A stretch of 64,000 nucleotides of DNA from Dehalococcoidia bacterium (GTDB lineage: Bacteria; Chloroflexota; Dehalococcoidia; Bin125), in the NCBI GenBank assembly GCA_963662615.2, contig CAXXSR010000001.1, positions 544,001 to 608,000 on the forward strand, written 5' to 3'. Every line of letters starts with the position of its first letter. The stretch's first letter is position 1. Positions 1 to 64,000 of this stretch are shown in pieces. The translations under genes and the position numbers were made by a program. The notes beneath the pieces are model-generated. The model was not told where the DNA came from, searched no databases, and saw only the letters and a list, made by a program, of their open reading frames with translations.

Positions 1-27
1 CTGCCGGCGTCGCCCCGGCTGCCTATC

Positions 28-939
28 CTACCAGCGCACGCGCGTCCGCTGCCGCAAGACGATGGCGGCACTGTTCATGACCAGCAGCATAATCAGCAGC
101 AGCAGGATGCCCGCGGCGGCGACCTGCTGGAAATCCGCCTGCGGCCGCGAGATCCAGTTGAAGATCTGAATGGGCAGGACGGTGTACGGATCGAGTGGGT
201 CCTGCGGCAAGAAGGCGACGAAGGTCAGCGCGCCGACGATGATCAGCGGCGCCGTCTCGCCAATGGCGCGGGACATGGCCAGGATGTTGCCAGTCATCAT
301 CCCGCCGAGGGCATAGGGCAGGACGCTGTGCCGCACCATCTGCCAGCGCGTGGCGCCCAGGGCGTAGGCGCCTTCCCGCATGGACGGCGGCACCGCTCGC
401 AGCGACTCCTGCGCGCTCACGATGATGATGGGCATGACCAGCAGGGCCATCGTCAGTGCGGCCGCCAGGACGCTGCGCTCCAGCTCCATGGTCCGCACGA
501 ACAGCTGCAGCCCCAGCAGCCCGTAGACAATAGAAGGTACCCCCGCCAGGTTGCTGATGTTGATCTGGATGAACCGCAGGAACCAGTTCGGGCGGGCGTA
601 CTCCTCCAGATAGATCGCGGCCCCCACCCCCAGCGGAAAAGCGATCGCCGCCGTCAGCGCCATCATGTAGAGCGTGCCGATCACGCCGGCGTAGACGCCC
701 GCCCGCGCTGGGAAGCGGGAAGGGAAGTTCGTGAGGAAACCGACGTCCAGGATGGTGGGCAGGTTGAACAGCCGCGCCGCCCCGTCCAGCGCGACGTCGA
801 TGATCAGCGCGCCTAGCAGCAGCAGGCTTACGACTATAGCCAGCACGCAGGCGCCCACGAACAACCGGCCGATCCAGATGCGCAGGGCCACCTTGGGGCG
901 CCATTCCCCCTCCACCGACATGGGCGCCGCGTCGCTCAT
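28..939 (-). CDS. pstA: Phosphate ABC transporter permease PstA
   Basis: Multi-TM protein with [13 protein letters not shown], an EAA-type loop ([13 protein letters not shown]) and [10 protein letters not shown]; 4-nt overlap with pstC. Confidence 0.95.
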
Positions 940-1922
940 TCGTACGCCTCCCGAAAGCGGCTGCGCACGTACTGCGCGGCGATGTTCATGACGAGCGTGA
1001 GCACGAAGAGGGTCATGGCCACGGCGAAGAGCGTCTTGAACTCCAGGCTGCCGGCGGGCGTGTCACCCAGACTGATCTGCACAATGAACGCCGTCATCGT
1101 TTGCACGGCCTCCAACGGGTTGAGCGTGAAGTGCGGATTCGCTCCCGCCGCAATGGTCACGATCATCGTCTCGCCAATCGCCCGCGAGGCAGCCAGGATC
1201 ACCGACGCGACCACCCCCGACAGCGCCGCCGGCAGGACCACCCGCAGGGCCGTCTCCATGCGCGTCGCGCCCAGGGCGTAGGCCCCTTCGCGCAGCGCGG
1301 CGGGCACGGCGGCGAAGGCATCCTCACTCAGCGACGAGATCATGGGGATGATCATGATCCCCATCACAATGCCGGCGCTGAGCGCGTTGAACACGCCCAC
1401 TTCGGGAAAGATCTCGCGGGTAATGGGGCTGACGAAGAGCAGCGCGAAGTAGCCGTAGACCACGGTGGGGATGCCGGCCAACACCTCCAGCGCCGGCTTC
1501 AGGACCGCGTGGAGTCGGGGCGGCGCGTACTCGCTCATGAAGATGGCGGCGAGCAGGCCCAGCGGGATCGCCACGCTCAAGGCGATCGCCGCCACCAGCA
1601 CGGTCCCCGCAACCAGCGCCCACACGCCGAAGCTCTGGTCCAGGAAGAGCGGCGCCCAGGTGGTGGAGCCGAAGAAGTCGCCGAAGGGGACCTCCTGGAA
1701 GAACTCAACCGTCTGGAAAATGAGCACCAGCACGATCCCGACGGTGACGAAGGCGGAGAGGGCGGCGGAGAGAAACAGCGCCAGGTGGATGACGCGACCG
1801 CTGCGCGTCTCCCGGCCGGTCCCGCCACGGCTCGGATTCAGGTAGTCCCGCCAGAGGCGGCGAAGGCGCTGCCTGGCGCGCCCACGGGGTCTCGGCCCCA
1901 ACGGCCGCGCTCCCGCGGTCAC
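936..1922 (-). CDS. pstC: Phosphate ABC transporter permease PstC
   Basis: [24 protein letters not shown] and [11 protein letters not shown] motifs; lies between pstS and pstA; start codon uncertain. Confidence 0.95.
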
Positions 1923-2093
1923 CGCCCCACCCCGGGCGTCGCGCGACGCCCCTGCGAGGGAGAGAACGACCTGCTCACACCGCCGAACTTAAGCAGCACG
2001 GTGGCGGCCATGGTCAACGGCCGGTTAGCGTTCGCGGGCGCCGCCCCTTGGCAGGCCCAACGGCGCTGGCACCGCCGCGCCGCGGCCTGGGCG

Positions 2094-3122
2094 TCATCCG
2101 CCACCGTACAACGCCACCAGGTCCGCGCCCGGCTCTACCTCTTGCAACAAGGAGCCGGTGACCGCGCCGCGGGCGCGCTCCAGCCCCAGCGCGTACAGCT
2201 CTTCCGGCAACTGCACGTAGCCGATCTCCGGGTCGTCTACCAGCGTGCGCCCCAGCGTCAGCAGGAAGGCGATGAACTCTTGCACGACCGGCTCCGCCAG
2301 CGAGGCCGGCCGCACGTAGATCAGCAGCGGCCGGGACAGCGGCGAGTAGCTGCCGTCGTTGATCGTCTCCGCCGACGGCAGCACCGGCCCCGCGCCGCCG
2401 TCGATGGGGACGGCGCGCAGGATCTCCTTATTGTTTTCGAAGAACGAGATGCCGAAATAGCCCAGCCCAAAGCGCTCGCCGGACACGCCGAGCACCAGCA
2501 GGTTGTCGTCCTCGCTGGCCGTGAAGTCCGTCCGGATCGCGCCGACCGCCCCGTTCACCGTCTCCGTGAAGTAGTCGAAGGTGCCGGAGTCGACCCCCGG
2601 CCCGAACAGCTCCATCGCCTCGTCCGGCCAGACGGGCCGGACGTCGGACCAGCGCTCGGCGGGGTCGTTGGGGCGCCAAATCCGGTTCAGTTCCTCCAAG
2701 GTGAGGAGATCCACGAACTGGTTGTCGGGATTGACGACGATCGTGAGCCCGTCGAAGGCGATGGGGATCTCCACGAACTCCACCCCTTCCTCGGCGCACA
2801 GCTCGATCTCCGATGGTTTGATCGGCCGGGAAGCGTTGCTGATGTCGGTCTCGCCGTTGCAAAAGCGTTTGAAGCCGCCCCCGGTGCCGGAGACGCCCAC
2901 CGTCACCCGCGCGCCGCGGTGCTCCAGGCTGAACTCCTCCGCCACCGCCTCCATGATCGGAAAGACCGTGCTGGATCCGTCGATCTCGACAGTGCCGGAG
3001 AGGCCGCTGGTGTCCTGGCAGGCGGCGAGGGCCATGGCGCCGGCCAGCGCCGCGACCGCGAGAACGAGAGCGAGAGCGAGGCGCCGGTTGCGCACGCGGT
3101 CGGGGAGAGCGGCAGTGAGCAC
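2094..3122 (-). CDS. pstS: Phosphate ABC transporter substrate-binding lipoprotein PstS
   Basis: Lipobox LAAC; DGSSTVFP, SGTGGGF, DSGTFDYF and YSPLSRPL motifs. Confidence 0.95.
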   Translation of the reverse strand: MLTAALPDRVRNRRLALALVLAVAALAGAMALAACQDTSGLSGTVEIDGSSTVFPIMEAVAEEFSLEHRGARVTVGVSGTGGGFKRFCNGETDISNASRPIKPSEIELCAEEGVEFVEIPIAFDGLTIVVNPDNQFVDLLTLEELNRIWRPNDPAERWSDVRPVWPDEAMELFGPGVDSGTFDYFTETVNGAVGAIRTDFTASEDDNLLVLGVSGERFGLGYFGISFFENNKEILRAVPIDGGAGPVLPSAETINDGSYSPLSRPLLIYVRPASLAEPVVQEFIAFLLTLGRTLVDDPEIGYVQLPEELYALGLERARGAVTGSLLQEVEPGADLVALYGGG

Positions 3123-3189
3123 GTCCCGCCTCCAGCAACGCTTGCTGCGCGCGATTCGAATGGGAGCGTAGAGGCGCCCGCCGCGGATC

Positions 3190-3208
3190 CGGTTAAGAGA
3201 CGATTAAA
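3190..3208 (-). promoter_or_regulatory. Putative Pho box upstream of pstS
   Basis: Minus strand reads TTTAATCG-TCT-CTTAACCG: two YTTAAYC repeats with an 11-nt period, AT-rich in a GC-rich background, about 70 nt upstream of pstS; resembles the cyanobacterial-type Pho box. Confidence 0.6.
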
Positions 3209-4646
3209 ATCTTGACTCCGCCACGTCGGCGGAGGACGGCCGCTGCCGCGGCAGCGAAAAGCCGAACGTGGAGCCGGCGCCCAGCTCGCTCTCCACCATG
3301 ACGGAGCCGCCGTGAGCTTCCGCGATGTGGCGGACGAGCGCGAGCCCCAGGCCCGTGCCGCCCGCCCGCTGTCGCGCCCGGTCCGCCCGATAGAAGCGTT
3401 GGAAGATGCGCGCTTGATCCTCGACCGACAGGCCAATGCCCGTATCGCGGACCTGCAGCCAGATGACCTCGTCCGCGGCTCGGAGGGAGAGCGTCACTTC
3501 GCCGGGCGCGGGCGTGAATTTAATGGCGTTCTGGAGCAGGTTGACGAGTGCCCGCTGGGCCAGGTCCGGGTCCGCGTTCACCGTCATGTCCTCTGCGGGC
3601 CTGTCCTCGGCAGGAGAATGCTCGGCGGGCTCGCTCACGCTGAGGGTCAGCCCGGCCCGCTCCGCTTGGGGGCGCAACCGCCCGACTGCTTCCTGGACGG
3701 CCGCGCGCAGGTCCAGCCGGCGCGGCTGCGGCTGCGCCAGCCCTGACTCCAGCCGCGCCAGCTCCAGCATCTCTTCCACCAGCGCCGCCATCCGATCCGA
3801 TTCCGTCCCAATAATCGCGTGAAAGCGTTTGGCGTCCGCGGCGGCCACGCCCTGCTCTAGCGTCTCGACGGCCGCGGAGATGGCGGCCAGCGGCGTGCGC
3901 AGTTCATGCGAGACGTTGGCCACGAACTCGCGTCGCGCCGCTTCCGCCGCATGCATGGCGGTGACGTCGTGCATGACCAGCACGGCGGCCCAGAGCCCGC
4001 CGCCGCTGACCGGCTTCGCCGTTGCCTGAAACTGGCGGCCGTCGCGGCGGACTGGCTGCGGCGGCGCCTCTTGGCCCCGCAGCGCCTGCGAAACCAGTTC
4101 GTAGACCTCGTGATCAAAGAGCACGGAGAGGAGCGGCTGGCCCACGGCGCTCTTGGGCGCGGCGGTGAGGGCGGTGGTGGCGGCGCGATTGGCATAGACG
4201 ACGCGGCCCTCGCGATCGACGGCGACCACCACGTCCGCGGAGGCGGCCAGGGTTTGCTCTAGCCGCTCCCGTTCCGCCGCTGCCGCCGCCAGCTGCTGCC
4301 GGAGCGTGCCGGCCAGATCGTTGAAGGCGGCGCCCAGATCGCGGACCTCCTGGGGATCGCTCAGGCACAGCGGTGCCGTCCCCTCGCCCCGCACCAGTGC
4401 CGTCGCCGCCGTTCGCAGCCGCCGGAACGGCCGCACCGTGACGTGCGCCACCACGGCTCCCGTCGCCAGGACCAGCGCGGCCGCCACCAAGAGCGCCACC
4501 ACGATGCCGACGGTGGCGCGCCCCTCGTCCCCGTCCCGGGCGGCGTCGCGGATGAACGGCACCAGGATCCCGCCCAGCCCCGCCAGGAGCGCTGAACCGA
4601 TCAGCGCGGTCATCAGGAGGATGCGGCTGCGCGGTCCACGAGCCAC
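3204..4646 (-). CDS. phoR: Sensor histidine kinase, PhoR-like (2 TM, HAMP, PAS, HisKA, HATPase)
   Basis: FVANVSHELRTPL H-box, NLLQNAIKF N-box, DTGIG, and GGTGLGL; adjacent to pst genes. Confidence 0.9.
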   Translation of the reverse strand: MARGPRSRILLMTALIGSALLAGLGGILVPFIRDAARDGDEGRATVGIVVALLVAAALVLATGAVVAHVTVRPFRRLRTAATALVRGEGTAPLCLSDPQEVRDLGAAFNDLAGTLRQQLAAAAAERERLEQTLAASADVVVAVDREGRVVYANRAATTALTAAPKSAVGQPLLSVLFDHEVYELVSQALRGQEAPPQPVRRDGRQFQATAKPVSGGGLWAAVLVMHDVTAMHAAEAARREFVANVSHELRTPLAAISAAVETLEQGVAAADAKRFHAIIGTESDRMAALVEEMLELARLESGLAQPQPRRLDLRAAVQEAVGRLRPQAERAGLTLSVSEPAEHSPAEDRPAEDMTVNADPDLAQRALVNLLQNAIKFTPAPGEVTLSLRAADEVIWLQVRDTGIGLSVEDQARIFQRFYRADRARQRAGGTGLGLALVRHIAEAHGGSVMVESELGAGSTFGFSLPRQRPSSADVAESRF

Positions 4647-4648
4647 GA

Positions 4649-5332
4649 TTACATCTCGAAACGGTAGCCGGCCCCGCGCACGGTGATCAGGTGACGGGGC
4701 CGGGCAGGGTCTTGCTCAATCTTCTGACGCAGCCAGCGGACATGGACGTCCACCGTGCGGGTGCCGCCGGCGAAGCTGATGCCCCAGACGTCGTTGAGCA
4801 GTTGATCGCGTGTGAAGGTCTGACCGGGATGGCGGCTGAGATAGGCGAGCAGTTCGTACTCCTTCGGCCGCAAGGGCACGACCGCTTCCCCGCGGCGCAG
4901 TTGGCGGCGGGCCCGGTCCAGCGTGAAGGCGCCGAAGTGGATCGCCGCCGGCTCTACGGCCTCGACCGCGCTTGCACGCCGCCGCAGGTGCGCGCGCACC
5001 CGCGCCAGCAGCTCCACGACGGAAAATGGCTTGGTGACATAGTCATCCGCGCCCAAGTCCAGCCCCTGCACTCGGTCGGACTGGGCCGTGCGCGCGGTGA
5101 GCAGGAGAACGGGCACATCAGACTCTCGGCGCAGGCGCCGCAACATCTCCGTCCCACTCAGGACGGGCAGCATCACGTCCAGCAGGATCAGGTCGGGTTG
5201 GACGCTGCGGGCCAGCGAGAGCCCGGCCGCACCGTCGGCGGCCGTATGAACGTCGTAGCCTTCGCGCTCAAGGTTGAAACGGAGGGTTTCCGTGAGACTC
5301 GCCTCATCCTCAACCACTAAGACGCTTGTCAC
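4649..5332 (-). CDS. phoB: OmpR/PhoB-family response regulator
   Basis: VVEDE, LLDVMLP, GADDYVTKPF, RTVDVHVRWLRQKIE and TVRGAGY motifs. Confidence 0.9.
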   Translation of the reverse strand: MTSVLVVEDEASLTETLRFNLEREGYDVHTAADGAAGLSLARSVQPDLILLDVMLPVLSGTEMLRRLRRESDVPVLLLTARTAQSDRVQGLDLGADDYVTKPFSVVELLARVRAHLRRRASAVEAVEPAAIHFGAFTLDRARRQLRRGEAVVPLRPKEYELLAYLSRHPGQTFTRDQLLNDVWGISFAGGTRTVDVHVRWLRQKIEQDPARPRHLITVRGAGYRFEM

Positions 5333-5428
5333 CGATGCCGCCTCCCGCCGGGCCCTGCCTTGTCGCTATTGTTCGTGTCCCCCTCGTGGCGCGCAAGCGC
5401 TGGGACCCGGGACGGGAAGGGTGGGACC

Positions 5429-5860
5429 ATGACGGCGGCCCGCGTAACCGGATCAGGCGCCACCAGCGAACCCGCGCCGCCAGCGCGTGGCATCCTTGTG
5501 GTGGACGACATGGAGCCGCTGCGCCGGGCCTGCGCCGTCGTGCTGGAGCGGGCGGGCTACCGCGTGCAGGAAGCGGGCAGCGGTGCGGAGGCGCTGGCGC
5601 TCCTGCGAGAGAGGGCGGACGCCGCCGCCGACGTGATGGTGCTGGACTTGACGCTGCCCGACCTCTCCGGCCGCGACACCTACGCTGCAGTGCGCGACTT
5701 GCCCCAGCCGCCCCAGGTCGTCTTCGTCAGCGGCTACGACGAAACCGCCCTCAGCGGCCTGAGGCCCGCGCCGGACTGGACCTTCCTGCAGAAGCCGTTC
5801 ACGGCGGCCGAACTCCTCGCGGCGATCCGGGAGATGGAGCTGCGGCCCCGCTGCGCCTAG
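5429..5860 (+). CDS. Stand-alone response regulator receiver protein
   Basis: ILVVDD, VLDL (phospho-Asp), VSGY and QKPF; ATG at 5429 preferred over the ORF-track start. Confidence 0.8.
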   Translation: MTAARVTGSGATSEPAPPARGILVVDDMEPLRRACAVVLERAGYRVQEAGSGAEALALLRERADAAADVMVLDLTLPDLSGRDTYAAVRDLPQPPQVVFVSGYDETALSGLRPAPDWTFLQKPFTAAELLAAIREMELRPRCA

Positions 5861-8239
5861 CCGCCCGCCGGCGTGGGAGCCGGCCCCGGCTCCGACTCCA
5901 GCTCGCGCTCCTCCCGATCGCGCTCGGGGGAATCCTTGGGGCCGCCGGGCAGCCATTCGAGCCACCAGGGCAAATACCACAGGCGATCGTGGGCGAGCCG
6001 CATCATCGCCGGCAGCACCACGATGAGGATGATCGTCGCGTCCAAGAGGACGGTCAGCGCCAGCGCGAAGCCGAACTGCTGCAGCGCGATGCTGCGCGTG
6101 AAGGCGAAGACGGTCGCCACGGCCACCATGATCGCGGCGGCGCTGAAGACGATCCCAAACCCGTCGCGCACACCCATCAGGATCGCGTCCTCCGTGCTGT
6201 AGCCGCGCCGGTACAGCTCCTGCACGCGCCCCATGGCGAAGGTGAGATAGTCCATGGAGATCCCGAACGTGATCGCGAAGACCAACAGGGGCAGCCACGA
6301 CTCAATGATGCCGGTGGCCTCGAAATCCAAGATCCCCTCCAGCAGCCAGCCTTCCTGAAACACCTGCACCAGGATGCCGTAGGCCGCTCCCACCGCCAGC
6401 AGGTTCAGGACCACGGCGATGGCCGGGAGGATCAGCGAGCGGTACATCACCACCAGGATGATGTAGGCCGTGATGATCACGAAGGCGATGACGAGGGACG
6501 TCTTGGCGTTGATGTTGTCGCGGAAGTCAATCTGGCCGGCGGTCACGCCGCCGGTCAGCGCCGCCACGTCGCTGTCGCCGAAGGCGGCGGGCACCAGCTC
6601 ATCGCGGAGGAGGTTGACGGCGTCAATGGCCTCTTGGTCGCCAGTGTCGGCGTTGATGGGGATCTCGATGATCTCCGTATCGCCGGCCCGGTTGATCTCG
6701 GTGCCGATCGGCTGAGCGAAGGGCACGTGCTCCCCGGCGGCCTCGGCCCGGTCGATCTCGCGGCCGACGGCGTCGGTCAGCGCCGTCACCCCCGCCTGCA
6801 CGTCGGCGGCGAAGATGTTCTTGCCTCTGCCCGGGTCCACGATCACCTCGGCCGGCGCGAGGATGCCGATGGTGAAGTCCTCTTCCAGCGCCTCGATCGC
6901 CGCCTTCGACTCCAAGTCGTCGCTAAACGAGGTGACGCCGTTGAAGCCCAGGTTGAAGTTGAGGATGGGATAGGCGAACACCAGCAGGACGGCGATTCCC
7001 AGAGCCCCGGAGATCCACCAGCCGCGGCCCGTGCAGGAGCGCTTCACCAGGAAGCCGGCGGCCGCATTGAGGACGCCCGTCTGGGCGACGTTGTGGCGGC
7101 GCAGACCGGGGATGCTCCACTTGCTCAGCCCGTCGCCCAGGATCGCCGGCATCAGCGTCTGCGCCACCACCAGCGCCACGGCGATGGCGACCACCGCGGC
7201 AATCGCCAGACTGGTGAAGACGGGATCGCCCACCAAGAACATCCCCAAGATGGCCAGCATCGTCGTCGTGCCCGCGATCAGCACGCCCTTGCCCGCGGTC
7301 GTGCCGGCGATGGCCGCCGCGACCGCTTCGTCGCGCCCCCGCCCCCGCTCGTAGCGGAAGCGGGTGAAGAGGAAGAGGGCGTAGTCAATGCCGGCCGCCA
7401 GCCCCATTAACAGCACCACTTGGAGCCAGACGCTGAGCATGGGGGTGAATTGGCTGATGATCGTGACCACGCCGGCCGCCATCGCCACGCCGAGATAGGC
7501 GAGGGCGATGGGCACGCCCGCCGCCACGATCGCGCCCAGCGCAAGGACCATGATGATGATGGTCAGCGGCAGGTTGACCAGTGAAGCGAAGCTGAAGTCT
7601 TCGTCACTGAGTTTTTCGTCGTCGTCGATTAATAGGAACCCACCCCCGATCAGGATCTGGAATCCGTTTGAGCGGGACGCATGTTCCTCCACCAAGTCGC
7701 GGATGGTGTCCAGCTCTTCGTCAACGTCGTCGAACTCCGCCGTGGCGTAGACGGCGCTGGCGAAGGTGACGTCGCCACCTCCATCACCGCTGCCGGCGCT
7801 GACCAGCGGCGACTGATCGCGCGGCTCGCCGATGTCGTAGTGGCTCTCGGTGGCGGCGAACACGCGCGTGCTGGATGCCACCTCCGTACCGGTCACCGAC
7901 TCGGTGTTGAGGGCGCGCAGCGCGCGCAGCTCCCCCAGCAGCCCCTCCACCGTGGCCCGATACTCCCGGTCGTCGACGGTCAGGGTGGGGTGTTCGAAGA
8001 CGATCGTCTCCGAAACGCTGTCGCCGGCCTCGCCGAAGCGCTCCTCCCGTAGATTGAAGACGTCGGCCGACTCGCCCGTCCCCTCGCTGTCCAGCTCGTC
8101 GTCGCTGGCTGAAGCAGGCGCCCACGGTGAAGACGGCGATGAACAGCCACGCCACCAGCACCAGGCGGCGGTGGCGGCGGCTCCAGCCCGCGATGCGGCC
8201 GGTAAAGAAAGGGGGCGGGTCCCGCGCGATTTCCGCCAT
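5857..8239 (-). pseudogene. MMPL/RND-family transporter, frameshifted near 8105-8110
   Basis: GLAAGIDYALF and FGISMDY repeats of MMPL. The N-terminal TM (MAEIARD...LVAWLFIAVFTVGACFS) is in another frame; removing one CAGC from TTCAGCCAGCGAC joins the frames. Confidence 0.8.
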
Positions 8240-8284
8240 GGCGCCGTTTCTTCTTCCCATCCGGGCGCGGCCGCCCCCGCCCCC

Positions 8285-9643
8285 CTACTCTTCGAAGAAG
8301 GCGATGGTCCCGTTCTCTACGAAGCAGGGCACCAGCCCCAGATCGCGCGCCACATGCTCCAGACCCTCGACCTCCCCGATCAAACGCCGATCGCCGGAGG
8401 AGTCGAAGGCGACGTTGCCGGAGAGGCCGCCCGACAACAGCGAGGCAGCCACCACGCCCCGCAGCAACGTCGGATCGACGCGCAGCGAGCCGTCCGCTTG
8501 GGACTGCGCCACTGCCGCCACGGCGTCCAGGAGGATGGTGGCCGCGTCCGCGTAGTGCGCCACGAACGCGGCCGTGGGCCGGCCGTCATCGTCGTCGGGG
8601 TCGCTGTCGTCATGTACCGCCTCGAAGGCGTCCACGAACGTCGCCGGCAGCGGCGGCGAACAGCCGGAAAACGCCGCGCCCTCCGCCAGGGCGCCCAGGC
8701 TGACCAGGAAGTCACAGCCGGGCCCGCCGCAGACGTCGTCGCCGGTGGCGTAGGAGCCGCCCCAGCCGGCGTCGCGGAGTTGCCGCAGCAGCAGGCCCGC
8801 CTCCGGGTTGCGGCCCGCGAAGATGACGACGTCCGGATCGGCCCGCGCGATCTCTGCCGCCAGGTCGCTAAAGTCCACCGCCCCCGGCTCAATGCTGGCG
8901 CGTGTGACACGTACCCGCGCCTCCCCGCCGGACAGCTCCTCCACCGACAGCAGCTCGCGCTCAATGTCATCCGCCAGACCGCGGCCGTAGGGCTCACTGT
9001 CATCCACGATGTAGGCATCGTCCGCCTCTAAGAAGTCGGGGTCCGACACGTACACGCGGAAGAGGATGCCTTGGGTGTCGTTGCGATAGGCCGTCCGGAA
9101 GAAGAAGTGGCCAGCGGGCTGCTCGTCGGCGAGTTCGCTGAGGGTGGCCGAGCCCGAGATCGCGACGATGCCGGCGTCGGCGTAGATGGGGAGCACGGCC
9201 AGCGCTCTGCCGCTGCATTGCGGGCCGATCACGCCCACCAGCCCCGGCCGTTACGCGTGCCGTTGCGCGGCCAGCGCCGTCACGTCCGCCTCCGTGCAGC
9301 CGTCGTCCTCGGCCACCACGCTGATGGCGTGCCCGCCGATCTGCTCCCCGTTGGCCTCCATCCACAGCTGCACCGCCACGACGACCGCGTCGCGGTACTC
9401 CAGGCCGAGGCTGGCGATGGGGCCCGTCAGCGCTGAGGAGACGCCGATCACGATCGGCTCACCCGCCGCAATGACAAGGGGGATGTCGGGGCCGCGTTGG
9501 ATGTCGGTGAGACCCGTGTTCGGGTCCTCTGCATCCTCGCCGGCGATGGCGGTCAGCACGAGGAAGACCACGATCAGCGCGCCGACCACGATGCCAACAG
9601 ACTTGCGCCGCCTCAGCAGGAAGCGGACCGGATTGGCAGCCAT
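8285..9643 (-). pseudogene. Branched-chain amino acid (LivJ/K-type) ABC substrate-binding protein with an in-frame TAA at 9251-9253
   Basis: ORFs 9251..9643 and 8285..9238 are in the same frame: ...EDDGCTEA...AQRHA*RPGLVGVIGPQCS...; ALTGP and FFFRT motifs. Confidence 0.8.
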
Positions 9644-9738
9644 AAGATGTACCGCCCTTGGCCTACCCGCCGGAGCCTAGCAATTCGGTGACACCGTGGC
9701 AACGAAGTGGAGGCCGGTCGCTCCCCCGGCCTGAGGTC

Positions 9739-9999
9739 CTACGTGCGGCCTGCCTCCTCGCCTGGCGGGGGGGAGGGCTGCAGCGGCCGTCGCGAAGCCC
9801 ACACGATCTCCCATAGCTGCGGCTCCGGTTGAGGCTCCGCTGGCACGCTGTCGCGCGAGGGGAGCCCCTCCATGCAGGCGGCAATGAAATCCGGGAAGTC
9901 CAGCGGGCGGCCACTCAGCAAGAAGCGGTCCGCCTCAGCGACGTTCACCTGAGTGACGTCGTCCGGTTCTGGGGTCGGATCCGGCTCCGTTGACGGCAT
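9739..9999 (-). CDS. Hypothetical protein (86 aa)
   Basis: ATG-started ORF filling an intergenic gap; no recognisable motif. Confidence 0.35.
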   Translation of the reverse strand: MPSTEPDPTPEPDDVTQVNVAEADRFLLSGRPLDFPDFIAACMEGLPSRDSVPAEPQPEPQLWEIVWASRRPLQPSPPPGEEAGRT

Positions 10000-10274
10000 G
10001 GCGCTCTCAAGCGAACGTCTTGCTGCAGGGCTCTGCGACGGCGGGGTTCAGCATCCTCCCGGGGCATGCGTCGGTCCAGCGCCGCCCGCCCCGAAGCTGC
10101 GAGACCGGATCCCGCCCCGCATCCACCCCGCCCTCGTCATGGGCCCGCATGGTGGCGACGCCCGCGCGGGGCACGGTAGACTGAAACGACCGGCCGGCCC
10201 TGGATGGGGCGGACTACCGACCTGCTACGACGACGCCGCCGCGAGGCTTTCTTGCCGACCGCCGGAGGTGCTTG

Positions 10275-12095
10275 ATGAGCCCTGGAGTGTACGACTTCGC
10301 CATCGCCATCGGCGGTGCTGCCGGTCAGGGCATCGCCGTGCCGGGCAACATTCTCGCCCGCACCATGGTGCGCCACGGCCTACAGATCTACGCCTACAAC
10401 GCCTACCAGTCCATCATCCGCGGCGGACACATCTTTCTGACCGTGCGCATCCGCGACGGCGAAGTCCCCACCCACGGCGACAAGCTCGATCTGCTTATGT
10501 GCCTGAACCAGGACACCATGGACCGCCACCTGCGCCTGCTGGCGCCGGGCGCCAAGGCGATCTTCAACAGCGACGCGGTGCAGCCCGGCGAGGCGACGGC
10601 GGGGGTGCAGCTCTGCCCGACTCCGGTCGCCGACCTGACCGACAAGAACCCCAACAAGGTGCTGCAGAACACCGTCTTTCTGGGGATGGCCATGGCGATG
10701 ATGGGCCTGGAGTTCCAGGTGCTGGAGGAGGCGCTGAGGCAGCAGTTCGGTCGCAAGGGGGAGAAAGTCGTCGGCGAGAACCTCGGCGTCGCCCGGGCCG
10801 GATTCGACTACGCCCGGGCCACCTTCGACCCCTATCCGGATCCGGTCCCTCAGGGGTCCAAGCCCATGGCCGTGTGGACCGGCAATGAGGCGCTGGCCAT
10901 GGGCGGCGCCGCGGCGGGGGTGAAGTTCTACTGTGCCTATCCCATGAGCCCTGCCACCGGCGTGCTGCACTGGATGGCCAACAACTCGCGCGACCTCGGC
11001 ATCATGGTGCGCCAGGTGGAGGACGAGATCGGCGTCGCCAACATGACGATCGGCGCGGCGCTTGCCGGCTGCCGGGCGATGTGCGCCACCTCGGGCGGCG
11101 GCTTCGCCCTGATGAGCGAGGCGATCGGCTCGGCGGCGATGATGGAGATCCCCCTCGTCTTCATCGACGTGCAGCGCGCGGGCCCGTCCACGGGCGTGCC
11201 CACGAAGACGGAGCAGGGAGACCTGTGGCAGACGCTGGGCGCCAGCCAGGGCGACTTCGAGCGCTTTATCGTGGCGCCGAAGAACGCGCTTGACGCCTTC
11301 AACACAATGCCGGAGCTGTTCAACTTGGTGGACCGCTGCCAGTGCCCCGGCATCGTCGTTTCCGACCTGCTGATCTCGGAGGGCACCTTCAGCGTCGATC
11401 CGGACGCCATCGACCTGCACCCAGGCATCGACCGGGGCGCGCTGATCACTGAGCCGGCCCCGTCCTCCGACGGGGATCTCGCCGATCCGGGCACGCGCGA
11501 GGGCACCCGCTACCTGCGCTACAAGAACACCGAGAGCGGCGTCTCCCCGCGGGCGCTTCCCGGCCTGGAGGGCTACGCGCACGTCGTTGCCACGGATGAG
11601 CACGACGAGGACAGCGTCCTGATCAGCGACGAGTTCACCAACCCCCATAAGCGCCGCATGATGGTGGAGAAGCGCGCCCGCAAGATGGAGGGCATCCTTG
11701 ACATCATCGCCGCGCCCGAGTTGGAGGGGCCGGCGGACGCCCAGGTGACCTTGATCGGCTGGGGCTCGACGCACGGCGTCATCAAAGAGGCCGTGGCGCA
11801 GCTGGCGGCGATCGGCATCGTGGCGAACCATCTGCCCATCAAGTGGATCGTGCCGTTCCACGCCGAGGCGGTGCGGCGGATCCTGTCGTCGGCCAAGCGC
11901 ACGATCATCGTGGAGAATAACTACAGCGGGCAGTTCTACCGCTACATGCGCGGCGAAGCCGGCATCGATGTCGACGGCCACATCCGCAAGTACGATGGCG
12001 AGCCGTTCATGCCGCACCACATCGTCCGCGCCGTGGAGGAGCAGCTCGCCGGGAACACCGTTCACTCGGTGCCCGAACAGGAGATCATGGTCTAG
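10275..12095 (+). CDS. korA: 2-oxoacid:ferredoxin oxidoreductase alpha subunit (fused gamma-alpha)
   Basis: GGAAGQG, YPMSPAT, QVEDE, ATSGGGF and QRAGPSTGVPT motifs; GGAGG RBS; substrate cannot be determined. Confidence 0.92.
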   Translation: MSPGVYDFAIAIGGAAGQGIAVPGNILARTMVRHGLQIYAYNAYQSIIRGGHIFLTVRIRDGEVPTHGDKLDLLMCLNQDTMDRHLRLLAPGAKAIFNSDAVQPGEATAGVQLCPTPVADLTDKNPNKVLQNTVFLGMAMAMMGLEFQVLEEALRQQFGRKGEKVVGENLGVARAGFDYARATFDPYPDPVPQGSKPMAVWTGNEALAMGGAAAGVKFYCAYPMSPATGVLHWMANNSRDLGIMVRQVEDEIGVANMTIGAALAGCRAMCATSGGGFALMSEAIGSAAMMEIPLVFIDVQRAGPSTGVPTKTEQGDLWQTLGASQGDFERFIVAPKNALDAFNTMPELFNLVDRCQCPGIVVSDLLISEGTFSVDPDAIDLHPGIDRGALITEPAPSSDGDLADPGTREGTRYLRYKNTESGVSPRALPGLEGYAHVVATDEHDEDSVLISDEFTNPHKRRMMVEKRARKMEGILDIIAAPELEGPADAQVTLIGWGSTHGVIKEAVAQLAAIGIVANHLPIKWIVPFHAEAVRRILSSAKRTIIVENNYSGQFYRYMRGEAGIDVDGHIRKYDGEPFMPHHIVRAVEEQLAGNTVHSVPEQEIMV

Positions 12096-12172
12096 CGTGA
12101 CAAGAAGGCCGAGCTCGTCCACGGCTCGCGGCAGGCCCGTCCTGGCCACGGTGACCTGAGGAGAGGAACACG

Positions 12173-13081
12173 ATGAGCGCAGTAAGCACCGAGACCATTG
12201 AAGGTGAGCGCCGGGAGCTAAGCGCGAAGGACTTCAAGGGCAAGAGTGATCCGGACTGGTGTCCGGGCTGCGGCGACTTCGGCGTGCTGCGCAGTCTGCA
12301 GGCGGTCTGCGCGGAGCTTGGCCTCAGGCCGCACCAGTTGCTCACCATCAGCGGCATTGGCTGCTCGTCCAACTTCCCCGGCTACTTCAACTCCTACGGC
12401 GCCCACACGCTGCACGGCCGGATCCTGCCCGTGGCCACGGGCGCCAAACTGGCCAACCATGAGCTGACGGTGGTCTGCGCGGGCGGCGACGGCGACGGCT
12501 ACGGAATTGGCGGCAACCACTTCGTTCACATCGCCCGGCGCAACGTGGATCTGACCTACATCGTCATGAACAATCAGATCTACGGCCTGACCACGGGCCA
12601 GGTTTCGCCCACCAGCGAACTGGGCATGAAAACGAGAAGCACGCCGTTCGGCAACGTCGAGCGGCCGATCAACCCGATCACATCCGCGATCATGAACGGC
12701 GCCACCTTCGTGGCGCGCGGCTACACGGGCGACCAGAAGCAGCTGCAATCCTTGATCCGCCAGGCGATCGAGCATAGCGGCTTCTCACTGATCGACGTGT
12801 TCAGCCCCTGCGTCACCTTCAACCACGACAACTCCTACGCCTTCTTTAAGCCGCGCGTGCGGCGCCTGGAGGACGAAGGGCACGACGCCTCCGACTGGAA
12901 GGCGGCCTGCGAAAAGGCGATGCTCTGGGGCGACGACATCTATACGGGCCTCTTCTTGCAAACTCAGGTGCCCACCCTGGGCGAGAACGAGCCGGTACTG
13001 CAGGAGGGCGGCCCGCTCGCCTTCCGGCCGCTCGGCCTCAGCGAGGAGGAGACGGGCCGGATCATTCAGCGGATGATGTAG
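12173..13081 (+). CDS. korB: 2-oxoacid:ferredoxin oxidoreductase beta subunit
   Basis: WCPGCGD, SGIGCS, the TPP motif GGDGD...NNQIYGLT, and SPCVTFN. Confidence 0.92.
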   Translation: MSAVSTETIEGERRELSAKDFKGKSDPDWCPGCGDFGVLRSLQAVCAELGLRPHQLLTISGIGCSSNFPGYFNSYGAHTLHGRILPVATGAKLANHELTVVCAGGDGDGYGIGGNHFVHIARRNVDLTYIVMNNQIYGLTTGQVSPTSELGMKTRSTPFGNVERPINPITSAIMNGATFVARGYTGDQKQLQSLIRQAIEHSGFSLIDVFSPCVTFNHDNSYAFFKPRVRRLEDEGHDASDWKAACEKAMLWGDDIYTGLFLQTQVPTLGENEPVLQEGGPLAFRPLGLSEEETGRIIQRMM

Positions 13082-13217
13082 GCGCCGCCGGCGAGTCGGT
13101 CGCCGGGGCGCCGGCGCAGCGCTACGCTGCAAGGCCCATGCCTTCCACGCCTCCAACGCGGCGGATCCCCCTCCCTCTTTCCAGCGTGATGGAGCCCGCG
13201 TTGATCCCAACTGCGAG

Positions 13218-14342
13218 ATGACGCCCGCACGAGCCGACGTCGTGATCTGTGGCGGCGGGGTGATCGGCGCCGCCGTGGCCTACTACCTGGCCAAGCGCGG
13301 TGTTCGCGGCCTGATCGTGGAGGCGGAGGGGATCGCCTCCGGTGCCAGCGGCGCCGCCGCGGGGATCCTAACCCCGCCGATGCTCCCCGACCCGCGCGAT
13401 CCGCTGGGTGCCATGCTGCGCGCCGGCTTCGACCTCCACCTGGAGCTGGCGCGGACGTTGCCCCAGGAGTCAGGCCTGGACTACGCCTTCGCGCGCACCC
13501 CCCGCCTCTGGCTCGCCGTGAGCGAGGCGGAGGAGCGCCACGGCCGTCGTGTCGCGCAGACGCTGCGCGCGGCGGGCGCGGAGGGACGGTGGCTGACCCC
13601 GCCCCAGGTGCATGATCTGTGCGACTGGATCGACCGTCCCATCCGCGGCGCGCTGCTGGGCGAACTCGCCGCGCAGCTCGATCCGCATCGCTTCACCCAC
13701 GCGCTCATCGCGGCGGCGGAGCGGCTGGGCGCATCGACGCTGACGGGGCGCGTGACCGGCTTGGACCGCAAGGGCGAGCGGTTGACGGGCGTGCGCGTCG
13801 ACGGCCGCCTAATCCCCACGGACACCGCCGTCATCGCCATGGGGCCCTGGTCGAGCGAGGCGGCCGCCTGGCTCGGCAGCCCCGTGCCGGTGGAGCCGCT
13901 CAAGGGCCAGATCGTGCGCGTTCGCCCGCCCCGCGACCTGGCCCCCTGCGGCTTCTCCGACGCCAACGACGACTACGCCGTGCCCAAGCTCGGCGGCCTG
14001 GTCTACCTGGGGACCACGGAGGAGCGCGTGGGTTTTGATGTGACCCCCACGGCCGCCGCGCGCGATCGCATCCTCCGCTTCGGGGCCCGCTTCGCCTCGG
14101 TGTTGGAGGGCGCGGAGGTCGTGGAGCAGACGGCCTGCCTGCGCCCGCTCTCCAGGGACGGCCTCCCCATCATGGGCCCCGCCCCCGGCCTGGCCGGCGC
14201 CTACGTCGCCACCGGCCACGGCCGCAAGGGGCTGATGCTCGCTCCCGCCAGCGGACGCGCCTTGGCCGAGCTGGTCGTCGCGGGGCGAGCGTCGTCCATT
14301 GATCTGACTGCCTTCGCTCCCGGCCGCTTTCAGAACGCGTAA
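13218..14342 (+). CDS. FAD-dependent oxidoreductase, DAO/glycine oxidase (ThiO-like) family
   Basis: GGGVIG Rossmann motif, [22 protein letters not shown] and TGHGRKG. Confidence 0.85.
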
Positions 14343-14464
14343 CGGGATCTCGCCGCGGCGCTCCGCGTCCGCTCAAGCAGTCGCCGCGCTCGACATTTCG
14401 TCCCGATCTGGTAGGTTCGCGGGAGCGATCCAACGGCTGCGCACCATCCCATGAGGAGCACGCG

Positions 14465-16078
14465 ATGACCCGCACGAGTGAGCAGGACCGAACGGCCGCG
14501 CGCCCATCCGGCGCTGGGATTGAGGTGCTGGGCAAGGTGACACCGGCCTTCGAGGCGATCCTCACCCCGGAGGCGCTGGCCTTCCTGGCGGGCCTCCAGC
14601 GGGAGTTCAACGCCCGGCGCCAGGAGCTGCTCCAGCGTCGCACCGAGCGGCAGGCCGAGTTTGATCGCGGCGTCCTGCCCGACTTCCTCCCCGAGACCGA
14701 AGCGGTCCGCCACGGCGACTGGCGGGTCGCGGAGACTCCGGACGACCTGCAGCAGCGCTGGGTGGAGATCACCGGCCCGGTGGAGCGCAAGATGATGATC
14801 AACGCGCTCAACTCCGGCGCCGACGTCTTCATGGCCGACTTTGAGGACGCGCTCTCTCCTACCTGGACCAATGTCATGGACGGGCAGATCAACCTCTACG
14901 ACGCCGTCCGCCGCGACATTGTCTTCGAGAACCCCGACGGCCGCCGCTACACCCTCAACGACGAGGTGGCCACCCTCCTCGTGCGGCCGCGGGGCTGGCA
15001 CCTGCCGGAAAAAAACGTCCTCGTTGACGGGGAGCCGGTCTCGGCGAGCCTCTTCGACGTTGGCCTGTACTTGTTCCACAACGCCAAGGAACGGCTGGAT
15101 CGGGGCACCGGCCCCTACTTCTATCTCCCCAAGCTGGAGAGCCACTTGGAAGCGCGCCTCTGGGACGACGTCTTCACCTTCGCCGAGGACGCGCTCGCCA
15201 TCCCGCACGGCAGCGCGCGCGCCACCGTCTTGATTGAGACGATCCCGGCGGCGTTCGAGATGGAGGAGATCCTCCACGCCCTCCGCGACCACATGTCGGG
15301 GCTCAACGCCGGCCGCTGGGACTACATCTTCAGCGTCATCAAGCGCTTCCAGCGTCGTGACGACGTCCTCTTCCCGGACCGCGCCCAGGTCGTCATGACC
15401 GTCCCCTTCATGCGCGCCTACACGGATCTGCTCGTCCGCACCTGCCACAAGCGTGGAGCGCACGCGATTGGCGGGATGGCGGCGTTCATCCCCAACCGCC
15501 GCGATCCGGAACTGACCGCCATGGCGCTGGCCAAGGTGCACGAGGACAAGGAGCGCGAGTCCGGCGACGGCTTCGACGGTACCTGGGTCGCGCACCCCGA
15601 TCTGGTCCCCGTTGCCCACGAGGTCTTCGCGCGCGTGCTCGGCGACTGGCCGCACCAGAAGGAGCGCCTGCGCGAGGACGTCCACACGGAGGCCGCCGAT
15701 CTGACGGACACCCGCATCCCCGGCGGGACCATTAGCGAAGAGGGCGTCCGCGCCAACGTCACCGTCGCCTTGCAGTACATCAATGCCTGGCTCAACGGCA
15801 CGGGCGCCGCCGCCATCAACAACCTCATGGAGGATGCGGCAACGGCCGAGATCTCGCGCGCGCAGCTCTGGCAGTGGCTGCGCCACGGCGCGCGTCTTGA
15901 CGACGGCCGCGCCGTCACCCGGGAGCTGTACCAGGAGATCCGCGTGGAGGCGCTGGCCGCGCTGGGCCGCGCTAACGAAAGCCGCTACGGAGAGGCCGCG
16001 GAGATCCTGGACGACCTTGTCCTGCGCGACGATTTCGAAGAGTTCTTGACGCTGCCGGCCTACCGGCTGCTTCCCTAG
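14465..16078 (+). CDS. aceB: Malate synthase A
   Basis: [39 protein letters not shown] and [12 protein letters not shown] motifs. Confidence 0.97.
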
Positions 16079-16107
16079 GCGGCCCTCGCCGCACGCGCCG
16101 CCGCCGT

Positions 16108-16185
16108 CCGTTCGTCCTGACCTGTCCTTCGCACAGCAGAAGGAGCCTGCCTGTCCTGATCCTTCCCTGCAGGAAGGACGAGCGG
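16108..16185. repeat. Palindromic REP-like element, family A (nested variant)
   Basis: CCGTTCGTCCTGA-CCTGTCCTTC...GAAGGA...; same modules as the copies at 47.3-52.6 kb; lies between convergent genes. Confidence 0.8.
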
Positions 16186-16214
16186 CGACTGCCCACCCTC
16201 AGAGCCGCCCCGCC

Positions 16215-17165
16215 TCAGAACATCGCGATGGGGTTCACCGGCGATCCGGTTCCCCCCGGCAGCAGCAGCGGGCCCAGCATGAGGAGGAAGTCCCAGCGCT
16301 TGCGCTGGCGGCAGGCGTCCAGCAACCGGTCCAGCCGCATGTTGTCGATCAGGTGCAGCCCGATGTAGACGATCCCGATCTGGTGCACCGGGCTGGCCCA
16401 GCCCTCAATCGCGGCGGGAACGGCGTCGGAGAAGCCGTCGCTGCCCAGCGCCGCCACGCCGCGTTCGTGCAGCCAGGGGAGGCAGTCGGCGCCCAGGCCG
16501 GCCATGCCGTCCTGGAAGCCCCAGGGGCCCTTCGCCGCGCGACGCGCATCCCGGCCGACCGACACCACCAAGATGTCGCCCTCTTCCACCTGCACCCCCT
16601 GACGCTGCTCCGCCGCGTCCAGCTCGCTTCGCGCCACCGTCTCGCCCAGCTCCAGCCAGTCAACGCCGCGAAGGCCGGGGATGTCGAGGAGCACGCCCCG
16701 GGAAAGGATGCCGTCTTCACAGGCCATGATGTTGTTACGGTTGGCGCCGGTGCTCGTGACCTCACTGGCGTCAACGCCGTTGTACATCTTGCCGTCCACA
16801 ATGAAGTGGCAGAGCGCATCCAGGTGGGTGTTCGCGAGCCCGTGCGGGGCGATCGCCATGTAGTCCGCGGTGAAGCTGAGGCCGGGGAGGACGGCGCCTT
16901 CCGGCATGTCGCCCGCCACCAGCATGTGATGCAGGACCGGCTCCGGATTGTCAACGTCCGGCATGACGGCGAGCGGGTGCGAGCAGCTCACCGTTGCGCC
17001 CTCACGGACGAGCCACGCGGCCGCCGCCCGTTTCGCTTGAGTGATGAGGTTGAGGGCGCCCCGCTCGTCCTCGGCGCCCCAGCGCCCCCAGTTCGAGACC
17101 TGCTGTGCCATCGCGTTCAGGTCGGCCTGGGTCAGAGTGGCGGCAGGAGTAGGGGCTTCGGCCAT
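16215..17165 (-). CDS. Cyclase-family metal-dependent hydrolase (kynurenine formamidase-like), copy 1
   Basis: SNWGRWG...DERGALN, HGLANTHLDAL, SRGVLLD and GGTGSPVNP motifs. Confidence 0.9.
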   Translation of the reverse strand: MAEAPTPAATLTQADLNAMAQQVSNWGRWGAEDERGALNLITQAKRAAAAWLVREGATVSCSHPLAVMPDVDNPEPVLHHMLVAGDMPEGAVLPGLSFTADYMAIAPHGLANTHLDALCHFIVDGKMYNGVDASEVTSTGANRNNIMACEDGILSRGVLLDIPGLRGVDWLELGETVARSELDAAEQRQGVQVEEGDILVVSVGRDARRAAKGPWGFQDGMAGLGADCLPWLHERGVAALGSDGFSDAVPAAIEGWASPVHQIGIVYIGLHLIDNMRLDRLLDACRQRKRWDFLLMLGPLLLPGGTGSPVNPIAMF

Positions 17166-17350
17166 GAGAGGACCTCCGGCTTCTTGCTCGCGGTGGAGGA
17201 GGGAGTATAGGCGGTACCGCCGCGCCGCGCCCCGCGCCGCACCGCGATATAGTGGCTGCTCCCGAGCGACGTAGGGGTTCTTCCCAACGTGGGCGCCGCG
17301 GCCCTGGCCTATCGTGAAAGTGCCACGCGCCAGTTAGCCGGGGGGCGTCC

Positions 17351-17623
17351 ATGCTCATCTTGACGCGTAAGATCGACCAAGCGATCATCATTGACGGGGA
17401 GATCCAGGTACGCGTCCTGGCCGTCAACGGCGAGCGTGTCAAGCTGGGCATCGCCGCGCCTCGCTCCGTCACCGTCCTCCGCGACGAACTCTGCGATGCC
17501 GTCCGCGCTGAGAACCGCGCCGCCGGCGCCGCCCGTCCCGCGGAGCTCCGCACCCTACGCGAGCGGATCAACGCCCATCACGCTTCCGACTCAGGAGCGG
17601 TTGACTCGGAAGCGACCGGGTAG
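17351..17623 (+). CDS. csrA: Carbon storage regulator CsrA
   Basis: MLILTRK...I.V.VL...GERVKLGIAAPRSVTVLRDEL, with a C-terminal ...EN..A extension. Confidence 0.92.
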   Translation: MLILTRKIDQAIIIDGEIQVRVLAVNGERVKLGIAAPRSVTVLRDELCDAVRAENRAAGAARPAELRTLRERINAHHASDSGAVDSEATG

Positions 17624-17680
17624 GCTGCGTCCGGCTGCGCAGCGCGCGCCGTTCCCACCACACATACGCTCAAGGCACGG

Positions 17681-17709
17681 CAAGAGCGGCGCCCGCCGCG
17701 CCGCTCTTG
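17681..17709. terminator. Hairpin between convergent csrA and the substrate-binding protein gene (likely bidirectional terminator)
   Basis: Perfect 12-bp stem CAAGAGCGGCGC/GCGCCGCTCTTG with a 5-nt loop; weak U tract. Confidence 0.55.
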
Positions 17710-17737
17710 ATCCGTTCGTTGGCCCGTAGCAAGCGGT

Positions 17738-19027
17738 CTACGAGCTGGCCTCGCGGAACGCGCAGTCAATGTCGCCGTTTTCGGCCAGGCAGATGTCGAA
17801 GCCGTGCACGGACATGTGCAGGTCGTCAAAACTGAGCGAGCCCAGCACACCGTCGTAGGTGAGGCTCTCCAACGCCGCCACAATGGCGTCGGTGTCCGTC
17901 ACCGTGCCAGCCTGCTGCCAGGCCTCCGTGAGCATGTAGACGTAGTCGTAGAAGAAGAGGCTGATCCCGGCGGCGAAGTTGAGATCCCCGCCCCCAGCGT
18001 CGAACCGGGCCCAGTAGTCCGCGGCGCGCTCGCTCGACGGGATCCCCCAGCAGCGCGTCTTGCACTCCAAGATTACCGGCACGTCCAAGGGGTCGTCGAA
18101 CAGCTCGGCGAATTCGGCGGGGTCCACCCCGTACACCACGTACGCCGGCGCCGCTTCCAGTTCAATGGCCGTGCGCAGTACGTTGACGGCGTCGCGCGGG
18201 TTGTGCCAGACGTGCAGGATGTCCGGCTCCCGGTTCTTGATCCGCGTGAGGAACGCCCCGTAATCCGTGGTTCCGACGGGATAGCGGATGGTGTCGAACA
18301 CTTCGTGCCCTGCCGCTGTCATCGCCGCCTCCCAGGCGGGGTCGATGAATTGCCCCGCTTGATCGTCGGCGATCAACAGCTGCGACGTGCGCGCCTCGGG
18401 CAGCAGCTCCACGACCGCCCGGGCCGAGATCGCCTGGCGCGCGTCCTCCGCTAGGAGGCTCCGGAAAAGCCAGTGGCTCTCGCCGCCGGGGGCCACGGAT
18501 TCCGCGGTGAGGAACTCGTCCAGGAGGATGGAGGGGGCGATCATGATCACCTCCTCGGTCTGCGTCACGTCCTGCGCGACCCGCGCATGGAAATCCTGCA
18601 ACGGCCCGAAGAGGAACTGCACGTCGTCGTTGTCCACGAGTTTGCGCGTGGCCGCAGCGGCCGTGTTGACGTCGGAGAAGGTGTTCTCGTTCTCCAGGTC
18701 AAGGGTGTAAACCGTGTCGCCTACGAGGACGCCGCCGGCGGCGTTGATCTCGTCCACCGCCAGCTCCACCCCGTCCAGCGCCGTCTCGCCGTACAGCACA
18801 AAATTGCCCGCCTGCGAGGCCACGCTGCCGATCTTTACGGTCCCCCGCTTCGTGGCGGCCGTCCCATCGTCGTCATCGCCGCCGCAGGCGGCCGCCAACC
18901 CCAGCGCCAGGACGGCAAGGCAGAACAACGCTGCCACGCTCAGCTGTCGGTTGCGGAAAAGGATGCCCCGCCGAAGTGGACCCATCCCGGCGTCTACCAA
19001 TGGTGCCATCTCGTTCGTGTCTGTCAC
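17738..19027 (-). CDS. Orphan ABC substrate-binding lipoprotein, LivJ/K (periplasmic binding protein type 1) family
   Basis: Lipobox AAACGGDDDD, VKIG, ELAVDEINAAGG, GTTDY and YDYVY motifs; start codon uncertain. Confidence 0.85.
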   Translation of the reverse strand: MTDTNEMAPLVDAGMGPLRRGILFRNRQLSVAALFCLAVLALGLAAACGGDDDDGTAATKRGTVKIGSVASQAGNFVLYGETALDGVELAVDEINAAGGVLVGDTVYTLDLENENTFSDVNTAAAATRKLVDNDDVQFLFGPLQDFHARVAQDVTQTEEVIMIAPSILLDEFLTAESVAPGGESHWLFRSLLAEDARQAISARAVVELLPEARTSQLLIADDQAGQFIDPAWEAAMTAAGHEVFDTIRYPVGTTDYGAFLTRIKNREPDILHVWHNPRDAVNVLRTAIELEAAPAYVVYGVDPAEFAELFDDPLDVPVILECKTRCWGIPSSERAADYWARFDAGGGDLNFAAGISLFFYDYVYMLTEAWQQAGTVTDTDAIVAALESLTYDGVLGSLSFDDLHMSVHGFDICLAENGDIDCAFREASS

Positions 19028-19137
19028 TACTCAGCCCTTTCGCTGTAGAGCACTGCTGCCCTACGTCAGACAGTGCCATGCGGGGGCAGGGATCGCGCCT
19101 TCACCTCGGGCGGTATTGGGGCACGCAATTGGGGTGG

Positions 19138-19169
19138 GCGGCATCCCTCCCAAACGGGAGGGATGCCGC
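19138..19169. other. Perfect 14-bp hairpin (possible terminator or processing stem)
   Basis: GCGGCATCCCTCCC-AAAC-GGGAGGGATGCCGC; no U tract. Confidence 0.5.
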
Positions 19170-19276
19170 TCCGTCGCATTCCGTGAGGCCGCTTGCGTGA
19201 AGGCACGGCAAGAGCGGCACCCGCCGCAGCCGAGGGCGGGTCTCGGCATGACCAGAGAGCGAACGAGCGGGCGCTC

Positions 19277-20218
19277 CTAGAACATCGCGATGGGGTTCAC
19301 GGGCGAGGCCGTGCCCCGCTCCAGACGCAACGGCGCCAGCGTGAAGAGGAACTCCCAGCGGTTGCGCTCGGAGCAGGCCGCCGTCAGCCGGCCCAGCTGC
19401 ATGTTGTCGATCAGGTGCACGCCGAGGGAGGGGATGACGATCTGATGGATGGGCATGGGCCAACCTTCCACGTCATGGGGGATGGCGTCGGAGATGCCGT
19501 CGCAGCCCAACACCGCAACGTCGCGCTCGCGCAACCAGGGAATGCAGTCGGCGCCGAGGCCGGCCATCCCATCCATGAAACCCCAAGGGCCGCGGGCGTC
19601 GCGGCGGGCGTCGCGCCCGGTCCCAATGAGGAGGACGTCGCCGGCCTCCACCTGCACACCCTGGCGCTCCTCGGCTGCCTCCAGCTCGCCGCGGGCGATG
19701 CGTTCGCCCGGCTCCAGCCAGTCGACGCCGCGCAGGCTGGGGATGTCGAGCAGCACGCCGCGGCTGACGATGCCGTCCTTGCCGGCCATGATGCTGTCGC
19801 GGTGGGCGCCGTTGCTGCGAACCTCGGCGACGTCGAAGCCGTTGTAAATCTTTCCTCCCACGGAGATATGGCAGAGCGCGTCCAGGTGGGTATTGGCAAT
19901 GCCGTGCGGTGCCATGGCGAAGTAGTCGGCGGTGAAGGCCAAGCCGGGCAGGAGGAGGCCCGCCGGCAGATCGCCCGCCATCAGCATGAAGTGCGCCACC
20001 GGCGCTTCGTTGTCCGCCGCCGGCGTCACCGCGACGGGCAGGGCGCAGCTCACCGCCACTCCGTCCTGTAGCAGGCCGCCCGCGGCGGCCCGCTTGGCGT
20101 CCGTGATCAGGTTCAGGGCGCCGCGCTCGTCCTCGGCGCCCCAGCGGCCCCAGTTCGAGACCTGCTGCGCCATAGCGTCCAAGTCGGCTGTGGTGAACGT
20201 GGCGGTCGTCTGGACCAT
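19277..20218 (-). CDS. Cyclase-family hydrolase, copy 2
   Basis: Same motifs as copy 1 (HGIANTHLDAL). Confidence 0.9.
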   Translation of the reverse strand: MVQTTATFTTADLDAMAQQVSNWGRWGAEDERGALNLITDAKRAAAGGLLQDGVAVSCALPVAVTPAADNEAPVAHFMLMAGDLPAGLLLPGLAFTADYFAMAPHGIANTHLDALCHISVGGKIYNGFDVAEVRSNGAHRDSIMAGKDGIVSRGVLLDIPSLRGVDWLEPGERIARGELEAAEERQGVQVEAGDVLLIGTGRDARRDARGPWGFMDGMAGLGADCIPWLRERDVAVLGCDGISDAIPHDVEGWPMPIHQIVIPSLGVHLIDNMQLGRLTAACSERNRWEFLFTLAPLRLERGTASPVNPIAMF

Positions 20219-20291
20219 CGGACGTCCCTCCTCTCCGTCGCGTGGGAAAGAGCGCGAGTATAGGTCGCGGTCAGATGGGGCTCAACAGCGC

Positions 20292-22037
20292 TCAGTCGCG
20301 CGGAATCAGCGGCAGCGTGATCTGGGAAGGGTGCTGGGCGTCGTGCAGGACGGTCTGTGCCGCCGGCGCCAGCTCCGTCTCCGTGGCGATGGTCCGGCCC
20401 GTGTTGGGGTTGCGATCGAAGCGAGGGAAGTTGGAGGAGCTGACCTCCAGCCGCAGCCGGTGGCCCGCCTTGAAGACGTGACTCGTCGCCCACAGGTCAA
20501 TGGTGAATCGATACGGCTGTCCCGGCGTGATCAGTCGCGGCTCGCTTGCGGAGTCGCGATAGCGCGCGCGCATCATGCCGTCCTGAATGTTCTGGGCGTA
20601 GCCGTCCGGGCGCACGTCCACGAGCTTGGCGGTGAAGTCGGTATCCACGGCGGAGGAGGCGGCGTAGAGCGTGACACTAATGGGGCCGGTCACCTCCAGC
20701 TCCTCGGGAAGGGCGTCCGTCGTATAGACCAGCACGTCGTCGCGGGCCTCGACCGGCCGCTGGTCGTAGACGCCCGACGGGATCACGAGCGTGCTGCCGC
20801 CGCGCGTCGGGGCCGGGTCGCGCGGGTCGTAGACGAAGCGGTCGGGCGGCTCGGGGCCGGGCGTGTCGCGGCTGAGGCGGCCGTCGTCGGGATGCGCGTT
20901 GGCGCGGCCGCCGCTGTGCAGGTAGTAGGGAGTGAACGCCGCGCGCGCCGGCGGCCATTCGTCCTCGTGGCGCCAGCGATTCTCCCCCATGACGAAGATC
21001 TTCACCGGCGGCTCGTCCATGATGCCGGTATCGAGCTCCTTCAGCCAGTAGTCGAACCAGCGCCGCTGCTCCTCCAGCAGCTCAATCCGCGCCGCCGGCC
21101 CGAAGTCAATGTCGCCGCTGCCGCCGCTCGTCGGCGCGGTGTAGGGAAACAGGTGCGCCCAAGGGCCCATCAGCAGCTTTTGCGCGCCTCGGGCCCGCTC
21201 CGTGCCCAGGGCGCGGATGCCCGCGAAGTTCTGCCAGGTCCCTTCCTGGAAGATGTCGTACCAGGAGCCGACGTGGTACATGGGCACGTCCACCTCGTGG
21301 TAGCGACGGCGCAGGTTGATCGCCCACCAATAAGGGCCGTCGTCGGGGTGGTCCAGGTAGTCGGCGAAGTACGGCGCGACGGGGCGCAGCCGCTCGGCCC
21401 AGTCCGCCAGGGGCAGGCGCCGGTACCAGGAGTCGGTCAAGGGCTGCGCGAAGTTCACGGCCGCATCGACGTACTCGTCAAGCGAGCGCAGGACGTCGTC
21501 GCCGAGCCCGCGACGCTCGGCGGTGTTGCGGGCCATAAAGATGGCGTAAGGCGCCATCCAGCCCCATTCCATGGCCCCGCCGCTGTGGTAGACCCAGCTC
21601 TCGTGAAAATCCGACGACCCCGACACCGGCATCATCGCCTTGAGCTGCGGCGCGCCCGCTGGCGCCAGCACGTGCTGGTCCGCCGCCATGTACGACTGGC
21701 CGTGGGTCGCCACCGCCCCGTTCGACCAGGGCTGCTCGGCCGCCCACGCCAGCGTGTCGTAGCCGTCGTCGGCCTCGGTGATCAGGGGGTAGTACTCGCC
21801 CTCCGAATCGAAGCGGCCGCGACAGTCCTGCGAGACCACTACGTAGCCGTGCGGCACCCAGAACTCGTGATTGCTGCGCTGGGGGGCGACGCGGCCGTAG
21901 GGCGTGCGGACCACCAGTACTGGGTAACGGCCCGGCTTCGACGGGCGGTAGACGTCGGCGCGCAGACGCACGCCGTCGCGCATGGGGATCGCGACGCCCT
22001 CGTCGACGGTCATGCGGATGGTGCGCTCTTGCGTCAT
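20292..22037 (-). CDS. CocE/NonD-family serine hydrolase
   Basis: MRDGVRLRADVYRP, RTPY, QDCRGRFDSEG, GQSY nucleophile, GSWYD, MGPWAH and SSNFPRFDRN motifs. Confidence 0.92.
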   Translation of the reverse strand: MTQERTIRMTVDEGVAIPMRDGVRLRADVYRPSKPGRYPVLVVRTPYGRVAPQRSNHEFWVPHGYVVVSQDCRGRFDSEGEYYPLITEADDGYDTLAWAAEQPWSNGAVATHGQSYMAADQHVLAPAGAPQLKAMMPVSGSSDFHESWVYHSGGAMEWGWMAPYAIFMARNTAERRGLGDDVLRSLDEYVDAAVNFAQPLTDSWYRRLPLADWAERLRPVAPYFADYLDHPDDGPYWWAINLRRRYHEVDVPMYHVGSWYDIFQEGTWQNFAGIRALGTERARGAQKLLMGPWAHLFPYTAPTSGGSGDIDFGPAARIELLEEQRRWFDYWLKELDTGIMDEPPVKIFVMGENRWRHEDEWPPARAAFTPYYLHSGGRANAHPDDGRLSRDTPGPEPPDRFVYDPRDPAPTRGGSTLVIPSGVYDQRPVEARDDVLVYTTDALPEELEVTGPISVTLYAASSAVDTDFTAKLVDVRPDGYAQNIQDGMMRARYRDSASEPRLITPGQPYRFTIDLWATSHVFKAGHRLRLEVSSSNFPRFDRNPNTGRTIATETELAPAAQTVLHDAQHPSQITLPLIPRD

Positions 22038-22834
22038 CCTTGATCCTCCGCCCCGCTCGCCGCCCCTCTACTTGCGCCGGTCGAGGGATAGGCTGGCATC
22101 TCGCTCGGCGCCCGCCCCGCGTACCTTGCCTGCAGCAGGCCGCGACAGAGCTGCGCGTTGAACTCCGTGCTGACGCGCACGCGGCGCAGCTCTCGCAGAT
22201 ACGCGACGAACGTGTCGCTGTCGAGCGGCCGCCCTTCCACCGTGAGGAAGGCGGGGCCGCTGGCGTCCGTCCCACCGCCCACCTCGCGGATGATCTCGAC
22301 ATAACGCATACGCAGCCGCGATGCCTCGGCGTCATGCAGAGGCAAGTCGGTCAGTTCAGGCAGGCTCAGGCGGGTCAACGCGGCCGCTGTGTATCCCCGC
22401 TTGACCAGGCAGCGCAGCAGCAGCTCCTGGCGGCGCTGAAACGCCTTGCGGCGGAAGCGCAGGCGCAGCGCCTCCAGGCCCCCGTCCGCCTCGCCGGAGA
22501 ACGTCTCCTGGAAGGGGAGCCCGCCGTTGACGCCGAGGTTGATCTGGTCGGCGCAGTAGTGCTCCTGCAGCTCCACCGTGACGGTTCCTGCCCACGGCAG
22601 CGCCTCCACCGCCTCCCGCGTGTCGCTGGCCATGAGGAAGGCGAAGTTGGCCGCGCACCAGTACGTGGGCAGCCGCAGGCGGATCTGCACGTCGCCCGCG
22701 CCGTCGACCCGCACCGACTCCGCGAAGCCCATCGCCGCCACCGACTCGTCCAGCTCTGGGTCGGTCACGGTCGCCAGGCGCTCCCAGACGTCTCGCAGCC
22801 GCGCGCTCTCGTCTGTGGTAAGCGCGGCCGTCAC
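22034..22834 (-). CDS. DUF59/SufT-PaaD-like Fe-S assembly domain protein
   Basis: VTDPELD and RLPTYWCAANF; 4-nt overlaps with both neighbouring genes. Confidence 0.85.
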   Translation of the reverse strand: MTAALTTDESARLRDVWERLATVTDPELDESVAAMGFAESVRVDGAGDVQIRLRLPTYWCAANFAFLMASDTREAVEALPWAGTVTVELQEHYCADQINLGVNGGLPFQETFSGEADGGLEALRLRFRRKAFQRRQELLLRCLVKRGYTAAALTRLSLPELTDLPLHDAEASRLRMRYVEIIREVGGGTDASGPAFLTVEGRPLDSDTFVAYLRELRRVRVSTEFNAQLCRGLLQARYAGRAPSEMPAYPSTGASRGAASGAEDQG

Positions 22835-23838
22835 GCGCGCGCTCCCGCCAGCTTCAGCTTCTGCGCCTCCACGTCAATCCCGTACAGCCGGGCCGCGTTC
22901 TCGCCCAGGATCTTCTTCTTCACGTCCAGATTGAGCGTGACCCCGGTCTCTTCCTGGATGTCCTCCGGCAGCTCAAACGCCATGAACTTCTCAATGAGCC
23001 ACTTCGGCTGCCAGATCGCGTAGTCGCTGCCGAAGAGCAGCCGGTCCTCTCCCAGCCAGAAGAGCAGCTCCGAGATTATCTCCGCGAAGTAGCGCGGCCG
23101 CGCGTTGATGAACGCCATCGCCACCGCCAGGCCTCCGTACACGTTCGGCTCCTGCGTGGCGATCCAGCAGAAGTCGTCCAGGCGCGGCAGGCCCACGTGC
23201 TCCACGATGAAGTTGAGGTCGGGGAAGTTCGTGGCGGCCTCATCCACGTCGGCCACGTCGAAGGCGTCGCGGTTGAGCGGGAGGATCGTGGGCCCCTTGT
23301 GGGGGTGAATGTTCTTGATGCCCAGCTCCTGGCACTTCGCCAGGTAGCGCTGGGCCCACGGGTCGGACAGCTTGTACCCCTTCGAGTCGCCCCGCCACTC
23401 CGCCGTGTACAGCTTCACGCCGGTGAGGGCGTACTTTTCGGCCAGCGCCTCCAGCGCCTCCAGGCCCGCTTCGCCGTCGCGCGGGTCAAAGGCGCCGTTG
23501 AGGATGATGCGATCGGGATAGCGCTCTTTGAGCCGGGCGTTCCGCTCCGTGGTGTTGAAGCCGTCCTTGTAGAAATCGGTCAGGTAGGTGGGCTGGCAGA
23601 TCGCCATGTCGTCGTAGCCCTGCACGAAGAGGTCTTCGTACAGCGTTTCCGGCGAGTACTTTTGGAACTTTTCGATCGGCCAGACGTACTCGGCGGGGCT
23701 CAGCCCCGAGTGATAGTCGTGGAAGCAGTTGATGAACTGAGCCCCGTGCACGTTCCGCTGGTTCTCCGGACTGGCGTCCCACAGATGCACGTGCCCATCG
23801 ATGATGAACACCTCTTCACCGTCGGCCGTCCGAAACAT
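22831..23838 (-). CDS. Amidohydrolase_2-family metal-dependent hydrolase
   Basis: DGHVH, HKGPT, VEHVGLPR and FGSDY; matches the type found in prm/SDIMO operons (from memory). Confidence 0.9.
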   Translation of the reverse strand: MFRTADGEEVFIIDGHVHLWDASPENQRNVHGAQFINCFHDYHSGLSPAEYVWPIEKFQKYSPETLYEDLFVQGYDDMAICQPTYLTDFYKDGFNTTERNARLKERYPDRIILNGAFDPRDGEAGLEALEALAEKYALTGVKLYTAEWRGDSKGYKLSDPWAQRYLAKCQELGIKNIHPHKGPTILPLNRDAFDVADVDEAATNFPDLNFIVEHVGLPRLDDFCWIATQEPNVYGGLAVAMAFINARPRYFAEIISELLFWLGEDRLLFGSDYAIWQPKWLIEKFMAFELPEDIQEETGVTLNLDVKKKILGENAARLYGIDVEAQKLKLAGARA

Positions 23839-23931
23839 GCCTTCCCCCTCTCGTCCGAAGCTCCTCTAGCGGACCTCGCCCCAGAGCGACGACGACGCTG
23901 CCGCCATCACCGTCCGCCGCCGACGGCCCCT

Positions 23932-24843
23932 CTACGACCCGCGCTGCCCGAGATGCTGCACGAACCAGTCGCGCGCCGCCGCGCTCGTCACCGCAAACCC
24001 GCCGTTCACGTACGCGTCGAAGTGCCCGCCCTGGAGGACGACGAGTTTCTTCGGTTCCCGCGCCTGCTCGTACGCCGCGAACGCTTCGTCGGCCACCGCG
24101 AGGTGGTCGCGATCCGCGATCACCATGAGCAGGGGCGTGGGGCTGATGTAGGGGATGTAGGCGCCGGGCTCGTATTCGGTGAACAGCTCCACCGACTGCA
24201 GGGTGACCTCGTTGCGCCAGGAAGGCGCCCGGGCCTTCGCCGTCTCCATGAACCACTCGAACGAATCGCGCGTGGGCAGGACGGCGGCCCCTGCCGGATC
24301 GTCCGTGACGACGGGGATCATCCCCGGCGGCTCCCCGGCGTAGCGCGCCTTGCGGTCCGCCACGAACCCGTCCCGCAGCGCGGCGATCTGGTCCGCCCGC
24401 ACCAGCCGGCGCACCAGCCGGGGACCGCTGATCAGCATCACCTGCGAGGCCACACACTTGACGCGCCGGTCAATGGCCCCCACCACCAGGACATGGCCAC
24501 CGCTGTAGCTCGACCCCCACACGCCGATGCGCTCTTCATCGACTTCCGGCAGCGTGGAGGCGTAGGTGATGGCGTCGCGGTAGTCGCCGACCTGCTCCCA
24601 GGGGTCCAGGTGCTGGCGCGGCTTCCCCTCGCTGGCGCCGGTGTTGCGGTAGTCGAACATCAGCGCGCCCAAGCCGGCGTCCGCGAAGACCTCGCCGAAG
24701 CGGTCGAGATACATCTCTTTCACCGCCGAGAAGCCGTGCGCCATCACCACCGTGGGCGCGGGCCCGCTGCCGGCGTCCGGCAGGTAGAGCCAGCCTCGCA
24801 GGGTCAGCCCGTCTTCCGTCTTGAATTCCAAGTCCCGGCGCAT
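23932..24843 (-). CDS. Alpha/beta hydrolase
   Basis: VVMAHGF, FDYRNTGASEG, WGSSYSGG nucleophile elbow and GGHFD. Confidence 0.9.
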   Translation of the reverse strand: MRRDLEFKTEDGLTLRGWLYLPDAGSGPAPTVVMAHGFSAVKEMYLDRFGEVFADAGLGALMFDYRNTGASEGKPRQHLDPWEQVGDYRDAITYASTLPEVDEERIGVWGSSYSGGHVLVVGAIDRRVKCVASQVMLISGPRLVRRLVRADQIAALRDGFVADRKARYAGEPPGMIPVVTDDPAGAAVLPTRDSFEWFMETAKARAPSWRNEVTLQSVELFTEYEPGAYIPYISPTPLLMVIADRDHLAVADEAFAAYEQAREPKKLVVLQGGHFDAYVNGGFAVTSAAARDWFVQHLGQRGS

Positions 24844-24903
24844 TGGCTCCTCCCCGCGCGGCTAACGAGCCGCCGAATTCTAGTCCCTCGCGCCCCCGTT
24901 CGC

Positions 24904-25947
24904 TCAGGGCACCAGCACCGCCCGACCCTTGACCCGGCCGGCGTGCAGATCGTGCAGCGCGACGTTCGCATCGCGCAGCGGATACTCCCGCGTCGCCAGA
25001 GTGACCAGCCCGCGGTCGGCCAGCGCCATCAACTCCACCAGCTCCGCATACGTCCCCACCAGATTGCCGACGATGGTCCGCTCGGAGATGATCATCTCGA
25101 TAGCGGGGATCTGGATCTGGCCGCCATAGCCCACGATGTAGTAGGAGCCGGCATTGCGCGTCATGGCCAAGCCCGTGTCCGTCGTGCCGCCTTCGCCCAC
25201 GAAGTCGATCACCGCCTCGGCGCCGTTGCCGCCCGTCAGCTCCCGCACCGTCTCGACCTCGTTGCCGTCGGCCGCGACCACGTGGTCGGCGCCCAACTCC
25301 TGCGCCAGCCCGCGCGCCGTCTCCGACCGATCGACCACGATGATCTCCGCGGCGCAGAGCGCCCGCAGCGACTGCAGCCCAATGTGCCCCAGGCCGCCCG
25401 CCCCGATGATCACGGCGTATTCGCCCGGCAGCAGATGCCGCGACGCCTTCTTGGCCGCGCGGTAGGCGGTCAGGCCGGCGTCGGCGTAGGGCGCCACCTC
25501 CTTCGGCGCGAGCGTCTGCGGCAGCTTCGCCAGCGTGCGGGCGTTGGTCTTGAACAGCTCCGCGTAGCCTCCGTCTGCATTGATGCCGGGGAAGACGCCG
25601 TCCGTCGCGTGCATGTCCTGCCCGCGGCGCGATGCCAGGGAATAGCCGCCGCTGACCAAGGGATGGCAGATGACGGGATCGCCGGCCTTGAACCCGTCGA
25701 CGCCGCTGCCCACCTCCTCCACCCAGCCGGCGTTCTCATGCCCCATCACGTACGGCAGCGTCACCTCCACCTTGTCCCGCCACAGCGCCTCAATCACGTG
25801 CAGGTCGGTGCGGCAGACGCCCGCCCCGCCCACGCGGACAATGACGTCCAGCGGACTCTCAATGCGCGGGTCCGGGACCTCCTCATACACCACCCACTCG
25901 GCCTGGCTGACGCTGGGGTCGTACTCATGCAGCACTGCCGCCTTCAT
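24904..25947 (-). CDS. Zn-dependent NAD(P) alcohol dehydrogenase (MDR family)
   Basis: GVCRTDLH, GHENAG, ADAGLTAY and GAGGLG; ATG at 25947 follows a GGAGGAGG RBS. Confidence 0.92.
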   Translation of the reverse strand: MKAAVLHEYDPSVSQAEWVVYEEVPDPRIESPLDVIVRVGGAGVCRTDLHVIEALWRDKVEVTLPYVMGHENAGWVEEVGSGVDGFKAGDPVICHPLVSGGYSLASRRGQDMHATDGVFPGINADGGYAELFKTNARTLAKLPQTLAPKEVAPYADAGLTAYRAAKKASRHLLPGEYAVIIGAGGLGHIGLQSLRALCAAEIIVVDRSETARGLAQELGADHVVAADGNEVETVRELTGGNGAEAVIDFVGEGGTTDTGLAMTRNAGSYYIVGYGGQIQIPAIEMIISERTIVGNLVGTYAELVELMALADRGLVTLATREYPLRDANVALHDLHAGRVKGRAVLVP

Positions 25948-26232
25948 TGCCGCTGCCTCCTCCCCTTCCGGCGTCCTCCCGGAAGGTCCGTATAGTACAA
26001 CCGCGACGGCGCTCCGCTGCAGCCGCGCTGCGAATATCCTGGCAGGGGGACGCGGCGGCAAGGCGAACGATGGCAACGCGACTCACGCCACACGCACGAC
26101 CGACCGTGTTCGACGGTCCGCTGCGGCGCTCGCCGCGGGCGCCGGCAAACCCCGCGGCAGCGGCGCTCGTATCCCCTGCTAGCCGCGATGTCGTCCTGCG
26201 GCTCGAGGAGGAGAATGTGACGCTGGCTGACG

Positions 26233-26856
26233 ATGCCGACGGCACTGGCACGCGTGGCGGCACTGCTGGGCGTGGCGGCTCTCCTCGCCGCGGCCTGCGG
26301 CGGCGACGGCGCCGCGGACGAGAACGAGGACGAAGCCCGCGTCGCCGAGGCGCGCGCGGCCGTCGCGTCTGCGACCGGCGGCTTCGACGACCCGGATCGC
26401 GTGCTCACCCTGGAGGAGTACTTCCAGAGCCTGCACGTTCGGATTCGCAGCTTCGAGCTGACCCGGGCGAACGTGGAAAACACCGTCATGGCGATTGTCC
26501 TGAGGGCGCAGGACCGGCTCGACGCCGTCCCGGCGCTGCGGGAGTACTACGAGTTCACCGCATCGTCTCGGGGCGCCTTGGCGGATCAACTCGATGGGAT
26601 GCGGCCGCCAGAGGCCGTTGCGGCGGGGCACGGCGCCTTGCTGGCGAACACTCGCGCCCAGCAGGCGATCGAGATGGACATCCTGGACACGATGGCGCAG
26701 AACGTGCCGACCTCCGACGAGCTTGAAGAAGCGGAAACCCTGCAAGCTGAACAACGACGTCTAGAGGTCGAGGCGGCGGAGATCTGCCGCGGCCTCCAGG
26801 CGCTCGCCACCGCCAACGGCGTCCAGGTCACGCTCTTTTGCGCCCTGCCGCAGTGA
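26233..26856 (+). CDS. Hypothetical helical lipoprotein
   Basis: Signal peptide with lipobox LLAAACGGD; helix-favouring composition. Confidence 0.75.
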   Translation: MPTALARVAALLGVAALLAAACGGDGAADENEDEARVAEARAAVASATGGFDDPDRVLTLEEYFQSLHVRIRSFELTRANVENTVMAIVLRAQDRLDAVPALREYYEFTASSRGALADQLDGMRPPEAVAAGHGALLANTRAQQAIEMDILDTMAQNVPTSDELEEAETLQAEQRRLEVEAAEICRGLQALATANGVQVTLFCALPQ

Positions 26857-27200
26857 GAGCCCGCGGCCACTGAAGGCTGCGGCGGCCGCCCCCGCTCCGG
26901 GCCGGCTCGTGGCGAACGCGATCCCCAAGGGCGAACTCCATGCCCAACAGTTCGGCCCGACGTTGCATCCGTCCGGCGACCGAGCGCGGGGCGCGCCTGA
27001 CTGAGAGCGGGCGTCGCTGTGGAGGTGGAGCGGGCGGGAACCGATGGTGCGGCTGTGCTTGAGTGCGGCCCCTTGCGCTGAATCCCTCACAACGTTTCCG
27101 AGAAAGGAGGGGGCCGGAAGCAGCAAGATTCTCTGCCGGTGTGGCCCCTGCGCCGAACTGGTTGATCGGCTACCTTCGCGCGACAGCGAAGGGGGAACAA

Positions 27201-27988
27201 ATGTATCGATTGCTCACGGTGGTAGCGGTGGTGCTGGTCGGTGTCGCGCTTCTCTGGCCACAGGAGACTTCAGCGGATACGGAGCTGCTGCTACAGCCCG
27301 GGTTGAACGAGTTCGTCTATACGGGCGAAACGTCGCCGGTGGCGGAGGCGCTGAACACTATCGAGGGCCTGTATGACGTGGTCTACCACTGGGACATCGC
27401 GGCACAGGTGTGGCGGACATTCCGGCCTCCGCCGGCCCCGGCGTTTCTGTCCGACTTCGAGCTGATGGAGCCGGGCAAGATCTATTGGGTCGTGGTGGCG
27501 CAGCAACTACAACTGACCATCACCGAGCCCGACCCGCCCAGCCCAGCCCGTTCCTTGCCATCGGAGACTCGTGGGTCCGCTCGGACGGCCTGGAGCTGAC
27601 GCTGCTGGAGTGCGGGGCGAACGTCCACCAGGATCGCCCCTTCGCGTGTAGCTTGCGGCTGTCCAATACGGGGTCGCGCGTGATTTCGGAACTCTCCTTC
27701 CCGAATGATGCAGCGCGGTTCCGCTCGGTACCCGGTACAGCTATCTCGGTGTACTTCACTGACGACACGCCCGGGGCGACCGATTGCTTCGACCTTCCGG
27801 ATCAGATTCAGATCTGCCCTCACACCGACCTCCTGCTGAACCCGGGAGATTCCGTGACGTACGTAATCACCGACTTTTGGGGCAATGTTTCGTCGTCATC
27901 AGACACGCCCGTTAGCGAGGTGGTGCGGCTCGAGTTCCTTGACGACGGTGCCGACGCGATGGCCGCATGGGACTTGTTCGCGTCCTAA
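27201..27988 (+). pseudogene. Secreted hypothetical protein, frameshifted near 27540
   Basis: RBS GAAGGGGG, then signal peptide MYRLLTVVAVVLVGVALLW. Removing one CCAGC from CCCAGCCCAGCCC fuses ORFs 27063..27599 and 27410..27988 (PDPPSPFLAIGDSW). Confidence 0.6.
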
Positions 27989-28068
27989 GCTGTCCACCGA
28001 GGCTGCTGAGGCGATCGAGCAGCCAAGTCGCTCGCGGATGTCCCGCGTTGCAGGCGCCGCTGTGGGGG

Positions 28069-28143
28069 TGGAGCGGCGGACGGGATTCGAACCCGTGGCC
28101 CCCTGCTTGGAAGGCAGGAGCTCTACCCCTGAGCTACCGCCGC
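28069..28143 (-). tRNA. tRNA-Gly (anticodon TCC)
   Basis: Reverse complement GCGGCGGTAGCTCAGGGGTAGAGCTCCTGCCTTCCAAGCAGGGGGCCACGGGTTCGAATCCCGTCCGCCGCTCCA: 7-bp acceptor stem, CCTGC/GCAGG anticodon stem, TTCGAAT T-loop, U73 and encoded CCA. Confidence 0.97.
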
Positions 28144-28375
28144 GCGCCGGCACCAGCGTACGGCCAGGCGACGGCGTCGGGAAGGGCGGCCACCCGGCCA
28201 CCACCGTCGGCGGCCTCGATGCTCGACGAGTGGACGCGCTCGGCATCCACCCGTCCCGGCTCCTGACCGACGACCAGACGCGCCGAACATCGCGCCGCTC
28301 CTGCTAGCCTGCCTGCGTGGCCACGCGATCGAGCGCCACGGCACGGCCCGACAGGAAGAGGAAACCGAGGTTGCC

Positions 28376-28807
28376 ATGACCGTACCGACGAGAAGACGCC
28401 GACGTGGGCCGGCCGGGACGCCGATCCCCGACAGCCATGCTGATCTGATCGGCGCGCCGCACCTCGCCCACCTGGCGACGCTCAACGCCGACGGCTCCCC
28501 GCAGGTTTCACCCGTATGGGTGAAGCGCGACGGCGATGATGTGCTCTTCAGCACCACCGCCGACCGCCTCAAGGCGCGCAACCTGCAGCGAGATGGCCGC
28601 CTCGCCCTGTCGATCCACGACTCCGCGGACCCCTATCGCTACATCGAGCTGCGCGGGACCGTAACGATCACCCCCGATCCCGAGCACACCCTCCTGGACG
28701 GCCTGGCGAAGGCCTATCTGGGAGTGGAGAAGCATCCCTGGACACGGCCGGAAGACGTTCGTGTCGCGGTCCGCCTGCGAGTCCGCTACACCTACACGAT
28801 GGAGTAG
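28376..28807 (+). CDS. PPOX-class putative F420-dependent oxidoreductase
   Basis: LATLNADGSPQVSPVW, KARNLQRD and DPYRYIELRG motifs. Confidence 0.9.
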   Translation: MTVPTRRRRRGPAGTPIPDSHADLIGAPHLAHLATLNADGSPQVSPVWVKRDGDDVLFSTTADRLKARNLQRDGRLALSIHDSADPYRYIELRGTVTITPDPEHTLLDGLAKAYLGVEKHPWTRPEDVRVAVRLRVRYTYTME

Positions 28808-28906
28808 TCCGCAGCCGCGCTTGCCGAACTCCGCTCGGATGCCGCGCTGCATATGTCAGGATCTCAGCCGACGAAGCTTTTTCAACCAATGCGTGGGAGG
28901 GAACAG

Positions 28907-29344
28907 ATGGCGTTCAGCATGAGTGAGACCGTCGAGATCAACCGCCCGGCGGGCGAGGTGTTCGCTTACCTATCCGACCTGAACAACGACCCAAAGTGGC
29001 AGAAGACAATCGTCGAAGCGAAGTACACGTCGGAAGGCCCGGTCGCCGTCGGGACGACCGGCGTGCATCGAGGGAAGGGCCTGGGCAAGACCTTCGATTT
29101 CGGGTGGGAGATGACCGAATACGAGGAGCCCAGGCGGGCCGGATGGAAGTTCATCTCGGGCCCATTCAGCGGCACCGATGGCTATACGCTGGAATCCACG
29201 CCGGGCGGGACGAAATTGACGCATGCAGCCGAGCTTCAGCCCCATGGCCTCTTCCGTCTCCTCACCCCTATCCTGGGCGGCGGGTTCGCGAGGCAGGCGC
29301 GGAACGACCTGCAGACCCTGAAGAGGATTCTCGAGTCTCAGTAA
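28907..29344 (+). CDS. SRPBCC (polyketide cyclase/START-like) family protein
   Basis: VEINRPAGEVFAY...N.PKW N-terminus and a DLQTLKRILES C-terminal helix; GGGAGG RBS. Confidence 0.88.
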   Translation: MAFSMSETVEINRPAGEVFAYLSDLNNDPKWQKTIVEAKYTSEGPVAVGTTGVHRGKGLGKTFDFGWEMTEYEEPRRAGWKFISGPFSGTDGYTLESTPGGTKLTHAAELQPHGLFRLLTPILGGGFARQARNDLQTLKRILESQ

Positions 29345-29523
29345 AGGCGGCTTCGTGAGACCAGGCTGCTCGCCGGCCGCCGCTGGGACGGGCGTAATCC
29401 TCGGCGAACCGTTCGTTGCGGCGTCTTCCCGGAAGGTCCGTATCGTACGCCCATGACGGCGGCCGATGATAAGGCCGTCGCGCTTTACCAGCCCCCTAAG
29501 CGTCGGGCCGGTACCCTAGGCGC

Positions 29524-32502
29524 ATGGCACGCGCGGTCATCGAAGGCGAGGCGGCCTCTGCGTATCGGACCGTCACGCAGGCCCGGCAGTTGCTGCACGA
29601 TGGCGATGCCGCCCTCGCGGCGCTGGCCTCGGACCTCGCCGACGGCCTGATCGGCGGTCACGCCGATGTCCGCTGCGACCGCCCCTCCCGCCTCCTCTAC
29701 GCCACGGACGCCTCCATCTACGAGATGGAGCCGGTGGCGGTGCTGTTCCCGCGCGCGCTCGCCGACGTGCAGCATGCGGTCGCCGTGGCGCGTGATCACG
29801 GCGTGCCCCTGCTGCCACGCGGGGGCGGCACCAGCCTGGCCGGCCAGGGCGTCAACCATGCCATCGTGCTCGACTTCACCGTGCACATGGACCGCGCCCT
29901 GGAGATCGATCCCGCTCGACGCCTGGCGCGCGTCCAACCGGGCGTCGTGCTCAGCGAGCTGAACAAGGCGCTGCGGCCCCACGACCTGCACTATCCGATC
30001 GACCCCTCCACGGCCAACCGCGCCACGATCGGCGGCGGCATCGGCAACAACTCCTGCGGCACCCACTCAGCGCTGTATGGCAAGACGCAGGACGTGGTTG
30101 AGTCCGTGCAGGCGGTGCTGTCGGATGCGACGCCGGCGAGCTTCGCGCTGCGCCAAGGCGCGGCCTTGGAGGAGGCGCTCGCACGGCCGGGCTTCGAGGG
30201 CGACCTCTACCGGGGCGTTCGCCGCATCGTCGATCGGCATCACGCTGAGATCGAGGACCGGTTCCCGCGCATACTGCGCCGCGTCTCCGGCTACAACCTC
30301 GATGCCTTCTTGGACGCGCGCTCCATGGATCTCACGCAACTCCTGGTGGGGTCCGAGGGCACGCTCGCGATCACCACCGAGGCAACGCTGCGGCTGGCGT
30401 CGCTGCCGGCGGCGCGCGGCATCGTGGCGGCGCACTTCGACTCGCTCGTGCACGCCGCCGAGGCCACGCTGGCCGCGAACACGCACGCTCCCGCCGCCGT
30501 CGAGCTGATCGACGCGATCATCATCGACCGCTGCCGCCGCAGCCCCGGCTACGCGTCATTGGCGGAGTTCGTGGAGGGTGAGCCGAAGGCGGTCCTGCTG
30601 ATCGAGCTCTTCGCCGACGACGAGGACGCGCTTGGCGACAAACTGGCGGCGCTGGAAGCGGACCTGCGGGCGCGGGGGATGGGCTACGCGTTCGTCACCA
30701 CCACCGACGCGGAGGTGCAAGCGCGCATGTGGGGCATGCGCCAGGCCGGCTTGGGCCTGCTGATGAGCATGAAGGGGGACCCCAAGCCCGTCGCCTTCGT
30801 AGAGGACACGGCGGTCGCACCGGAGCGGCTCCCGGCCTTCGTCGCCCGCTTCGACGAGACCGTACGCTCCCATGGCCTGACCGCCGGCTATTACGGCCAC
30901 GCCAGCGTCGGCTGCCTGCATATCCGCCCCGTGGTCAATTTGAAGGACGCCGACGGGCTCGCGACGGCAGAGCTTCTCGCCGGGCAGATCGCCGATCTGG
31001 TCGTGGAGTTCGGCGGCAGCCTCAGCGGCGAGCACGGCGACGGCATCGTCCGCGGCGCCTTCATTGAGCGTATGTTTGGGCCGCGCTTGCTCGATGCCTT
31101 TCGTGAGGTCAAGGGACTGTTCGATCCCGAAGGCTTGCTCAACCCCGGCAAGATCGTCGATACGCCTGCGTTCGCCGACAATCTCCGCCTCAGCCCGAGC
31201 ACCACGAACCTTCAACCTCCTACCTACCTGAACTTCGACGCGGACGGCGGCCTCGCCCGGGCCGCCGAGCAGTGCAACGGCCAAGGGACCTGTCGGAAGT
31301 TCGATGGCGGGATGTGCCCCTCGTTCATGGTCACGAAGGATGAGGAGCACTCCACGCGCGGCCGCGCCAACCTCCTGCGGCACGTGCTCAACGGCGCGCT
31401 GCCCGCGTCGGAGCTGACCGGCGAACGGGTCCACAGCGCTTTGGATCTGTGCGTGGAGTGCAAGGCCTGCAAGGCGGAGTGTCCGTCCGCCGTGGACATG
31501 GCCAAGCTCAAATATGAGATCCTCACGCAGTACCACGAGGCTCACGGGCTCCCGCTGCGGGCACGCGCCTTCGGGCACATCAACACGCTGGCGCGCTGGG
31601 GAAGCCGCGCCGCCCCGCTCGCGAACGTGTTGGGACGGTCGTGGCCGGCCCGTCAGCTGCTGCACCGCACGGTTGGCATCCATCGTGAGCGGCGGCTGCC
31701 TCGATTCGCCGGCGAACCGTTCGAGCGTTGGTTCGCGCGCCACGAGCCGCCCGATGCGGCGACGCGTGGCGACGCGATCTACTTCGACGACACCTTCACC
31801 AACTATTTCCACCCCGAGGTCGGCATCGCCGCTGTGCGCGTGCTGGAGGCGCTCGGTTACCGCGTCAAACGGGTGTCTCAGCGCGCCTGCTGCGGCCGTC
31901 CCGCCATCTCCAAGGGGATGCTGCCCACCGCGCGGCGCTGGGCCGCAGCCAACATCGAAGCGCTGCGCCCATTCGCTGAGGATGGCGTGCCCATCGTCGG
32001 CACCGAACCCTCGTGTCTGCTCACGCTCCGCGATGAATACCCTGACCTCGTGGGCGGTCCGGCCGCGGAGAGCGTCGCGGGCCGAGCGCTCATGCTCGAG
32101 GAGCTGCTGGCCGGACTCCTGGACGATGGGTTGGAGGCGGGAGAGATTTTCAGGCCCGGCGACCGCCCCCCGGTCGTCCTGCACGGCCACTGCCATCAGA
32201 AAGCGATCGCCGGCATGGACGCCACTCTGCGCGCGCTCCGCGCCGCCGGTTACGACGTCGATCTAATTGACTCAGGCTGCTGCGGCATGGCGGGATCGTT
32301 TGGCTTCGAGGCGGAGCATTACGACATCTCCCGCGCCATGGGGGCGTATCGGCTGTTTCCGGCGATTGAGGCCGCGGACGCCGGCGCGATCATCGCAATC
32401 ACCGGCGCGTCCTGCCGCCAGCAGATCGACGACTTCACCGACAGGTCGCCTCGTCACGCGGTCGAACTGCTGGCCGATGCGCTGGGCCGCTCTGCGCGCT
32501 GA
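29524..32502 (+). CDS. FAD-linked oxidase / Fe-S / CCG-domain fusion (GlcD-GlcF/YdiJ-like 2-hydroxyacid dehydrogenase)
   Basis: PRGGGTSLAGQ, GSEGTL, SGEHGDG, LNPGK, CNGQGTC, CVECKACKAECP, CCGRP, HGHCHQ and CCGMAG motifs. Confidence 0.92.
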   Translation: MARAVIEGEAASAYRTVTQARQLLHDGDAALAALASDLADGLIGGHADVRCDRPSRLLYATDASIYEMEPVAVLFPRALADVQHAVAVARDHGVPLLPRGGGTSLAGQGVNHAIVLDFTVHMDRALEIDPARRLARVQPGVVLSELNKALRPHDLHYPIDPSTANRATIGGGIGNNSCGTHSALYGKTQDVVESVQAVLSDATPASFALRQGAALEEALARPGFEGDLYRGVRRIVDRHHAEIEDRFPRILRRVSGYNLDAFLDARSMDLTQLLVGSEGTLAITTEATLRLASLPAARGIVAAHFDSLVHAAEATLAANTHAPAAVELIDAIIIDRCRRSPGYASLAEFVEGEPKAVLLIELFADDEDALGDKLAALEADLRARGMGYAFVTTTDAEVQARMWGMRQAGLGLLMSMKGDPKPVAFVEDTAVAPERLPAFVARFDETVRSHGLTAGYYGHASVGCLHIRPVVNLKDADGLATAELLAGQIADLVVEFGGSLSGEHGDGIVRGAFIERMFGPRLLDAFREVKGLFDPEGLLNPGKIVDTPAFADNLRLSPSTTNLQPPTYLNFDADGGLARAAEQCNGQGTCRKFDGGMCPSFMVTKDEEHSTRGRANLLRHVLNGALPASELTGERVHSALDLCVECKACKAECPSAVDMAKLKYEILTQYHEAHGLPLRARAFGHINTLARWGSRAAPLANVLGRSWPARQLLHRTVGIHRERRLPRFAGEPFERWFARHEPPDAATRGDAIYFDDTFTNYFHPEVGIAAVRVLEALGYRVKRVSQRACCGRPAISKGMLPTARRWAAANIEALRPFAEDGVPIVGTEPSCLLTLRDEYPDLVGGPAAESVAGRALMLEELLAGLLDDGLEAGEIFRPGDRPPVVLHGHCHQKAIAGMDATLRALRAAGYDVDLIDSGCCGMAGSFGFEAEHYDISRAMGAYRLFPAIEAADAGAIIAITGASCRQQIDDFTDRSPRHAVELLADALGRSAR

Positions 32503-32527
32503 GAACGGCGCGCGGAGAACGGAGCTG

Positions 32528-33499
32528 CTAGAAGATCGCGAGCGGGTTCAGCGGTGAGGCAGTGCCCCGCTCCAGCCGCAACGGCGCCAGCGTGAGCAGG
32601 AACTCCCAGCGGTTGCGCTCGCGGCAGGCCGCCATCAGCCGGCCCAGCTGCATGTTGTCGATCAGGTGCACCCCCAGGTACGGCAGCACGATCTGATGGA
32701 CCGGCATGGGCCAGCCCTTCACGTCGTGGGGGATGGCGTCGGAGAAGCCGTCGCAGCCCAACACCGCAATGTCGCGCTCGCGCAGCCAGGGGATGCAGTC
32801 CGTGCCCAGCCCGGCCATTCCTTCCTCGAAACTCAACGCGCCGTGGGCCTCGCGGTGGGCGTCCCGCCCGATCGCGATGAGGAGGATGTCGCCCGCCTCC
32901 ACGCGCACGCCCTGGCGCTCCTCGGCCGCCTCCAGCTCGCCGCGGCCGATGCGCTCGCCCGGCTCCAGCCACTCGACGCCGCGCAGGCCGGGGATGTCGA
33001 GCAGCACGCCTCGGCTGACGATGCCGTTCTTGCCGGACATGATGCTGTTGCGGTGGGCGCCGTTGCTTCGCACCTCACTGACGTCGAAGCCGTTGTAGAT
33101 CTTCCCCCGCACGGAGATGTGGCAGAGCGCGTCCAAATGGGTGTTGGCACGCCCGTGCGGCGCGATGGCGAAGTAGTCGGCAATGGAGGCGAGATCGGGG
33201 AGGCGCGGGCGGCCGGGGACGACGGCGCCTGCCGGTACGTCGCCGGCCCTCATCATCAGGTGCGTCACCGGCATGGGGTTGTCCACCGCCGGCGTCACCG
33301 CGAGAGGGAGGGAGCAGCTGACCGCAGTGCCCTCGCTGACCAGCGCTGCCGCGGCGGCCAGCTTGGCGCCGGTGATCAGGTTGAGTGCGCCGCGTTCGTC
33401 CTCGGCGCCCCAGCGCCCCCAGTTCGAGACTTGCTGCGCCATGGCGTCCAGGTCGGCTGTGGTGAGGGTGGCGCTGGCGCTGACGTCGGCGTCGGCCAT
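32528..33499 (-). CDS. Cyclase-family hydrolase, copy 3
   Basis: Same motifs (HGRANTHLDAL); long near-identical nucleotide stretches shared with copy 2. Confidence 0.9.
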   Translation of the reverse strand: MADADVSASATLTTADLDAMAQQVSNWGRWGAEDERGALNLITGAKLAAAAALVSEGTAVSCSLPLAVTPAVDNPMPVTHLMMRAGDVPAGAVVPGRPRLPDLASIADYFAIAPHGRANTHLDALCHISVRGKIYNGFDVSEVRSNGAHRNSIMSGKNGIVSRGVLLDIPGLRGVEWLEPGERIGRGELEAAEERQGVRVEAGDILLIAIGRDAHREAHGALSFEEGMAGLGTDCIPWLRERDIAVLGCDGFSDAIPHDVKGWPMPVHQIVLPYLGVHLIDNMQLGRLMAACRERNRWEFLLTLAPLRLERGTASPLNPLAIF

Positions 33500-33554
33500 C
33501 GCACGTCCTTCCCATTCCCCGCGCCGATTGCCCGCGACTGCAATGGCGGGCCGT

Positions 33555-34310
33555 TTACGCCCCCACGACGCGATTGCGGAGGAGGCCCAGCCCGTCCGCC
33601 TCCACTTCGATCACGTCGCCGGGACGCATGGGACCGTGGGCGGCGGCGGTGCAGCCGGTCGTGATCACGTCGCCCGGCTCCAGCGTCATGACGCTGGAGA
33701 TGTAGGCCACCTGCGTGGGCACGTCGTAGACCAACTCCGCGACCTTGGAGCTGCCTACGTAGACGCCGTTCTTGCGCACGTTGACCAGCGCTTGGGTCGG
33801 ATCGAGGTCGGTGTTGATGATCGGGCCGAAGGGAAAGAAGGTGTCGTAGGCTTTGGCCCGGCCGATCTGGCCGTCCTCGGCCGCCATCGCCTCGGGTGCG
33901 GTGACGTCGTTGCCAAGGACGTAACCGAGGACGTAGTGCAATGCGTCGTCCCGCGACACGTTGCGGGCCCGACGGCCGATCACGACCGCCAGCTCCCCGT
34001 CGAAGGCGATCGCCTCCATGCCCGCGGGCACGACGATGTCGTCGTCTGGCCCCCCGGCGGCGCCGGACGGTTTCAGGAAGATGCGAGGGTTCTCGTAGAG
34101 GAATTGGTCCGCCACGCCGCGATAGCCGGGTCCGACGCCGATGATCTTGCTCGGCTGCGAGGGCGCCAGCAGCTTGAGGTCGCCGAGGGGCGCGACATAG
34201 CCCCCGGCACGGTACTCGCCGAACGGGTCGCCCTCCAAGCGGCAGACCGTGTCGCCGGCCATGACGCCGTACGCCGACGCGCCCTCGTATTCGTAGCGGC
34301 AGATCAGCAT
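33555..34310 (-). CDS. Fumarylacetoacetate hydrolase family protein
   Basis: PSKIIGVG.Y, IFLKP, DGELAVVIG, GNDVTA, RAKAYDTF and TLEPGDVITTG motifs. Confidence 0.9.
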   Translation of the reverse strand: MLICRYEYEGASAYGVMAGDTVCRLEGDPFGEYRAGGYVAPLGDLKLLAPSQPSKIIGVGPGYRGVADQFLYENPRIFLKPSGAAGGPDDDIVVPAGMEAIAFDGELAVVIGRRARNVSRDDALHYVLGYVLGNDVTAPEAMAAEDGQIGRAKAYDTFFPFGPIINTDLDPTQALVNVRKNGVYVGSSKVAELVYDVPTQVAYISSVMTLEPGDVITTGCTAAAHGPMRPGDVIEVEADGLGLLRNRVVGA

Positions 34311-34456
34311 CGCTCGCCCCTTCCCTGCATGCCGGTGGGCCGCAGCCTAATCGACCCGGGCGGCGGGCGCCAGGCGCCCCAAACCTGAGCGACGCCCCCT
34401 CGGCCGGCACGATCCGAGGCATCAAAGGCGGGGCAGCCGCGGCGGCGGTGCGGCTC

Positions 34457-35248
34457 TCAGCAAAAGGTCACGGCGCCCGCGCTTGGCAGCAAGTTCATCA
34501 CAGCGTCGGCGATGGCCTGCGGAGCTTCTGCCGGGATCTGGTGGCCCGCGCCCTCCACGACTTCGACCTTCGAACATTCCGACAGCGCGGCCAGGCGTTC
34601 CTGGCCAGCGGTCCAGGCCGCGGTGACGCCGCGCCCTCGCACGAGCACGATCACCGGTGCGCCGCCCGGCAATCGAGCGATCGTTGCGACCGCGGCCTCC
34701 ACCGCCCGCAGGTCGAGGTCCTCGTCGGCCATAGGGACCTCCTCCCAGTCTCCCAAGCCGGTGCCGCCTAGCAGGCCGACCGACGGGTCGAGGGCGTCGA
34801 CGAACACTAGGCCGCGGATCCGTTCGGGGTGACGGTCGGCGTACACCCGCGCCAGGTACGCGCCGAAGGAATGCGCTACGAGGATGACCTGGTTGTCGCC
34901 GGCTGCGTGATCAACGATTGCCTCCAACTCGGTGTCGAGGTCGGCCGCATCCCGCCTAGGTACACTCGGCGGGTCACTGTCGCCGGTGCCGGGCCGGTCG
35001 TAGCGGCAGACGCGCGCGTGCGGGGACAGCCGCGCCTGCACCTCGAGCCACTGGGCCGACGACGCGTCGTCGCCGATGCCGTTGATCAGGACGACGGCCG
35101 GTCCCTGGCCAGCACACGAGACCTGCTGTGAGCCGGCGGGGACCTCCAGCGCCGCAATGCGCTCCTCCAGGTCGGACGTGTCGGTCGCACAGGCCGCGTG
35201 CAGGAGGGAGAGGGCGAAGACAACGAGCAGCGCGGCCTTCATGGCCAC
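34457..35248 (-). CDS. Alpha/beta hydrolase lipoprotein
   Basis: Lipobox HAAC; YDRPGTGDS, AHSFG and GAGH motifs. Confidence 0.85.
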   Translation of the reverse strand: MAMKAALLVVFALSLLHAACATDTSDLEERIAALEVPAGSQQVSCAGQGPAVVLINGIGDDASSAQWLEVQARLSPHARVCRYDRPGTGDSDPPSVPRRDAADLDTELEAIVDHAAGDNQVILVAHSFGAYLARVYADRHPERIRGLVFVDALDPSVGLLGGTGLGDWEEVPMADEDLDLRAVEAAVATIARLPGGAPVIVLVRGRGVTAAWTAGQERLAALSECSKVEVVEGAGHQIPAEAPQAIADAVMNLLPSAGAVTFC

Positions 35249-35341
35249 ATGCTAGAGCGGACCTGCACGACTTCACGCCGCCGTCCACGCGAACACGCCC
35301 AGCCCTCACTCCGCGGGCCGCCGTAGCGGACGCTCATTGGT

Positions 35342-35515
35342 TCAGCGCCGGCCTTTCGCCAAACGTTGCTGGTCTCGCGAACGCCCTGACGCATCGGGAT
35401 TCGTCGACCGGCGGATCTCCGGCGCCGGCGGACGTAGTCTCCCCTTCGCACGACGGCGCCGCTCGGCACGGTTCGCCGGCGCCTCTTCGGTCTCCATCTT
35501 CGGCTTCTCAGCCAT
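35342..35515 (-). CDS. Small basic protein (57 aa, NRAERRRR)
   Basis: ATG preceded by GGAGAGTGGAGG; Arg-rich; no recognised domain. Confidence 0.5.
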   Translation of the reverse strand: MAEKPKMETEEAPANRAERRRRAKGRLRPPAPEIRRSTNPDASGRSRDQQRLAKGRR

Positions 35516-35613
35516 CGCGCCTCCACTCTCCCTCAGACGCGGAAGTGTTTGGCATCCGCCGGGTCCTCTTGGCACGGTAACACCCTGTTCGCAGCCCGCG
35601 ACGCCATGAGGTT

Positions 35614-35802
35614 TTGCCCGCCGACGACCTCTCGCATGCGCTCTGGATCGTGCCGGGCGGGGCGAGCGGCGTGCCTGGGTCCGCGCACTACAGCGACCAG
35701 TTGGAGCGCTGGCGCCTGCACCTGCTCGCCCCCATGCACTATGAAGCGGCCGAGGTGAGGACGGCGGCGCTTCACTCGTTGCGCTTGGCGCCCTCTACCT
35801 AG
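35614..35802 (+). pseudogene. C-terminal remnant of a penicillin acylase (Ntn hydrolase) family gene
   Basis: WIVPGGASGVPGSAHYSDQLERW...PM matches the GxSG-PxSxHYxDQ C-terminal motif; upstream domains absent. Confidence 0.7.
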
Positions 35803-35836
35803 CACGCTCGGCCTAGCGGCCGCGCACAGCAGGCGC

Positions 35837-36040
35837 TCATTCCGGCGAGCGGGCACGCGATGACGTGGGGGCTGCGAGGGAAGAGCGGCCCTGCGCGTAG
35901 GCGCGGGCGACGTCGATGGCGCGCTCAAAGCGGACCTGGGGCCGCGAGCGGATATGGCAGATCAGCTGTTCCAACATCTGCAGCCGGCCGGGCCGCCCGA
36001 TCAGGTGCGGATGCATCGTCAGCACGAGCGGTCGCCCAAC
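35837..36040 (-). pseudogene. C-terminal remnant of a polysaccharide deacetylase (PuuE/HP0310-like) gene
   Basis: LVLTMHPHLIGRPGRLQMLEQLI...VRF...DVA; N-terminal catalytic motifs absent. Confidence 0.7.
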
Positions 36041-36166
36041 GCGGTGGCGGTACCACGATCCGGGATCCAGTGCGGAAAGCGGGACGAGGCCTGAGGGTCC
36101 TACGCTAAGCCAAGAGCTCAGCCAAGAGCCAAGGCTGGTCGGAGACAGCGGAGGAGCGCCCCGTCT

Positions 36167-37360
36167 ATGCGACGAAGCCGTGGGTTCAAGTCCCTCCTCG
36201 TCCCCTCCGCCTCCGCGATCACCGCCGCGATTACCGCAGCGATCGTGACCGCCGTGCTCGTCGTGACCTTCGACGACGACGACGCCACGACCGTCGTGCC
36301 GGCCCCGCTCCCAGCCGCACCGTCAGCCACACCGTCAGCTACGGCGACGCCGGCGGTCGCGGATGCGGCGCCCAGTTCGGAGCCGCGCGCATCCGCCGAC
36401 CCCAATGCGGCCGATGCGGCCGCCCTGGAGTCGAAGCCGGCCGTCCTTGGCACCAGCGACCAGGGGGCGCGGGCTGCGGCAGCTCCGTTCGACCCGGTGC
36501 GGCTGTTCCAGGACGTGAGCCCGTCCGTGGTCGCCGTGCGGGTGGGCCTCGGCGGCGGGGGGAGCGGCTTCTTCGTCGATACCGAAGGCCACATCGTCAC
36601 GGCCTATCGCCAGGTGCGAGGAGCGCTCGCGGTCGACGTCGTGACCGCCGACGGGACGGAGCTAATCGCGCGCGTCCTGGGCTTTGACCGGGTCAACGAC
36701 GTCGCGGTGCTGGCAGTGGACCCCACGGGACTCGCGATCGGTGCGGTCACGCTGGCGGACTCCGACACCGTGCGGGTCGGGGATCCGCTGGCAGTCATTG
36801 GCACGCCGTTCGGCCTGCCGACCAGCCTGACCACGGGCGTCGTCTCGGCGATCGAGCGAACCTTGCCGGGGCCCACGGTTGGCGGTCGGCCGCAGCGCCG
36901 GCTGATCCAGACGGACGCGGCGATCAACCCGGGCAACGCGGGCGGCGTCCTGATCAACGCTGCCGGGGAGGTCATTGGGATGACGGCAGGCGTGGTGAGT
37001 CCCGTGGGCGCCAACGTCGGCGTGGCCTTCGCCATCCCCTCCAACATCCTCAGGCGCTTCCTGCCGCGGATGATCGCGGGCGAACAGGTCCGCCATCCCT
37101 GGATGGGCCTCGCCTTCCTTGAAGATCCCCAGGAGCCGGGGCTCGTCATCGCCAGCCTGGTCCTGGGCAGCCCCGCGGATCGGGCGGGCCTGCGTCCGGG
37201 CGACCGCCTGATCGGTCTGAACGGCGACGCCCTGGCGGAGTTCACGCAGCTGGCGCGGACCTTGGACGAGAGCGATGTCGGAGACATCCTCGACTTTGAG
37301 GTTGCGCGCGGCGCCCGCACGTTCATCGCGCGGCTGGAGTTGGTTGCCTCGCCGGGCTAG
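36167..37360 (+). CDS. Membrane-anchored HtrA/DegP-like trypsin+PDZ protein lacking the catalytic His and Ser
   Basis: GSGFFV, DVAVL, IGTPFGL, IQTDAAINPGNAGG and a PDZ domain (GSPADRAGLRPGD); TNxHV is replaced by TAYRQV. Confidence 0.85.
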   Translation: MRRSRGFKSLLVPSASAITAAITAAIVTAVLVVTFDDDDATTVVPAPLPAAPSATPSATATPAVADAAPSSEPRASADPNAADAAALESKPAVLGTSDQGARAAAAPFDPVRLFQDVSPSVVAVRVGLGGGGSGFFVDTEGHIVTAYRQVRGALAVDVVTADGTELIARVLGFDRVNDVAVLAVDPTGLAIGAVTLADSDTVRVGDPLAVIGTPFGLPTSLTTGVVSAIERTLPGPTVGGRPQRRLIQTDAAINPGNAGGVLINAAGEVIGMTAGVVSPVGANVGVAFAIPSNILRRFLPRMIAGEQVRHPWMGLAFLEDPQEPGLVIASLVLGSPADRAGLRPGDRLIGLNGDALAEFTQLARTLDESDVGDILDFEVARGARTFIARLELVASPG

Positions 37361-37390
37361 TCGGCGCGATGGGCAAGCTGCGCGGCTCGC

Positions 37391-38248
37391 TCAGCCCACC
37401 GCGTCCTTGTAGCGGCGGATCGCGTCCAGGTGGGCCTGCGGGCCCGACAGCCCGGCGTCCATGGTCACGACCGCCATGTGCGTGGCGCCCATGCCTTCCC
37501 ACCGCTCTAGGCTGCGCCGCCAGCCGTCCGGGTCGCCGTCTTGAATCCGGGTCCGGGCCTGGATCCCGAAGCGCTCTCGGCGGCCGGTCTCGTCCAGGTA
37601 CCCCTGCAGCCGCTCAACGACGTCCCGCTCGTGCTCCTCTGTTGTGGCGATCGCCATCCAACCGTCACCCATGCGGGCCGCGCGTCGCAGGACGGCATCC
37701 GCGCTGCCCCCGAACCAGATCGGGATCTGACGCGCCGGGCGAGGATTGAGCCCGGCCTTGGTGACCCGGTGCCAGCGGCCTTCGAAGCTGATCACGTCGT
37801 TGGCCCACAGCTCCCGCATCAGCTCGATCTGCTCCTCTTGCCGTCTGCCACGATTGCGAAAGTTTTCGCCCAGCGCTTCGTACTCCACCCAGTTCCAACC
37901 GGTGCCGACGCCGAGCCGGAGCCGGCCGCCGGAGAGGAGGTCCAGCTGTGCGGCCTGCTTGGCGACCAGGGCCGTCTGGCGCTGCGGCAGGATGATCACG
38001 GCCGGCGCCAGCTCAAGCGTGGTGGTGACGGCTGCCAGGAAGGCCAGCGTGACGAACGGCTCGTGGAAGCTGTGCTCCTTCGTGTACGGGCCTGGCAGCG
38101 GGTCAGGCCGATCGGGGTCGGCTCCCAAAACGTGGTCGTAGATCAACAGGTGGCTGTAGCCGAGCGCCTCCGCCGCCTGCGCGAAATCCCTGATCGCCGC
38201 CGGGTCCGCGCCGATCTCGGTCTGCGGGAACACGACGCCAAGTTCCAT
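37391..38248 (-). CDS. LLM-class putative F420-dependent oxidoreductase
   Basis: YDHVLG, HEPFVTLAFLAA, ILPQRQTALVAKQAA, SGGRLRLGVGTGW and IPIWFGG motifs. Confidence 0.92.
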   Translation of the reverse strand: MELGVVFPQTEIGADPAAIRDFAQAAEALGYSHLLIYDHVLGADPDRPDPLPGPYTKEHSFHEPFVTLAFLAAVTTTLELAPAVIILPQRQTALVAKQAAQLDLLSGGRLRLGVGTGWNWVEYEALGENFRNRGRRQEEQIELMRELWANDVISFEGRWHRVTKAGLNPRPARQIPIWFGGSADAVLRRAARMGDGWMAIATTEEHERDVVERLQGYLDETGRRERFGIQARTRIQDGDPDGWRRSLERWEGMGATHMAVVTMDAGLSGPQAHLDAIRRYKDAVG

Positions 38249-38323
38249 CACGGCACCTCAATTAATCTAGGCGGCGGCCGGCCACCAGCGGTATACACGT
38301 TGGACCGCGCACTGACCGAATCG

Positions 38324-38820
38324 TCACGCCCGAACCGGCCGGCTGAGGATCCGGCGTGCGTCCGCGCTTGTCGCCAGGGGCCGGCCCAGTTCCGTACTCA
38401 GCGCGGCGACCTCCTCCACCAGCTCCCTGTTCGCCGGCCGGCGCGGCCCGCTGTAATCCTCCAAGCCCTCGCGGACATGGCCACACCGCTCCAAGGCCAG
38501 CCGGGCCAGACCGCTCGCGACCACGTCGCCGCCCCGCACGGCCACGGCCCAGGGCAGGTCGCTGCCTTCGAGCATAGCCAGGTACGCTTCCAGGCTCGAC
38601 AGCGTGGGCGGCATCCCGAAGATGAGGCGGCCGCCCCCGAAGTAGAGCTTGACGATCGACCCCGGCGTGACCATCCCGGCCGCGTGGTAGGCCAGCACGA
38701 CACGCAAGAACCCCGGCTCAAAGATGGAGATGCTGGCGCCGCAACCGAGATCGTTGCAGGTATCAAACATGTAGCGGGCGTCTTTGTAGGTGTTGAGGTA
38801 GACGGCATCGACTCGCCTGC
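38324..38820 (-). pseudogene. C-terminal half of a BKACE/Kce (3-keto-5-aminohexanoate cleavage, DUF849) family gene
   Basis: SIFEPG, LPWAV, GHVREGLED, N.ELVEE and GRPLAT..DARRIL; the N-terminal HxH region is missing. Confidence 0.75.
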
Positions 38821-38913
38821 GGCTTCCTTGTGAACGGGGAGTTCCTGTCGGGCGGCTCAAAGATTGAGGTCGCACCGCGGTTGACCTGGTCTCTAGCGAC
38901 CGCTCTAATCTAA

Positions 38914-40308
38914 ATGCGCACTCGCGTTAGCGTTATGATTGATCGTAACTCCCCGGGGAGCGGCATGAGGCCGTTGGGTCGCCCGGGCGCCGCTGCGCCC
39001 CTGATCGGGGTGATGCGTCCCCAAAAGTCGGCTGCGTCACCGCAGCGGCACAGCGCCGCCTCCGCCGGACCGCGGATATGTCCGTTCTTCGGCGCCGGCG
39101 AGACGCCGGGGGCGCGACTCAAGGTGCCGGGGGCGCGACTCGAGGCGGACAAGGTCGTAGTCCATCCGCTTCTGGCGCTCACGGTGGTCGGGGCGACGGC
39201 CATGCCGACCTCTTCACGCTGTCTCGCCCTGGCTGATCGGCTCCCGCTGAGCGAAGCGATCCGTGCGCGCCTGTGCGTCGGGGGCTCGCACACAAGCTGC
39301 GCGCGCTACCGGTTCGCGAAATCCGCCGGTCCTACGCTCCCAGCTTCACGCGCGCCAGCCCGACGGCGGCGGCGGCCGTTCGTCTTGTGGTCGGCCTTTT
39401 CCGCAATCCTGATAACGGCTATCGCTCTCGTCGTCCTCTTGCTGATCGTGGATGGCGACGGCGGCCCCGCGCCGGCGGTGACTGCGCCGCTCGCCGAAAC
39501 CAGCCATGACGGTCAGGCAGTGGGACCGGACCCGGGAGGGCAGCGAGCGGGAGCCGCGGCGGCACCGGCAGCGCCGGTGCAAGATATGCCCCCGTCCGAC
39601 GCGCGGCTGGACTCCGAAGGCGCCACGACCTCACCAGAGGCGCCTCCGGCGGCCGCCGATGGAGGCGTCGACGAGCCGACGGTCTTGGAGCAGCCTCCCA
39701 CGCCGTCCACGCAGGGCCGCCGCGCCCAAGCCGACGCCCAAGCCGACGCCCGAGCCGACGCCCAAACCGACGGCCAAGCCGACGCCCAAACCGACGGCCA
39801 AGCCGACGCCCGAGCCGACGCCCGAGCAGACGCCCAAGCCGACGCCCAAGCGGAAGCGCTCCCGCCCAAGCCACAGGACGGGGAAGGCGAGGACGCGTCG
39901 GAGTTGAGCGCTTGGCCGGACGTGGTGGTCTGGCGGGTGCGGCCGGGCGATTCCCTTGCGGCCATCGCGCGCGAGTACAAGACGACGGTCGAGGCCATCG
40001 CCACCCTCAACGGTCTTGTCGATGCGGATTGGATCGTCGTGGGCCGGGCACTCCGTGTCCCGCGCGGGTACCCGCCCCCGGCGGCCGCCGACGCCCTCAC
40101 GGCCGAGGAGCTTCGTCACCTGCGCGACTGGTCCGATATCGTCGCCTGGCGAGTACGACCAGGGGACTCGCTTCGAGCCATCGCCGCGCAATTCGACACG
40201 TCCATCGCAGCGATCATCCAGCTCAACGGAATCGCCCATCGCGACCTCATCTTCGTGGGGCGACAGCTGCAGGTACCCCTCGGCTTTCTACCCGAAGAGC
40301 GCGGCTGA
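38914..40308 (+). CDS. Membrane protein with Cys-rich N-terminus, TM helix, repetitive linker and two LysM domains
   Basis: Two WRVRPGDSL..IA....T....I..LNG LysM repeats; CP...RC...C....H..C N-terminal pattern; true start probably downstream of 38914. Confidence 0.85.
   Translation: MRTRVSVMIDRNSPGSGMRPLGRPGAAAPLIGVMRPQKSAASPQRHSAASAGPRICPFFGAGETPGARLKVPGARLEADKVVVHPLLALTVVGATAMPTSSRCLALADRLPLSEAIRARLCVGGSHTSCARYRFAKSAGPTLPASRAPARRRRRPFVLWSAFSAILITAIALVVLLLIVDGDGGPAPAVTAPLAETSHDGQAVGPDPGGQRAGAAAAPAAPVQDMPPSDARLDSEGATTSPEAPPAAADGGVDEPTVLEQPPTPSTQGRRAQADAQADARADAQTDGQADAQTDGQADARADARADAQADAQAEALPPKPQDGEGEDASELSAWPDVVVWRVRPGDSLAAIAREYKTTVEAIATLNGLVDADWIVVGRALRVPRGYPPPAAADALTAEELRHLRDWSDIVAWRVRPGDSLRAIAAQFDTSIAAIIQLNGIAHRDLIFVGRQLQVPLGFLPEERG
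39724..39855 (+). repeat. 12-bp tandem repeat x11 (GCCCAAGCCGAC consensus) inside the LysM gene
   Basis: Units counted directly; encodes AQAD/ARAD/AQTD/GQAD. Confidence 0.95.
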
Positions 40309-40345
40309 GATCGGCGCTCGCCTGCGATGATCAACCTGCTGGCGG

Positions 40346-40474
40346 CACGGTGGCGGCTTCTTCGGCCGGCTTGCAGACCCGGTGGTGACGCGCATCGCCC
40401 TGCGCCAGTGGCGCTCCGACTTGGGCACCCTCAAGGACCTGCTCGAAGCCGGTGCCGCGGGCGGCGCGCCCTAG
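40346..40474 (+). pseudogene. C-terminal remnant of an SRPBCC-family gene (not in the ORF track)
   Basis: Translates HGGGFFGRLADPVVTRIALRQWRSDLGTLKDLLEAG...*; the frame is closed upstream by TGA at 40328 with no start codon. Confidence 0.6.
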
Positions 40475-40496
40475 CGGGCCTACGTGATACCGATCA

Positions 40497-41507
40497 CTAC
40501 TTGATCCCGATCACCATCGACTCCGGGCCCGCCAGCGGCTCCACGCGCGTCTCCCGGAAGCCGGCCTCCTGCAACCATGCACGGCACTGGGCGCCCGTGT
40601 AGTCAAAGCCGCCCGGCGTCTCGATCAGCATGTTCAGGCTCATCAACAGGCCGAACGCGTTCACCCGTCGCTCGTCGTCAATGACGGCGCCGTAGACGAT
40701 GAGGGCGCCCTTTTCCGGGAGCGCGTCGTACGCCTTGCCGATCAACATCCGCTTTTCGTCCAAGTTCCAATCGTGGAGGATGTGCCCCATCACCAACACA
40801 TCGGCGGTCGGCATCGGGTCGGTAAAGAAGTCGCCGGCGTGGAACTGCAGCCGCTCCGACAGCCCAAATGATGCGACGTACTCCTCAAAGATTGGGCCCA
40901 CCGGCGGCAGATCGAAGCCGCCTCCCGTCAGATGCGCGTGCGCGCGCGCGATCTGCACCGGCAGCCCCCCTTGCGCCGTGCCCACGTCTATGAACGTCTT
41001 GTACTGGCTCCACGGGAAGCGCTGAGGCATCGCCGCGCCCACGCCAATGCTGAGCCCGGTCATGGCCTGCAAGAACGGCCGCAGCTGGGCCGGGTCGGCG
41101 TAGAGGGCGTCGAAGAAATTCCCGCCGTCCTTGGCCTCGTTCTGGGGGACACCGGTTTGCAGCGCTTCAGTAAGCAACCCCCAATTCGGGTACAGCCGCG
41201 CGTTCGCCATCTCCAATATCCCACCGATGTACGACGGCTTCGCCCGGTCCAGAAAGAGATCGCTCTCGCTGGTGTTGCGGTACGTCCCCTCATCCCGTTC
41301 CAGCATCCCCAACGCCACGAGTGCGTCCATAAAGTCGCGCGCGCCGGGATCGTGCAGCTTGAGCCGGTCGCGAACGTCGTCCGCGCTGAGAGGCCCCTTC
41401 GCCAGCTCGCTGAAGAGTCCCAGCTCCACCGCGGTCAGCAGCGTCTTGGAACCCCAGAACGCCATGCCCAGATGCATGATCCGCTCCGGAGTTGGCTGCG
41501 TGGTCAT
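40497..41507 (-). CDS. SAM-dependent O-methyltransferase (Methyltransf_2 plus dimerisation domain)
   Basis: [27 protein letters not shown] and SLNML motifs. Confidence 0.92.
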
Positions 41508-41554
41508 ATCGTGCCTCCGTTTCCCTCTCGTCCGATTGCTCACGTTGCCCGCCG

Positions 41555-42004
41555 CTACGACGCCGGCGACGTCGGCGGCCCCCGCACCTCCGTTGTATCG
41601 ATGATCGTCGGCGGCGTCGACAGTGTCTTGTGCACCGGGCAGCGGGTCGCAATGTAGGCTAGGCGGTCGCGCTGCTCCTCACTCAGGTCGCCTTCCAGCG
41701 CGATGGTGCGCCGAATCACTTCCACACGCCCCTCCTCCTGCTCCACCTCTGCGCAGTCCTGGGCGTAGACGCGGTCGTGCGACAGCTCCACGTGCACGGC
41801 GTCCAGCTTCCAGCCCTTGCGACGCGTGTACATCAGCAGCGTCATCGCCGTGCACGCGCCCAACGACGCCAGCAGCAGCTCGTACGGCGACGGCCCCAAG
41901 TCGTCGCCGGCCGGCGCGGGCTCGTCCGCGGTGAGGCTGTGGCGCTCGCTGCGGATGAGGGTCTCGTAGCGATCACCGACGCTGGTGACGGATACGTGTG
42001 CCAT
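41555..42004 (-). CDS. OsmC-family protein
   Basis: [19 protein letters not shown] and RCPVHKTL motifs. Confidence 0.92.
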
Positions 42005-42260
42005 TGAACGCCCTCCTGTCGGGCTAGCGGGCCGCAGGGACGGCGCCAGCTTCGTCCGCGGGCGCGCGGCAGGTCAATCCCATTGTCCCCATTGGCACTC
42101 CGCGTCGATCCGCACCGCCGCGCTCGTCCGGCCCCAATCCGCTTGGCCCCTCTGCGGCGTAGCCTAGGTGGATATGCAGGCTCCGCGATGAGGCGCCGGG
42201 GGTCGGTGGCGCGGTAAGGGTTTGGTAACAAGTCAGCCCCAGCGCTCTGCTAGCGTACGA

Positions 42261-43619
42261 ATGATGAATCGCAAGATCATCCTTGCCCTTGCCGGGTCGC
42301 TCGTCTTCCTCGTCGCTGCTTGCGGCGACGAGGACGCCGACGGCGCGCCGGCTGTCGCTGCTGCTCCGGAGGTTGTCGAGCCCGCCGCGTCTGCCGAGGC
42401 ACCCGCCTCCGTCCAGGAGGAGCCCGAGCCCGTCGGCGAACCCGCCGAGGCAGCCGAGCCCGCGCCCGTCGTCCAACCCGCTGAGGCAGCCGAGCCGGCG
42501 CCCAGCGTCGACGCCCCGTCAGACGCGGCCACGAATGAGCCGGAGACCGTTGCGGACGAGCCGGAGCCGCCCGCGGGCAGCGAGGCCCTGGAGATCCTCG
42601 ACGTCCCCGCTGCGGAGCTCGCCGGCGTGACGGGCTGGATCAACAGCGAGCCCACCACCATCGCCGAGCTGAACGAGCAGAACCGCGTCGTCCTGATCGA
42701 CTTCTGGACCTACACCTGCGTCAACTGCATCCGCACCATGCCCTTCCTGCGGGAGTGGCACCAGAAATACGGCGAGCGCGGCCTCACCATCTTGGGCGTC
42801 CATGCGCCCGAATTCGAATTCGAAAAGGACCCCAATAACGTGCAGGATGCGGTCCAGCGCTTCGAACTCGCCTACCCCATCGTGCAAGACAACGAAATGA
42901 CGACATGGCGGGCGTTCGCGAATCAATTTTGGCCCGCCAAGTACCTCATCGGCGCCAACGGCAACCTGCGCTACCGGCACTTCGGTGAGGGCGCCTACGT
43001 GGAGACTGAAAAGCATATCCGCGCCGCCTTGGAAGACGCCGGCTGGGACGTCAGCGACATCCCCCTGGGCACCGTCGACGAGCACGCGGTCGACCCCAAC
43101 GCCATCTCCGTCACCCGCGAGCTGTACGGCGGCTACGGACGGAACTACACGCAAAACGGCATCTACGCCCGTCAGCCCGAGTACTACGAGGGCGGCGACC
43201 GCGAGCTCTTCTATGAGGACCCCTCCCCCGTCATCCACGACAACCAGTACTGGTACCTGCAGGGGCTCTGGCGCAATGAGCGTGAGGCCATTGTCCACGC
43301 CCGTGTGACCGAGGACTACGAGGACTACATCGCCCTCCGGTTCATCGCCCGCAGTGTCAACGTGGTGCTCAATCCCCTTCGCGATGAGCCGTTCGACGTC
43401 GTGGTCGAACTCGCCGGCCGCCCGCTCACCACCGCTGAGTTTGGCGCCGACGTTATCTACGACGATCAGGGCCGCAGCATCATCCGCGTCGATGAGCCGC
43501 GCATGTACGCCATCGTCGAGCTGCCGGGCGTTGGCGAACACGAGCTGAAGCTGCGCTCGAATTCGGACAACTTCGCCATGTTCGCCTTCACCTTCGGTAT
43601 CTACACCGAAGGCCCCTAG
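42261..43619 (+). CDS. Lipoprotein thioredoxin/redoxin resembling the DipZ C-terminal region
   Basis: Lipobox VAAC; Pro/Glu linker; DFWTYTCVNC, GVHAPEFEFEK, HFGEG and AFTFG motifs. Confidence 0.88.
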   Translation: MMNRKIILALAGSLVFLVAACGDEDADGAPAVAAAPEVVEPAASAEAPASVQEEPEPVGEPAEAAEPAPVVQPAEAAEPAPSVDAPSDAATNEPETVADEPEPPAGSEALEILDVPAAELAGVTGWINSEPTTIAELNEQNRVVLIDFWTYTCVNCIRTMPFLREWHQKYGERGLTILGVHAPEFEFEKDPNNVQDAVQRFELAYPIVQDNEMTTWRAFANQFWPAKYLIGANGNLRYRHFGEGAYVETEKHIRAALEDAGWDVSDIPLGTVDEHAVDPNAISVTRELYGGYGRNYTQNGIYARQPEYYEGGDRELFYEDPSPVIHDNQYWYLQGLWRNEREAIVHARVTEDYEDYIALRFIARSVNVVLNPLRDEPFDVVVELAGRPLTTAEFGADVIYDDQGRSIIRVDEPRMYAIVELPGVGEHELKLRSNSDNFAMFAFTFGIYTEGP

Positions 43620-43779
43620 CGCGCCCTCTCGCTGGCGGTCCGCGGTAGACGTCGTCTTCGTCCCGGGTTCGCACTGCGGGCGCGCGCTCAACGTGTCGAC
43701 AATCAAGATTGTGGCGCCCAGCACGGGCGTACGCTGCTGCTTGGCTGCCTTCGGGCCGGCCCAACGCGAGGAGAGTGCA

Positions 43780-44079
43780 ATGATCGTCGTCTACCTGAAA
43801 GAAGGCAGCGTGATCGAGCTGCCTGAGGGCCAATCGGTCGCGACGAGCGGCAAGGCGCTGGGCGCGCTGGGGGTCGGTAGCAACCATCTGGAGGGGGAGT
43901 CGCTGGTCGTCACCGCAAGCGACGAGTCCACCGTGGCCGCATTCGCCGTGAGCGAGGTTGCGGGCTGGACCAGGTGCGCCAACGCGATCGCCCCAAGCGA
44001 GCGCCGCTCTCTCGCCCCCGACGCCCATATCGTGACCGAGATGTCGGAGGGACCACACCTCGCGGCCTCGGCGGGCTGA
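43780..44079 (+). CDS. Hypothetical protein (99 aa)
   Basis: GAGGAG RBS before ATG at 43780; beta-rich-looking N-terminus MIVVYLKEG. Confidence 0.55.
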   Translation: MIVVYLKEGSVIELPEGQSVATSGKALGALGVGSNHLEGESLVVTASDESTVAAFAVSEVAGWTRCANAIAPSERRSLAPDAHIVTEMSEGPHLAASAG

Positions 44080-44167
44080 GCCCCTGAGAGCAGGCGCCGG
44101 CGCGGCTGGAGCGCCCTCCGCTCTGCGCGTTCGACCGCGCCAGGACGACTCCCCGAGGGCCGCCGCC

Positions 44168-45529
44168 TCAGTATCCCAGCGCCTTCTGGATCCGCGCCCG
44201 CTCCGCCTCCAGGTCAGCGCTGACGCTCACTGGGTACGTCGCCGCCGCCGGTTCCACCCCCAGAAGCGCCTCCCCCAGAAGTGACGGTGGCAGCTCCGCA
44301 ATCGCCTCTCGCGTTCGCTCTCGGCTCTCCTCCAACGAGGCGCCGCCGGCTGGGAGGCGCCTTCCTTCCCGCATCACCTGCGCCAGCAGCGGCCTCCCTT
44401 GGCGCGCTTCCTCCCGTAGCGCAATGGTGTCGCCCGCGGCGCGCCCGTCCTCGCTCAGTCGGAACAGCTGTTTCTTGCCCGGCAGCGTGGCCTTGTCCGT
44501 AGAGAGCTTGATCCGGCCGCGGCCTCCGTACTCCACGAGCTTGTAGACGGCGTCCAGGCTGGGCGCGTCCTGCGACACCACCACCCGCGTGCCCACGGCG
44601 AACGCGTCGATAGGCGCCCCCTCGTGCAGCAGCCGCGCGATGGCGTATTCGTCCAGGCCGCCCCCCGCCACGATCTGCACATGCCCCAGCCCCGCGGCGT
44701 CCAGCAGCGCTCGAGACTCGCGGGCTAAGCCCCTCAGGTCGCCGGAGTCCAGCCGGATGCCCTGGACGCGAAACGCCCCTCCCAACTCCGCGGCCAGCTG
44801 TATGGCCGCGCGCACACCATCGAGCGTGTCGTACGTGTCGACGAGCAGGATCGTGTCGGGGTGCTCCGCCGCGAAGGCCCGGAACGCCTCCAAATCAGAT
44901 TGATGGACCTCCACGTAGCTGTGCGCCATGGTTCCGGCCATGGGAATCCCCCAGCGCTGCCCCGCCAGCAGGTTCGACGTTGACGCAAACCCCACCAGGT
45001 AGAGCGCCCGCGCCGCCTCCACTCCCGCCTCCAACCCGTGGGCGCGACGCGAGCCGAAATCGATGACCGGCCGTCCGCCCGCCGCCTGCACAACCCGCGC
45101 TCCCTTCGACGCCACCAGCGTGCCGAAGTGGACTTGGTTGAGCACCAGCGTCTCCACCATCTGCGCCTGCGGCAGCGGCGCCACCACCTCCAGGATCGGC
45201 TCGTCCGCGAACACGGGTGTGCCCTCCGCCACGGCGTAGACATCGCCGAGGAAGCGGAACGACGCCAGCGCGTCCAGGAACGTGGGCGAGAACCGGCCCA
45301 GCGAGTCGAGCCAGTCCAGCGCCTCCGCCGAGAAGGAGAAGCGCTCCAGGTGCTCCAGCGCGGCGTCGATCCCGCAGGCGACCAGGAAGTTGCGCTGCGG
45401 CGGTAGCCGCCGCACGCTCAGGTCGAAGACGGCCTCATCTTGCAGGTCGCCGGCCAAGTACGCCTGCGCCATGGTCAGCTCGTACAGGTCCGTGAACATC
45501 GACGGATCGGTGACGCGCCTGTCGGTCAT
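44168..45529 (-). CDS. pncB: Nicotinate phosphoribosyltransferase
   Basis: TDLYELTM, DFGSRRAHG, GTMAHS, LVDTYD, RLDSGD and VYKLVE motifs. Confidence 0.95.
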   Translation of the reverse strand: MTDRRVTDPSMFTDLYELTMAQAYLAGDLQDEAVFDLSVRRLPPQRNFLVACGIDAALEHLERFSFSAEALDWLDSLGRFSPTFLDALASFRFLGDVYAVAEGTPVFADEPILEVVAPLPQAQMVETLVLNQVHFGTLVASKGARVVQAAGGRPVIDFGSRRAHGLEAGVEAARALYLVGFASTSNLLAGQRWGIPMAGTMAHSYVEVHQSDLEAFRAFAAEHPDTILLVDTYDTLDGVRAAIQLAAELGGAFRVQGIRLDSGDLRGLARESRALLDAAGLGHVQIVAGGGLDEYAIARLLHEGAPIDAFAVGTRVVVSQDAPSLDAVYKLVEYGGRGRIKLSTDKATLPGKKQLFRLSEDGRAAGDTIALREEARQGRPLLAQVMREGRRLPAGGASLEESRERTREAIAELPPSLLGEALLGVEPAAATYPVSVSADLEAERARIQKALGY

Positions 45530-45605
45530 GATCCGCTCCCGCGTCCGCGGCGACGTCGGTCCTTCCTGCGGAAGGACCGCGGCCCGCCACGCTCACTCGC
45601 CACGC

Positions 45606-46190
45606 CTACTCGATCGTGACACCGGCGGCCCGCAGCGCCTCCAGGGCGCGCTCGCCGTCGCCGGGCTGCAGGTCCACGGCCCGAACGGCCTGCCCCAGTA
45701 CCACGGCCTCGAAGCCCAGGCGCACCGCGTCCAGGGCGCTCTCCTTGACGCAGTAGTCCGTGGCCAGCCCCACAATGACCAGCCGCCGGACCCCGTGTTC
45801 GTGGAGTAACGCCTCCAGCCGCGTCGACACTCGATCGCCGCTGCGTGGGTCACGAACCGAGAAGCCCGAGTAGCCGTCCTCTCCGCCCGCGCCCTTCTGC
45901 AACGCTTCGCCCTCCACGCGTAGGTCGGGGTGGAAAGCCGCGCCCCAACTGCCCTGCACGCAGTGGACCGGCCAGGGCCCGCCCTCCGTCTCAAAGTGCG
46001 CGGTGCGCTGCGGGTGCCAGTCCTGCGTGTACACGACCGGTGCGCCCGCCGCCCGCGCCGCCGCGATCTCCGCATTGATCGGCTCCACGATCTCGTCTCC
46101 GCCGCCCACCGAGAGGCTCCCTTTCGCATCGGCGAAGTCGTTCTGCACGTCGACGACGAGCAGCGCCGTCCGCGCGTCGTACCGCGTCAT
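45606..46190 (-). CDS. pncA: Nicotinamidase/pyrazinamidase
   Basis: VDVQNDF, TQDWH, WPVHCV, YSGF and GLATDYCV motifs; directly upstream of pncB. Confidence 0.93.
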   Translation of the reverse strand: MTRYDARTALLVVDVQNDFADAKGSLSVGGGDEIVEPINAEIAAARAAGAPVVYTQDWHPQRTAHFETEGGPWPVHCVQGSWGAAFHPDLRVEGEALQKGAGGEDGYSGFSVRDPRSGDRVSTRLEALLHEHGVRRLVIVGLATDYCVKESALDAVRLGFEAVVLGQAVRAVDLQPGDGERALEALRAAGVTIE

Positions 46191-46260
46191 GCCGCTCCCT
46201 CAGGATGCCTCGTCGCCCGCGCCGATCGCCGTCGCGAACGAGTCTATCGCTCGTCCGCAC

Positions 46261-46310
46261 CCCCTCTCCATCGCTCACCGATGGAGAGGGGGCCGGGGGG
46301 TGAGGTCATC
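46261..46310. repeat. Palindromic element, family B
   Basis: CCCTCTCCATC-n-GATGGAGAGGG-GGCCGGGGG(G)TGAGGTCATC; second copy at 49934-49986. Confidence 0.8.
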
Positions 46311-46349
46311 CCCCCCGGACCCGTCGCGGCCCTGTGGGTCGGTGCCTGG

Positions 46350-46370
46350 AACTCATCGAACCGATGAGCC
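46350..46370 (-). promoter_or_regulatory. SECIS-like hairpin for the UGA at 46383-46381
   Basis: mRNA GGCUCAUC-GGUUC-GAUGAGUU begins 10 nt after the UGA and lies just past the TAG stop. Confidence 0.7.
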
Positions 46371-46371
46371 T

Positions 46372-46680
46372 CTAGTGCGCTCAAGTGGGGCCGTGGGCGT
46401 GAAGCGGATCCACCGCGACCGCGAACGAGCGCCAGAAGAGGAACCGCTTCGTCTCCAGGTGGACGCTCTTGGCGAAACGCGGCAGCCCGAACGCCACCAG
46501 GATCTCCAGCCCCTGCTGCCGCACGATCTGGTAGCGCGATGTGTTCTTGCCCTTGAGGTAGGTGTCGACCGACACCTCCGCGCGGCCGCCTCAACCGATG
46601 GGCGGAATGTAGTCCAGCGCCATCACGCCGCCGCGCCTGCGGGCCAGGTGGACGGCTTCGTCGCTCAGGGAGATCTTCAT
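46372..46680 (-). CDS. Predicted selenoprotein with two Sec residues (U30, U100), HesB/IscA-like, 102 aa
   Basis: Single frame MKISLSDEAVHLARRRGGVMALDYIPPIG-UGA-GGRAEVSVDTYLKG...HAHGPT-UGA-AH-TAG; both UGAs are followed by G-U-loop hairpins. Confidence 0.75.
46557..46579 (-). promoter_or_regulatory. SECIS-like hairpin for the UGA at 46593-46591
   Basis: mRNA GGAGGUGUC-GGUC-GACACCU(A)CC starts 11 nt after the UGA; perfect 7-bp core stem with a GGUC loop. Confidence 0.75.
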
Positions 46681-46819
46681 GCGGCGTGTCTCAACGTCAC
46701 GTTTACGCTAGCACGCACACCGTCGGATGCACGGCCGTGCGCCGCCACGCCTATACTCCCCTGGCGGCTTGTGGTGGCGACGTTGCAGAGGGCGCGCGAC
46801 CTAGGGAGCGAGGATCGAC

Positions 46820-47215
46820 ATGGCGGCCGTTCGCGGGCTCGTGGAAGTGGTGCTGCTGGTCAACGACATGGAGAGGTCGCTGGCCTTCTACCGCGACGCG
46901 CTGGGCCTTGAGCTCTTCTCTCCGCCCGAGCTGCCGGGCAAGTTCCTCCGCGTCGGCGAGAGGGACGGCGTGCCCGCGCAGATCGTCCTCGTGCCTCGAC
47001 GGGGCGACGACGCCGCTCCCGCCGAGAAGGCGCAGCGCAACCTCCACCACCTCGGCCTGGAGGTGGCGCCGGAAGCGTTCGAGAGCGAGCGCGCCCGCCT
47101 GGCGGCCCTGGGCTACGAACTGCGCCCGGGCACCCACCCGTTCTTGGACGTGGAGGCGTTCTATCTGGACGACCCCGACGGCAACGAGGTCGAGATCGTC
47201 ACCCGCCCGGCCTGA
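46820..47215 (+). CDS. VOC/glyoxalase-family protein
   Basis: L.VNDMERSLAFYRDALGL, HHLGLEV and YLDDPDGNEVEI; TATACT -10-like hexamer near 46752. Confidence 0.92.
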   Translation: MAAVRGLVEVVLLVNDMERSLAFYRDALGLELFSPPELPGKFLRVGERDGVPAQIVLVPRRGDDAAPAEKAQRNLHHLGLEVAPEAFESERARLAALGYELRPGTHPFLDVEAFYLDDPDGNEVEIVTRPA

Positions 47216-47236
47216 GGGCCGGTTTACGCGATCTCG

Positions 47237-47264
47237 TTGACTGTTAACGGCCATCGCCTATCCT
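47237..47264 (+). promoter_or_regulatory. Sigma70-type promoter of CHRD gene 1
   Basis: TTGACT-16nt-TATCCT; conserved in the paralogous copy at 48299-48326. Confidence 0.6.
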
Positions 47265-47301
47265 CCCTTGCAGCATGGCGTCGCGCCAGAACCCTCGATC
47301 T

Positions 47302-47395
47302 CGCTCACCCTGAGCCTGTCGAGGGGTCGTCCTGAGCGTGCCTGCCCTGACCTGTCCTTCCCTCCTGGGAAGGAGCGTGCCGAAGGGGCGAACGG
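47302..47395. repeat. Palindromic element family A, composite copy in the 5' UTR of CHRD gene 1
   Basis: CCCTGAGCCTGTCGAGGG...CCTGA-CCTGTCCTTCCCTCCTGGGAAGGA-GCGTGCCGAAGGGGCGAACGG. Confidence 0.8.
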
Positions 47396-47439
47396 GGGGT
47401 CCGGGCAGGAGCGGCGCCGCCTAGAGGAGGACGAGAACG

Positions 47440-48210
47440 ATGAGCATCAGCAGAAACGGAGCGCTGCCGCTCGGACTTGCGGCAGCCGTCATTGTCGCGG
47501 CCTTGGTCGCCGGGGCGATCCTGCCGGGCCGCGCGACGGCGCAGTCGACGTTCAGCGCCACGCTGAGCGGCGACGCCGAGGTGCCGGCGGTCACCACGGA
47601 CGCCAGCGGCAGCTTCACCGCCACGATCGCGGACGGGGCGCTGGACTTCAGCTTGACCTCGGACGCGACAGGGATCACCGCATCGCACATCCACTTGGGC
47701 GGGCCGGACGAGAACGGCGGCGTTGTGGCCTTCCTCTTCGGCCCAGCCGATCCCGCTGTCGATGGCGTCGAGGCCACCGGCACCATCACCGTCGACGACC
47801 TCCTGGACCCCCTGGCGGGCGATTGGGACGGCTTCGTCGCGGCGCTGAACGACGGGACCGCCTACGTCAATGTCCACACCGAGGCCAACCCGCCCGGTGA
47901 AGTGCGCGGCCAGATCGCGCCGGCGGCGGAGGCCGCGCCGGAGCCCGAGCCGCCCGCGCCCGAACCTGAGGCGCCCGCGCCGGAGCCTGAGCCGGCCGCG
48001 CCTGAACCACCGGCGCCCGCGCCGACGCCCGAACCGGCCCCCGCGCCCGAGGCGCCGGCGGCCGCCCCCGACTCACTGCCCGCGACCGGCAGCGGGGGAC
48101 TGGCGGCAGACGGCGGCGGAGCCTCCGGCTGGATCTTGGCGCTGCTTGCGGCCGGCTTCACGCTCGGTGCCGGCCTGGGCCTCCGCCGGACCCTGCGGCG
48201 GCGCGCCTGA
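47440..48210 (+). CDS. Secreted CHRD-domain protein with Pro-rich stalk and LPXTG sorting signal
   Basis: LSGDAEVPAV, SHIH, YVNVHT..NP.GEVRGQI; C-terminal LPATG plus TM helix plus RRTLRRR. Confidence 0.9.
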   Translation: MSISRNGALPLGLAAAVIVAALVAGAILPGRATAQSTFSATLSGDAEVPAVTTDASGSFTATIADGALDFSLTSDATGITASHIHLGGPDENGGVVAFLFGPADPAVDGVEATGTITVDDLLDPLAGDWDGFVAALNDGTAYVNVHTEANPPGEVRGQIAPAAEAAPEPEPPAPEPEAPAPEPEPAAPEPPAPAPTPEPAPAPEAPAAAPDSLPATGSGGLAADGGGASGWILALLAAGFTLGAGLGLRRTLRRRA

Positions 48211-48235
48211 GCTTCCGGCCCTCGCCTGAGAACGA

Positions 48236-48268
48236 AACGGCCCCGGCGATGTCGCCGGGGCCGTTCTT
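48236..48268 (+). terminator. Intrinsic terminator-like hairpin
   Basis: AACGGCCCCGGCGA/TCGCCGGGGCCGTT followed by CTT, just after CHRD gene 1. Confidence 0.65.
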
Positions 48269-48298
48269 CGTAGCGACGTGCGGTGTCCTCCGTCGTAG

Positions 48299-48326
48299 TT
48301 GACAAATTACGGCCGCCGCCTATCCT
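48299..48326 (+). promoter_or_regulatory. Sigma70-type promoter of CHRD gene 2
   Basis: TTGACA-16nt-TATCCT. Confidence 0.65.
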
Positions 48327-48360
48327 CCCACGCGGCAAGGCGTCGCCAGAGCCCATCACC

Positions 48361-48448
48361 CCGTTCGTCCTGAGCCTGTCGAAGGGGCGAACGGGGGGCT
48401 GGAGGATGAGGTCATCCGCTCACCCTGAGCCTGCCGAAGGGCGAACGG
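48361..48448. repeat. Two minimal family A palindromic units
   Basis: CCGTTCGTCCTGAGCCTGTCGAAGGGGCGAACGG (48361-48394) and a variant at 48416-48448. Confidence 0.85.
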
Positions 48449-48492
48449 GGAGTCCGGGCAGGAGCGGCGCCGCCTGGGGGAGGACGAGAATA

Positions 48493-49905
48493 ATGACCAT
48501 CAGCAGAAACGGAGCGCTGCCGCTCGGACTTGCGGCAGCCGTCATTGTCGCCGCCTTGGTCGCCGGGACGATCATGCCGGGCCGCGCGGCGGCGCAGGCG
48601 ACGTTCACCGCGACGCTCAGCGGCGACGCCGAGGTGCCGGCGGTCATCACGGACGCCACCGGCAGCTTCACCGCCACCATTAGGGACGGGGCGCTGGATT
48701 ACACCCTGACCTCTGACGCGACGGGGATCACCGCAGCGCACATCCACATCGCTACGCCTTTTGAGAACGGGCCGTTCGTGGCGTTCCTCTTCGGGCCGGA
48801 AGACCCGGGGGTGGACGGCGTCGACACCAGCGGCACCATCACCGTCGACGACTTACTGGACGTCGTGGCGGGCGATTGGGACGGCTTCGTCGCGGCGTTT
48901 CACGACGGCACCGCTTACGTCAACGTCCACACTGAGGCCAACGCGGGCGGGGAAGTGCGCGGCCAGATCGTCAATGCGGCGGCGCAGGCCGACCCTGCCG
49001 CGCTCGTGGAGCAGTATCTGGCCGCTATCAGTGCCGGCGACGTCGATGCTGCCGTCGCGCTGTTCACCGACGACGTGGTCTTGGAGGGCGACGTATGCAA
49101 CCTCGATGCCTGCGTCGGCATCGACGCGGCGCGCGCCTCCACCGAGCAGGACGTCGAGGACCAGATCAACCTCACCCTCGCCAGCGCTGAGGTGATCGAC
49201 GGTACCGTGACCGGCACGGTCGAGCTCCGTTCACCCGAGCTTACGCAGTTTGGCATCGAGCGCCTCGTCTTTGCGCTCACGGCGGAGGTCAGGGACGGCA
49301 AGATCGCCCGCATCAACGCCGAACTGGACCTGACGGACTCGGAGACGGCCGAGGTTGCCGCGCTGTTTGAGCGATTCGAGGAGGAAGGGGCTGGAGCGCA
49401 GCCCGCCAGCGCCGTGGAGTTGCTGGGCCTGCTCAGTGCCGCGGGCTTCGACCCGGCGCTCCAGGAGATCGCGACGACGCGGCCCTGGATCCCGGTCTCC
49501 GCTGCCGGGGTGCTCGTCGTGGCGGGCGGCCGGGCCGAGGTCTACGAGCTTGATAGCCCCCAAGCGGTCGGGGCGGCGCTCGACCAGTTCCCCGGCTTGA
49601 CCGCCAACGTGACAATCTGGGGTAGCGGTTCGCTCATCGTGATTCTGCTCGATGCGCCGGACAGCCCGGCGGCCGAGGAGGCGCTGTTCTCGGTGCTCGG
49701 TGGGCCAGCCATCGCGACCATCGCGGGCCTCATCCCGCCCCCCGAGGTACCGGCAGAAGCGCCCGACGCGCTCCCGGACACGGGCAGCGGCGGACTGGCG
49801 GCGGACGGCGGTGGATCCTCCGGCTGGATCTGGGCGCTGCTTGCCGCTGGCCTCACGCTGGGCGCGGGGCTGGCCGTCCGCCGGACCCTGCCGCGGCGCT
49901 CCTAA
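48493..49905 (+). CDS. CHRD plus SnoaL/NTF2-like domain protein with LPXTG sorting signal
   Basis: N-terminal about 160 aa nearly identical to CHRD gene 1; LVEQYLAAISAGDVDAAVALFTDD is an NTF2 start; LPDTG plus TM plus RR tail. Confidence 0.88.
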   Translation: MTISRNGALPLGLAAAVIVAALVAGTIMPGRAAAQATFTATLSGDAEVPAVITDATGSFTATIRDGALDYTLTSDATGITAAHIHIATPFENGPFVAFLFGPEDPGVDGVDTSGTITVDDLLDVVAGDWDGFVAAFHDGTAYVNVHTEANAGGEVRGQIVNAAAQADPAALVEQYLAAISAGDVDAAVALFTDDVVLEGDVCNLDACVGIDAARASTEQDVEDQINLTLASAEVIDGTVTGTVELRSPELTQFGIERLVFALTAEVRDGKIARINAELDLTDSETAEVAALFERFEEEGAGAQPASAVELLGLLSAAGFDPALQEIATTRPWIPVSAAGVLVVAGGRAEVYELDSPQAVGAALDQFPGLTANVTIWGSGSLIVILLDAPDSPAAEEALFSVLGGPAIATIAGLIPPPEVPAEAPDALPDTGSGGLAADGGGSSGWIWALLAAGLTLGAGLAVRRTLPRRS

Positions 49906-49933
49906 CGCTCAAACGGCCGAATCCTCCATCCCT

Positions 49934-50128
49934 CCCTCTCCATCATTCCGCGGAAGGATGGAGAGGGGGCCGGGGGTGAGGTCATCCGCTCACCCTGACC
50001 TGTCCTTCGCGCAGCAGAAGGAGCTTGTCGAAGGGCGAACTGGACAGTCGCCGCCCAGCCGCCGCGCCCCCCATTCGTCCTGACTTGTCCTTGACTCCTG
50101 GGAAGGAGCTTGTCGAAGGGGCGAATGG
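49934..50128. repeat. Cluster of palindromic elements (one family B, two family A)
   Basis: Family B at 49934-49986; family A at 49986-50043 and 50071-50128, the last with covarying ends CCATTCG/CGAATGG. Confidence 0.85.
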
Positions 50129-50247
50129 GGACGGTCACCGCCCGGCCGCCGCGAACCAGCTTGGAAAATCTGCTACGCTGGGGGGGCAGCGCGAAGCGGC
50201 TTGCCCCTTGCGGGCGGCCGCCCGCAGCCGACGAGGAGGAGCGGATC

Positions 50248-50859
50248 ATGAGCAGTGAAGCGACCCCAGGCGACGACCTCCGCATCTCCTTCAGCGACGA
50301 CGCCGTCGCCAAGCTGCATGAAGTGATCGTAGCCTATCCCGAACCGCTGGCGGGGCTGCGGCTAAAGATCCTGGGGCGAAGCGAGGGCGGCTTCGAGCAC
50401 GTCCTCACGCTCGTGGAGGAGGGGACGGAGTCCGACGACGATCCCGTCATCGAGGTCTCCGGCCTGCGCGTCTACGTGGAGGCCGACAATGCCCAGGACC
50501 TCAAGGGCGTCTCCGTCGATTACCGCGACAAGGGTCCCAACGAGAGCGGGCTCGAGTTCAGCAATCCCAACCCGATCTGGCGCGACCCGCTCGCTCTGGA
50601 GATCCAGAACCTCTTCGACGAGTACGTGAACCCGGGCGTCGCCGCCCACGGCGGTCACGTCAGTCTCATCGACGTGCGCGACAACAAGGCCTACATCCAG
50701 CTGGGCGGCGGCTGCCAGGGCTGCGGCATGGCGGACGTCACTCTCAAGCAGGGGATCGAGGTCGCGATCAAGGAGGCGGTGCCCAGCATCGAAGAGGTCG
50801 TCGACGTGACGGACCACGGCGCCGGCGACAACCCCTACTACCAGCCGGCCAAGAAGTAG
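50248..50859 (+). CDS. nfuA: Fe-S biogenesis protein NfuA (degenerate A-type domain plus NifU-C domain)
   Basis: VNPGVAAHGG, LGGGCQGCGMA..TLKQGIE and DVTDH..G.NPYY motifs; GAGGAGGAG RBS. Confidence 0.9.
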   Translation: MSSEATPGDDLRISFSDDAVAKLHEVIVAYPEPLAGLRLKILGRSEGGFEHVLTLVEEGTESDDDPVIEVSGLRVYVEADNAQDLKGVSVDYRDKGPNESGLEFSNPNPIWRDPLALEIQNLFDEYVNPGVAAHGGHVSLIDVRDNKAYIQLGGGCQGCGMADVTLKQGIEVAIKEAVPSIEEVVDVTDHGAGDNPYYQPAKK

Positions 50860-50888
50860 CCGCCGCCGGCCCCAGTGCCGGAACGACC

Positions 50889-52427
50889 GTGACGCGCGTT
50901 CTCCTCATCTCCACCTACGAGGATGGCCACCAGCCCCTCGGGCTGGCCGCTCCCGCGGCCGCCCTTCGCGCCGCCGGCCACGACGTCCGCTGCTTCGACC
51001 TCGCGGTGGAGACGCCGGAAGCCGGCATCTTCACCGACGTGGACCTGATCGGCATCTCCGTCCCCATGCACACCGCCGCCCGCCTCGGCATCGCCCTGGC
51101 CCGGCGGCTGCGCCGCCTCAACCCCACCGCCCACCTGACCTTCTACGGCCTCTACGGCTCGGAGCTGCACGACCACCTCACGCGGGACGGCATCGCCGAC
51201 TCGGTCATCGGCGGCGAGTACGAGCCCGGCCTCCGCGCCCTCGCCGACGACATCGGCGCCGGCCGTTCCGCCGACGCGCTCTCCCGATCCGGCATGGGAG
51301 CGGCGCCGCTCTTTCCCCGCCAGCGCTACCCCGTCCCCGACCGGCGCGACCTGCCCTCGCTGGACCGCTACGCGCATCTGGACACCGGCGACGAGCTGCG
51401 CCTCGCCGGCTACGTGGAGGCCACGCGCGGCTGCGCGCATCGCTGCACCCACTGCCCCCTCACGCCGACCTATGGGGGCCGCCTGCGACTGGTGCAGCCC
51501 GAGACGGTGCTGGCCGACATCGACAGCCTTGTGGCGAGCGGCGCTCGGCACATCACCTTCGGCGACCCCGACTTCCTCAACGCCGTCCCCCATTCGCTCG
51601 CCATCGTCCGGGAGATGCGGCGCCGCCACCCCGACACCACCTTCGACGCCACCATCAAGGTCGAGCACCTGCTGGAGCACGCGAACGCCCTGCCCCACCT
51701 CCACGACCTCGGCTGCCTTTTCATCACCTCCGCCTTCGAATCCGTGGACGACCGGCTGCTCGCCATTCTCGACAAAGGCCACACCCGCGCCGACATGGAG
51801 CGCGCCCTCGCCCTCGCCCAGCGGGCCTTGCTGGTGCTCCGCCCCACCTGGCTCCCGTTCACGCCCTGGACGTCGCTAGGCGATTTCTTCGCCATCCTGG
51901 AGTTCGTCGAGGCGCATGACCTCGTCTATCACGCTCAGCCGGTGCAGTACGCCCTGCGGCTGCTCCTGCCGCCCGGCTCCCCCCTGATCGACGTGATCCG
52001 CGCCGACGGCCTCCTGGACGGCTTCGACCCGGACGGCCTCACCCACCGCTGGCGCAACCCCGACCCCGCGGTTGACACGCTGCAGGCGCGCCTGGCCGGC
52101 GTCGTGGCGGCGGCCGCCACCCCGGATGCCCAGGGCCGCGCGGAGGACGTGGCGCACACGTTCGCGCGCATCAAAGCGGAGGCCGTGGCGGCGCTCCCCG
52201 TTCGTCCTGACCTGTCCTTCCCTCCTGGGAAGGAGCCTGTCGAAGAGCCTGCCCTGAGCTTGCCTGTCCTGATCCTTCCCCGCGGGAAGGACGAAGGGCC
52301 GAAGGGGCGAACGGCACCCGCCCCGAACGGCCACCGCCACGTCCCCGGCCTCACCGAAGCCTGGTTCTGTTGAGCGGAGCCCACCGAGGAGCAGTTGGCT
52401 CCTCTCGATAAGGCCCTGAGCATCTAG
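50889..52427 (+). CDS. B12-binding-like radical SAM selenoprotein with C-U-AEP tail (UGA 52371-52373 read as Sec)
   Basis: CxxxCxxC motif (RGCAHRCTHC); ...GLTEAWFC-TGA-AEPTEEQLAPLDKALSI-TAG; hairpin downstream; matches the CUAEP/CCAEP-tail family (from memory). Confidence 0.88.
52198..52314. repeat. 117-nt family A element inserted in-frame in the radical SAM gene
   Basis: CCGTTCG...CGAACGG termini; length is 39 codons; 116/117 identical to 52499-52615. Confidence 0.9.
52386..52404 (+). promoter_or_regulatory. SECIS-like hairpin of the radical SAM gene
   Basis: GAGGAGC-AGUUG-GCUCCUC, a perfect 7-bp stem starting 12 nt after the UGA. Confidence 0.75.
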
Positions 52428-52498
52428 GGGCGCTCACGCGCTCGCCGCCGTTGAAGTCGGGGAGGCTGGAGCCGGGTCGCCTGCCGCGCCCACGCCCC

Positions 52499-52615
52499 CC
52501 GTTCGTCCTGACCTGTCCTTCCCTCCTGGGAAGGAGCCTGTCGAACAGCCTGCCCTGAGCTTGCCTGTCCTGATCCTTCCCCGCGGGAAGGACGAAGGGC
52601 CGAAGGGGCGAACGG
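52499..52615. repeat. 117-nt family A element, intergenic twin
   Basis: One mismatch to 52198-52314 (GAAGAG vs GAACAG). Confidence 0.9.
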
Positions 52616-52817
52616 CGCCCGCGCCCGCGCCACCCCCGCCCCCGGCCTTGAGCGACACCCAGACGCCTCAGGCGGGCCCTCGGGGAGCGACGGGGCTCTG
52701 AGCAGGCGCGGTTGTCCGCGGCTGCCGTGATTCGTTCCGTCACGGCATCGGCTGTAGCGTAGTGTCGCTGCAACATTCGTTTCGTCCCCTTCAGGGGTGG
52801 TCCGTGTGGAGGCCTGC

Positions 52818-53075
52818 GTGACGCGAGTGGACAAGCTCATAACGAAGCTCCAGCGAAAGCCGGCGGAAGCTGCATTCTCGGACATTGAGAGGCTGCTCAA
52901 CGCGCACGGCTGGGTCGTGGAGCGCTGGAGCGGGAGCAACGCCATATTTGTTCCGGAAGACGATCCAGGGCACGTGGGACTCAGAGTGGTGACTCTGAAA
53001 GGAAGGAAGGTCGCACGAGCCTATATCCAGAGAGTCCTTGAGCACCTGGACCTCGATCAGAAAGGAGGGGGCTAG
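52818..53075 (+). CDS. HicA-like toxin homolog (orphan; GSH changed to GSN)
   Basis: GGAGG then GTG; KLI.KL...P....FSDIERLL...GW.....SGSN..F...KV...YI..VL pattern. Confidence 0.7.
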   Translation: MTRVDKLITKLQRKPAEAAFSDIERLLNAHGWVVERWSGSNAIFVPEDDPGHVGLRVVTLKGRKVARAYIQRVLEHLDLDQKGGG

Positions 53076-53195
53076 CCCTGACTTTGCGCGCCAGGGGCCC
53101 AACTCTCTCTCTCCTCACCACCCCGCCCGCCGCTGCGCCCGCCCCGTCGTCCGCGTCACTCACGACGGCCAGAGGGGCTCGTCGGAGCTCCCTGC

Positions 53196-53411
53196 TCATG
53201 GGTTCAATTGCACGCCGCACACACAAATCCGCTCTGCTCCCCCCAATCCCGTTCGGTCACCATATTTAAAGTTGAGCGGCGCGTGGGAGAGCTTCCGATA
53301 GCACGAATGGCAGTACCGCCTCTTGCATTCTCCGCAGCACTGCCGGTAGAAAATGAAGCGCCAGACCGCCCTCCGTCCATTACCACAGACTGTGCATCTG
53401 ACTTGGACCAT
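53196..53411 (-). CDS. Cys-rich microprotein, putative zinc finger (71 aa)
   Basis: CTVC...CCGEC....CHSC...CVC; no clear RBS; low-GC segment. Confidence 0.45.
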   Translation of the reverse strand: MVQVRCTVCGNGRRAVWRFIFYRQCCGECKRRYCHSCYRKLSHAPLNFKYGDRTGLGGAERICVCGVQLNP

Positions 53412-53510
53412 GCTTGTCGCACCGGCAGCGGCTAAGCGAACTCCGCGAATCCGCCCAGCCTACTCCGCGTGGGAGTCCCCCTCCCGGCCGCGCCCTTCCC
53501 GATCGCTGTT

Positions 53511-53690
53511 CTACGCCAGCCGGGCGATGAGCCCGACGATTAGCGCCCCGACTACCACGATCAGCCACAGAATCAATATCGGCCGAGCGATCCATCGTTC
53601 GAGCGGTTCGAAATCCACTGGGGCCAGGGGATCTCCAGCGCCATTGAAGGAACCGCTTGGGCTGCTGCCATCCCAACGCTCAAGTGCCAT
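53511..53690 (-). CDS. Small single-pass membrane protein (59 aa)
   Basis: AGGAG RBS, ATG at 53690, and a C-terminal hydrophobic helix ILILWLIVVVGALIVGLI. Confidence 0.55.
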   Translation of the reverse strand: MALERWDGSSPSGSFNGAGDPLAPVDFEPLERWIARPILILWLIVVVGALIVGLIARLA

Positions 53691-54018
53691 TGCCACACTC
53701 CTGTCTTCCCCCTCAAGGTGGCACGTCGTCAGTTCCGCGGGCAGGTGCGGGCGTCCCATTCGCCATGGGACGAATGACCCATCCGCGCCGCTAGTCAGGA
53801 CGCGTCCGGCGGGCGAGACGGAATGAGGCTGGACGATAGCAACGAGAATGCCGCCGGGTTGCGGGGCACGCGTCTCCGGCTCGCCGACCTACCGCACGAA
53901 TCCGGGCTCCTCCCCCGAGGCGGTCCATCGTGGCGGCGAAGAGCTGCCACTCCAATTTCCTGCTCCTCGCCGCCTGCGCTCCGGCTCATTCTCGGCGTCG
54001 CTTTGCGGTCGCGATTCG

Positions 54019-55260
54019 TTAAGTGCTCGGCTCGATCTCGATCCGCAGCCGGGAGTGTGCTGCACGCAGCGCCCCCTCCACCTGCGCGGGCGTCTCCGCC
54101 TTGGCGAAGATGAAGCCCAGGTATTCGCCGCCCTCCGGCAGCGGCTCCACGACCTGCCCCACGCGCAGCGTCATCGTCACTTCCTCGATACCGGCAACCG
54201 CTCGCGCCTCGTCCAAGCCCTGCACCGCCGTCAGCCGTCCCTGGGCCGGAATCGGGATCATCATCACCCCCGCCGCCGATGCTTCTCGCTCGAACGAATC
54301 GATCGGCGCACCCGTCGCGTGGCGCAGCACGATCTCCTCCAGCGCCATCCCCGTGCCGAAGCGCAGCGTGCGCGCGCAGAGCCCGCCGATGGTCCGCGCG
54401 GCGATGTCCAGCGGCCAGATTCCCTCCGCGTTGAGGCGCAGCTCCGCGTGTACCGGCCCCTCCACGATGCCCAGCGCCCGCGTCGCTCGCTGCACGCAAT
54501 CGGCGATCGCCCGCTGCTGCTCCGCCGCCAACCGCGACGGCGTCACGTAGATGGTCTCCTCGAAGAACGGTCCCTGCAGCGGGTCGGGCTTGTCGAAGAG
54601 GGCCAGCGGGTGCAGCGTCCCTTCCCGCAGCAGCCCCTCCAGCGACACCTCATCGCCGGGGATGTACCCCTCCACCAAGTACGCGCGTGCCGTCTCGCCG
54701 CACTCCTCCGCCACGTCGGGGCGCTCCAGGATGGCGCTTAGCCGTCGCACCGCCGCCACGAACGACGCCGCATCGTCGGCGCGGATGACGCCGCGGCTCG
54801 CCGCCAGCGACAGCGGCTTCACGACGCAGGGATACGCCACCTCCGCCGCGACCCGCTCCGCATCCTCGTCCAGCGACGAGAGGCGAAACGTCGGTGAGGG
54901 CAGACCCGCGGCGGCGAGGCGCTCGCGCAGCACCGCTTTGTTTCGTGTCGCCTCCGCCGCCTCCACGGCGTTGTGGGACAGCGCCAGCATTTGGGCGGCG
55001 CGCGCCGCCAGCACCGTTCCCGTGTCGTCCACCGCTACGACGGCGTCAAGCGGATAGGCGTCGGCGAACGTCGCGATCGCCCGCGCCCCCTCCTCCGGCC
55101 TCGCGAAGCTCGCCGTCAACGTCCGCCCGGGAAACATCTCCGCGACCGGCTGGCCCCTGTCGGAGCCCACGACGATCTCCAAGCCCAGCTTCGCCGCCGC
55201 CGCCATGAAGTCGGGCGCCCGGTACGACGCCGTGGGAATCAGAAGGAGGACGCGGGTCAT
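54019..55260 (-). CDS. ATP-grasp domain ligase (L-amino acid ligase-like)
   Basis: RNKAVLR, YPCVVKP..LAASRGV, VEGYIPG.EVSLE, HAELR, and DIAARTIGG motifs. Confidence 0.9.
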   Translation of the reverse strand: MTRVLLLIPTASYRAPDFMAAAAKLGLEIVVGSDRGQPVAEMFPGRTLTASFARPEEGARAIATFADAYPLDAVVAVDDTGTVLAARAAQMLALSHNAVEAAEATRNKAVLRERLAAAGLPSPTFRLSSLDEDAERVAAEVAYPCVVKPLSLAASRGVIRADDAASFVAAVRRLSAILERPDVAEECGETARAYLVEGYIPGDEVSLEGLLREGTLHPLALFDKPDPLQGPFFEETIYVTPSRLAAEQQRAIADCVQRATRALGIVEGPVHAELRLNAEGIWPLDIAARTIGGLCARTLRFGTGMALEEIVLRHATGAPIDSFEREASAAGVMMIPIPAQGRLTAVQGLDEARAVAGIEEVTMTLRVGQVVEPLPEGGEYLGFIFAKAETPAQVEGALRAAHSRLRIEIEPST

Positions 55261-55393
55261 GGGCTCTCTTCGTTGCCCCCCAGCCGTTCCCGGTGGGATT
55301 CGCCGCTCCCGTTGGGAGTCCTCAGTCTATCGTTGCTCCCTCCCCCGCCGGCGTCGCTCGTGACGGGGCTGCCAGGTGCTGTCCGCCGGCCGA

Positions 55394-55437
55394 CCGGCGC
55401 CTGTCCGACGCCTGACCGACGCCCGTCCGACGCCTGT
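55394..55437. repeat. 11-bp tandem repeat x4 (CCGACGCCTGT consensus), intergenic
   Basis: CCGGCGCCTGT CCGACGCCTGA CCGACGCCCGT CCGACGCCTGT. Confidence 0.8.
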
Positions 55438-55545
55438 CCCGCCCGCGTCCGCACCCTGACCATCAGGGTCGATCTGCCTGTCCCCGCTCCATCGCCTCGC
55501 TCCGGCCGCCCCCCCAACCCAGAGTCAACGGCGCTACAATGGCGA

Positions 55546-55577
55546 TTGACCTTCTAGTCAGATGGAAGGTTTATCCT
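55546..55577 (+). promoter_or_regulatory. MerR-family promoter/operator
   Basis: TTGACC-20nt-TATCCT with the dyad ACCTTC-N10-GAAGGT in the long spacer, like the CueR box of E. coli copA. Confidence 0.88.
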
Positions 55578-55612
55578 GATCTCACAAGCCTCTCTGTCAG
55601 AAGGAGATGGTC

Positions 55613-56155
55613 ATGCGCATCGGTGAGCTGGCCCAGTGCACGGGGGTGCCCCCCAAGACGATCCGCTACTACGAGGGCATTGAGCTGTTGCCGTCGCCGC
55701 GACGCCAGCTCTCCGGCTACCGCGCCTACGATGACGAGGACGTCGCTCGGCTCCGCTTCGTCGCCAAAGCGAAGCTGCTGGGGCTGACGTTGGAAGAGGT
55801 CGGCGACATCCTCCGCGCCAGCGATCCCGACAGCGTCAACTGCGATCACGTCCTCTCCCTGCTGGAGGCCAAGCGCGACCGCATGGACGCCTGGATCGAG
55901 GAGGCGCGGACGCTTCGCGACGTCCTGGACCGCACCATCGCCGCCTCTCGCGACCGGCTTCAGACGGAGCGCTCCGGCGCCTACCACTGCCCCGTCATTG
56001 AGCGCGGCCTGCATGAGCGCGCCCTCCACCCCGGCCCCTCACGCCACCACGAGATCGAGGGCGCGGAAGCGGCCGCCGCGTCCGTCGTCGCATCCGCCGT
56101 ACGATCGGGCGGCCCCATCCGCCACGAAGGGAAGCGCAGCGATGCCCCCCACTGA
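55613..56155 (+). CDS. MerR-family heavy-metal-responsive regulator
   Basis: MRIGELA...KTIRYYE.I.LL...R..SGYR.Y; Cys in NCDHV and HCPVI; AAGGAG RBS. Confidence 0.92.
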
Positions 56156-58544
56156 GGACGCCGGCGTGGCGGCGCCCGACGCGCCGCAACGCGAGGTCGT
56201 GCTGCCGGTGCGGGGGATGCACTGCGCCTCATGCGTACTGCGCATCGAGACCGCGCTGGAGGCGGTGCCCGGCGTCGCCGATGCCAGCGTCAACCTCGCC
56301 AGCGAGCGCGCCACCGTGCGCGTCGTGGCGGGCCTCGCCGACGAAGCGCTGGTCGAGGCCGTGGAAGGCGCCGGCTATTCAGTCCGGCAAGCGGCCTCAG
56401 CGGACGCCGTCGACGAGGAGGCGGAGGAGCGCGAGCGCGCCCGCGAGCGGCGCGCCCTCTTGCAAGACGCGGTGCTCGCACTGGCGCTGGGATGGTCCGC
56501 CTTCCTCGCCCTGCAGATCAACCGCTGGGCGGACTTGAACTGGGACAAAGACGCCCTCTTCATCACGCTCTTCGCCGTCGCCACGCCGGCCTTTCTCTTC
56601 ACCGGCCGCCACATCTTCGTCGCCGCCTTCCGCGTCGCGCGACACCGCTCCACCGACATGGACACGCTCATCACCATGGGCGTCTGGGCGGCCTTCGGCT
56701 ACAGCGTCGCCGCCACCTTCGCCCCCGGCCCCTTCGCCGACGCCGGCCTCAGGCGCGAGACGTTCTACGAGACGGCGCTGATCATCGTCGGTTTCGTCTC
56801 CCTGGGCCGCTATCTGGAGGCGCGCGCGAAGGGCCGTACCTCCCGCGCCATCAAGCGGCTGCTCACCCTCCGCCCCCAGACCGCGCACGTCCTCCGCGAC
56901 GGCGAGGAGCGGGAAGTGCCCGTCGACACGCTCGTCGTCGGTGATGAGGTCGTGGTCCGTCCCGGCGAACAGTTCCCTGTCGACGGCGCCGTCCTGGACG
57001 GCCTCAGCAGCGCCGACGAGTCCATGCTCACCGGCGAGAGCATTCCCGTCGACAAGCGGCCGGGCGATCGCGTCTTCGGCGCCACCATCAACGGCACCGG
57101 GCTGATCCGTTTCCGCGCGACTGAAGTCGGCAGCGCCACCGTGCTCGCACGCATCATCGCCCTGGTCCAGGCGGCGCAAGGATCGAAGGCGCCCGTCCAG
57201 CATCTCGCCGACCGTGTGGCCTCCATCTTCGTCCCCGTCGTGATCGCCATTGCGCTCGGCGCCTTCATCCTTTGGCTGCTCGTGGGCCCCGACCCGGAAC
57301 TCACCTTCGCGGTTCTCAACGGCGTCGCGGTGCTGATCGTGGCCTGCCCCTGCGCCCTGGGGCTGGCCACGCCCACGGCGATCATGGCGGGCACGGGAAA
57401 GGCGGCGGAGCACGGCATCCTCTTCCGCAACGCCGAATCATTGGAGCGCGCGCACAACGTCGACACGGTGATCCTGGACAAGACCGGCACCATGACCGTG
57501 GGCCGCCCCACCGCCACTGATGTGGTCGGCCTGAACGGTCACTCGCGCGACCAGCTCCTCCGCCTCGCCGCCGCCGTGGAACGCGGCTCCGAGCACGCGC
57601 TCGCCCAGGCAATCGTTGAGGCAGCGCAAGCGGCGGGCCTGACCACGACTGCGGCCACCGACTTCAACGCCCTCCCCGGCCGTGGCGCCCGCGCCCGGGT
57701 CGATGGCCGCACCGTCGAGGTCGGCAACGCGCGTTTCATGGCCGAGCAGGGCTACCCGCTCGGCGACGCCGAGCAGCAGGGCGCGGCCTTCGCCGCGGCG
57801 GGGAAGACGCCGGTGTTCGTCGCCGTCGGCGGCGGGCTGGCCGGCATTATCGCCATCGCCGACACGGTCAAGCCGACTTCCCGGCGCGCCGTCGCCGATC
57901 TTCGCGCTCTGGGCCTGCGCACGCTGCTGCTCACCGGCGACAACCGCGCGACGGCCCAGGCCGTCGCCGACGACATCGGCGTGGATGAGGTCATCGCCGA
58001 CGTGCTCCCGGGGGACAAGGCTGCCGCCGTCGCCCAACTGCAAGCAGAGGGCCACACGGTGGCGATGGTCGGCGACGGCATCAACGACGCTCCCGCCCTG
58101 GCGCAGGCCGACGTGGGCATCGCCATGGGCGGCGGCGCCGACGTCGCCATCGAGGCGGCCGGCGTCACCCTCATGCGCGACGACCCTCGCGGCGTCGTCC
58201 AGGCCCTGGCGGTCAGCCGCGTCACGATGCGCACCATCCGCCAAAATCTGGCTTGGGCCTTCGGCTACAACATCCTGCTCATCCCCATCGCCGCCGGTCT
58301 CTTCTACCCCGTCTTCCAAGCCGCCGGCCCTGTGCCCGGCGGGCTCGAATGGCTCTTCGGCGAGCGCGGCTTCTTCGAGCCCATCGTGGCCGGCTTCGCC
58401 ATGATGCTCTCCAGCCTCAGCGTGATGGCGAACTCTCTCCGCCTGCAACGGCTCCGCCTGCGCAGCGACGACGGCGCTCCACCGGCCTCGCACCGCCACG
58501 CCGGGCCGCGCCCCGGCGTCGCGCCCGCCCGCTCCAGCGGCTAA
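56142..58544 (+). CDS. copA: Cu(I)-translocating P1B-type ATPase
   Basis: HMA motif GMHCASC, TGES, CPC, DKTGT, GDGIND, YN in TM7 and MMLSS in TM8. Confidence 0.95.
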
Positions 58545-58564
58545 CGACGAACGGAAGCACAACG

Positions 58565-58783
58565 ATGACCACCAAGACGGTGACACTCCACCTTCCCGCC
58601 ATTCACTGCGACGGTTGCCTGGGCGCGGTCCGCCGGACGCTGGAAGGCGCCGGCGCGGCGTTCGAGTCGGGCGACGTCCAATCCAAGCGGGTGACGGTGC
58701 GTTTCGACCCCGACCGCCTCAGCCGCGAGGACGTCGTTGGCGCGCTCGAGCGCAGTGGCTTCCCTCCCGAAGCTGAGGAATGA
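58565..58783 (+). CDS. copZ: Heavy-metal-associated (CopZ-like) chaperone
   Basis: 72 aa with IHCDGC and a C-terminal GF. Confidence 0.85.
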   Translation: MTTKTVTLHLPAIHCDGCLGAVRRTLEGAGAAFESGDVQSKRVTVRFDPDRLSREDVVGALERSGFPPEAEE

Positions 58784-59672
58784 CCGTCGCGGCCACGGCG
58801 TTGTTTGCACGTGCGCGGCGGCGGCCAGTTGGCCTCAGGCTCGTGCTGACCGCGGCGCTCGGCGTCGCGCTGGCGTCGCTGTTCTGGTACACCGGCCTGG
58901 TCGATGGCGAGTTTGTGGCGGGCTGGCAGGATCAGCTTGCCGGCGCCCGCAGTGGCCCGGCCGTGGCTGTCGGCATGGCTCTGGCGCTGCTGATCGGCGC
59001 CTCCATGGTCGTCCTGCCCTGCGGCTTTCCCGCCCTGTTCCTGGTGCCGTCGATCCTGGAGCGAGAGCGTTCCACCCGGGGACGGCTGCGATCGCTGGGG
59101 GTCTTCGCCTTGGGAGCGACCCTCCCTTTGGCGGCGGCCGGGGCGATCCTGGGGCTGGCCGGCGGCGGCCTTTGGGACAGCCTCTCCGGCCAATCCCGCG
59201 TGCTCTTCGCCGCGACCTTCTACCCGCTGCTGGGGCTGGTCGCGATCGTCTATGCGCTGGTCCAGTTCGGCGTCCTGCACCGGCAGGGCGCGTTGGTGCG
59301 CATCGCCGGACCCACCATGCCAGGCGAGGATGCTCCGGCCCGCCGCTCCGCTGTCCTGGGGGCCACGTTCGGTGCGGGGCTAGGGATGGCCTGTCCCATG
59401 CCCACCTACTACGCCCTGCTGGCCTGGGTCGCGGTGGCGGCCAACCCCTGGTACGGGGCCCGCTGGTGCTGGGCGCCTACGGGCTGGGGCGCGTGCTGCC
59501 GGCCATCGGGCTGGGCCTGCTGATCGTGGCCGGCACAAGCGGCCGCGCCGTCTCACAGCGGCTGGTCGCCCTGCACGATCGCTTGGAGTTGGGCTCCGCC
59601 GTCATCATGGCGACGCTGGGAGTGTTCCTGATCGCGCTGTTCGGCGGCTTCATCGGCACCGGCCTGCTCTAG
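58780..59672 (+). pseudogene. CcdA/DsbD-like transmembrane redox protein, frameshifted near 59460
   Basis: TM helices with LPC and ACP; reading continues in another frame as LVLGAYGLGRVLP...; junction TACGGGGCCCGCTG (+2 or -1). Confidence 0.75.
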
Positions 59673-59685
59673 CGCCCCACGCCGC

Positions 59686-60477
59686 CTAGTACTGCTGCGC
59701 CTCGGCCATCTCCCGCGGCGCCCACTCCAGCGAGTTGATGCTCGCCTTCGCCGCCATGGAGATGAAGCCCGCGTCCGACGACAGCGCGATCCATTTGAAG
59801 CCCTCGTCAATGCGCTGATTGACGGCATCGGCGGAGGCGCAATGGATGCCGGGCGGCACGCCGTGGCGTTCGCAGCCCTCGCGAATCGCGGTCACCGCCG
59901 CCACGTGATCCGGGTGTGCATTGTCCAGGCCCAGCGGCAGCCCCATCGACGCCGCCAGGTCGTTGGGGCCAATGAAGACGGCGTCAATGCCCGGCACGCT
60001 CAGGATCTCGTCCACGTCCTCCACGGCCTTGATCGTCTCCAGCATCAGCACCACGCAGATCTCTTCGTTGGCGCGCTCGGCGTAATCCGGTCCGCCGTAG
60101 AGGCGGCCGCGCATGGTCCCCATGCCGCGGTAGCCGTCGGGCGGATAGCGGCAGGCGCCCACGGCGCGCTCCGCCTCCTCCTTGCTCTGCACCGTGGGGA
60201 TCACGACCCCGTACGCCCCGATGTCCAGCGCCCGCTTGATGATCTGTGGATCGTTCCAGGGGACGCGTGCGAAGGGGATCGTGGGCGTGGTGCCGACGGC
60301 ATGGAAGAGCGACTGCAGTTGATTCAGATCGATGGCGTTGTGCTCCATGTCCACGTTCAGCCAGTCGAAGCCCTGATGCGCCAGCAGCTCCGCGGCCAGC
60401 GGGCTGCCCGTCGACAGCCACGTGCCGACGCTTGGCGTTCCCTCTTTGATCTTGTGCTTGACCACGTTCCTGCGCAT
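59686..60477 (-). CDS. HpcH/HpaI (GarL-like) class II aldolase
   Basis: GFDWLNVDMEH, ALDIGAYGV, RYPP.G.RG, MLET and FIGPNDL motifs. Confidence 0.92.
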   Translation of the reverse strand: MRRNVVKHKIKEGTPSVGTWLSTGSPLAAELLAHQGFDWLNVDMEHNAIDLNQLQSLFHAVGTTPTIPFARVPWNDPQIIKRALDIGAYGVVIPTVQSKEEAERAVGACRYPPDGYRGMGTMRGRLYGGPDYAERANEEICVVLMLETIKAVEDVDEILSVPGIDAVFIGPNDLAASMGLPLGLDNAHPDHVAAVTAIREGCERHGVPPGIHCASADAVNQRIDEGFKWIALSSDAGFISMAAKASINSLEWAPREMAEAQQY

Positions 60478-60680
60478 GGGATCGCTCCGCCTTCCCTGAC
60501 TCGGAATGATGGTCCGTCTCTGCGGGTCGCTGCCTTGACCGGCGCGCCGCGCGCCCGCGCGGAATCCGGATTGCGGCGCGGGCGCCGGAGGGCAGTCTAG
60601 CACCCGCCGGGCCGGCCGACGGCGTCGCGCAACATGGGGCGGGCACCGTTGCCGAGGAGGGGTGGCGTGCGGGAGCGGGG

Positions 60681-61478
60681 CTAGGCGACGCTGTCGCGGC
60701 GCTCCTTGCGGTCGCGCAGCTTGGCGGCGTAGAGGTCGCGGTCGGCGGCAATGAGGGCGCTGTCGGCGTCGGCATGGTCGGCCAGCAGCGCCGTCCCAAC
60801 GCTGAGCGAAAGCCGCGCCTCCCGCCCCTGGGCATCCGTGTACACCGGCTTCCAGGGCGCGGCGCTCCGGATCCGTGCCGCCAACTGGCGAACGCCCTCG
60901 GCGCCCGCCCGGCGGACGATCACAGCGAACTCATCCCCCCCCAATCGCGTGGGCAGGTCCGATTCCCGCGTCTCCTCTCGCAGCACGCGTGCGACCCGCA
61001 CCAGCGCCATGTCCCCGACATGGTGACCGAACGTGTCATTGATCTGCTTGAAGAGGTCCACGTCAATCAGCAAGAGCGCGTCTCCGGCGCCCTCGGGACG
61101 GTGCCGTTGGTCCGCCATCGCTCCGTCCAGCGCCCGCACAAAGGTGTAGCGGTTCGCCAGCCCCGTGAGCCGGTCCGTGGTGGCGTCTCGCTCGAACGTC
61201 GCCGCTTGCCGCCGCAGCGCCGCGATGATCTGGGACAGCCGCCTCGTGGAGCGGCGCTGGGCGCGGCGCGAGAGGTAGTGCGAACACGCCGCCCCGGCGA
61301 CGACCGCAGCCGCGGCGATGGGGAGGTGCAGCGTGTCGCTGGGGACGCCGTCCAGGACCACGAAGGCGGCAACGGGGATCCAGATCCCATGCCGGAGCAG
61401 CGCGCGCAGACGAGCCGCCACGCTGCGCGCGGGGAAAGGCACTGCCACTAAGCGCGGCACAGCCTTCAGGCGCGGCAC
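60681..61478 (-). CDS. Membrane-associated diguanylate cyclase (GGDEF)
   Basis: TDRLTGLANR, DVDLFKQINDTFGH..GD, RESD I-site and RLGGDEF. Confidence 0.92.
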   Translation of the reverse strand: MPRLKAVPRLVAVPFPARSVAARLRALLRHGIWIPVAAFVVLDGVPSDTLHLPIAAAAVVAGAACSHYLSRRAQRRSTRRLSQIIAALRRQAATFERDATTDRLTGLANRYTFVRALDGAMADQRHRPEGAGDALLLIDVDLFKQINDTFGHHVGDMALVRVARVLREETRESDLPTRLGGDEFAVIVRRAGAEGVRQLAARIRSAAPWKPVYTDAQGREARLSLSVGTALLADHADADSALIAADRDLYAAKLRDRKERRDSVA

Positions 61479-61647
61479 GGCGGTGGCTCCGTCCGTGGCT
61501 GGAAGCCGACCCAGCGGATCTTCATCCTGTGATTATCGGCGGCCGCGCTCCCCATCAACAGAGAGCGCTTCGCGGGGGGGGCTTGGCGGCTGCCCAGGCG
61601 GCGGACGCTTCCGGGGGACCCGTCTCCCAACGGCGACGGGTGGCTCG

Positions 61648-63279
61648 CTACGTCCCGGCCTGCGCCTGCGCCTCCACGGCGCCGCCCGTGGGCGCCGGCC
61701 TAACGGCGCGGCCGCGCGGGAAGATGACGAAGCGACGCTGCAGCTCCGCTTCGTAGTCCTGCACCGCTCGATCGCGCTGCGCGTCCGTCCACCCCAGGCG
61801 CGCCTGCATGATGGCGGCGGTGGCGGGCGCCGCCGCCCGCCCGAGGTCGTGGGTCAGTCCTACGGGCGTGCGGCGCAAGAGCACGTCGCCTACGGTGCGC
61901 GCCCCTTCCTGCTCCACCGCGTACGCCACCTCCGCGCCGATCTCGGCGTGGCAGGGGCTAATCGGCTCCGCCAGCGGCGGCTCCGCCGCCGCGTAGGCCG
62001 CCACGTCGGCGCCGCGTTGGCCGTAGCGCCCGCGCAGATGTTCCAGCGTCTCGGCGGGGAGGAACGAGACGTGTCCCGGTCCGCGGACAGGGAGGTCGCG
62101 GGGACGTCCGCTGCGCGGCGCCGCCCCGATCACGCGTCGCACGGAGCGCGCCGTCGCCTCCCCCAGGCGCGCGCCCGTCGTCAGTTTGCCGCCCACAATG
62201 GAGAGCAGCCGCGCCACGCCTTCTTGCTCGTGGTTGATGATGTACGAGCGCCGACTGATCTCGCCTTCCGAGACGCCGCTGCCTCGATGCGGGAGCGGCC
62301 GCACACCGCTGTAGCTGTAGAGGACGTGCTCCCGGTCCACGCCGATTCCCGGCAGGATGCGCGCGACCTCTGTGAGCAGGTAGTCCACTTCCCATTCCTC
62401 GCAGCGCGCCGCGCCGGGATCGCCGTGGTAGTAGGTGTCGGTGGTGCCAATGAGGTGATGATCGAGCCAGGGGATCGCGAAGATATGCCGACCGTCGGAG
62501 TGGGCGCGGGCGATGATGGCGTGCTGGGGACCGCGACCATCCAGCTGCAGCACCAGGTGCGATCCCTTCGTTCCGCCGATCCGCCGCGTCAGCGCGCGAC
62601 CCGTCAAGGCCAGCACGCCGTCCACCCAGGGACCGGCGGCGTTGATCACCAAGCGCGCGCCGGCGCCGTGCCGCCGGCCTGTCAGGGCATCGTGGAACTC
62701 GACGCCCTGCGCCACGCCTTTGCTCACCACAATGGCGTCCACCAGGCAATAGTTGCGCAGGTCCGCGCCCGCCACCCGAGCCTCGCTGAGGTACTCCATG
62801 CAGAGGCGCTCCGGCATCAGCACCTGCGCGTCATGGAAGAGGAAGGCGGACGTCAAGCCGGCCGTCTGGATGGTGGGTTCTTGACGCTGCAGCTCCCGCG
62901 TGCTGAACGACCGATGCCAGGGTGACACTTTGCGCGGCGAGAGCAGGTCGTAGAGCACGAGGCCGGCGCGAATCACCGCGCCCGGTTGCTGCTCGCCCGC
63001 GTAGACCGGCAGGATGAACGCGAGCGGCTGGACCAGATGGGGGCGTTGGCGCAGCAGCAGCTCCCGCGCCTGCAGCGACTCGTGCACCAGGCCTGGGTCA
63101 CCGCTGGCCAGGTAGCGGAAGCCGCCGTGGATCAACTTCGTGGAGGCGGCCGTGGTGCCGGCGGCGAAGTCGCTCCCTTCCAGCAGCAGGATTCGGTACC
63201 CTTGCCGCGTCAGCGCCGCCGCGACCGCCGCGCCGTTGATCCCCCCGCCAATGATGATGACGTCGTACTCAGGGTTCAC
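61648..63279 (-). CDS. glpD: Glycerol-3-phosphate dehydrogenase (FAD)
   Basis: IGGGING, GTTAASTKLIHGG.RYL, NAAGPWVD, KGSH, GTTD, SGVRPL and GGKLTT motifs; GTG start at 63279. Confidence 0.9.
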   Translation of the reverse strand: MNPEYDVIIIGGGINGAAVAAALTRQGYRILLLEGSDFAAGTTAASTKLIHGGFRYLASGDPGLVHESLQARELLLRQRPHLVQPLAFILPVYAGEQQPGAVIRAGLVLYDLLSPRKVSPWHRSFSTRELQRQEPTIQTAGLTSAFLFHDAQVLMPERLCMEYLSEARVAGADLRNYCLVDAIVVSKGVAQGVEFHDALTGRRHGAGARLVINAAGPWVDGVLALTGRALTRRIGGTKGSHLVLQLDGRGPQHAIIARAHSDGRHIFAIPWLDHHLIGTTDTYYHGDPGAARCEEWEVDYLLTEVARILPGIGVDREHVLYSYSGVRPLPHRGSGVSEGEISRRSYIINHEQEGVARLLSIVGGKLTTGARLGEATARSVRRVIGAAPRSGRPRDLPVRGPGHVSFLPAETLEHLRGRYGQRGADVAAYAAAEPPLAEPISPCHAEIGAEVAYAVEQEGARTVGDVLLRRTPVGLTHDLGRAAAPATAAIMQARLGWTDAQRDRAVQDYEAELQRRFVIFPRGRAVRPAPTGGAVEAQAQAGT

Positions 63280-63684
63280 TCGAGTCTCTCGCCATCGCGG
63301 GAGGTCCGGCCCCTGCCCCACTGCCGGGCGAGCACTGCGCCGCCGGGCGTGGCCCGACGTTGCGCGCCTGCCCTTGGACGCGACGCGCGGACGTCGGTCG
63401 GGCGCACCTTCGCGGCCGTGCCCCGTCCTTCCCCTGCCGGTCCGCGTCCTCGCCGCGGAACCGCAGGACGCGACGCTCCCCCACGGTGCATGCATCGACG
63501 GTGGCGGCCGTTGCGAGGGACACAGACGGAGAGCGCCGCCTGCACCCGTCGCGGCTGAGAGCAGCGGCCGGGCAGAGCCGCCTGTGCCCCATCGACGTGC
63601 CGCGTGCCTCGCCGGCGCGGGAGGGCGCAGCCTGTCGCCGTGCCTCGGGCGGTGGGACGGTTGGCCGCCCAGGCCGCGGTCGCG

Positions 63685-63783
63685 CTACCCTTCCTCTTCC
63701 CCGCGGCCACGGCGGCCCATAATAAACTTGCCTGCCGCCGCCACCATGGCCAGTAAGGCGCCCATCTTCAGCATCTTTTTCAC
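63685..63783 (-). CDS. 32-aa small membrane-associated peptide (below the ORF-track cutoff)
   Basis: AGAGGAGGGAG RBS, then GTG; MKKMLKMGALLAMVAAAGKFIMGRRGRGEEEG*. Confidence 0.6.
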   Translation of the reverse strand: MKKMLKMGALLAMVAAAGKFIMGRRGRGEEEG

Positions 63784-64000
63784 GCGGCTCTCCCTCCTCT
63801 TCGCGCTATTCACCCAAACAGCCGCGCCCGCTCGCACTTCGGCGGAGGGACAGTCGGCTGGCTCGAACGGCAGTCTAGCACTCGCTCCGTCGCGTCGGCA
63901 GCCTGGGCGCGGGCGAATTATTCCGCCTGGCCCACCACTGATTCGGGGATGCGAAAGCGGGCGCCGCGGCCAAATGCGTTGGCCTCATACCAGCCATCCG

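Follow-up and report, generated by a model that had tools for sequence, protein, structure and literature searches.

The locus analyzed here raises the question of whether a radical SAM enzyme with a predicted selenocysteine (Sec) tail, an NfuA-like Fe-S carrier and an ATP-grasp ligase, encoded close together in the genome of a Dehalococcoidia bacterium, act together, and which of the surrounding genes belong with them. A preliminary description of the window (the whole 64,000 nt stretch of DNA that was analyzed) had joined these genes to a small di-Sec protein and a VOC enzyme in a single pathway, beside a copper operon, and proposed that the radical SAM tail may hold a soft metal(loid), that the ligase would act on the product and that the di-Sec protein would share in supplying clusters. 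The layout it gave was accurate: three UGA codons, each followed by a hairpin, lie within 6 kb (one in the radical SAM gene and two in the small protein gene), nfuA ends 29 nt before the GTG start of the radical SAM gene, the ATP-grasp gene converges on the latter across a low-GC islet, and a MerR/CopA operon follows (Table 1). Of the proposed single module, the core of radical SAM, ATP-grasp and NfuA genes stood, and we are confident that nfuA, an NF040546-type radical SAM gene and an L-amino-acid-ligase (LAL)-type ATP-grasp gene constitute a real, conserved module; the small two-UGA protein, the VOC enzyme, two CHRD-domain genes and the copper operon very probably lie outside it. No paper describing the three-gene module was found in the literature.

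Table 1. Features of the locus, in positions of the window.
Feature	Position	Strand	Basis or remark
Small protein with two in-frame UGAs (46591-46593, 46381-46383)	46372..46680	-	neighbor, very probably not a module member
VOC/glyoxalase-fold protein gene	46820..47215	+	PF00903, 50.7 bits; neighbor only
Two paralogous secreted CHRD-domain protein genes	47440-48210, 48493-49905	+	PF07452; neighbors only
nfuA-like Fe-S carrier gene	50248..50859	+	PF01106, 77.8 bits; PF01521, 28.8 bits
CUAEP-tail radical SAM selenoprotein gene (predicted)	50889..52427	+	NF040546 match
Two-unit REP-like repeat, in frame, in variable linker of radical SAM gene	52193..52340		absent from 13 homologues
UGA predicted to be read as Sec, residue 495 of radical SAM protein	52371..52373	+	Cys at aligned position in CCAEP forms
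SECIS-like stem-loop, AGGAGC / loop AGUUG / GCUCCU	52387..52403	+	RNAalifold consensus and pairing comparison
Second copy of REP-like repeat, 3' of radical SAM stop codon	52493..52640		blastn, 93.9% identity over 148 nt
Lower-GC islet in radical SAM-to-ATP-grasp gap	52650..54018		GC 0.61-0.65
HicA-like ORF inside islet	52797-53075	+	PF07927, 25.2 bits, under cut-off of 27
LAL-type ATP-grasp gene	54019..55260	-	PF13535, PF18603 (LAL_C2), PF18130
MerR-family regulator (55607-56155), CopA P1B-ATPase (up to 58544) and CopZ-like HMA protein (58565-58783)	55607..58783	+	family-specific ligase neighbor

The radical SAM protein scored 560.9 bits against the NCBIfam profile NF040546, exceeding the cut-off of 500, and comprises a B12-binding-like N-domain, the motif C182xxxC186xxC189, a further cysteine (C276) that is kept in at least 90% of aligned homologues, and the tail WFC-U-AEPT. 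These features and the SECIS element are as in other members of NF040546; unlike them, the source protein carries an in-frame insert ahead of the tail. An AF2 model (pLDDT 87) has AprD4, TsrM and OxsB as its closest folds. In the accessible text of a 2022 preprint by Haft (10.1101/2022.07.06.499078), the structure and function of the family are said to be not well known, it is grouped among the few CU-motif selenoproteins, and the terms ATP-grasp and NifU are absent. By sequence comparison, NF040546 appears to be the sister family of ArsL (NF040542), the radical SAM enzyme that forms the C-As bond of arsinothricin: the protein matched the ArsL model nearly full length (positions 1-404 of 423) at 280.8 bits, short of the cut-off of 450, and shares its domain layout and a vicinal pair (Cys-Cys or Cys-Sec) in the C-terminal tail. 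As described in the available parts of two reports (10.1101/2024.02.01.577332, 10.64898/2026.04.29.721666), ArsL makes a 3-amino-3-carboxypropyl (ACP) radical, and its Cys-rich tail binds arsenite, which supplies the atom that the radical attacks. The two families differ in that the RCCLKC tail of ArsL offers three Cys, and the CUAEP tail two chalcogens; NF040546 proteins are also mostly selenoproteins, and their partners are the ligase and NfuA or YggX, whereas those named for ArsL in the accessible portion of PMC8552651 are ArsM and ArsQ. No arsenic operon was seen to contain the module. Vicinal Cys-Sec (CU) pairs on a flexible C-terminal segment also occur in HgcA and the SAO-locus proteins, a likeness at the level of the motif. 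The GCUG tail of thioredoxin reductase is a Cys-Sec pair as well, and serves here purely as an analogy.

The radical SAM reading frame ends ...EAWFC-U(52371-52373)-AEPTEEQLAPLDKALSI-TAG, and in alignments the Cys-form homologues read WFCCAEPT at this place. The tail carried Sec in all 20 radical SAM loci from the family of the source genome, and in a wide set of 80 NF040546 loci from many phyla it carried Sec in 58 and Cys in 20. Folded as single sequences, the regions after the three UGAs were no better than shuffles (z from -0.3 to -1.1), so that a lone hairpin is not above chance in DNA of 70% GC. Comparison across homologues gives the stronger evidence for Sec: in 47 Sec-type tails, a 6-bp stem 16 nt 3' of the UGA had 89.4% of its cells paired, with a covariation of 0.521 that was matched by none of 500 shuffles, while the same columns in 20 Cys-type tails were 51.7% paired with a covariation of 0.244. 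The RNAalifold consensus showed compensatory changes at five of the six pairs. The source genome encodes tRNA-Sec, SelA, SelB and SelD. With the NF040546 match, the cysteine aligned at the UGA and a stem covariation specific to the Sec forms, the Sec-tailed radical SAM enzyme of the preliminary description is well supported.

In the source genome the module has been loosened by a REP-like repeat in the linker and by the islet with its HicA-like ORF. The repeat has 57 blastn matches in the genome and lengthens the radical SAM protein by about 32 residues; residues 442-474 are disordered in the AF2 model (pLDDT <50). Both junctions of the in-gene copy are bridged by contigs from public runs of two studies. 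GC content across 52.8-53.8 kb falls to 0.61-0.65, against about 0.70 around it, and two further small ORFs of the islet gave no family match in profile searches. Among relatives, the radical SAM-to-ATP-grasp gap can be as short as 65 nt or as long as several kb, and the ORFs inside it are unrelated and vary from genome to genome; the islet looks like an insertion outside the module.

The nfuA product combines a weak A-type N-domain with a NifU domain bearing GGGCQGCG. In Escherichia coli, NfuA services the radical SAM enzymes LipA and MiaB, and the source protein resembles it as a carrier that joins a NifU domain to a degenerate A-type N-domain, its gene directly preceding one for a radical SAM enzyme. 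Unlike E. coli NfuA, it reached 102 bits against the NfuA equivalog model TIGR03341 (cut-off 269), the N-domain of module Nfu proteins varies by phylum or is missing, and the gene adjoins the ligase also where a radical SAM gene was not found. The ATP-grasp product aligns over its full length with the L-amino acid ligase BL00235 (3vot; E 7e-41) and shares with BL00235, BacD, DdaF and LdmS the ATP-grasp_4, LAL_C2 and ATPgrasp_N domains. It differs from these ligases in attaining the cut-off of no curated NCBIfam model and in its setting, since the known enzymes act in antibiotic or amino-acid pathways and the module ligase, about 45-60% identical across phyla, stands beside Fe-S helpers.

Conservation of the arrangement was examined in the 20 same-family loci and the 80 wide loci; in the wide set a neighbor is a gene no more than 5 kb from the radical SAM gene, and phylum labels come from record titles. 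In the family of the source genome, nfuA precedes the radical SAM gene at every locus (20/20), and the ATP-grasp gene is complete at 17 and clipped by the locus edge at one more. Among the wide loci the ATP-grasp orthologue was a neighbor in 40 and an Fe-S helper in 55 (NfuA in 39, YggX in 16), ligase and helper being present jointly in 37; a DUF169 protein occurred in 14, and at least one of these partners in 65. When the set was restricted to loci whose flanks reach at least 3 kb upstream and 3.5 kb downstream (46 loci), the counts were 25 (ATP-grasp), 33 (Fe-S helper) and 38 (any partner). YggX replaces NfuA in other lineages, and the DUF169 protein occasionally joins as a fourth member; no other conserved ORF was found in the wide loci among ORFs of at least 70 aa. 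At the genome level, 301 sampled Chloroflexota comprised 77 genomes with both radical SAM and ligase genes, 3 with the radical SAM gene only, 20 with the ligase only and 201 with neither, and for 151 sampled Acidobacteriota the figures were 23, 1, 6 and 121 (the unpublished genomes G077, with both, and G199 and G380, ligase only, are included). Radical-SAM-positive genomes therefore carry the ligase in 77 of 80 and 23 of 24 cases, respectively, although related genomes are non-independent, so that the linkage and co-occurrence counts overstate the statistical support. The neighborhood and phylogenetic-profile comparison suggested in the preliminary description thus found the core trio adjacent in many phyla and co-occurring in genomes. 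That the adjacency reflects inherited synteny or chance, with no functional link, is the least probable reading. Within the source family, plain descent could account for the order nfuA - radical SAM - ligase - copA, and unrelated ORFs intervene between module genes in several relatives, but the same partners recur in at least four different orders and orientations, with genes overlapping at some loci, across Chloroflexota, Acidobacteriota, Actinomycetota, Planctomycetota, Methylomirabilota/Rokubacteria, Nitrospirota and KSB1, and ligase and radical SAM gene share genomes even where unlinked (e.g., at 4.3 and 10.4 Mb in G355).

The other genes of the locus fared differently. It is highly unlikely that the full 9-kb selenium/Fe-S pathway first proposed, with di-Sec protein, VOC enzyme, NfuA, radical SAM and ATP-grasp proteins tied to the copper operon, is correct, even though all of its genes are present and adjacent here. 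The VOC gene, which carries no UGA feature, and the CHRD genes had no match in any of the 20 same-family or 80 wide loci. The small protein, which would read ...DYIPPIG-U(46593-46591)-GG... and ...HGPT-U(46383-46381)-AH-TAG, scored 20.7 bits against NF041239 (cut-off 40). Both of its TGAs are kept in four genomes at 61-68% identity, as are the Ala-His codons after the second, with a synonymous CAC/CAT change. It was found in four further genomes among 40 others of the family (one a weak match with TAG stops), near the radical SAM gene in 1/20 same-family loci, and in none of the wide loci. Among the three clear further genomes it adjoins nfuA in one, G004, the closest relative to carry it, where it is divergent from nfuA, and lies apart in two; in G009 it and the radical SAM gene are on different contigs. 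CopA (570.5 bits against TIGR01511, cut-off 397) stands back to back with the ligase in 17/20 same-family loci, but comes within 5 kb of the gene for the radical SAM enzyme in just 4/80 wide loci; the five wide loci where CopA matched strongly show the source family's arrangement, and two of them are contigs of same-family genomes. The copper operon is a neighbor of the module in the source genome's family only.

The ligase has a life of its own beside the Fe-S helpers. At 14 ligase loci from genomes in which an NF040546 gene was not detected, NfuA adjoined the ligase in 12 and YggX in one, so that the helper does more than simply serve the radical SAM enzyme, whose product the ligase can do without; ligase-only genomes with NfuA argue against a simple order from radical SAM product to ligase. 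Since the ligase is also present in genomes that lack the radical SAM gene, and the reverse is almost never seen, it is more probable that the ligase step precedes the radical SAM reaction or is independent of it. The pairing of ligase and helper, the tightest one seen and kept at 13/14 of these loci, also favors a reading that we consider rather unlikely overall, in which the module serves Fe-S/thiol homeostasis: the ligase would make a putative small dipeptide, e.g., a low-molecular-weight thiol or metal buffer, the dipeptide and NfuA/YggX would protect or deliver clusters under oxygen or copper stress, and the radical SAM selenoprotein would be an optional, cluster-hungry client or tailoring enzyme. 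Consistent with it are the 20 and 6 ligase-only genomes, the copper exporter back to back with the ligase, the name of the NCBIfam model that YggX matches ('oxidative damage protection protein'), and the nfuA product as the only PF01106 match in the genome. L-amino acid ligases can also serve sulfur amino acid metabolism, as the accessible part of PMC9486568 describes for LdmS. Against it, in three of five genomes with ligase and radical SAM gene unlinked, the ligase has neither NfuA nor YggX beside it, and the copper link is missing outside the source family. Improbable to a similar degree as the full 9-kb pathway is a protein-directed role, with the ATP-grasp and/or radical SAM enzyme modifying NfuA, the radical SAM tail itself or some other protein instead of a small molecule. 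Genes for an enzyme and its protein substrate often lie side by side, protein-level conservation is seen in the Nfu C-terminus, TDHxxGxNPYYxPxK(K), as well as in the tail AEPT..Q (Cys forms included), and MiaB and RimO are among the fold neighbors of the radical SAM model. The LAL_C2-bearing, L-amino-acid-ligase type of the ligase speaks against this, as do the interchangeability of the unrelated NfuA and YggX, the variable extreme C-terminus of the radical SAM protein, and the wide loci, where intergenic gaps leave no space for a conserved precursor peptide and no extra conserved ORF was found.

The best overall explanation, to which we give a probability of about 0.55, is a three-gene module, flanked by genes that are local neighbors, in which the radical SAM enzyme would form a bond and the ligase would act in a shared metabolite pathway. 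Weighing against it are the ligase loci that keep a helper but have no radical SAM gene, the single NifU-domain protein of the genome, which makes NfuA a general rather than a dedicated carrier, genomes such as G355 with ligase and radical SAM gene far apart, and, where ArsL is concerned, a tail of two chalcogens instead of three Cys, a score under the ArsL cut-off and a module not met in arsenic operons. How the bond would form can be proposed only tentatively, by analogy with ArsL, and the chemistry may well be otherwise: the [4Fe-4S]/SAM site would generate a carbon radical, either 3-amino-3-carboxypropyl as in ArsL or 5'-deoxyadenosyl, which would become bonded to whatever soft atom or substrate the Cys-Sec pair of the flexible C-terminus presents, with Cys276 perhaps as a third ligand. 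The ligase would make an amide bond in this same pathway of amino-acid-derived metabolites. An oxygen-labile or sacrificial cluster of the radical SAM enzyme would be kept loaded by NfuA or YggX; the lineages that bear the module are, we presume, mostly aerobic.

The region belongs to a window covering positions 544001-608000 of contig C1 in a 2.66-Mb genome of roughly 70% GC, and its features are collected in the table below. The preliminary description had placed an nfuA gene 29 nt before a radical SAM gene, and both this gap and the sequence observation as a whole were confirmed. The radical SAM gene belongs to an already named family, NF040546 (CUAEP/CCAEP-tail radical SAM (seleno)protein), of which it is an ordinary member: the read-through protein scored 560.9 bits against a cut-off of 500, and in the genome search the body gave 533.2 bits, or 554.8 with the tail. 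The protein also matches PF04055 and PF02310 (B12-binding-like N-domain). Among aligned homologues, C182, C186 and C189 of the CxxxCxxC site are invariant, as is C494, and C276 is conserved in at least 90%. At lower coordinates than the small selenocysteine (Sec) protein gene are genes for an OsmC-like peroxiredoxin, a secreted redoxin/thioredoxin-like protein and a nicotinamidase-like/NAPRT pair. The redoxin was considered as a protein with a CU motif and ruled out, having a plain CxxC and no in-frame UGA within the domain.

Positions (in the window) of the features discussed
Feature	Position	Strand	Remark
tRNA gene, ordinary	28072-28143	-	also a weak tRNA-Sec match
OsmC-like peroxiredoxin and redoxin genes	41558-43616		
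Redoxin/thioredoxin-like gene	42222-43616		plain CxxC
Nicotinamidase-like/NAPRT pair	44171-46190		
Small Sec protein gene	46680..46372	-	two in-frame UGAs
VOC/glyoxalase-fold gene	46820-47215		
Secreted CHRD-domain paralogue	47440-48210		
Secreted CHRD-domain paralogue	48493-49905		SnoaL-like domain
NfuA-like gene	50248-50859		
Radical SAM gene	50889-52427		in-frame UGA at 52371-52373
REP-like repeat, two units	52193-52340		in the radical SAM gene
REP-like repeat copy	52493-52640		
REP-like repeat fragments	16143-16181, 47312-47395, 50061-50118		
Lower-GC islet	52650-54018		between radical SAM and ATP-grasp genes
HicA-like ORF	52797-53075		in islet
Cys-rich 71-aa ORF	53199-53411	-	in islet
82-aa ORF	53514-53759	-	in islet
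ATP-grasp gene (ligase)	54019-55260	-	convergent
MerR-family regulator, CopA, CopZ-like protein genes	after the ATP-grasp gene		

The tail motif WFC-U-AEPT occupies residues 492-499 of the radical SAM protein, and in alignments WFC-U-AEPTEEQLAP of the window stands against WFCCAEPT..QLAP in the Cys homologues. The CUAEP/CCAEP motif was found in 98 of 100 related loci (78 Sec, 20 Cys), the other two being cut off, and the tail is of the Sec type in all 20 loci of the window's own bacterial family. The genome encodes tRNA-Sec (74.5 bits, on contig 2), SelB, SelA and SelD, and the SelD gene itself holds a TGA. A sub-threshold tRNA-Sec match in the window (37.5 bits) coincides with the ordinary tRNA gene (72.8 bits), the sole match when the window and four module loci were scanned with Rfam; no riboswitch was found. 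Since the single-sequence energies of the hairpins 3' of all three UGAs were not above those of shuffled controls, the case for a SECIS was rested on covariation instead. RNAalifold analysis of 47 Sec-type tails gave a 6-bp stem beginning 16 nt past the UGA, with a SECIS-like loop consensus CAGUU(G) and compensatory changes in five of the six pairs. In this stem 89.4% of cells are paired, and its covariation of 0.521 was reached by none of 500 shuffles, with slid controls all far below it; the same columns in 20 Cys-type tails gave 51.7% and 0.244. The stem-loop fits what a SECIS should be, and Sec insertion is predicted. A UGA aligned with Cys, a SECIS stem-loop and genomic Sec machinery, by which bacterial selenoproteins are recognized, are thus all present, and the enzyme is a predicted selenoprotein in most lineages. 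One same-family genome (G009, locus L068) carries the tail and its UGA (EAWFCUAEPTEEQLAPLEKALTV) twice, at 6680-6736 and 9509-9565, both on the minus strand; the extra copy is about 2.8 kb from the real tail, close to the 3' end of the ligase gene, and could be a duplicated end of a gene.

In all 20 same-family loci (about 20 kb each), nfuA precedes the radical SAM gene and shares its strand, at distances from adjacent to about 2.9 kb; the ATP-grasp gene is downstream and convergent in 17, with one more cut at the locus edge. The intergenic gaps hold ORFs that differ between genomes, indicating that this stretch takes up insertions; by eye, some of these ORFs resemble DNA methylases. As same-family genomes are kin, loci beyond the family were examined too. 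From 583 relatives, 80 loci were kept, whose record titles name many phyla. Their gene content was compared by tblastn with the window proteins and by unbiased clustering of every ORF of 70 aa or more in the surrounding 6 kb, and partners were finally tallied at distances of up to 5 kb from the radical SAM gene. ATP-grasp was found in 40 of the 80, NfuA/Nfu in 39, YggX (PF04362) in 16 and DUF169 (PF02596) in 14; an Fe-S helper (NfuA or YggX) was present in 55, ligase plus helper in 37 and any partner in 65. Where flanks were at least 3 kb upstream and 3.5 kb downstream (n = 46), the ligase was found in 25, a helper in 33 and any partner in 38. Gene order varies: ligase > radical SAM > Nfu in Blastocatellia, Nfu < > ligase > radical SAM in Actinomycetota, radical SAM > Nfu > ligase in Rokubacteria/Methylomirabilota, YggX > radical SAM in Ktedonobacteria, and DUF169 > radical SAM > ligase, with overlapping genes, in some Chloroflexota. 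The family screen, which covers families in at least five loci, revealed no further partner in eight or more; smaller groups were an Atg22-like MFS transporter, a deacetylase-like gene and a formyltransferase-like gene (six loci each), the transporter loci bearing the title Blastocatellia, apart from a single identically ordered one titled Clostridia. NfuA, the radical SAM gene and the ligase are therefore a conserved gene set.

Co-occurrence was counted in 301 genomes of Chloroflexota with a completeness of at least 85% (radical SAM E <= 1e-60, ligase E <= 1e-50). The radical SAM gene was found in 80 and the ligase in 97, with both in 77, radical SAM only in 3, ligase only in 20 and neither in 201; in 151 Acidobacteriota genomes the corresponding classes were 23, 1, 6 and 121. 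These counts include the unpublished genomes G077 (both), G199 and G380 (ligase only), without which the picture is the same. Genomes that carry the radical SAM gene almost always carry the ligase as well, while the ligase is also found in genomes lacking the radical SAM gene. A relaxed search of five ligase-only genomes yielded no NF040546 gene, the best match being 52.7 bits. Among 14 ligase-only loci (L152-L165), NfuA adjoins the ligase in 12, YggX in one and neither in one. Where both genes are present but unlinked (in genome G355 they are about 6 Mb apart), NfuA or YggX was beside the ligase in two of five cases. An Fe or Fe-S helper goes with either the radical SAM or the ligase gene, and the module's oldest core may be the pair of ligase and NfuA/YggX rather than the radical SAM gene.

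The module Nfu protein of the window combines a CxxC-bearing NifU domain and a weak Fe-S_biosyn N-domain, and since it missed the NfuA equivalog cut-off (TIGR03341, 102.1 bits against 269) it is called NfuA-like. All that module Nfu proteins have in common is the Nfu domain and a C-terminal TDHxxGxNPYYxPxK(K), the N-domains being different by phylum or absent. This is the only NifU-domain gene in the window's genome, and a genome search showed YggX to be absent from it. DUF169 is encoded there by two genes, both away from the module, while in the 14 wide loci already counted (e.g., L085, L088, L100, L118, L146, L183) the gene is within the module operon; a DUF169 representative had no solved relative by sequence. 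In a preprint on ocean hgcA, a figure legend lists DUF169 next to an hgcA-like gene of Nitrospina, along with MerR, UbiE and YHS genes (10.1101/648329).

The ligase carries ATP-grasp_4 (107.9 bits), LAL_C2 (71.4) and ATPgrasp_N (39.1) domains, all above the Pfam cut-offs, and matches the L-amino acid ligase BL00235 over its full length (E 7e-41, residues 18-405) and BacD (E 1e-19). No NCBIfam model, equivalogs included, reaches its cut-off. In public records it appears only as "ATP-grasp domain-containing protein" or "biotin carboxylase", and ESM Atlas names are generic ATP-grasp/LAL only. Long open frames suggesting ligase fusions in other genomes proved to be high-GC read-through with no extra matches. 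Complex prediction for the ATP-grasp protein with NfuA gave 0.11 (mark 0.32), a value that carries no weight either way.

Other neighbors did not travel with these genes. The pathway proposed in the preliminary description, which also drew in the VOC enzyme and the small Sec protein as a di-Sec carrier, is upheld in part: NfuA, radical SAM enzyme and ligase are linked across phyla, but the VOC gene and the small Sec protein gene are unlinked beyond the closest kin. None of the 20 same-family loci contained VOC, CHRD or HicA. In the 80 wide loci, neither VOC nor CHRD nor the small Sec protein was found at up to 5 kb from the radical SAM gene; the small Sec protein gene lay within one same-family locus (genome G004), where the same nicotinamidase-like/NAPRT pair flanks it. 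The VOC and CHRD genes and the small Sec protein are not module parts. CopA lies beside the ligase in 17 of 20 same-family loci, but within 5 kb in only 4 of the 80 wide loci, and MerR in one, so the copper operon is a family-level neighbor of the ligase and not part of the module. CopA falls in the copper-exporting P1B ATPase subfamily TIGR01511 (570.5 bits, cut-off 397), with HMA and MerR domains present. The MerR-family regulator scored below the cut-offs of all the metal-specific models (ZntR, MerR, CadR and CueR). The CHRD paralogues have nearly identical N-terminal hydrophobic leaders, and by eye their C-termini resemble LPXTG-type sorting signals (LPATGSGG/LPDTGSGG, a hydrophobic stretch and a basic tail).

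The small Sec protein has its UGAs in the contexts IPPIG-U-GG and HGPT-U-AH-stop. A search of 41 same-family genomes, the window's own among them, gave matches in 5; the match in G001 is weak (33% identity, three in-frame TAG stops). All four clear copies retain both TGAs and the Ala-His codons after the second, where the His change is synonymous. The four genomes have hairpins of 100% identity after the first UGA, and beyond the second TGA, Ala-His and stop comes a strong hairpin that differs in sequence in each but is constant in place. All 24 database relatives are 62-69 aa, indicating that these genes were called between the two UGAs. A two-Sec reading is plausible, and the second UGA probably encodes Sec. 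The protein scored 20.7 bits with NF041239 (CC/Se motif family (seleno)protein), short of the cut-off of 40, over aligned positions 1-88 of 91; Pfam gave no match for it, nor for two relatives in the databases with a precomputed PF28096 label.

The islet has a GC content of 0.61-0.65 and looks like an inserted element; its HicA-like ORF falls slightly below the Pfam cut-off, and in relatives the equivalent gap contains other, unrelated ORFs. A REP-like repeat of about 148 nt lies in frame in the variable linker of the radical SAM gene, leaving frame, tail and SECIS unbroken, and both of its junctions are spanned by contigs of public runs from two studies. Another copy, 94% identical, lies 150 nt past the stop codon, and the family gave 57 blastn hits genome-wide.

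The structural model of the radical SAM protein (pLDDT 87, pTM 0.87) is of low confidence only in the inserted segment, residues 442-474. Its nearest solved folds are AprD4, TsrM, OxsB, CysS, MgmA and TokK, followed by MiaB/RimO, a class with a Rossmann-like N-domain ahead of the radical SAM barrel; a PDB search by sequence returned TsrM only. The closest characterized family is ArsL (NF040542), for which the protein scored 280.8 bits, below the cut-off of 450. Two sources on ArsL describe cleavage of SAM to a 3-amino-3-carboxypropyl (ACP) radical and a Cys-rich C-terminal tail that holds arsenite for C-As bond formation (10.1101/2024.02.01.577332; 10.64898/2026.04.29.721666). The ArsL tail, RCCLKC, has three Cys, whereas the tail in the window is FCUAEP and the NF040546 motif lacks a third tail Cys.

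By analogy with ArsL, the Cys-Sec tail would present a soft atom or a substrate to the radical made at the cluster, with C276 perhaps a third ligand beside the Cys-Sec pair, and NfuA/YggX would load or repair that cluster. The ligase would act in the same amino-acid-derived pathway, more probably upstream or independent of the radical SAM step. In the boldest reading, the module would be an undescribed and widespread pathway in at least seven phyla, in which an ArsL-like selenoenzyme would place the 3-amino-3-carboxypropyl group of SAM on a soft atom (S, Se or a metalloid) at the Cys-Sec tail to give a non-proteinogenic, methionine-like amino acid. The ligase would join this to a dipeptide or build it upon one, yielding a new organo-chalcogen or organo-metalloid metabolite or cofactor, and NfuA/YggX and DUF169 would be maturation factors. 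We give this complete scheme a probability of about 0.15. The main rival of the reading by analogy with ArsL is that ligase and NfuA/YggX might form an Fe-S or thiol homeostasis unit, with the radical SAM enzyme as an optional client. The sequence data are compatible with both.

NF040546 is called uncharacterised in Haft's 2022 preprint (10.1101/2022.07.06.499078), and no paper describing the module was found among open-access PMC papers and bioRxiv; the module around this family appears to be undescribed. Few radical SAM families are selenoproteins; this is one of them, and it has no function assigned to it. Its nearest characterized relative, ArsL, performs very unusual chemistry, forming a carbon-arsenic bond by means of an ACP radical generated at a canonical radical SAM site. 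The true partners are now told apart from the copper operon and other neighbors that would misdirect the design of experiments. Experimenters gain a defined set of three or four genes for joint expression together with ranked candidate substrates, and the natural Cys-form enzymes sidestep the problem of selenoprotein expression.
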